From an uncultured virus (IMG/VR IMGVR_UViG_3300025121_000021) (taxonomy: Duplodnaviria; Heunggongvirae; Uroviricota; Caudoviricetes), in the IMG/VR virus record IMGVR_UViG_3300025121_000021: a DNA stretch of 20,000 nt. The stretch is one strand, 5' to 3'. The notes below the pieces were generated by a model. The model saw only the letters and a program-made list of their open reading frames with translations. It had not been told where the DNA came from and searched no databases. A program made the position numbers and the translations under genes. Positions within the stretch are counted from its first letter, which is position 1; each line of letters begins with the position of its first letter. Of this stretch, positions 1-20,000 are shown piece by piece.

Positions 1-47
1 TGGAGGCCGGGATGACCTCCTTGATCACGGTCTTGGAGGCCGGGATG
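1..47. repeat. 33-bp-period direct repeat within the HU-like gene
   Basis: TGGAGGCCGGGATG at 1-14 and 34-47. TTGATCACGGTCTTGG also occurs at 21-36 and 282-297. Confidence 0.85.
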
Positions 48-346
48 TCGATAACCGCGCCGGTCTGGGGATTCCTGCTGCGCCGTCGCATGATCTGGTC
101 TTGGGCCTTAGCCCTCAACCAGATTTCGTTCTCGATATCCTTCCAGGTGTGGCACGCCTTGGTCAACGTTATCATGTGGCCACGGCTGACACTTAACCCG
201 TTGAGAGCCGCAATGGCTCTCTTCACCTTGACCCAACTCCGGACCGAGGCCCGGGTGTCGAACAGGACGTCGCACACTTCGTTGATCACGGTCTTGGTCA
301 GACCGTGATGTTTAAGGGTGTTACTTAAGACTAATTGCTGGTTCAT
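1..346 (-). CDS. Divergent HU/IHF-like DNA-binding protein (3' end runs off window)
   Basis: Hand-translated: GGAGG RBS (351-355) then ATG at 346, open to the window edge. Product: MNQQLVLSNTLKHHGLTKTVINEVCDVLFDT...RRRSRNPQTGAVIDIPASKTVIKEVIPAS. The N-terminus resembles HU helices 1-2 and RNPQTG-x-x-I-x-IPASK matches the HU arm. The GFGTF strand motif is absent. Confidence 0.7.
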   Translation of the reverse strand, partial: MNQQLVLSNTLKHHGLTKTVINEVCDVLFDTRASVRSWVKVKRAIAALNGLSVSRGHMITLTKACHTWKDIENEIWLRAKAQDQIMRRRSRNPQTGAVIDIPASKTVIKEVIPAS

Positions 347-367
347 ATTTCCTCCATAAAGAGGGTT

Positions 368-743
368 GACTTCTGGCCCCGAACCATTAGGTACCCAGAA
401 GTTTGGGCATCTTGTGCCCGCCGGGGTTATGGACTCCCGGCAGCCTCGTGATTCTGGCTCACGTCGCCCTGTTTCGGATTCTCCACCGCTCATCATGAGG
501 GAGAAATCCGCAACCACTCCTCCTTGAGTGGAGATATATGAGACGATTTTTTCTTCGGGGTTCGTCTCAAGCCCCTATTTTTCACCAGGAAGAGGGGGTA
601 AGACCTAAGATGAGTGACTAGACGGTCTCACTCACCCTCCCTTCCCGGTGAAAACGTGGGGTTACTCTCATGCCTCTCCGGTAGCGCCCCAAAACTTCCG
701 GAGAGAGGGGGGTGGGCATCGAACGCCGATGTTTCTCACCCTC
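368..743. other. GC-rich array of about 10 consecutive inverted repeats (candidate structured RNA or DNA element)
   Basis: Stems seen: ACTTCTGG/CCAGAAGT (369-402), GGGCA/TGCCC (405-419), GCCGGG/CCCGGC (420-441), CGTGA/TCACG (447-463), CGGATTCTCC/GGAGAAATCCG (475-510), CCACTC/GAGTGG (514-531), TGAGACGA/TCGTCTCA (539-569), a ~21-bp stem (579-599/634-654), CTCTCCGG/CCGGAGAG (674-705), and GGGTG..CATCG/CGATG..CACCC (710-741). Confidence 0.75.
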
Positions 744-760
744 ATACTTCACTGGGTACT

Positions 761-880
761 CCTTCTAAATTATTTCCAGATTTATTTTCATATAGGAAAA
801 TTACAGATTCTTCCCCTTCTAAATTTATTTCAAACTTTATTTTCCGTAGGAATTTTTCACTCATGGGATCCTTCTCTAAA
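761..880. repeat. AT-rich imperfect direct repeats, 54-55 bp period
   Basis: CCTTCTAAATT at 761 and 815, TTTATTTTC at 781 and 836, TAGGAA at 793 and 847, and a third CCTTCT at 870. Confidence 0.75.
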
Positions 881-971
881 AGCATTCCATCCATGTAATT
901 TGAATCTTGCCTCTCTCTATTTTCATTCATTCCCTACACTTGGGAATATCAAAAAATATTTTTCCTGGGTA

Positions 972-1000
972 TTTACTTTATAAGGGCGATTTAGTATAAT
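972..1000 (+). promoter_or_regulatory. sigma70/sigmaA-type promoter
   Basis: TTTACT (972-977), 17-bp spacer, TATAAT (995-1000), 31 bp upstream of the first + strand gene. Confidence 0.7.
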
Positions 1001-1031
1001 ATTTACAATTGAACAACACTTAAGTAAACAT

Positions 1032-1673
1032 ATGACAACAGAACTTGCGAATTCTACAAATCTTGAAGGGACAATAACTGCTTCAACTTTTACCAATAGT
1101 CCCCTCTGGACAGTATATGAGCATCCTCAGACAACAGCAGCAGAAGGTTATACAATAACTGGAACAACAGAGGACTATTCCCAAACTTATATAACAGGAG
1201 ATCTCGTAATAGCTGCAGGCGACACTAACGCGATGAGCGCAGCAAGAATGCAATATATTTATATTGATGGTACTAATAGTGGAATCGGTGCAGAAAGATA
1301 TCCTTTTATTTATCAAGATGTGAATGGCGTCGAAACAGTTAACCTTAGAAGTTTCAATGCTACAAATTACTTAGCGAGGATGACAGAAAAAGAAACTGAA
1401 GTATTACTTGCCACTATGCCTGCAAAAATGCGTATTGCCTATTTTGAGATTAAGAAACATTTAATCGCTGGAGTATTAGTAGTAGAACGAAAATATACAG
1501 ATCTTCTCTTTGCTTTACTAGGTTTGATTGGGTTTGTTCAAAACTTCAATAATATTGGTTACGAGAAGCAGCACTTGTTTTCTATTGTTACGGGGCTAGT
1601 TACTACCGACGAAACATTTGTGAAAACCTTATATAAAATTGCTTTCAATGAAATAGAAGAGGAAATATTATGA
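1032..1673 (+). CDS. Hypothetical protein (Thr-rich N-terminal half, helical C-terminal half)
   Basis: 213-aa ORF downstream of the promoter, with an ATGA overlap with the next gene. No recognised motif. Confidence 0.7.
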   Translation: MTTELANSTNLEGTITASTFTNSPLWTVYEHPQTTAAEGYTITGTTEDYSQTYITGDLVIAAGDTNAMSAARMQYIYIDGTNSGIGAERYPFIYQDVNGVETVNLRSFNATNYLARMTEKETEVLLATMPAKMRIAYFEIKKHLIAGVLVVERKYTDLLFALLGLIGFVQNFNNIGYEKQHLFSIVTGLVTTDETFVKTLYKIAFNEIEEEIL

Positions 1674-2122
1674 TGTTATATTTATCCATGTCGATGGGAG
1701 GTTTTGCTGAACCTCATCCTTTTGTTGAGTTTATTGAATCTGCTTTTCAGAGAGATTGTGCGATTTATAATCCTCGTTTAACATTAAAAGAAAATTGCAC
1801 TCGATCTGTGTTGTTTGCTAATGTCATGAAAGATTCTCCTTTTATTGAACAAGAAACTCTCTATCCTAAAGATACTAGTCTGATCCAGGAATATCAACAG
1901 CATCTTATAGATCTATCAAATGTCTTTATTGTCGAACTAGATAGGATGTCTCAAGGATCTAAATACCTAGAAATCGCATATGCTAGGTCTAAAGATATTC
2001 CTATCGTTGGGATACTAGATACCATGACTATTACACCTTGGGTTTGGAATTCAGTCGGTTATGTATGTAAATTACAAAACGCACCGAAGCTCATTCAACT
2101 AATTCTTAATGACATGTTATAA
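1670..2122 (+). CDS. Nucleoside 2-deoxyribosyltransferase (NDT)-like / nucleotide N-glycosidase family protein
   Basis: N-terminal LYLSMSM strand, IYNP, then 'SNVFIVELD..SQGSKYLEIAYARSKDIPIVG' resembling the S-x-G...E-x-x-Y-A...P motif with the catalytic Glu, and a C-terminal TPW. Confidence 0.65.
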   Translation: MMLYLSMSMGGFAEPHPFVEFIESAFQRDCAIYNPRLTLKENCTRSVLFANVMKDSPFIEQETLYPKDTSLIQEYQQHLIDLSNVFIVELDRMSQGSKYLEIAYARSKDIPIVGILDTMTITPWVWNSVGYVCKLQNAPKLIQLILNDML

Positions 2123-2123
2123 T
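2115..2123 (+). promoter_or_regulatory. Extended -10 promoter upstream of the HTH gene
   Basis: TGTTATAAT matches TGnTATAAT exactly. A weak TTCAAC lies at 2094-2099. Confidence 0.5.
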
Positions 2124-2145
2124 AAAAAGAAAAACAGAGGTTTGT

Positions 2146-2508
2146 ATGCGATTTTATGAGTTTTTCCGAGATAGAAGAGAACAGATAGAACCTGTATTAA
2201 AAGACTTTGCAGAATTAGTGGGGATGGATACTGGTAATCTTTCTAAACTAGAGAGAGGATTAATTGACCCTCCTAAGTGGCCTAATGTTTTAAATAGACA
2301 TGCCGAAGCTCTCCAGTTAAGACCTTTAACTCCAGAATGGTATTTATTCTTTGATTTAGCCTATGCAGAAAATGGGCGCATACCATCTGATTGTTTATCA
2401 GAAGAAATATTTGATTGGTTGCCCACTCTTTTTTGTTTATTCCGTGGTCATAAAGTAGAAGATGAGAAATATAAAGAATTCGTAAAATTTCTAGGCCGGA
2501 ATCAATGA
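2146..2508 (+). CDS. XRE-family helix-turn-helix transcriptional regulator
   Basis: 'FFRDRRE...LKDFAELVGMDTGNLSKLERGLIDPP' is a typical HTH_3 pattern, with a GAGG RBS upstream. Confidence 0.85.
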   Translation: MRFYEFFRDRREQIEPVLKDFAELVGMDTGNLSKLERGLIDPPKWPNVLNRHAEALQLRPLTPEWYLFFDLAYAENGRIPSDCLSEEIFDWLPTLFCLFRGHKVEDEKYKEFVKFLGRNQ

Positions 2509-2509
2509 A

Positions 2510-3202
2510 ATGGGATTTGAGAATGGCTATCAAGATGGAGATTCTGTAACTCTCAAACTTTTATACGAACATCAATATACTCTCTGCAAGTTTAAGACTC
2601 TAGAATTCACTGAAGATGATAATATCTGTATTGGGATCGGACGCCCTACCGGAGTTAGTTTTGGGTTTCTCACAACAATTATGCCCGAAAAAAATCATTC
2701 ATCTTATTTAGATGAAACGTATAGTGTTGTAATAGTAAAACAAGTCGGCGAAGACACTCTCTATAAGATTGCTTCAGAAATTTTAATTTCTGATCCTAAT
2801 GGAGACCCCATCCGATTAAGAGACTTTACTTCTATCGGAGAAATAATGTTTCTTGGAAAATGTTTTTCTCCTTGGCTTCCTTATAATTGCGTATCTCCCG
2901 TTTGGTCTTGGAACGGTCAAGAAGTTGGGCAAGTGAAAAGTTTAACATTATTATTTAAATCTTTTCAACTTAATGCTAAAAGCATCTCTGGGTTTATGAC
3001 TGTTAAAGATTATAATTTCGGCAATTTTGTCTGTATTGGAGATATAGATATCAAATACTCAATGGATTTTGGATATTTGCATTTAGAGAATGTAGTTTTA
3101 AGAAAAATAGATACAGATGAACAAATTGTCTATTCTAGACAGATCCAAAAAAATGAAACTTATAATTTTACAGCTAACCTATTATTGGCAGAAAGTGAAT
3201 AA
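2510..3202 (+). CDS. Hypothetical protein
   Basis: 230-aa ORF abutting both neighbours. No motif recognised. Confidence 0.65.
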   Translation: MGFENGYQDGDSVTLKLLYEHQYTLCKFKTLEFTEDDNICIGIGRPTGVSFGFLTTIMPEKNHSSYLDETYSVVIVKQVGEDTLYKIASEILISDPNGDPIRLRDFTSIGEIMFLGKCFSPWLPYNCVSPVWSWNGQEVGQVKSLTLLFKSFQLNAKSISGFMTVKDYNFGNFVCIGDIDIKYSMDFGYLHLENVVLRKIDTDEQIVYSRQIQKNETYNFTANLLLAESE

Positions 3203-3514
3203 ATGGAAGATCTACATTATATAGAATATTTAAGAAAAAAGTTAGAAGGACAAACTCCTAAAGACTTATTAGAAGAATTAATACTAAAACAACCTCATAG
3301 TGAAAGATTCAGTACTTTGTACAAGGGAAACAAAAAATGCCAACTTGTAAAAGTAGTATATAATCATTACTCTATGATGGATATTGGCGCATCTGTATAT
3401 TTTACGTGGTTAGACGAGAAATATAAAGGATATACCTGTAAAGATCTATTCAAAGAACTAACAAAAGACAGAGAAGAATATCAAGAATTATATAGGTTAT
3501 TATGTCAGAATTAA
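3203..3514 (+). CDS. Hypothetical protein
   Basis: 103-aa ORF starting immediately after the previous stop and overlapping the next gene. Confidence 0.65.
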   Translation: MEDLHYIEYLRKKLEGQTPKDLLEELILKQPHSERFSTLYKGNKKCQLVKVVYNHYSMMDIGASVYFTWLDEKYKGYTCKDLFKELTKDREEYQELYRLLCQN

Positions 3515-4293
3515 ATGAAGAGACTTTTGGAGTAAATGCTTTAGTAACAACTACTGAAGATCCTCATCCTCATTCTCCAGAATACTATCAAGCAATAAAA
3601 GAAATAGAAGCGGGCAAATATGCCGATATAAGTCTTACTAAAGAAGAAGTAAGAAGAATAAAGGTTTCTATAGCAAGAATGTCCACAGGAGTATTTGCTT
3701 CTTTACCTCTTACTTGTCTAGGCGAAAAATGTCCACATGTATCTGATTGCCCCCTTTATGAGATAAATAAACTCCCTATAGGAAGAAAATGCCTCATAGA
3801 ACTAAACATGATAGAAGACTTCTATAAGAGATATATAATCGAATTTGATATTCAACCAGGAGAATTCGCGCAATTATCTTTAATAGATGATTTAGTAACC
3901 ATAGATATTCTCTTAAAGAGAGCTTATAACTCCTTAGGAAATCCTGATATGCGTCAAGCTCAATTCCGACATCTAGGATTAGAAGATCACGAAATTCCCA
4001 TTAGAGAGTTCCAAGATGGAACTATCATGACAACTATGGAAACAGAGATAGGAAGAACCTATGAATTAGCCACTCATCCTTTATTATCTCTTATTGATAA
4101 ACTGACCAATAAGAAACAAAAGATTTTGAGTAGTCTTGTAGGGACTCCACAAGAAAAGTACAAGCGCGATGCAGCCTTAAAACAGAAGAAAGATAGTGAT
4201 GCTTCTAAGAATATGACTGCAATGAGAGAATCACTTAATAAGATATTGGAATCAAAACAAATAGATGCTGTTTCCTCAACTTATACAGAATAA
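3502..4293 (+). CDS. Candidate terminase small subunit with Cys cluster
   Basis: Lies upstream of TerL. Has a C-x4-C-x5-C...C cluster. The helical core ending 'HPLLSLIDKLTNKKQKILSSLVGTPQEK' resembles the (H/N)P...L-x-x-T-P signature of P27-type TerS. Confidence 0.45.
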   Translation: MSELNEETFGVNALVTTTEDPHPHSPEYYQAIKEIEAGKYADISLTKEEVRRIKVSIARMSTGVFASLPLTCLGEKCPHVSDCPLYEINKLPIGRKCLIELNMIEDFYKRYIIEFDIQPGEFAQLSLIDDLVTIDILLKRAYNSLGNPDMRQAQFRHLGLEDHEIPIREFQDGTIMTTMETEIGRTYELATHPLLSLIDKLTNKKQKILSSLVGTPQEKYKRDAALKQKKDSDASKNMTAMRESLNKILESKQIDAVSSTYTE

Positions 4294-5182
4294 GCTCTAT
4301 CAACATGAGCGGGATCAAAGAGACTATTATCCTATTAGAGCAACCGAAAGATTTGGTGCATCTTCGATTGGATATAGTCTTGGAGCTATTCGAGGGCAAT
4401 TAAGTGGTGGTGGTTCTTATGCTAGTGCGTTTTCACGCCAAGGACAAGGTCAACAGGATGAACCTTTGTCTGAAGCCGCCTTAGGAACGACACTCCATAG
4501 GTTTTATGAAGGTTTATTCCTAAAACAAGGTACTGCTCAAAGTGTCGAAGATTTCTCATATTACTATGAAGGTGGGATCGTCGGAACTTCAGACTACCAA
4601 ACTAAAGCAGGTATTTTAGGAGACGTAAAATCTCTTAATGCCGGTAGTATGGAAAATTTGTTTCGGTATGGTCCTTCTAAGTCAGGTATCGCGCAAACAA
4701 ATTATTATGCTGGAAGAATGGGATATCCTAATACGCAGCTTATGTATACTTTGCAAGATAATCCTGCCGTTAGAATTGGCATTAATACTAAGTTCGATCC
4801 AGAACTTTATAAAAAATCTGTAGAGAAAGTACAGAGAGCAAGAGAGCAAGTTGAGACAGAGCAAGACCTATATGGGGTTAAGAAATATAGTCCCGGTAGA
4901 ATGTCAGTCAAACAGTTGACAGAAACTTCTAGAGAAGAAACATATACTGCTCAAGCTAATTTAGAAGATCAGGCGTATCTATATTTTCATCAATTTCAAA
5001 ATACAAGAATGCAAAGACGATTAAAACAATCTGGTATGCAAATATCACAAGAAGAGTTGGTCGCCAGGCAAGTTCAAAGTTGGTATAATGAAGAGATAGG
5101 GAATACAGCAGGGTTACCAATAGCATTATGGGAAAATCGCAACAAATTCCAACCAAATTCTTCTTTTTCTTTAAGCGAGTAA
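4265..5182 (+). CDS. PD-(D/E)XK (RecB/Cas4-like) nuclease-domain protein
   Basis: Motifs in the expected order: ASSIG, GTTLH, E, GTSD, DVKS, QTNYY. No Cys, so no Cas4-type Fe-S cluster. Confidence 0.7.
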   Translation: MLFPQLIQNKLYQHERDQRDYYPIRATERFGASSIGYSLGAIRGQLSGGGSYASAFSRQGQGQQDEPLSEAALGTTLHRFYEGLFLKQGTAQSVEDFSYYYEGGIVGTSDYQTKAGILGDVKSLNAGSMENLFRYGPSKSGIAQTNYYAGRMGYPNTQLMYTLQDNPAVRIGINTKFDPELYKKSVEKVQRAREQVETEQDLYGVKKYSPGRMSVKQLTETSREETYTAQANLEDQAYLYFHQFQNTRMQRRLKQSGMQISQEELVARQVQSWYNEEIGNTAGLPIALWENRNKFQPNSSFSLSE

Positions 5183-5183
5183 T

Positions 5184-5810
5184 ATGAGTCAACAGTCAAG
5201 ATTCGCAAAAGCTATTAGTGACTTCAAGTTAAATATGCAGATAGAAGTTGCTACTGCTGGTCTTCCTATCTTTGGTGGAGAAAACACTTTAGATAGTGTT
5301 AATATGGTTCTTGGTGGTTCTGCCGGTTATTATGCCGCAACAGGAGTCACTACACTTGGTGGAGCCACTATAGGTCGTGCATTTCCTAAATGGAGTGAGA
5401 AAACTCCAGGTTTTAATGGGAAGAGTGCTATGACAAACTTCAAAGAAGGAGTAGAGTCTTTCAAAGAAGTTCAAGGTCATGGCTTTAAAACTCCTGAAAC
5501 TTGGAAGGCTATTAGACAAGGATCGAAAAGCTTTGCTAAAGGAGGATTAAGATCTCTTGGTTTTGGTGTTGCAAAAGCATTTAAATATGGACTACCATTC
5601 CTTGGATGGTATGCTGGATATAGTGGGTTGAGCTATGGATTTGATTTAATAAATAAGTCTACTGGTGTTAAAATGTCTAAAACCGGTGGTAGTATGGAAA
5701 CACTAAGAACTCAAGGTGAGTTTATTAGAAATATGCAAAAAAGTCAGGGTCTTTTCGCTATTAACTCTTTGATGGGAAGAGAAGCTGAATTTTATCATGG
5801 AGGAATGTAA
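5184..5810 (+). CDS. Gly-rich hypothetical protein, possible internal virion/ejection protein
   Basis: 208 aa, Gly/Ala-rich and basic, with a moderately hydrophobic 'YGLPFLGWYAGYSGLSYGF' segment. TAATG overlap with the next gene. Confidence 0.6.
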   Translation: MSQQSRFAKAISDFKLNMQIEVATAGLPIFGGENTLDSVNMVLGGSAGYYAATGVTTLGGATIGRAFPKWSEKTPGFNGKSAMTNFKEGVESFKEVQGHGFKTPETWKAIRQGSKSFAKGGLRSLGFGVAKAFKYGLPFLGWYAGYSGLSYGFDLINKSTGVKMSKTGGSMETLRTQGEFIRNMQKSQGLFAINSLMGREAEFYHGGM

Positions 5811-6808
5811 TGGCTTGGTATAATACAGCTTGGAATGCTGCTCAAGAGATCGCAGTAGGTCCAATAGGCAAAGGTATGGCTATTGGAGCAGGCGTAGGAG
5901 CCGTTGGTGGTGCTACCTACTCCTTAGGTAGCGATAGGACATCATTCCTTGGAGGAGCCTTTAAAGGTGCTTTACTTGGCGCTGGACTAGGGTCTGGTCA
6001 AGCTACTAAAGGTATCATGGGTGGCGCTATTGCTGGTGGTATTTATGGTGGTATCAAAGACAACCAAACTATCCTAGGTGGGGCTGTCATGGGTGGTGCG
6101 ATTGGTGGAGGTATCCATGCTGGAGGCACACACTTAGGTTGGTGGAAAAAAAAGGCCGCTGCTGCTGGTACTCCTGCTGCTGAGTCCTTAGCAAGTAAGA
6201 ACCAACGAGACATTAATCGGGAAATGGGTTCTGAGGTAATGACATCTACACCAGGAGATGTCGACTATAGAGGTTTATTTGATGAAGGCCTGCATGGTTT
6301 TCTTGCTGACAAAAAGCGTCTTGCTGCCGAGCGTGCTGCTGCGGCTGCCGCTCCCGCTCCTTCTGCAGTCGCTTCTCCTGCTCCTGTTATTCCAACTGCT
6401 TCTAGTGTAGCAAATACAATTCAGGCAATTAAAGAAACTTCTACGGGAGTTTGGGGAGTTGCAGAGAGTCAAGAACTTATAGATTCGTCAACAAAGAGAC
6501 TTAAAGATAAATATAGTAGTATGCTCAATAAAACATTACCTCCTGAGTTTGAAACAAGAAAGAATACTATTTTATCTCATATGCAACAGTCATTTTTGCC
6601 GACATATACAGAAGATCAAATAAACAAAGGCGTTGGAGATCTTGAGAGAGATTTATTTGATCTCTTTAAAGATGTAAGTGGGTTGAAAGCTGCCAAAGAA
6701 GCAACTAAAGTGGCTACAAAGTCATTAAAGGAGGGAAATTTAACAAATAGTCCATCTCTTAAAAAACAGCGTAAGAATAAACAACCAAAAAAGAATCAAC
6801 GTAGATGA
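5810..6808 (+). CDS. Glycine-zipper protein with Ala/Pro linker and basic tail
   Basis: Four GxxxG-rich helices in two repeated units (aa ~21-61 and ~67-101), then an AAAAAAPAPSAVASPAP linker and a KKQRKNKQPKKNQRR tail. GGAGG RBS upstream. Confidence 0.7.
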   Translation: MAWYNTAWNAAQEIAVGPIGKGMAIGAGVGAVGGATYSLGSDRTSFLGGAFKGALLGAGLGSGQATKGIMGGAIAGGIYGGIKDNQTILGGAVMGGAIGGGIHAGGTHLGWWKKKAAAAGTPAAESLASKNQRDINREMGSEVMTSTPGDVDYRGLFDEGLHGFLADKKRLAAERAAAAAAPAPSAVASPAPVIPTASSVANTIQAIKETSTGVWGVAESQELIDSSTKRLKDKYSSMLNKTLPPEFETRKNTILSHMQQSFLPTYTEDQINKGVGDLERDLFDLFKDVSGLKAAKEATKVATKSLKEGNLTNSPSLKKQRKNKQPKKNQRR

Positions 6809-8769
6809 AAATAAAAGACGAGTTTCTTCACCCATATTGTAAACAGTGTCGCAAGGAGCGAATAGTTCAAGAAACTGTCGTTCTAGAAGGCAAGGTTATA
6901 CATAAAAAAGGAGACTTTGTTATCGACTGTAGTGGCATACCCAAAGATGGGTATGTACTATTTGACGGAAAAATAATCTCTGAAGACGATTTAAAAAAAG
7001 TTGGACAATTCTCTGAAGACCATATAGATTTAATAAAACAAATTGGCAACCCTGCTCATTGGGCTTACAGAAATATCATTAGACCAGATAAGACTCCTTG
7101 GGAATCACGAGTGGCTCAAAAAGGAACTGCTTGTGCTGGACTTAAATATCAAGAGATGATGCTCCGTTGTAATGCTAATCGTATAGTGTGTAGACTAGGG
7201 CGGCGCAGTGGAAAAACGGATGTCCTTGCAATTAAAGCACTTTTTTATGCTTTCACCAATTCTCCCCGAGCAAGGAGAAAAGATAAGAGCAATGAATGGG
7301 CAAGAGGCTTAAGCGAAATAATGGTTTTGTGTCCATACAAAACGCAGGTAGATGAAGTTTTCAAACGAATCCGAGAATTTATAGAAAATAGTTCTACTTT
7401 AATGAATTCTATTGCAAGAGATGTCAAAACTCCAATTCAAGAAATTGTATTTAGTAATGGATCTCGTATTAAAGGATTCTCTGCCGGATCTAATAGTAAT
7501 TCTGGTGCGGCATCTTCTCGTGGTCAAGACGTCCATTTCCTTATTATGGACGAAATGGATTATTTAAACCAAGAAGACGTAGATGCTATTAACCCTGTAT
7601 TAGGTACTGTTAAAGATGGTTGTCTACTAGGAAGTTCAACTCCCTCGGGCGCGCGTGGGATTCTTTATAACAAATCTAATGATCCTACTTATAAAGAGTT
7701 TCATTTTCCTTCTCATGTTAGCGATACATGGACGCCACAATTAGATCAAGAACATAGAGTTCAATTAACAGAGAGCGCATATCAGAGAGAAATATTGGCA
7801 CTTTTTGGAGAATTAGAAGCTGGTGTTTTTCAGCCTAAATATATTGAAAGCGCTCAGGCTCCGTATAATTATGCGACTTGTGTCCCTAATAGAAATCTTT
7901 TCTACTTTATTGGTGGAGATTGGAACGACGAAAAAAATGGTTCTACTTTCACAGTTGTAGAATTTAATCCTTTTACTGCAAGTGCTAGAAAAGTACACGA
8001 ATCTATCATCAGTAAAAAAGACTGGAACCAGTCTGCAGCAGTAAATGAAGTCATTAGGCTAAATACTTTCTGGAAACCAGAGTTTATATACTTAGACGAA
8101 GGTTATGGAGCCTACCAAATAGAAATATTAAAAACTGTTGGTATTGCGGCCTCTAACAATCCAGAACAACACAATTTACAAACCGCACGTTTAAAAGACA
8201 TTATTAAAGCTTATAATTTTTCATCTACTATTGATGTCATAGATCCTTTAACAACAGAAAAGATTAAAAAGCGCGCCAAACCGTTTCTTATTGAAAATAT
8301 AGTCCGTTTTTTTGAACAACAAAAATGTTTGATTTCAGATATCGATACAACTCTCATTAAACAAATGGGAAATTATATCATTAAACACGTATCATCTACG
8401 GGACAACCTATTTATGCTTGTAGAGATGCCAACATAGGCGACCATAGTCTTGACTCTCTAGCCTTGGCTCTAGTTGGGATTACTCTTGAGAATAGTGACC
8501 TTTTGAATATTAGAGTTACGGATACGATGCAATACATGGAAGATCATAATCTATATAAAGACAGAGAAGCAACTGGTCAAGGACGCCCAGTAAAAGATGA
8601 TATTTATAGTCGGCAATCTATAACAAATCAACCTAAAGAAAAACGGATTATTAATCATCCAGACGATTTTACAAAAGCTTCTGATGAAAAAGATGAACAT
8701 GGCAATTTTATTCAGTCATATATTGTAAAAAAACGCAATCAACCTAAGACACGTAGAACTAATTGCTAA
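6805..8769 (+). CDS. terL: Terminase large subunit
   Basis: Q motif (KYQ), Walker A GRRSGKT, RGQD, Walker B FLIMDE, coupling motif SSTP-x-G, and RNase H-like nuclease residues IGGDW, YLDEG and DHSLDS. Confidence 0.95.
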   Translation: MKIKDEFLHPYCKQCRKERIVQETVVLEGKVIHKKGDFVIDCSGIPKDGYVLFDGKIISEDDLKKVGQFSEDHIDLIKQIGNPAHWAYRNIIRPDKTPWESRVAQKGTACAGLKYQEMMLRCNANRIVCRLGRRSGKTDVLAIKALFYAFTNSPRARRKDKSNEWARGLSEIMVLCPYKTQVDEVFKRIREFIENSSTLMNSIARDVKTPIQEIVFSNGSRIKGFSAGSNSNSGAASSRGQDVHFLIMDEMDYLNQEDVDAINPVLGTVKDGCLLGSSTPSGARGILYNKSNDPTYKEFHFPSHVSDTWTPQLDQEHRVQLTESAYQREILALFGELEAGVFQPKYIESAQAPYNYATCVPNRNLFYFIGGDWNDEKNGSTFTVVEFNPFTASARKVHESIISKKDWNQSAAVNEVIRLNTFWKPEFIYLDEGYGAYQIEILKTVGIAASNNPEQHNLQTARLKDIIKAYNFSSTIDVIDPLTTEKIKKRAKPFLIENIVRFFEQQKCLISDIDTTLIKQMGNYIIKHVSSTGQPIYACRDANIGDHSLDSLALALVGITLENSDLLNIRVTDTMQYMEDHNLYKDREATGQGRPVKDDIYSRQSITNQPKEKRIINHPDDFTKASDEKDEHGNFIQSYIVKKRNQPKTRRTNC

Positions 8770-8791
8770 TTCTTCTCAAATATAGTAAAAT
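8763..8791 (+). promoter_or_regulatory. sigma70/sigmaA-type promoter for the head gene block
   Basis: TTGCTA (8763-8768), 17-bp spacer, TAAAAT (8786-8791), in a 60-bp intergenic gap. A GAGG RBS follows at 8821. Confidence 0.6.
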
Positions 8792-8829
8792 TAATACTAG
8801 TCAATAATCATCTTCTAAATGAGGATTTT

Positions 8830-9285
8830 ATGTTAAATATTTTCGAGCGAAATGTCGTTACTTCTGTTCTTCAAGAAAAAAGTGAAAATGGAGATTTTGA
8901 CAATCCTATCGTTTTCAATCCCAATGGAGACTATGGAGATAAAGTAGACAAACAACTTTATCTAACAAATGATGATGGTAATAAATACTATGTTAATGTT
9001 TTTCTTTCTGCTATCCCTAAAGAATTAGCAAGCAAAGGAAATCCTAGCTATCCTCAAGCTCCTTTTAAAGTCAAGATCTTAGTTCAAGCAGGAGAACCTA
9101 CGGAATTAGAATGGGATGCCGTAGAGCCAGGAAACATTGCTTCTGTTGGGTCTATTGGAGCGATCAGCGCACCAGATACTAGTGATCATAGTTTTTGGGT
9201 GCGGCTTGAAACTCCGGCCAATCTAAGAATCGGAGAAAACCGTAATATACAACTTCAACTTTCATTTGAAGAGTTCAGTGCATGA
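8830..9285 (+). CDS. Hypothetical, probably beta-sandwich virion protein
   Basis: 151 aa with GAGG RBS and alternating beta-strand patterns (KQLYLTN, SFWVRLETP). Confidence 0.65.
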   Translation: MLNIFERNVVTSVLQEKSENGDFDNPIVFNPNGDYGDKVDKQLYLTNDDGNKYYVNVFLSAIPKELASKGNPSYPQAPFKVKILVQAGEPTELEWDAVEPGNIASVGSIGAISAPDTSDHSFWVRLETPANLRIGENRNIQLQLSFEEFSA

Positions 9286-9743
9286 CAACTAATAAATATA
9301 TAGATGTTGTTATTATTTCTAGTCGAGGTTCTGCGGCAAAGCAGATATCCCAAGAGGATCGTTATAAACTAGAAAGGAATTTAGACTTTCAAATCAAACG
9401 TAGTGAAGTTTTAACAACTCAAACTATTCTTGATGAAAATACTATCAAAGAAGAAACGGGCGAAGATATTTTCAATCAAACAATAGAAATGGGAGAAGAG
9501 GTTTTAAAAGATTTTGATATCATTCTTAGGGAAATGGAAGATCGCGGCAAAAATCTAACCTATGTGTTTGATGAAAATAAAAAACCAGATCTTTCCGTAA
9601 GTGTTACTGCAGTATTTGGTTCGAATCTTAGAGATAGAATAACTTTTGAAATGTATAAGAAAGCTATTGAATTAAGACAAGAACTCGATCTCCTTTTAGG
9701 ACAACAACAAATGGATGGGAGTTTAACAGCTTATGCCAGTTGA
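9282..9743 (+). CDS. Hypothetical acidic helical protein
   Basis: 153-aa ORF with ATGA coupling. Confidence 0.65.
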   Translation: MTTNKYIDVVIISSRGSAAKQISQEDRYKLERNLDFQIKRSEVLTTQTILDENTIKEETGEDIFNQTIEMGEEVLKDFDIILREMEDRGKNLTYVFDENKKPDLSVSVTAVFGSNLRDRITFEMYKKAIELRQELDLLLGQQQMDGSLTAYAS

Positions 9744-10236
9744 TCCTTTAATTGCGGCTACTACAGCAGGTGAAGTTTCTAAAGATAGAGATAGTAAAAC
9801 TTTAACTAAACTTAAAGCTGATACTGACTTTCTTAAAGAAATGATGAACCGAGGTGACTGTACCGAGTGTCATAAATCTTTAAACAAAAAGATAGAAGAG
9901 ATTGAAAATAAATACGAAACTGCTTTTTTAAAGTTTAGTCTAGAAATTACAACCCAATTGCAGGCTATTATAGGAGCTTTAAATGCTGCTGTTCTAGTTC
10001 CTCCTGTTCCTTCAGATGGAGGTGCGGCAAAATTCGTAGCATTAGGTACTGCCTTGAAAACTGTTATAGGAAAAGTTAATTGGACAAAACAATCTCAACC
10101 TGTTCTAGTCGAACCTCCAAAAACGAATCAAGATAAACTCTATACTAATGCTAAAACAGAAAATACAAAATCTAAAGCAGGACTTGTTGCAGTTGAAAAT
10201 GCAACAGGTGGAAAAACTGAAGGTACAGTCGTATGA
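9733..10236 (+). CDS. Hypothetical protein with CxxC and PVPSDGGAA motif
   Basis: 167-aa ORF with a GGGAG RBS, overlapping both neighbours. Confidence 0.65.
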   Translation: MPVDPLIAATTAGEVSKDRDSKTLTKLKADTDFLKEMMNRGDCTECHKSLNKKIEEIENKYETAFLKFSLEITTQLQAIIGALNAAVLVPPVPSDGGAAKFVALGTALKTVIGKVNWTKQSQPVLVEPPKTNQDKLYTNAKTENTKSKAGLVAVENATGGKTEGTVV

Positions 10237-12125
10237 TTTCTCCTGCTTTATTAGAGATTCGCGCGCACGCGGAAAAAATCATAATAGAATACGAAGAGTT
10301 TATTCGATCTAAAGTGACAACTAGTCAAGATGCTATAAGTGTAGCTCTTTACCGAAAAACTAAAGATGCCCGCCATCTCACGTCTTTCCAAAATGATGTA
10401 GTTAAATTCTTGCGTGACCCCAATAATCCTTCTGCCTCTTTAAGTCTGTCTCCTGAAATACAAGCACAAGCCAAAGATAAAGCAACTGGAATATTAGATG
10501 TTGCTAAAGATAAAGTTAATAAAGAAATTGAAAAACTTCAAGATGCAGTTAAATCTAATTTAACCCCTGATATTGATCTTCCTGGTCAAGATACATGGGA
10601 TAAAATCATGGACTATGCAAAAGATAGAGGGAACAGTTTAAAGTGGGACAATATTAAAGAGAACTGTATTCCTTGTCTAGACCGCGATTGGGCCTTGTTC
10701 AAAGAACTTGGAGATTGGAAAAAACTAGGAAAAGATCTAGTCAAAGCAATGTTGGCTCCGTTCTTAAAATGGTATGAAGACATGAAGGCAATGATCCAGA
10801 AATTAAAGTCATTGCTAAATAATGATTTTTGGAAATTTAATATCTGTCGTTTATTGGAATTATTAAAAGACCTTTTTATGGGGCATTTTAATTGTATTCC
10901 AGATTTTATGGCGATTTTAGCCGCCTTATCTTTTCTTATGTTTCAATTGGCAAATAGCCTAAACATAGGAATGGCTTCATTAGGAATGGCGTTACTCTCT
11001 ACTTTGCTTGCTCCTTTATTCTTCAAAATATCTGCTTGGCTAAAATCTATTCTAGATAAATTAACTGCTCCCCTCGAATGCATTATCAATTCTATCGACC
11101 TCCAACTCTCTAAACTGCCAGAATTTAAACTTAAGTCTTTAGATGTAATGTTTAAAGGGACTCCAGAAACAGCTTCGAGAGAAGCTGAAGTAATTACGGC
11201 CGGTAGTGTAACTATGGCTCAACGTACAAGTGCTGATGGACAAATACGAAGAGCAGAACAAGATATGAGAGAGAAGCAAGCTAGGGATTTAGCTGAAAAA
11301 GCTAAAAATAATCCTGCTCCTCCAGAACCTAAAGAGGATTATTCAAACTGGGAAAAGAAAAGTGAAGCGGCATTTCACCAAAAATTGATTGACCGGATCA
11401 ATATGCCACAAAGAGCGGAAAACCTAACTCAAACAAATAAAGCCGCGACCCAAAGAATGGTAGATGACTGGGCAGTATTAAGTGAAACATCTATGGATAA
11501 TGTTGCTTCCATATTATGGGTAGTCCGAGACGCAATTAAAACTTCCAAAGAATCAATCGTAACTTACGTGGCAAGTCTAGAAAGAATGTTGGCCGATATC
11601 CAATCTTCTCTTAAATCTCAGTTAGAAGAAGATTATAAAATTCTAACAACTATCCAAAGAATTATTAGTCTCATTACCCTTCTTAAGACCCTCAAGGAAA
11701 TATGGGACAAAGGACTAAAATTTTGTGATAAAGATAAATCAGATATTAGCAATGAAGAGATCGCCAATGAATTAGTAAAAAAGGGATATTTTATAGAAGG
11801 AGGAACTAGCAACAGAAATAATCCTATTTCAGTAGAAGAACTTTATAGTCCAGAATCTAAAATCAATTGGACTCCTATTGATAATTCTTCTTCTCCTGAG
11901 GAATTTTCTCCTCCCACTGAAGAAGAAATAAGAGACGGATTGGCCACCGATGGTCAGATAGATTTAACAACAGGATTAAAATTAAAAGTTGTGACTAATC
12001 CTTCAGGATTTAGTTCTTATCAGTTAGTCGTTAATCCAAAGACTTTTAAATGTACCGGCTCTCTAAGTAAATCTGAGTTTGCCGAGTTGAGACAAATGAT
12101 GAGTGAATTACAAGGTGTAAAATGA
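10233..12125 (+). CDS. Large helical hypothetical protein with hydrophobic segment and Cys pairs
   Basis: 630 aa containing CIPC, NIC and NCIPD, a long uncharged stretch 'FMAILAALSFLMFQLANSLNIGMASLGMALLSTLLAPLFF', and coiled-coil-like regions. ATGA overlaps at both ends. Confidence 0.7.
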   Translation: MISPALLEIRAHAEKIIIEYEEFIRSKVTTSQDAISVALYRKTKDARHLTSFQNDVVKFLRDPNNPSASLSLSPEIQAQAKDKATGILDVAKDKVNKEIEKLQDAVKSNLTPDIDLPGQDTWDKIMDYAKDRGNSLKWDNIKENCIPCLDRDWALFKELGDWKKLGKDLVKAMLAPFLKWYEDMKAMIQKLKSLLNNDFWKFNICRLLELLKDLFMGHFNCIPDFMAILAALSFLMFQLANSLNIGMASLGMALLSTLLAPLFFKISAWLKSILDKLTAPLECIINSIDLQLSKLPEFKLKSLDVMFKGTPETASREAEVITAGSVTMAQRTSADGQIRRAEQDMREKQARDLAEKAKNNPAPPEPKEDYSNWEKKSEAAFHQKLIDRINMPQRAENLTQTNKAATQRMVDDWAVLSETSMDNVASILWVVRDAIKTSKESIVTYVASLERMLADIQSSLKSQLEEDYKILTTIQRIISLITLLKTLKEIWDKGLKFCDKDKSDISNEEIANELVKKGYFIEGGTSNRNNPISVEELYSPESKINWTPIDNSSSPEEFSPPTEEEIRDGLATDGQIDLTTGLKLKVVTNPSGFSSYQLVVNPKTFKCTGSLSKSEFAELRQMMSELQGVK

Positions 12126-14140
12126 TAGAGCCTATTACCAAGTTATATTTAAACAAGTATTCTCTGTTAGATGCGCCTGCTGCTGTTTATACTGTAAGGA
12201 CTATTGCTGACCTCAAACCTGAACGTAAAAAGGTTGAAGGATTTATTGAAAATTCTGATATGTTCAGAAGTCCAGAATATAATTTTGCAGAAAATGGAAA
12301 GGCCGCAGATGTTGAAAGTCTAGTTAAACGATCTATAGAACTTAAACATACCTTGATGTTTAAGGAAGGGTATGTATTAGTCGGTTCAAATGCAGATCGA
12401 GTCGATTATATTAGAGAGCGTTTTCGTCAGTTGGGTGTTGCTCAACAACAACCAATGGACTTATTAATTCGAGAATTAGCGCGCTCTTTTTTCAGAAATA
12501 GTAACGCTTTTGCATTAAAAGTTCGTAACGCAAAAAATTCTGGTGGCAAAGTCAGAAAAGCTAATGGAAAAGATATTCAACCGATTTCTGCTCTTTTCGA
12601 AATTCCTTCTGAAACAATTTGTTATAAGAAGAAGAATAATCAAGTAGTAGCCTGGGGTCAAGACCCTCGGACATTAGATGGTTCTGATCAAGTATTATGG
12701 TCTACTTATACAGTCAGCAATAGAGACTCAGGTGTATGGGGTCCAGGTGACGTTCTACATTTCTATAGAAGTCGCAAAGCAGGGTTTGTTCTTGGAACTC
12801 CTGATTTAGTCCCTATCCTTGACGATATTCGTGCTCTCAGGCGTATAGAACAAAATGTTGAATTATTAATTTATCAACACATTTATCCTTTATATCATTA
12901 TCGGATTGGTACCGATGGAATGCCAGCGCGAGAAAATAAAGGAACAGATGGATATGATGAAATTGAGCGCGCAAAAGTTAAGATAGAAGATATTCCACCT
13001 GAAGGAATGTTTATTACCTCTCATCGACATGAAATAAGAGCTATTGGAGCAGAAGGAAAAGCGTTAGAAGTCCAAGAATACTTACAGTATTTCCTTAAGC
13101 GCGTAATTATAGGGTTAGGAATATCTGAGGTAGACCTCGGTCTTGGAGATTCGGCAAATAGATCTACAGCGGAAAATATTTCTAAGAATTTAGTTGACCT
13201 TGTAAAAGGTGTCCAGCGTGAATTCGAGATATTCATGAATGAGAATTTTATCTACGAGCTTCTATTGGAAGGTGGGTTCTCTGATCCTCTTTCAAAAGAT
13301 AATATAGTGCATTTTCGTTTTAATGAAATCGATATAGACAAAAAGATTAAATTAGAAAATCACGAAATGACACTTTATCAAGGCGGTTTGACAACTCAGG
13401 ACGAAGCACGAGTGCAATTAGGTAGAGATGTATTGAATGAAAGACAGCAAAAAGAAACATTCGTTTATTTAGTCGAGATTCCTAAATTAAAGGTAAAACT
13501 AGAAACAAATGTAAATAAGACAGAAGGTGCAAGCAAAATGGCAACTTCTAGAGCAAAGCCTAGAAATCAACATACAGATTTTATGGATAGTGCCACAGAT
13601 TCAGTAATATCAGAGTTAGTAAAAGAACTTAAAGATATGTCAAATTATTCATCTTCTAAAGATTGGAAGAGAATAATTATTGAAATGGCTGCCAGCAATT
13701 TAGCTGATATTTATCATGAGAATGTCTTGCTGACATTCAAAAATAACCTTAGACATCATGATCTAAAAAAATCAGAAGTTCAATCTATGATAGGTATTGC
13801 GCAAAAAGAGATGGATAAAATCGTCTTGAGTTCTTTAGAATATTTCGCGACTAAATTGAGAAAAAAATTAGAAACAAATACTTTAATAGATTCTATTGAT
13901 AGTCTTGATTATATGATTAAATTCCTTAATAATACTGTTCCTGCACAAACAAAAAATTATATAGTAGTCTTAGATCAGAGATTATTAGGTAAAGATTATG
14001 TTAAAATAGTAGCTTCGGATGGATGTCAAACTTGTCTAGATTATAAAGACAAGTTATTATATATAAAGAATGGGGTTAGTGTAACCGACATCCCTCCATG
14101 GCATTTTAATTGTAAATGTGAAATTACACCAGTAGGTTAA
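12122..14140 (+). CDS. Portal protein with C-terminal MuF/SPP1 gp7-like domain
   Basis: Positioned before the protease. Portal-like segments include NAFALKVR, DVLHF...GTPDL, 'IIGLGISEVDLG..DSANRSTA', 'FRFNEID' and 'GLTTQDEAR.QLG'. The C-terminal CQTC...PPWHFNCKC matches the Mu F motif. Confidence 0.85.
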   Translation: MIEPITKLYLNKYSLLDAPAAVYTVRTIADLKPERKKVEGFIENSDMFRSPEYNFAENGKAADVESLVKRSIELKHTLMFKEGYVLVGSNADRVDYIRERFRQLGVAQQQPMDLLIRELARSFFRNSNAFALKVRNAKNSGGKVRKANGKDIQPISALFEIPSETICYKKKNNQVVAWGQDPRTLDGSDQVLWSTYTVSNRDSGVWGPGDVLHFYRSRKAGFVLGTPDLVPILDDIRALRRIEQNVELLIYQHIYPLYHYRIGTDGMPARENKGTDGYDEIERAKVKIEDIPPEGMFITSHRHEIRAIGAEGKALEVQEYLQYFLKRVIIGLGISEVDLGLGDSANRSTAENISKNLVDLVKGVQREFEIFMNENFIYELLLEGGFSDPLSKDNIVHFRFNEIDIDKKIKLENHEMTLYQGGLTTQDEARVQLGRDVLNERQQKETFVYLVEIPKLKVKLETNVNKTEGASKMATSRAKPRNQHTDFMDSATDSVISELVKELKDMSNYSSSKDWKRIIIEMAASNLADIYHENVLLTFKNNLRHHDLKKSEVQSMIGIAQKEMDKIVLSSLEYFATKLRKKLETNTLIDSIDSLDYMIKFLNNTVPAQTKNYIVVLDQRLLGKDYVKIVASDGCQTCLDYKDKLLYIKNGVSVTDIPPWHFNCKCEITPVG

Positions 14141-14141
14141 A

Positions 14142-16391
14142 ATGGAAAAATATTTAGAGCTTTTTGATAGGGTGCTTTTAAAACCTATCTCTAATTTAGA
14201 ACCGCATAAACGATTCTTCTTTGAAACTAAAGATGCCACCTCTGAAACCGGCCACTCATTGATCGTTGAAATGGCAGCTACGTTTGCCGGGGTGGTAACT
14301 TGGCATAATGCTTTATATCTGCCAAGTAGAATGCGCAATTCTGTTTATACAATGCTCCCTAATGCAAAAAGAGATTATTGTATTCCTATCCTAGTTGGAC
14401 ATGACGATTCTAAAGATCCAATTGGAAGAATCATATCTGCTGAATATATAGATACGACTAAAGGGTTAGGTATTACAGATTCAGTTATAGAAGCAATTAA
14501 TTATGGATCTCTCAGTGGAAAATCCTTACAAAAAGCCGTTAATCATTTTAGTAAAAATTATCTGACACAAGACAATTGGCGTGGAATGGGCTTTATTTTA
14601 GTCAAAGCCAAGATCACCGATCCCGATGCCATCCGAAAAATACTAGATGAACGTTATTTGCCAGTCTCTTCTTCACAAAGGACTAACCAAGCTATTTGTT
14701 CTATTTGCTTTCAAGATTGGTTGGACGAAGACGGAATTTGTGAACACAAGCCCGGATCGGTTTATGATGGTAAAAAAGCCTTCTTAATTGCTGGTGATTT
14801 TTTCTACAATGAAATATCTTGCGTAAATCAAGGAGCCAATCCATTCGCTAAAATTATTGGCGTCTCTAAAGATGAAATGCTGGTTGATTCTGTTAAAGAA
14901 ACACCAATGCTTGAATATTCCTTTAAAGCTTTCCGCCAAAAAGGTAGTGATTTATTAGAATTGAATGATAGTCTTATATTAGGAGATAAACAGGAGGATT
15001 TGATGAACTTACAAGACAAAGTGCGCTCTCTCTATATAACCTTATACGGAGAAGATTATTCTTCTATCTCTGCTAATATAGAGAAGCCCGAAGATAAAGA
15101 TCCGGGTGCAATATTGCAGGCTTTAATTAAGTTATTAGAAGTTGAAATGTCATCGATGGAAGAAAAAGATTTCTTAAAACTTCCTGAAGATAAGATGACT
15201 GAATTACTGAAGACAACCGTAGAAAAAATGACAACTCCTAAAGCTGAAGTAAAAGATGAAACTCCTAAGCTTTTAGTTGATGGAGAAAATGCCACCCAAA
15301 TTATAGAGGATGTTTTAGCTGAATTTTATCCCACCAAAGACGAAGAAAAAGAATGTAAAGAATATTTAAATGCCCTTCCTCAAAAAGATGGAGTCGAAAT
15401 TGCAGATCTTATTCTTACTTCGATAGAAGACTTTTTTATAAAGAAATATGGCGAAACTGATATTATGGACTTGACAGATCCAGAAAAAGGTTGGGATGTC
15501 TTTAAAAAAGAACTGATTCAGGCAGGATTATTCGATAGTTTAAAAGACAAGGATCTATATTCTGAAGACGCAAAGTTATCAGCCGAACAACGTAAGAAGT
15601 TGAATTCAAAGAGCTTCTGTGGTCCCAATAGAAGTTTCCCATGCTCTGACTGTCAGCATATCGTTGCGGCCAGACGTCTAATTGGGAGATATAAAGGTCC
15701 TGGCTCTAAAGAAGCAATTTTAGCCTGTGTTAATAGAAAAGCCAAACAAATGGGTTGTGATAAGAGTGAAGATAAGGTTATAATTCCGAAAGAAGAAACC
15801 AAACAGGATACTATGCCAATTTTAACCCAGGAACAGAAAATGATTCTGATTGACTCCCTCAAGACCGAAGGTTTAATTAAAGCAAATGAACCCTGTCAGG
15901 AATGTTTAACTTTACAACAACATATAAAAGTGTTAAATTATTTACATGATAGCCTCGGAATGGAACTAGAAGAATTAAACAAAGAAAACAAGACCCTCCT
16001 TGTTGATTCGTTAATTCAACTAAAGGCTATTGCAGAAGGTCCTGAATCGGTAAAAGATCAGGTGGAACTTATGAAAACTTTTGAAGAACGTACAATGGAA
16101 TCCTTAAAAGACAGTATTAACGATTTGAGAAAAAAGGTTTCTGTTAATGAAATTCAGAAAAAGCTGAACCAAGAAACTCCTCCTGAAATTAAACCCGAAG
16201 ATTCTCCTATTAAAGATACTGTTCCCTCAGTACCTAAAGTAGAAGATAAACAGGAAATAAAAGACGACGGTGATAGTGAAGCACAGGAAGCGTTAAAGAA
16301 ATATAAGCGCTTACAGAAGACCAATTCTATCAAAGCAGATAGGTTCCATCAGCTAATGGTAGAAAAGGGTATTTTTAAATCAAAAAACTAA
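14142..16391 (+). CDS. Prohead protease fused to scaffold-like region
   Basis: PILVGHD..DPIGRI (His), 'KILDERYLPVSSS' (Ser), a CSIC...CEH insertion and EISCVNQGANPFAKI, all typical of herpes/HK97-type prohead proteases. A long acidic coiled-coil C-terminus follows. Confidence 0.85.
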   Translation: MEKYLELFDRVLLKPISNLEPHKRFFFETKDATSETGHSLIVEMAATFAGVVTWHNALYLPSRMRNSVYTMLPNAKRDYCIPILVGHDDSKDPIGRIISAEYIDTTKGLGITDSVIEAINYGSLSGKSLQKAVNHFSKNYLTQDNWRGMGFILVKAKITDPDAIRKILDERYLPVSSSQRTNQAICSICFQDWLDEDGICEHKPGSVYDGKKAFLIAGDFFYNEISCVNQGANPFAKIIGVSKDEMLVDSVKETPMLEYSFKAFRQKGSDLLELNDSLILGDKQEDLMNLQDKVRSLYITLYGEDYSSISANIEKPEDKDPGAILQALIKLLEVEMSSMEEKDFLKLPEDKMTELLKTTVEKMTTPKAEVKDETPKLLVDGENATQIIEDVLAEFYPTKDEEKECKEYLNALPQKDGVEIADLILTSIEDFFIKKYGETDIMDLTDPEKGWDVFKKELIQAGLFDSLKDKDLYSEDAKLSAEQRKKLNSKSFCGPNRSFPCSDCQHIVAARRLIGRYKGPGSKEAILACVNRKAKQMGCDKSEDKVIIPKEETKQDTMPILTQEQKMILIDSLKTEGLIKANEPCQECLTLQQHIKVLNYLHDSLGMELEELNKENKTLLVDSLIQLKAIAEGPESVKDQVELMKTFEERTMESLKDSINDLRKKVSVNEIQKKLNQETPPEIKPEDSPIKDTVPSVPKVEDKQEIKDDGDSEAQEALKKYKRLQKTNSIKADRFHQLMVEKGIFKSKN
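15003..16391 (+). CDS. Putative nested in-frame scaffold protein (462 aa)
   Basis: AGGAGG at 14992-14997, 5 nt before an in-frame ATG (Met288) placed just after the protease domain. Confidence 0.6.
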   Translation: MNLQDKVRSLYITLYGEDYSSISANIEKPEDKDPGAILQALIKLLEVEMSSMEEKDFLKLPEDKMTELLKTTVEKMTTPKAEVKDETPKLLVDGENATQIIEDVLAEFYPTKDEEKECKEYLNALPQKDGVEIADLILTSIEDFFIKKYGETDIMDLTDPEKGWDVFKKELIQAGLFDSLKDKDLYSEDAKLSAEQRKKLNSKSFCGPNRSFPCSDCQHIVAARRLIGRYKGPGSKEAILACVNRKAKQMGCDKSEDKVIIPKEETKQDTMPILTQEQKMILIDSLKTEGLIKANEPCQECLTLQQHIKVLNYLHDSLGMELEELNKENKTLLVDSLIQLKAIAEGPESVKDQVELMKTFEERTMESLKDSINDLRKKVSVNEIQKKLNQETPPEIKPEDSPIKDTVPSVPKVEDKQEIKDDGDSEAQEALKKYKRLQKTNSIKADRFHQLMVEKGIFKSKN

Positions 16392-16404
16392 TAGGAGTTA
16401 ACTA

Positions 16405-17910
16405 ATGACTATTCAACGCCAATATTCTGGCATGATTAATAGTGCCAATGGTTATAATACCTATTCAGCTCGCTTTAAAGGGTGGAGAGAAACTACTCCT
16501 ATCACTCCTAATATTGAGTTGAATGAAGGTATTCGTCCAGATTCTTTCGTGCCCGCTCCTTACCTTAAAGTCGTTCGTTATGACGACTATACTAGGAGTT
16601 GGGTTGTAATTGGAGCCGGTAAACCGGTTTGTACAGATTCTAACAGTTTCTTAGTTCCCGCAGGTCTTCGTCGTCAAGCTCAAATGCTTTTAGATATGAG
16701 TATTGCTGGCTTGACTTTCAGCGGTGGCGCTCTCACTGGTAATACTCTCGATTTCTCGGTTGATTATGCGGGCGCAACTCTAGACCGTTATGGTGCTGAT
16801 GATACTACTACTGGAATGTTAAACTCTCGTGGGGTTGTCGTTACTACCAATGAACCGGTCATTTATTCATTGTTTACTGCAGCTGCTTACTCGGCAACAC
16901 CATTAGACATTCATGCTATTGCTAATCCGTTCTCTTCGTGCCTTGGTATCGTACCTTACGATGTTAAGCAAGCCGCAGGTAGGACTAGCTCATATAATTC
17001 TTACAATCCTGCTACTTATCAATACCATAACTTAATTGAGCAAACTGCTGCTGTAGTTCTCTGTGATTACGTGATTCAACTTCCAGTTGAACCTTATAAC
17101 CGTGCTCAGGCTTCATTCTGTGCATTACCCGCAGCTACTAGTGATGCTGATGTCACTTTAGATATTAGTGCTATTGGTGCTGTAGATGTCTCTATCAGCG
17201 GTTCTTTGACTGGTTATACTACTACTATTCAGTCTAGTTTTGTTGTCACCAAGAACGGAGTCCGTTTACAAGATAAGGGGTCTGCTTTAGTCGCCGGAGA
17301 CGAAGATATTTATTACTATTGGACTGACGCTTCTCCTGACAAAGTTTTCTTCCTCGGAAACGCTGCTGATACCTTCTTGGTCGATTTCATTTATCAAGTA
17401 AGTGCTACCTATAGTCAACCATATGCTGGCCTTACTACTTTCCGTGGGACTCCTACTGTCGGTGGAATGGTCACTTATGATACTACTGGCAACTTTATTA
17501 TGGATCCAGATTGGAGTTTTACAGCCGCCACTGATCTCGTATATGACGGTCATCATGGTTTTGTCACGGCAACAAGTGCATTAGATGCCGGTATAGTAAG
17601 TGGAGCTTCTTTAGAAGAGTCTCTTGGAGCTGACTTTGTTCTGTTTGGAAATAGACTCAAAGCTAAATCAGCGGAAGTTTTAGGTCAGATTCTTCGCTAT
17701 GACGTAGACTTCCCCAAAGATTATCTTGATCGTGTTCGTACCGCTTTCGATCCTAATGTTAATGGTGTCGTAATTGATCCGTCAACTGGGGCCGAACGTA
17801 CTGTTGATCGTATGCCCGGTAGTGCAACTGGTGGTCTACCTGCTAACGTGTATTTAGCTGGTGGCGATGCCGATACCGGAGTCGTTCATATTAACCTCAT
17901 AACCCGCTAA
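16405..17910 (+). CDS. Virion structural protein, probable capsid decoration/cement
   Basis: Lies between the protease and MCP, with an AGGAG RBS. Rich in Gly/Ala/Thr/Ser/Val and poor in Lys, with a beta-rich pattern. Confidence 0.6.
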   Translation: MTIQRQYSGMINSANGYNTYSARFKGWRETTPITPNIELNEGIRPDSFVPAPYLKVVRYDDYTRSWVVIGAGKPVCTDSNSFLVPAGLRRQAQMLLDMSIAGLTFSGGALTGNTLDFSVDYAGATLDRYGADDTTTGMLNSRGVVVTTNEPVIYSLFTAAAYSATPLDIHAIANPFSSCLGIVPYDVKQAAGRTSSYNSYNPATYQYHNLIEQTAAVVLCDYVIQLPVEPYNRAQASFCALPAATSDADVTLDISAIGAVDVSISGSLTGYTTTIQSSFVVTKNGVRLQDKGSALVAGDEDIYYYWTDASPDKVFFLGNAADTFLVDFIYQVSATYSQPYAGLTTFRGTPTVGGMVTYDTTGNFIMDPDWSFTAATDLVYDGHHGFVTATSALDAGIVSGASLEESLGADFVLFGNRLKAKSAEVLGQILRYDVDFPKDYLDRVRTAFDPNVNGVVIDPSTGAERTVDRMPGSATGGLPANVYLAGGDADTGVVHINLITR

Positions 17911-17922
17911 TAGGAGGAGTAA

Positions 17923-19269
17923 ATGGATAAGAGTTTTAAAGTAACTATTAGCGACAAAGTAGCCGTATATTCTGATGACAAAGTTCTACAGAATTTAGCG
18001 CGCAAAGAAACCAAAGGCGAAAACGGTAAATTAGTTGCTAAAGATGCTAACAAAGTTTATGAAGATCGCGTTGAATGGTGTTCACACCTATTCAGGAATG
18101 ATGGTCTTTCTCCCGAAGGGGAATATGTTCCTATCACCGACGCTTTAAATGCTCAAGATGCTTCAATCGTTTTCCCGAAAACTATTGTAAATCTTGCTCG
18201 TGAAGCTCAGGAACCCCTTTTAATTGGTACTGCTCTTCTTGACCGTATCCAATGGAAACCAGGTATGCAGGTATTTTTACCTAATGCTATTGGTGCTCTT
18301 GGCGGCGTAAAGAGAATGGCAGACATGGAAGAATATCCAGAAGTCAGCCTCCAGATGGGTGGCGGAACTGTATTTGATAGTATTGGGAAATTCGGCTTAG
18401 CTGTTAAATTCTCCGATGAAATGCTTCGTTATTCGCAGTACGATATTATTGCTATGCATATCCGTGCTGTGGGTCGTGCCTTCGCTCGCGCGAAAGAATC
18501 AAATATTTTTGCCATGATTTCGAGTCTGGGTGAAACGGTATTCGATAATGCCACTCCAGCTAGTTCAGTATTTGGTATCACTACTGGCCGTGGCCTTACT
18601 GGCTCAGCCAATGGTTCTTTAACTGTTGATGACTTATTTGACGCTTATACTCATTTAGTCAGCAAAGGTTATAGTCCCGATACTTTACTTATGCATCCTC
18701 TTACTTGGAACATGTTTATGCGTGATCCTATTATGCGTATGATGATGCTAAATTCAGGTGGCGGAACTTATTTCGCTACTTATAATGGTTCCTTCTCAAA
18801 TACTAATCCTTGGGGCAGCCAACCTGCTAATGGTATTGGTATGGGTCGCGGAACTATGATTAATCCTAATTATAGTGAAGTCGAGAATTACAGTCAGAAC
18901 CTAACCAGTGCTCCTGTTCTTCCTTCTTACTTCCCGTTCCCGTTGCGCATTGTTGTTTCTCCGTTTGTAACTCATGATCCTATCCGTGATCTCACTGAGA
19001 TTTATCTCTTTGAGTCAGGAGAATTAGGTGTCATTCTTCAAGACGAAGAACTCACTAGCCAACAGTGGGAAGATCCTGCTCGTGATATTCAAAAGATTAA
19101 ATTCCGTGAAAGATATAATCTTATGATTAAAAATGAGGGTCAGGCTGTCGCTACTTTTGCCAACATCAAAGTTATTGCTAACCAGGTAGTTCTACCTGCT
19201 CAGGCTCAGATTGAAGTTGGTTCGGGTGCTTCAATTGACGAACTTGATCTCCGTACTGCTGTGGTATAA
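17923..19269 (+). CDS. Major capsid protein (HK97 fold)
   Basis: AGGAGG RBS. E-loop/backbone helix pattern 'EEYPE...KFGLAVKFSDEMLRYSQYDIIAMHIRAVGRAFARAKE', plus 'PDTLLMHP', 'IVVSPFV' and 'IKFRERY'. Followed by a terminator. Confidence 0.92.
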   Translation: MDKSFKVTISDKVAVYSDDKVLQNLARKETKGENGKLVAKDANKVYEDRVEWCSHLFRNDGLSPEGEYVPITDALNAQDASIVFPKTIVNLAREAQEPLLIGTALLDRIQWKPGMQVFLPNAIGALGGVKRMADMEEYPEVSLQMGGGTVFDSIGKFGLAVKFSDEMLRYSQYDIIAMHIRAVGRAFARAKESNIFAMISSLGETVFDNATPASSVFGITTGRGLTGSANGSLTVDDLFDAYTHLVSKGYSPDTLLMHPLTWNMFMRDPIMRMMMLNSGGGTYFATYNGSFSNTNPWGSQPANGIGMGRGTMINPNYSEVENYSQNLTSAPVLPSYFPFPLRIVVSPFVTHDPIRDLTEIYLFESGELGVILQDEELTSQQWEDPARDIQKIKFRERYNLMIKNEGQAVATFANIKVIANQVVLPAQAQIEVGSGASIDELDLRTAVV

Positions 19270-19294
19270 TACCCCTAGGTAAGTGACTCTAGAT

Positions 19295-19330
19295 GGGGAG
19301 GGGGGACTTGCTTCCTCCTCCCCTTTTTTT
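19295..19330 (+). terminator. Rho-independent terminator after MCP
   Basis: GGGGAGGGGGGA / TTCCTCCTCCCC 12-bp stem (2 G-U pairs), 5-nt loop, then T7. Confidence 0.9.
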
Positions 19331-19341
19331 ATGGGGGAAAA

Positions 19342-19869
19342 ATGAATCGAATTCTCATTTGTTTGAAAGAGCCTCCTTTGTGGGCTCCAAGACCAGTGTA
19401 CGATAAATCTTGGTCTGATCTAGCAAAAAAATGTTTATTAACAATGTCTAATCCGGGTCCCATTGAATTAGATTTAGATGATATTCCCGCTGAATTACTT
19501 AGACAGGTACAACAGGGTTTAAAAGAAGGTGTCTTAACCTCTGATACGGAAATCGCAAAAGTTTTAGAAAGTGATTTGCAAAAAATTAAGAAGCAAAAAC
19601 AAAATATGTTTCTTACTGCAGAGCATAAAGCAAAAGCAGAAGAATTAATAAATAATTCATTAGGTAAATTAAAGAGGCTTATCCGAGATTTAGTAGATAA
19701 TGACGAACTTATGGTTTTGCGTTGCATGTTAGATCTTGAACGTAAAAATCGCGCGCGCAAGACTGTCGTTTCCTTACTTATGAAAGCAATTAAAGATTCT
19801 ATATCTTTTATAGAAATAAATGATAATACCGGTACTTATATGTTGAGTCAAACAATAGATTTTGAATAA
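19342..19869 (+). CDS. Hypothetical protein downstream of MCP
   Basis: 175 aa with a GGGGG RBS. The C-terminal 'LERKNRARKTVVSLL' helix-hairpin pattern is one I recall from small phage head-associated proteins. Confidence 0.7.
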   Translation: MNRILICLKEPPLWAPRPVYDKSWSDLAKKCLLTMSNPGPIELDLDDIPAELLRQVQQGLKEGVLTSDTEIAKVLESDLQKIKKQKQNMFLTAEHKAKAEELINNSLGKLKRLIRDLVDNDELMVLRCMLDLERKNRARKTVVSLLMKAIKDSISFIEINDNTGTYMLSQTIDFE

Positions 19870-19877
19870 GGAATATT

Positions 19878-20000
19878 ATGGCAGATATTACACCAGTCGT
19901 TAGTCCTCCAAATATACCAGACATAGGGTCTACTGGAGTTGCAACCCTTCCGACCATTACAGCAATATTTGAAACATATTGTATGGACGAAGCTTCTATC
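19878..20000 (+). CDS. Partial ORF, possible Ig-like (SbsA/Big_5-type) virion protein
   Basis: AAGGA RBS and ATG at 19878, open to the window edge. Product MADITPVVSPPNIPDIGSTGVATLPTITAIFETYCMDEASI fits P-x-x-G-x-T-G-V...I-x-x-x-F...MD-x-x-S. Confidence 0.55.
   Translation, partial: MADITPVVSPPNIPDIGSTGVATLPTITAIFETYCMDEASI

Follow-up and report, generated by a model that had tools for sequence, protein, structure and literature searches.

The window analysed here, a stretch of 20,000 nucleotides, is the reverse complement of C1:1-20000 in an uncultured virus record of 125,446 bp (estimated to be 59% complete), and its first 346 positions, read on the minus strand, open a phage ORF of 3,260 codons and contain 115 of them. 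Both the start codon (ATG, 346-344) and a Shine-Dalgarno GGAGG (355-351, with a 4-nt spacer to the ATG) can be read directly from the sequence, bearing out an earlier note on this DNA that had proposed a minus-strand ORF with a strong ribosome-binding site. Codons 1-444, with GC1/2/3 of 0.51/0.43/0.79, contain no stops in the ORF frame, where the two alternative forward frames have 24 and 12. The ORF crosses window position 1 with no stop inside the window, and extending the contig leftwards, a check proposed in the earlier note, showed that it continues to C1:29437, such that in the phage record it spans 9,783 nt (C1:19655-29437, plus strand) and encodes 3,260 aa (3,317 aa if translation begins at an upstream GTG). 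What had been taken for a small HU-like gene is the open end of this giant gene at the window edge, and its absence from the ORF track would follow because open-ended ORFs are skipped unless open ends are allowed. The phage itself measures about 190 kb.

Upstream of the ATG lies a 5' leader (347..731, minus strand) of 55% GC that is strongly structured and lacks codon periodicity (GC1/2/3 = 0.58/0.57/0.50 over these 385 nt). The predicted RNA fold of 347-760 on the minus strand reaches -177 kcal/mol (z = -5.7), with 0 of 100 shuffles equally stable, and GC content shifts abruptly at window position ~730, the phage background being ~33% GC. Searching Rfam at gathering score across the whole window gave no family match beyond a sub-threshold hairpin, and at E <= 1 over positions 1-1100 the hairpin alone was returned, as a plant miRNA precursor on both strands scoring 27 bits versus an 80-bit cut-off. 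When 300-1100 was scanned for sigma-70 promoters, the strand of the giant gene yielded none, and the number of hits was what chance would give. The giant gene adjoins the head gene block, where PHROG/Pfam annotation of the window places the large terminase (6805-8766), portal (12122-14137) and major capsid (17923-19266) genes in a divergent arrangement; the majority of the remaining ORFs are unassigned, two of them between portal and capsid (14142-16388 and 16405-17907), and across the 19 window ORFs, 5 have any PHROG match and 3 any Pfam match. A reverse transcriptase of 261 aa (C1:67970-68755; RVT_1, 55.3 bits vs 29.6 cut-off) is encoded elsewhere in the phage record.

Profile comparisons place HU elements in two parts of the N-terminal head of the giant protein. 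Aligning aa 1-115 to an 18-sequence HU profile with hhalign (probability 96.5%, E 8.7e-10, 77 columns) matched aa 1-31 to HU helices 1-2 and aa 87-107 to the HU arm, as the earlier note had recognised by eye, with ~30 extra residues between them that lack GFGTF. The replaced core that it described is also there, since aa 32-87 hold no GFGTF strands and have no detectable relative. Past the window edge, aa 160-197 form a second HU core and arm with a stronger match (probability 99%, E 8e-18 when aa 116-225 are compared by hhalign). The Pfam Bac_DNA_binding profile (PF00216), run as the earlier note had suggested, scores just below its 22.4-bit cut-off on the 115 in-window residues (aa 87-107, 22.0 bits, E 2e-4) and 42.8 bits on the whole protein (aa 166-198, E 6e-11). 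The GFGTW strand is present in the head, aa 171-190 retain all invariant and near-invariant HU columns, the arm columns R180, R183, R186, N187, P188 and T190 are kept, and the RNPQTG arm motif occurs twice (aa 91-96 and 186-191). In solved HU/IHF-DNA complexes it is the arm proline that intercalates.

Structure prediction agrees with these profiles at the level of parts. An AlphaFold2 (AF2) model of aa 1-225 built with an HU alignment (mean pLDDT 73.3, pTM 0.31) predicts helices at 2-13, 18-29, 35-49 and 55-85, a hairpin at 88-101, a long helix at 119-164 and strands at 166-206. The top 10 rows of a Foldseek search of the PDB with this model are all HU/IHF entries or complexes (probability 0.97-1.00), at E values of only 2e-3 to 1.2e-2 over about 50-90 aligned columns. 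Local HU elements are supported by this modelling while the overall arrangement is not. A contiguous ~90-residue HU unit is absent, 128 residues being inserted between helix 2 and strand 1, and the usual last strand and C-terminal helix are replaced, the host ASKTVGFKPAPKFKNAI end being missing from the phage head. Predicting a complex of aa 1-225 with the bacterial HU protein described below (HU no. 1) returned a score of 0.01 and a mark of 0.32, which weighs neither for nor against binding. Across 1.84 billion representative sequences, aa 1-445 retrieved only itself and 37 small HU proteins, none of which covered aa 32-84.

The source of these elements became evident from a species-genome scan, which returned a normal 92-aa HU gene in the MAG Deltaproteobacteria bacterium RIFOXYA12_FULL_61_11 (hereafter G001). 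Comparing positions 1-8000 of the phage locus (L002) with this MAG revealed four strong matches (93-98% identity, E 5e-38 to 5e-19), all of them sense, in the donor's own frame and giving host protein sequences, with sharp edges in ungapped alignments and a total of only ~290 nt. Helices 1-2 (aa 9-31; window 253..321, minus strand; L002:680-748) match HU gene no. 1 of the MAG, which reads MTKAELINNLTDTLKHRDLTKTVINEVCDVLFDT..., at 93% over 69 nt (G001:C247:28942-29010), the last 49 nt being identical (49/49), and the core and arm (aa 160-197; L002:1147-1244) match the same gene at 96% (94/98) with a 9-nt deletion. An arm tip and descending strand (aa 90-107, RNPQTGAVIDIPASKTV; window 26..85, minus strand; L002:916-975) derive from a second HU gene, no. 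2, at 95% over 60 nt and 98% over 53 nt (G001:C237:6747-6806), and a helix at aa 129-148 (L002:1039-1098) matches the N-terminal helix of AtpG (atpG codons 17-36) at 98% (59/60) on G001:C119. At the protein level, helix 2 shares all of 16 residues with host HU no. 1, and the core and arm share 33 of 38. By these alignments the head is a patchwork of fragments from three genes of one bacterial genome, namely two HU paralogues and atpG. The earlier note's word 'chimeric' is thus upheld in a stronger sense than intended. A free-standing small HU mimic or packaging accessory protein is not supported, since the 115 residues are the N-terminus of a multi-domain protein; a dominant-negative effect, also raised in that note, would draw on the host HU dimer helices, which the head retains with hardly any change.

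The sequence of host HU no. 1 is interrupted once (...GAC ACC / CTC GCC AAG G...) with both sides kept, and the insert between them is in frame and 384 nt long (128 codons, aa 32-159). Its first part (aa 32-87; window 86..252, minus strand) has a GC3 of 0.77 in frame and is predicted to be helical (AF2 helices at aa 35-49 and 55-85); it has no DNA match in G001, and tblastn of aa 32-89 against that MAG reached E 0.64 at best. The HU no. 2 piece follows, ending in an 11-nt microhomology CCAAGACCGTG that is common to HU no. 1 helix 2 in the same codon phase (AAG-ACC-GTG in both HU donors), after which the phage continues as HU no. 1 for ~12 nt before the IPASK of HU no. 2 recurs; next come AAGATCAC, which is common to atpG, 31 unassigned bases and the 60-nt atpG piece. 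The repeating tail of the earlier note can be re-read in this light. Its repeats are real at the DNA level, KTVIKEV being a 22-nt copy (window 15..36, minus strand) that is 91% identical to window 276-297 (KTVINEV in HU no. 1 helix 2) and IPASK belonging to a 17-nt exact (100%) direct repeat on the minus strand (47-31, then 14 to beyond position 1; L002:954-970 and 987-1003) with a start-to-start spacing of 33 nt, but they form no tail, a second HU core and arm following at aa 160-197. The motifs that seemed to be re-used and restarted are explained as donor-to-donor junctions. We also considered two tandem HU copies, a model dropped for one split copy, given that the host gene is cut once and nothing is lost around the insert.

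In these searches the strong host-like matches lie in the head, and among the genomes compared they are closest to this one MAG. With the 125-kb record searched in seven stretches, nothing else in it matched G001 at 93% or more over 55 nt or longer, tblastn of aa 200-1855 in that MAG gave nothing significant, and a DNA search of it with the leader gave no significant match. Among 40 relatives of G001, 9 matched the head region at E <= 0.001 (10 of 41 genomes counting G001 itself), with only 71-91% identity and nearly all at HU or atpG loci. When contigs were compared with the locus at a 90% identity threshold, one foreign contig joins L002:~719-748 to 1147-1244 by 23 other letters and continues as an ordinary HU gene, and other foreign contigs cover L002:1039/1060-1098 and lead outward into the beginning of a gene for ATP synthase gamma.

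We evaluated the authenticity of this arrangement in other sequence collections. The 90%-identity cluster of the giant protein comprises 8 members, which come from several sources and sit on contigs as long as 190 kb, the shorter members being later start calls or fragments of identical sequence. The contig IMGVR_UViG_3300025117_000028 (190,284 bp) is 100% identical over 7,335 nt, GC shift included, and two metagenome loci are 100% identical over 4,735 nt. Among the matches listed, a 1.5-kb stretch was present in 16 runs from 9 studies (13 of these with at least half of the sampled words, X15 and X16 with a small share); 8 of the runs listed were flagged as possible sources, and four unflagged runs (X9, X11, X12 and X13) were compared by contig. 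A single 11,257-nt contig of X11 spans L002:1-11117, contigs of X9 and X12 span L002:31-8889 and L002:547-4631, and the fragmentary X13 contributes a 350-nt contig spanning L002:719-1068, in each case with 0 differences; these runs may come from one sampling campaign and so count as independent libraries of one phage population rather than as independent populations. Because separately assembled contigs from other runs bridge the region without differences, the head region is not an assembly chimera, the outcome that the earlier note had named as fatal to its proposal. Searching viral and metagenome scans for variant N-termini returned 100%-identical copies only, and with all copies identical there is no variation from which selection on the head could be read.

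The donor MAG is further linked to the phage by CRISPR. Its contig C217 carries an array of 67 repeats and 66 spacers, 3 of which match the phage over 31-35 nt: at C1:29340-29373 (33/34), within the 3' end of the giant gene, at C1:29959-29989 (94-96%) and at C1:38056-38090 (35/35). Since spacers that match the phage indicate that the lineage has met it, the donor lineage is likely the host. Captured genes and CRISPR spacers, as two independent lines, thereby tie an uncultured 190-kb phage of 33% GC to a deltaproteobacterial MAG labelled 61% GC. Among large phages, such a pairing of a 33% GC genome with a GC-rich host is not out of the ordinary.

Beyond the head, the giant protein possesses several unrelated domains. 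Following Bac_DNA_binding are a DUF1653 domain (aa 513-571, E 1e-16 with the module alone) and, in what we count as module 7 (aa 2004-2457), the order of a CCA-adding enzyme or poly(A) polymerase: a PolyA_pol head (PF01743, aa 2030-2156, 72.5 bits), an RNA-binding domain (PolyA_pol_RNAbd, PF12627, 24.2 bits) and HD (PF01966, aa 2261-2342, 29.9 bits), with aa 2027-2438 also matching PHROG 2244, tRNA nucleotidyltransferase (E 2e-60, positions 4-383 of 392). A PcfJ-like match (aa 2850-2903, E 0.002) is weak. Two HExxH motifs are present, HEIGH at aa 381 and HEVGHHLD at aa 3036, in regions whose peptidase-family matches are sub-threshold (best E 0.13-0.16 in Pfam; PHROG 87 at E 0.004). For the C-terminal HExxH module, the AF2 model of aa 2947-3175 made without an alignment is unusable (pLDDT 38.8), the best protein-atlas score was 0.87, below the 0.9 line, with an LPD23 lead at 0.82, and a word-index homologue search with aa 2947-3175 found none. 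Phmmer against the PDB returned nothing for aa 2947-3260 and only rows at E of at least 0.68 for aa 226-445, and, apart from the query, a whole-protein homologue search recovered only P0002, which is likewise a giant protein and has a CCA-adding domain.

The modules appear to be separated by a recurring tetrapeptide. SEGH occurs eight times (aa 443, 504, 620, 1255, 1854, 2000, 2458 and 2945) versus an expectation of 0.026 (mean of 2,000 shuffles; maximum 1), every EGH of the giant protein belongs to an SEGH, and the motif is absent from the record's other 332 ORFs (60 aa or longer). The sites differ in their codons (TCC/TCG/AGT, GAG/GAA, GGA/GGG/GGT, CAC/CAT), which argues that the repeat is kept at the protein level, and they recur along the whole ORF, in its GC-rich as well as its AT-rich parts, bracketing DUF1653 and the CCA-adding enzyme. 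Half of them (4/8) read A-S-E, with P3 free (A, C, K, N, Y). For modules 4-5 a single free-standing relative turned up, P0047 (596 aa), whose alignment covers aa 1646-1845 and ends 9 residues short of SEGH-1854. From this distribution we interpret SEGH as probably marking protease cleavage sites between modules. Module by module from 5' to 3', GC3 falls steadily (0.79, 0.69, 0.69, 0.67, 0.55, 0.51, 0.42, 0.38, 0.38), the host HU gene standing at 0.88, and this gradient fits, without proving, a gene that grew by 5' additions and then drifted towards phage composition.

We compared the head and the whole protein with known systems. With HU/IHF (PF00216) the head shares helices 1-2, the GFGTW strand and the RNPQTG arm, its closest sequence being the HU gene on G001:C247, whereas the phage unit is split by the 128-residue insert with its extra partial arm and AtpG helix and is fused to ~3,000 further residues. 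Phage-encoded HU homologues are exemplified by SPO1 TF1. The present head is a recent copy from the host and not an old phage lineage. Engineered single-chain IHF (PDB 2iie, 2iif), which is among the sequence and fold matches, likewise has two HU/IHF arm elements per chain, but it is designed, whereas the phage head is a natural rearranged single unit plus fragments rather than two complete units.

The giant protein resembles polyvalent proteins in combining unrelated modules in one giant phage polypeptide, with an N-terminal nucleic-acid-binding domain, a gene adjoining head genes and HExxH motifs, one of which has an Asp three residues later as described for phage-type MPTase (PMC5512222). 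According to the main text of that survey (Iyer, Burroughs, Anand, de Souza, Aravind 2017, PMC5512222), nucleic-acid-binding domains are the largest non-catalytic group in polyvalent proteins, with DNA-binding ArdC-N the commonest non-catalytic domain, and zincin domains are predicted to process the proteins into units. N-terminal DNA-binding domains of polyvalent proteins are proposed to act as DNA tethers. Unlike those proteins, ours has no hallmark domain (ArdC-N, MPTase, LPD families) that reaches significance in Pfam, domains such as ArdC-N and the LPD families being absent from searches at E <= 0.1 for the whole protein and at E <= 1 for the modules after aa 199. It has the polyvalent architecture of several unrelated domains and none of the hallmark ones. 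The main text of PMC5512222 holds 0 occurrences of HU-like, histone-like, DUF1653, PcfJ or CCA-adding, and a regular inter-module motif of the SEGH type was not met there.

Prohead-protease cleavage is associated with T4 gp21 and phiKZ gp175 as well as SPN3US gp245. Giant-phage head and ejection proteins are reported to be cut by prohead protease after A-X-E (SPN3US gp245, PMC10052503). As in these substrates, Glu would sit at P1 of SEGH and there would be many cuts per substrate; unlike them, the motif extends to P1' and P2', the sites lie between folded modules rather than in N-terminal propeptides, and no other ORF of the record carries the mark. The head resembles known kinds, an HU domain and the head of a polyvalent protein; its functional steps are inferred.

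Taken together, we favor a reading, at a probability of roughly 0.55, in which a host-derived HU-like DNA-binding head sits on a polyvalent-type phage polyprotein that is cut at SEGH. A captured copy of host HU no. 1 supplies aa 9-31 and 160-197, and between them lies a composite insert of 128 codons whose pieces were joined at short microhomologies, presumably by template switching or illegitimate recombination. RNA-templated capture is conceivable because the phage encodes a reverse transcriptase, an enzyme that nothing links to the locus. The head may bind double-stranded DNA without sequence specificity, tethering module 1 (aa 1-442) or the uncut precursor, and the giant protein may be delivered with the phage DNA, as suggested by one circumstance, the adjoining head gene block. 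A protease would cut each SEGH after Glu to release nine separate products, one of them the CCA-adding enzyme, and on the A-X-E analogy the cutter could be a head protease, or else one of the two HExxH regions. Several observations speak against this reading: an HU fold interrupted by 128 residues with its usual last strand and helix missing (pTM 0.31), HExxH regions without a significant peptidase-family match, no hallmark polyvalent domain in the Pfam searches and, if a head protease cuts SEGH, the lack of the same mark on the capsid proteins.

The disrupted fold and missing C-terminal elements also count in favor of the main rival, which we regard as possible but on balance unlikely and which sees the head as an evolutionary scar, that is, a recent neutral by-product of illegitimate recombination at the giant gene's 5' end that is tolerated in frame, has no DNA-binding role and is perhaps trimmed at its N-terminus. 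Host identity is so high (49/49, 59/60, 94/98) that selection would have had little time, error-prone template switching typically leaves microhomology at junctions and short duplications nearby, as seen here, and the arrangement is common to no relatives among the 1.84 billion representatives; in-frame pieces, too, can be explained without function, because the microhomology is codon-phased and 3,000 downstream codons must stay readable. A mere scar fits less well with HU no. 1 having been split at one point with no sequence lost around the insert, with a split that falls between helix 2 and strand 1 (a position that we take to be a turn in HU), with the retention of all invariant HU core and arm residues, and with a start codon and ribosome-binding site directly upstream, such that the head is made in every molecule. 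The same near-identity to the host (helix 2 over 16 residues, core and arm 33/38) could instead signal, in an adapted form of the earlier note's idea, that module 1, released at SEGH-443, pairs with host HU monomers via the borrowed dimer helices and poisons the nucleoid protein or brings an HExxH region to it. The donor being the CRISPR-linked host and the AtpG helix being borrowed as well would suit such host-subunit mimicry, yet recent neutral capture predicts the same identity and AtpG and HU share no common pathway, leaving this idea distinctly improbable. A broader and more speculative version, for which we hold out only slim odds, treats the 5' end as a capture site where parts of transcripts plentiful in the host (HU, ATP synthase gamma) would be stitched sense and in frame by template switching, perhaps via the phage's reverse transcriptase, with modules added N-terminally and drifting from host-like to phage-like, and with the borrowed surfaces (HU dimer helices, AtpG helix) acting as subunit decoys after SEGH release.

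Host-identical stretches might act as nucleic acid, for example by making spacers self-targeting or by giving homology to host loci, an idea encouraged by a host lineage that takes spacers from the phage (one of them inside the giant gene) and by the derivation of the pieces from host HU genes and atpG; with only ~290 nt in total, every piece sense and in frame within the ORF, and no precedent found in a limited literature search, we think it very unlikely. The abrupt GC shift, phage/host exact words up to 49 nt and two host contigs that end ~70-120 nt from shared pieces are what a misassembly of phage and host reads could look like. That account is close to negligible in the face of per-run assemblies of three unflagged samples that are identical across all junctions, pieces that differ from the host gene contig within the same run (X13, places 1203 and 1208), unique sequence absent from the host MAG that joins the pieces, and SEGH motifs that occur in GC-rich and AT-rich parts of the ORF alike.

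To place the favored reading in context, a limited literature search for host-fragment mosaics in phages, or for gene starts assembled from several host genes, returned nothing relevant. The locus offers a dated, base-by-base example of a phage building a protein module from host genes, one captured whole and later broken up by pieces templated on two more, at junctions that can still be read. The eight SEGH marks, for their part, amount to a concrete prediction of where a polyvalent-type giant protein would be cut, a processing step that the main text of the 2017 survey left as a prediction (PMC5512222). Regular inter-module marks may be a wider feature of such giant proteins, P0002 having a nine-fold motif of its own.

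A search for homologues of the giant gene's product (3,260 aa) retrieved a second giant protein, P0002 (3,779 aa), which possesses a CCA-adding domain (32% identity) and a motif of its own, G[FWHY][IVT]P[NG]F, with 9 copies located within the first 1,620 residues and on both sides of that domain. Giant proteins of this kind may often carry regularly recurring motifs between their modules. Along the phage's giant gene, which is a single ORF (C1:19655-29437 of the 125-kb phage record, C1), GC3 declines smoothly from 0.79 to 0.38. Its GC-rich leader (window 347-760, minus strand) is predicted to fold into strong hairpins in series (-177 kcal/mol, z -5.7), and neither an Rfam family match nor a counterpart in the MAG of the likely deltaproteobacterial host (G001) was found for it. 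Farther upstream, a promoter-like TTTACT-17-TATAAT (window 972-1000, plus strand) precedes the divergent block starting at 1032, with the count of such sequences at chance level for the region.

In a CRISPR array on host contig C217 (67 repeats of 37 nt each; L037:2023-6861, L037 being a stretch of that contig), 3 of the 66 spacers match the phage, one of them within the giant gene. Contigs from two separate sequencing runs (X12 and X13) also match short parts of this gene outside the window, at ~4836-4871 and ~7433-7465 of L002, the locus spanning it in its own sense, and past these matches the same contigs continue as different repeat-like sequence (...CCCTTCCAAATCAGGGAAC...). These matches look like spacers in the CRISPR array of another organism. 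Elsewhere on the phage record, a protospacer (C1:38056-38090) lies inside the span of six tRNA-like genes (C1:33109-39271; L032:6109-12271), four of which are assigned to Lys, His, Leu and Ile, while the anticodon loops of the other two are odd.

Two further host contigs, C119 (atpG) and C237 (HU no. 2), both terminate ~70-120 nt from the stretch that each has in common with the phage, as would be expected if the shared words broke the host assembly. Three small phage ORFs (L032:17019-17327, 17726-18166 and 19452-19772, within C1:44019-46772) share a ...CVRP-type C-terminal domain that has homologues in the host MAG at 73-84% nucleotide identity, and in the second of them the reading frame seems not to be the correct one for the GC-rich, host-like portion. 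A 261-aa reverse transcriptase is also encoded by the phage, outside the window (C1:67970-68755, L039:1444-2229; RVT_1, 55 bits), and has palindromic DNA (C1:67715-67967) and a 245-aa ORF bearing a GAGGTGS nucleotide-binding motif upstream of its gene. A dispersed repeat family (~200-360 nt, 75-86% identity) is represented at C1:70770-71130 and at six more positions (54052, 75159, 76352, 84483, 85288 and 89403).

Follow-up and report, generated by a model that had tools for sequence, protein, structure and literature searches.

What is the array of stem-loops that fills positions 368-743 of a 20,000-nucleotide stretch of DNA (the window) from the uncultured virus IMGVR_UViG_3300025121_000021? 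The record, of groundwater origin, is that of a tailed dsDNA phage with genes for terminase, portal, major capsid protein and DNA polymerase; its genome is AT-rich (~34% GC), and the block lies in a divergent intergenic region that adjoins the packaging module. An earlier note, made from the sequence alone, had offered three readings of these hairpins: a phage non-coding RNA, a long regulatory 5' leader of a neighbouring HU-like gene, or a structure formed in single-stranded or cruciform DNA after the manner of the T5 injection-stop signal. Our analyses show that the hairpin array is real, yet that it is no discrete element. On balance, and with moderate confidence, we read positions ~347-760 on the minus strand as a 5' untranslated leader, ~0.4 kb long, that belongs to the giant and hyper-structured mRNA of a gene for 3,260 amino acids. 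The features on which this account draws are collected in Table 1.

Table 1. Features of the locus, in window coordinates
Feature	Position	Strand	Remarks
First 115 codons of 3,260-aa multi-domain ORF	1..346	-	runs beyond the window to contig 29,437
Translation initiation region	344..364	-	ATG 346-344; Shine-Dalgarno GGAGG 355-351
Hairpin array	368..743	-	55.9% GC; ~11 predicted hairpins on minus strand
Closing helix, 3' arm	391..402	-	pairing probability 0.83-0.96 (minus strand)
Closing helix, 5' arm	746..759	-	at AT-to-GC step
16-bp helix of array	654-639/594-579	-	predicted fold
8-9-bp helices of array	706-698/681-673, 631-624/605-598, 569-562/546-539	-	predicted fold
5-6-bp helices of array (1)	741-737/714-710, 731-727/721-717, 531-526/519-514, 510-505/480-475	-	
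5-6-bp helices of array (2)	463-459/451-447, 441-436/425-420, 419-415/409-405	-	
AT-rich upstream region, two tandem ~55-bp direct repeats	761..875	-	28.6% GC over 763-1031
Sigma-70-like promoter, TTTACT-17-TATAAT	972..1000	+	10/12 matches; serves divergent gene 1032-1673
Terminase large-subunit gene (TerL)	6805-8769		
Portal gene	12122-14140		
Major capsid gene	17923-19269		

The stem-loops sit where the note had placed them. Both strands of 347-760 fold far more stably than dinucleotide shuffles, of which 100 were made for each: the plus strand has a minimum free energy (MFE) of -171.1 kcal/mol against a shuffle mean of -140.7 (z = -4.71), the minus strand one of -177.2 kcal/mol (z = -5.69), and in neither case was the native value equalled (0/100). 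The several 8-bp stems that had been noticed are helices of 8-9 bp, with pairing probabilities above 0.9 at 539-546/562-569, 674-681/698-705 and 598-605/624-631. The long stem is likewise present, its 31-nt arms (572-602 and 631-661) being 77% complementary, and AGACC/GGTCT and TGAGTGA/TCACTCA, the two rival pairings inside it, emerge as alternatives when the two strands are folded. A long-range closing helix of 12 bp, with a 2-nt bulge in its 5' arm, is predicted to surround the array, and a local hairpin (403-395/376-368) competes with its 3' arm. Less came of a reported cUUCGg tetraloop: CTTCGG does stand at 553-558 of the plus strand, but its stem consists only of a C-G pair plus a U·G pair (probability 0.41) and, since this stem is weak and lies on the strand antisense to the gene, the motif was given no weight. 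No repeated motif, direct-repeat family, iterons or tandem repeats were found within 368-743, and the array matches the 125-kb record once only; repeated extragenic palindromes, MITE-like elements and a CRISPR array were rejected on these grounds.

The two edges of the array differ in kind. At the upper end there is a sharp compositional step, from 28.6% GC (763-1031) to 55.9% (368-743). The lower edge at 368 is no boundary at all, for hairpins carry on at equal density into the coding sequence, whose beginning includes a 10-bp perfect stem (285-294/300-309) and is as hairpin-rich as the leader. The note was right in its distance of ~13 nt from the ribosome-binding site (the array begins 12-13 nt from the Shine-Dalgarno sequence); what it could not see is that the structure does not end at this point.

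The gene thus entered is not the small HU gene that had been supposed. It is an ORF of 3,260 codons, in which two HU-like arms occupy the first ~200 residues; Pfam Bac_DNA_binding matches residues 166-198 with E = 6e-11, while the part of the protein inside the window scores 22.0 bits against a cut-off of 22.4 bits. The giant ORF also contains DUF1653, a CCA-adding enzyme (called as PolyA_pol) with an HD domain, two visible HExxH motifs for which no peptidase family was matched, eight SEGH motifs and long segments to which no domain was assigned. The SEGH motifs look like candidate cleavage sites, and they recur in the GC-rich as well as the AT-rich stretches of the ORF, which we count in favour of those parts being one evolutionary unit. 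Several unrelated domains in one polypeptide, encoded in a portal-terminase context, suggest a gene of the polyvalent or polyprotein type.

How far does the structured state extend? A regression of MFE on GC content flagged the coding island and did not single out the leader, and shuffle-based scans were therefore made. These show that the GC-rich, hairpin-rich state sets in sharply at ~760 and then continues for ~7.7 kb (contig 19.26-27.0 kb) into the ORF. From contig 19,351 to 26,851, 43 of 51 consecutive 150-nt windows have z < -2, compared with 0/9 in flanking AT-rich phage genes. Three 400-nt coding pieces of the island gave z = -6.06, -7.06 and -4.70, and a piece of the TerL gene gave +1.49 in the same test; across the whole record the island has a mean z of -3.6 (15 windows) against -0.68 for the rest (236 windows). 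Perfect stems of at least 6 bp number 83, where shuffles have 17.2 +/- 5.3, the corresponding figures in two control regions being 40 against 22.7 and 60 against 44.6. The excess does not follow from the protein or from codon usage, both of which were retained when synonymous codons were shuffled: the native sequence averages -55.5 kcal/mol per 150 nt and the shuffled -42.4, with z < -2 in 22/25 windows of the island. In the 3' part of the giant ORF the same shuffle gives z = -0.95 (0/8 windows below -2), and in eleven control genes the mean z is -0.2 to -1.5. Altogether, the energy excess of the structured region over randomised controls is ~25-38%. The hairpin loops are A-rich (35%) and have no common motif; a family of protein-binding hairpins was rejected, no loop sequence being recurrent among 162 hairpins.

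Composition changes along the same path. Along the ORF, GC3 drops from 0.80 on the 5' side to 0.38 on the 3' side (other phage genes, 0.23-0.31), and the structured domain ends together with the GC enrichment ~2.4 kb short of the stop codon. Such a pattern might be expected if the island were imported or mutationally shaped GC-rich DNA without present function, its hairpins being inherited or a by-product. In the import version, modules would have been captured from GC-rich sources, the newest at the 5' end, with amelioration towards the 3' end; in the mutational version, GC-biased or quasi-palindrome-generating repair would have spread from a site near 760. The sharp step at that site, the module-wise fall of GC3 (0.79, 0.70, 0.69, 0.66, 0.67, 0.55, 0.52, 0.41, 0.38, 0.39, 0.39) and the joint end of structure and enrichment inside the ORF all accord with this. 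So does the fact that the phage-encoded tRNAs read A/U-ending codons, which makes GC3-rich codons atypical for the phage. Moreover, 69 nt of the HU-like part (253-321) match a GC-rich HU-type gene on a soil contig at ~93% identity, which hints that at least part of the GC-rich DNA was imported. Nevertheless, GC1 and GC2 of the island are ordinary for the phage and GC3 alone is shifted; a GC-matched control, the ordinary GC-rich phage L005 (51% GC), is without such structure, its mean z being -0.46 over 45 windows against dinucleotide shuffles and -0.2 to -1.5 against synonymous ones; and import alone creates no energy excess of ~30% over synonymous shuffles. The SEGH motif common to GC-rich and AT-rich modules, and the strand-specific excess and open start site described below, also speak against this explanation, which we regard as rather unlikely.

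An abrupt change in composition might, finally, betray an assembly artefact that joined unrelated DNA at the AT/GC junction; nothing else speaks for it and we consider it effectively refuted. The region and its junction are identical base for base (0 mismatches) in three further loci from two other records, making four in all with L004, a 190-kb and a 21-kb contig, and contigs of 13 DNA runs carry more than half of the region's sampled words; the identical loci and these contigs together exclude a chimera. One contig of run X13 spans 600-1140 without difference, a piece of an X13 contig over 399-552 has 2 differing letters that are not itemised, and no stop interrupts the ORF in the 9.8 kb that span the compositional gradient. 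Among four DNA runs no differences are listed within 368-743, positions 401-800 being absent from X14, X15 and X16. None of the listed runs that carry the sequence is an RNA run.

The earlier note had left the orientation open, having seen wobble pairs on both strands. For the leader alone this remains a fair judgement, as wobble pairs do occur on both of its strands and it offers 1 G·T among only 2 single mismatches, which is uninformative. The continuous structured domain points to the minus (coding) strand. Sense folds more stably than antisense (-52.9 against -47.5 kcal/mol per 150 nt; paired t test, p = 6e-5), with z = -3.0 against -2.2 (Wilcoxon, p = 5e-4), and among single mismatches inside helices otherwise formed of Watson-Crick pairs there are 43 G·T against 11 A·C on the sense strand, where composition predicts ~1:1 (p = 1.7e-5); control regions have 8:8 and 24:14. 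These strand-specific traits are those of the domain as a whole, of which the block is a continuous part, as would be expected of a leader.

The G·T excess would equally fit single-stranded DNA of the same polarity. G·T is the best-tolerated mismatch in DNA too, and strand bias could reflect one exposed DNA strand. This brings in the possibility of a DNA-level element, in which single-stranded or supercoiled DNA would form hairpins or cruciforms that serve the initiation of replication, packaging or ejection. HU-family proteins prefer distorted DNA, and such an element might be bound by the HU-like domains encoded next door. That both strands fold far beyond their shuffles, and that the site is a divergent intergenic one beside the packaging module, would suit it. 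We nevertheless consider a DNA-level element very unlikely: the hairpin-rich state takes in 7.3 kb of coding sequence; it sets in at an AT-rich region that resembles a promoter, fades along the path of transcription and leaves the ribosome-binding site free. The comparison with T5 that the note had drawn is disfavoured by the strand asymmetry and by the single copy without repeated motif. The T5 signal and this locus have in common that inverted repeats are clustered in non-coding DNA of a large lytic phage. T5-type signals, however, are built of palindromic motifs that recur at the leading end of the packaged DNA. In the present block no motif is repeated, the distance to the contig end is ~19 kb (two assemblies break off there, within ~130 bp of one another), and the structure enters coding sequence with a sense-strand bias.

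A third possibility is that 368-743 is an independent structured non-coding RNA, on either strand, which lies upstream of the giant gene by chance. The fold is strong and in part well defined, with many helices above 0.9 in probability and a closing helix that would produce a compact multi-branch domain, and the block has no evident protein-coding potential. Yet its structure density and composition run unbroken into the ORF, so that it has no boundary apart from the mRNA, and the lone terminator-like site inside it (plus strand, 557-575) is at chance level, 1.4 being expected. The note could match the array to no tRNA, tmRNA, RNase P, SRP or known ribozyme, and this was borne out: Rfam 15 gave no family for positions 1-1500 (the best match, MIR5229, scored 26.7 bits against a gathering score of 80) and none at gathering score for the 13-kb locus, a gathering-threshold scan of 143 kb returned only tRNAs, none of them in the block, and ARAGORN found no tRNA there either. 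Nor did relatives emerge. BLASTN in 'distant' mode against 50,697 phage records had no match to the region; when the N-terminal 482 aa of the giant protein served to scan viral and metagenome sequences, identical copies alone came back; and a word-index search with residues 1-480 and 580-2000 against proteins of 1,793-5,705 aa recovered only the protein itself. The note had proposed to collect homologous intergenic regions through related terminases. We aligned 25 TerL relatives and obtained 80 loci, and BLASTN of leader and island against 79 of them gave chance-level hits only (E of at least 0.05), the leader having no homologue in these 79 loci; the large ORF of one relative, L005, is not homologous to the giant ORF. 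A separate non-coding RNA seems to us highly improbable.

In a screen of the same 79 loci, the top places went to GC-rich, hyper-structured stretches upstream of the packaging genes in L035 and L075, which are homologous neither to the array region nor to each other; that of L075 includes tandem coding repeats and pieces that resemble tRNA 3' halves by eye, where neither ARAGORN nor Rfam finds a tRNA. Neither stretch was counted as support.

Downstream of the array, accessibility within the structured domain reaches its local peak at the initiation region: in 30-nt bins covering contig 19,270 to 21,100, the unpaired probability is highest in the two bins around the ATG (0.52 and 0.60; other bins, 0.11-0.54). 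A small hairpin (364-360/355-351) is predicted at the Shine-Dalgarno sequence, and the MFE structure has pairings that would sequester it and the AUG; a translational throttle of this sort was rejected, since the start site is no less accessible than those of other genes (0.64, compared with an ordinary range of 0.33-0.73 across 18 genes).

On the upstream side, copies of the repeat family lie at 767-789 and 822-844, and on the minus strand each ~55-bp repeat reads, by eye, TTCCTA-N17/18-AATAAT/AATAAA. We propose that these are tandem promoters of the giant gene; a sigma-70 scan found no minus-strand promoter upstream of the array. Elsewhere in the 125-kb record the repeat motif is absent, and a phage-wide promoter motif was rejected on that account. 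The sigma-70-like promoter of Table 1 is separate from the array and belongs to the opposite half of the divergent intergenic region.

The leader reading retains the second of the proposals with which we began, in altered form: the long regulatory 5' leader is the reading that fits best, though not as a self-contained element, the array being the untranslated start of a ~7.7-kb domain. Transcription would start at the AT/GC step near 760, from the upstream AT-rich repeats; the 5' arm of the closing helix lies at this step and hence at the putative 5' end of the transcript, which would be tucked into the helix. The leader would then be continuous with the ORF and form the first part of a transcript-shaped domain that has been driven to G+C and dense local hairpins, within the ORF by way of synonymous sites. 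Leader and first ~2,450 codons would be wall-to-wall hairpins with little single-stranded RNA left, the Shine-Dalgarno/AUG region alone staying comparatively open.

The selective benefit would probably be that a message of ~10 kb stays functional for long or is translated under control, and the structure of the leader probably stabilises or tunes the giant mRNA. Dense structure might hinder single-strand-specific endonucleases, for instance the 5'-end-dependent scanning of RNase E; according to PMC9943677 and PMC11194081, RNase E scans from the 5' end along single-stranded regions for cleavage sites and is hindered by obstacles. Alternatively, the structure may hinder the loading of Rho on the untranslated leader, or slow early elongation. 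Against the leader reading it must be said that simple protection of the whole message does not predict a domain that stops ~2.4 kb before the stop codon.

Hairpins that stabilise bacterial and phage mRNAs from the 5' end, as obstacles to RNase E scanning, are familiar; known stabilisers consist of one or a few hairpins in leaders of tens to ~150 nt. The array resembles them in being untranslated, paired from its inferred 5' end and poor in single strand, and differs in its ~400 nt, its ~11 predicted hairpins and a continuation for kilobases into the ORF. A translational ramp of slow codons offers another parallel, in that codons atypical for the phage crowd together with structure towards the 5' end and become rarer downstream; ramps as described extend over tens of codons, whereas the gradient of the giant ORF spans ~2,400.

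A further likeness is with the genome-scale ordered RNA structure (GORS) of some positive-strand RNA viruses, where an excess of folding energy likewise runs at kilobase scale through coding sequence and is carried by many local hairpins without a motif; an excess of this scale, coding sequence included, is what we find here. The present case differs in being the transcript of a dsDNA tailed phage rather than an RNA genome, in being confined to the 5' ~7.7 kb of one gene with a GC3 gradient, and in its energy excess, which at ~25-38% is larger than the ~10% of GORS viruses. Among the literature matches listed there was no dsDNA-phage case of GORS. A GORS-like 'armoured' messenger, with ~7.7 kb of leader and ORF rewritten at non-coding and synonymous sites into GC-rich hairpins set wall to wall, is a doubtful but possible stronger reading of this gene. 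The ~10-kb message of an injected or packaged polyprotein would in that event survive single-strand-specific host nucleases, namely RNase E and defences of the HEPN, Cas13 and anticodon-nuclease types. Such a messenger would fit the RNA-repair genes of the phage, which comprise an RNA ligase, a kinase-like ATPase and the CCA-adding enzyme. In a bolder variant, the folded RNA may have a second, non-coding role, for example by being bound in cis by nascent HU-like domains.

As regards the protein, the nearest comparison is with the polyvalent proteins of phages and conjugative elements (Iyer et al. 2017, PMC5512222). The giant ORF resembles these in encoding a very large polypeptide of several unrelated domains beside a portal-terminase module, and its possible metallopeptidase motifs and repeated candidate cleavage sites would fit the processing described in the excerpted text of that paper. 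The same text concerns proteins, not mRNA structure or composition, and in it the combination of HU-like, DUF1653 and CCA-adding domains does not appear ('DUF1653' and 'IHF', 0 occurrences).

For the scanning of genomes, the locus teaches that an intergenic 'hairpin array' should be compared with its flanking coding sequence before a non-coding RNA is called, and that a GC-rich island in an AT-rich phage need not be foreign DNA. If the leader reading is true, RNA secondary structure would be selectable at kilobase scale inside a gene of a DNA phage, and three matters normally treated apart would be linked: an island of unusual composition, a long leader rich in structure, and the way in which a giant gene is expressed. 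The locus would then be a concrete test case for mRNA structure as a shield of long bacterial messages from RNases, Rho and RNA-targeting defences.

The hairpin array at window 368-743 is real. For the interval 347-760 the folding energy is -171.1 kcal/mol (z = -4.71) on the plus strand and -177.2 kcal/mol (z = -5.69) on the minus strand, where z is folding energy relative to shuffled sequences, and none of 100 dinucleotide shuffles was as stable on either strand. The long stem described in the earlier note was recovered as a 31-nt imperfect inverted repeat (572-602/631-661) with two competing inner pairings, and the note's 8-bp stems as several helices of 8-9 bp that pair with a probability above 0.9. 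CTTCGG does occur at 553-558 on the plus strand, as had been claimed for a cUUCGg tetraloop, with a weak stem and in antisense orientation relative to the gene. The earlier note could not match the array to tRNA, tmRNA, RNase P, SRP or a known ribozyme; likewise, nothing in an Rfam search came close to threshold, and no tRNA or tmRNA was found. Within a 685-bp divergent intergenic region the block makes up the GC-rich half (55.9% GC), and the AT-rich half (763-1031) has 28.6% GC. Block and AT/GC junction recur in loci from two other records, without a mismatch among four loci in all, and many runs have contigs carrying the block sequence; hence it is not an assembly artefact, a reading we regard as scarcely credible. 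No population variation in the block was found in contigs of four DNA runs or in the records carrying it, and searches of phage, viral and metagenome sequences, of proteins of 1,793-5,705 aa and of the loci of relatives by large terminase subunit (TerL) yielded no diverged relatives of the region.

The adjoining gene, called HU-like in the earlier note, is no small HU gene but a 3,260-codon ORF ending at contig 29,437, and the key result is that the array does not stop at its start codon. Over contig 19,351-26,851, z is below -2 in 43 of 51 consecutive 150-nt sense-strand windows, against none of nine in adjoining AT-rich genes; the excess ceases near contig 27,000, within the ORF (1/17 windows over 27,001-29,401). 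The phage genome is ~34% GC, with a GC-rich island at contig ~19.3-26 kb, and across the whole record mean z is -3.6 in the island (15 windows) versus -0.68 elsewhere (236 windows); a control phage with related TerL and 51% GC gave -0.46 over 45 windows. The folding tool's own z values were -6.06, -7.06 and -4.70 for three 400-nt coding pieces, and +1.49 for a terminase piece. Perfect short hairpins (stem at least 6 bp) number 83 versus 17.2 +/- 5.3 in shuffles, and only 40 versus 22.7 and 60 versus 44.6 in two control regions; hairpin loops are A-rich with no motif in common. That the array is an independent ncRNA is, in our judgement, highly improbable.

The island's structure depends on synonymous choices. 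When synonymous codons were permuted within 300-codon blocks, holding protein sequence and codon usage constant, folding energy per 150 nt was -42.4 kcal/mol, compared with -55.5 kcal/mol in the native sequence; z was negative in all 25 windows and below -2 in 22. By the same test the 3' part of the ORF gave a mean z of -0.95, and eleven control genes -0.2 to -1.5. GC enrichment of the ORF is almost wholly third-position, GC3 declining along its length from 0.80 (5') to 0.38 (3'), compared with 0.23-0.31 in other phage genes, while GC1 and GC2 lie within the range of those genes.

Orientation, left ambiguous in the earlier note, is genuinely so for the leader alone, where Watson-Crick-only helices hold only two single mismatches. 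The domain containing it points to the minus strand. The sense strand of the ORF is more stable when folded than its complement (-52.9 vs -47.5 kcal/mol, p = 6e-5 by paired t test; z = -3.0 vs -2.2, Wilcoxon p = 5e-4). More telling is a strand-symmetric test, in which only Watson-Crick pairs were allowed when folding the island and single mismatches within helices were sorted by type: non-overlapping windows gave 43 G·T against 11 A·C, although a ratio near 1:1 is expected from composition (p = 1.7e-5), and controls gave 8:8 and 24:14. This bias would also fit single-stranded DNA of the same polarity, a point against reading the domain as mRNA; we consider a DNA-level element improbable.

The ORF (L002:2655-12437, a stretch of the same record) encodes two HU-like arms (Pfam match at residues 166-198, E = 6e-11), the first of which lies in the window and reaches 22.0 bits, the cut-off being 22.4. 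It further encodes DUF1653, a CCA-adding enzyme that has an HD domain, and a pair of HExxH motifs. SEGH, usually as [A/N]-S-E-G-H-[acidic], occurs eight times, with two variants (SEGS, SEGL), dividing the protein into modules that coincide with domain boundaries. A protease probably cleaves a polyprotein at these motifs, and the HExxH motifs could supply the peptidase; the ORF fits the concept of phage polyvalent proteins, described in PMC5512222 as processed and packaged. Because 69 nt of the HU-like part resemble a GC-rich HU-type gene, import of GC-rich DNA is a serious, if unlikely, partial explanation of the island. It does not explain why GC1 and GC2 are ordinary, why there is more structure than in synonymous shuffles, why one strand is favoured, or why SEGH is common to GC-rich and AT-rich modules. 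The stretch (window 253-321) matches a 298-nt soil-metagenome contig at ~93% identity, within an apparently ordinary GC-rich HU gene; the contig's flanks are unlike the window, and the match overlaps a 10-bp perfect hairpin at 285-309.

On the most economical reading, which we think probable if only just, 347-760 serves as 5' leader to the mRNA of the giant gene, and selection has favoured dense structure in the first ~7.7 kb of that mRNA; of the readings offered in the earlier note, the leader is the one favoured. In the predicted minus-strand fold a closing helix shuts the array at the AT/GC step, ~11 hairpins follow, and unpaired probability peaks in two 30-nt bins around the ATG (0.52 and 0.60; other bins 0.11-0.54 over contig 19,270-21,100), so that the locus looks like a message. 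Against an mRNA, the ORF runs on beyond the end of the structured domain.

Minus-strand features of the predicted leader and start site (window coordinates)
Feature	Position	Strand	Details
Closing helix	759-746 with 402-391	minus	12 bp, probability 0.83-0.96
Start of giant ORF	ATG 346-344	minus	GGAGG 4 nt upstream

A throttle at translation initiation is unsupported, start-site accessibility (0.64) lying inside the range of 18 other genes (0.33-0.73). Upstream of the leader are two tandem ~55-bp AT-rich repeats, found nowhere else in the record, each reading by eye TTCCTA-N17/18-AATAAT or AATAAA; we propose them as putative promoters of the giant gene, and a sigma-70 scan calls none there. A 44-codon ORF lies within the leader (618-752, minus; GTG start, AGAAGGAG 7 nt upstream); it may be a chance ORF, and could be translated only from a transcript beginning upstream of ~772. 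Downstream of the giant ORF, several more 150-nt windows at contig 29,550-30,800 (L008:550-1800) have z of -3 to -4, which may mean that the same transcript is also structured at its 3' end; a terminator-like hairpin lies at L008:881-897, plus strand.

The window is the first 20 kb, reverse-complemented, of a 125,446-bp viral record. The record (59% complete by CheckV estimate) is a tailed dsDNA phage with TerL, portal, major capsid protein, DNA polymerase, primase-helicase, RNA ligase and six tRNA genes, and its DNA is present in metagenome runs from groundwater and soil, with no RNA run among those listed for the sequence. The tRNAs serve A/U-ending codons (Lys-UUU, Leu-UAA, Ile-UAU twice, His-GUG; L008:4109-10271 and 19134-19207, contig ~33.1-39.3 kb and 48.1 kb), ARAGORN reporting two further ones with abnormal anticodon loops; with the RNA ligase, a kinase-like ATPase and the CCA-adding enzyme they form an RNA-repair set. 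An independent 190-kb contig of this phage stops within ~130 bp of where the record does (window ~19,870-20,000, contig 1-130), just beyond the major capsid gene, which may mark a physical genome end or terminal repeat. ORF L012:319-1257 (contig 105,319-106,257) matches, in two stretches (E = 3e-54), a PHROG family annotated 2-aminooxy adenylosuccinate synthetase, PurZ-like, a possible sign of a modified-adenine genome by a match that does not separate PurZ from PurA. In two phages with distantly related TerL (34-37% identity), GC-rich (0.5-0.7) stretches upstream of packaging genes are also strongly over-folded (L035:1-1500; L075 with L092:1-2000; z down to -10.8), with no homology to this region or to one another. 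L092 is the left end of the L075 contig; its start carries tandem coding repeats and pieces resembling tRNA 3' halves, and is therefore possibly host-derived DNA or an attachment site.

Structured leaders and the pervasive RNA structure of RNA viruses are already known kinds; a limited literature search, which does not establish absence, turned up no account of a dsDNA phage message that is hyper-structured on a kilobase scale and GC3-driven. A possible benefit of the structure would be to shield a very long message from single-strand-specific nucleases, because obstacles, according to PMC9943677 and PMC11194081, block RNase E as it scans from the 5' end; the structure might also avoid Rho loading on a long untranslated leader, or slow early elongation.
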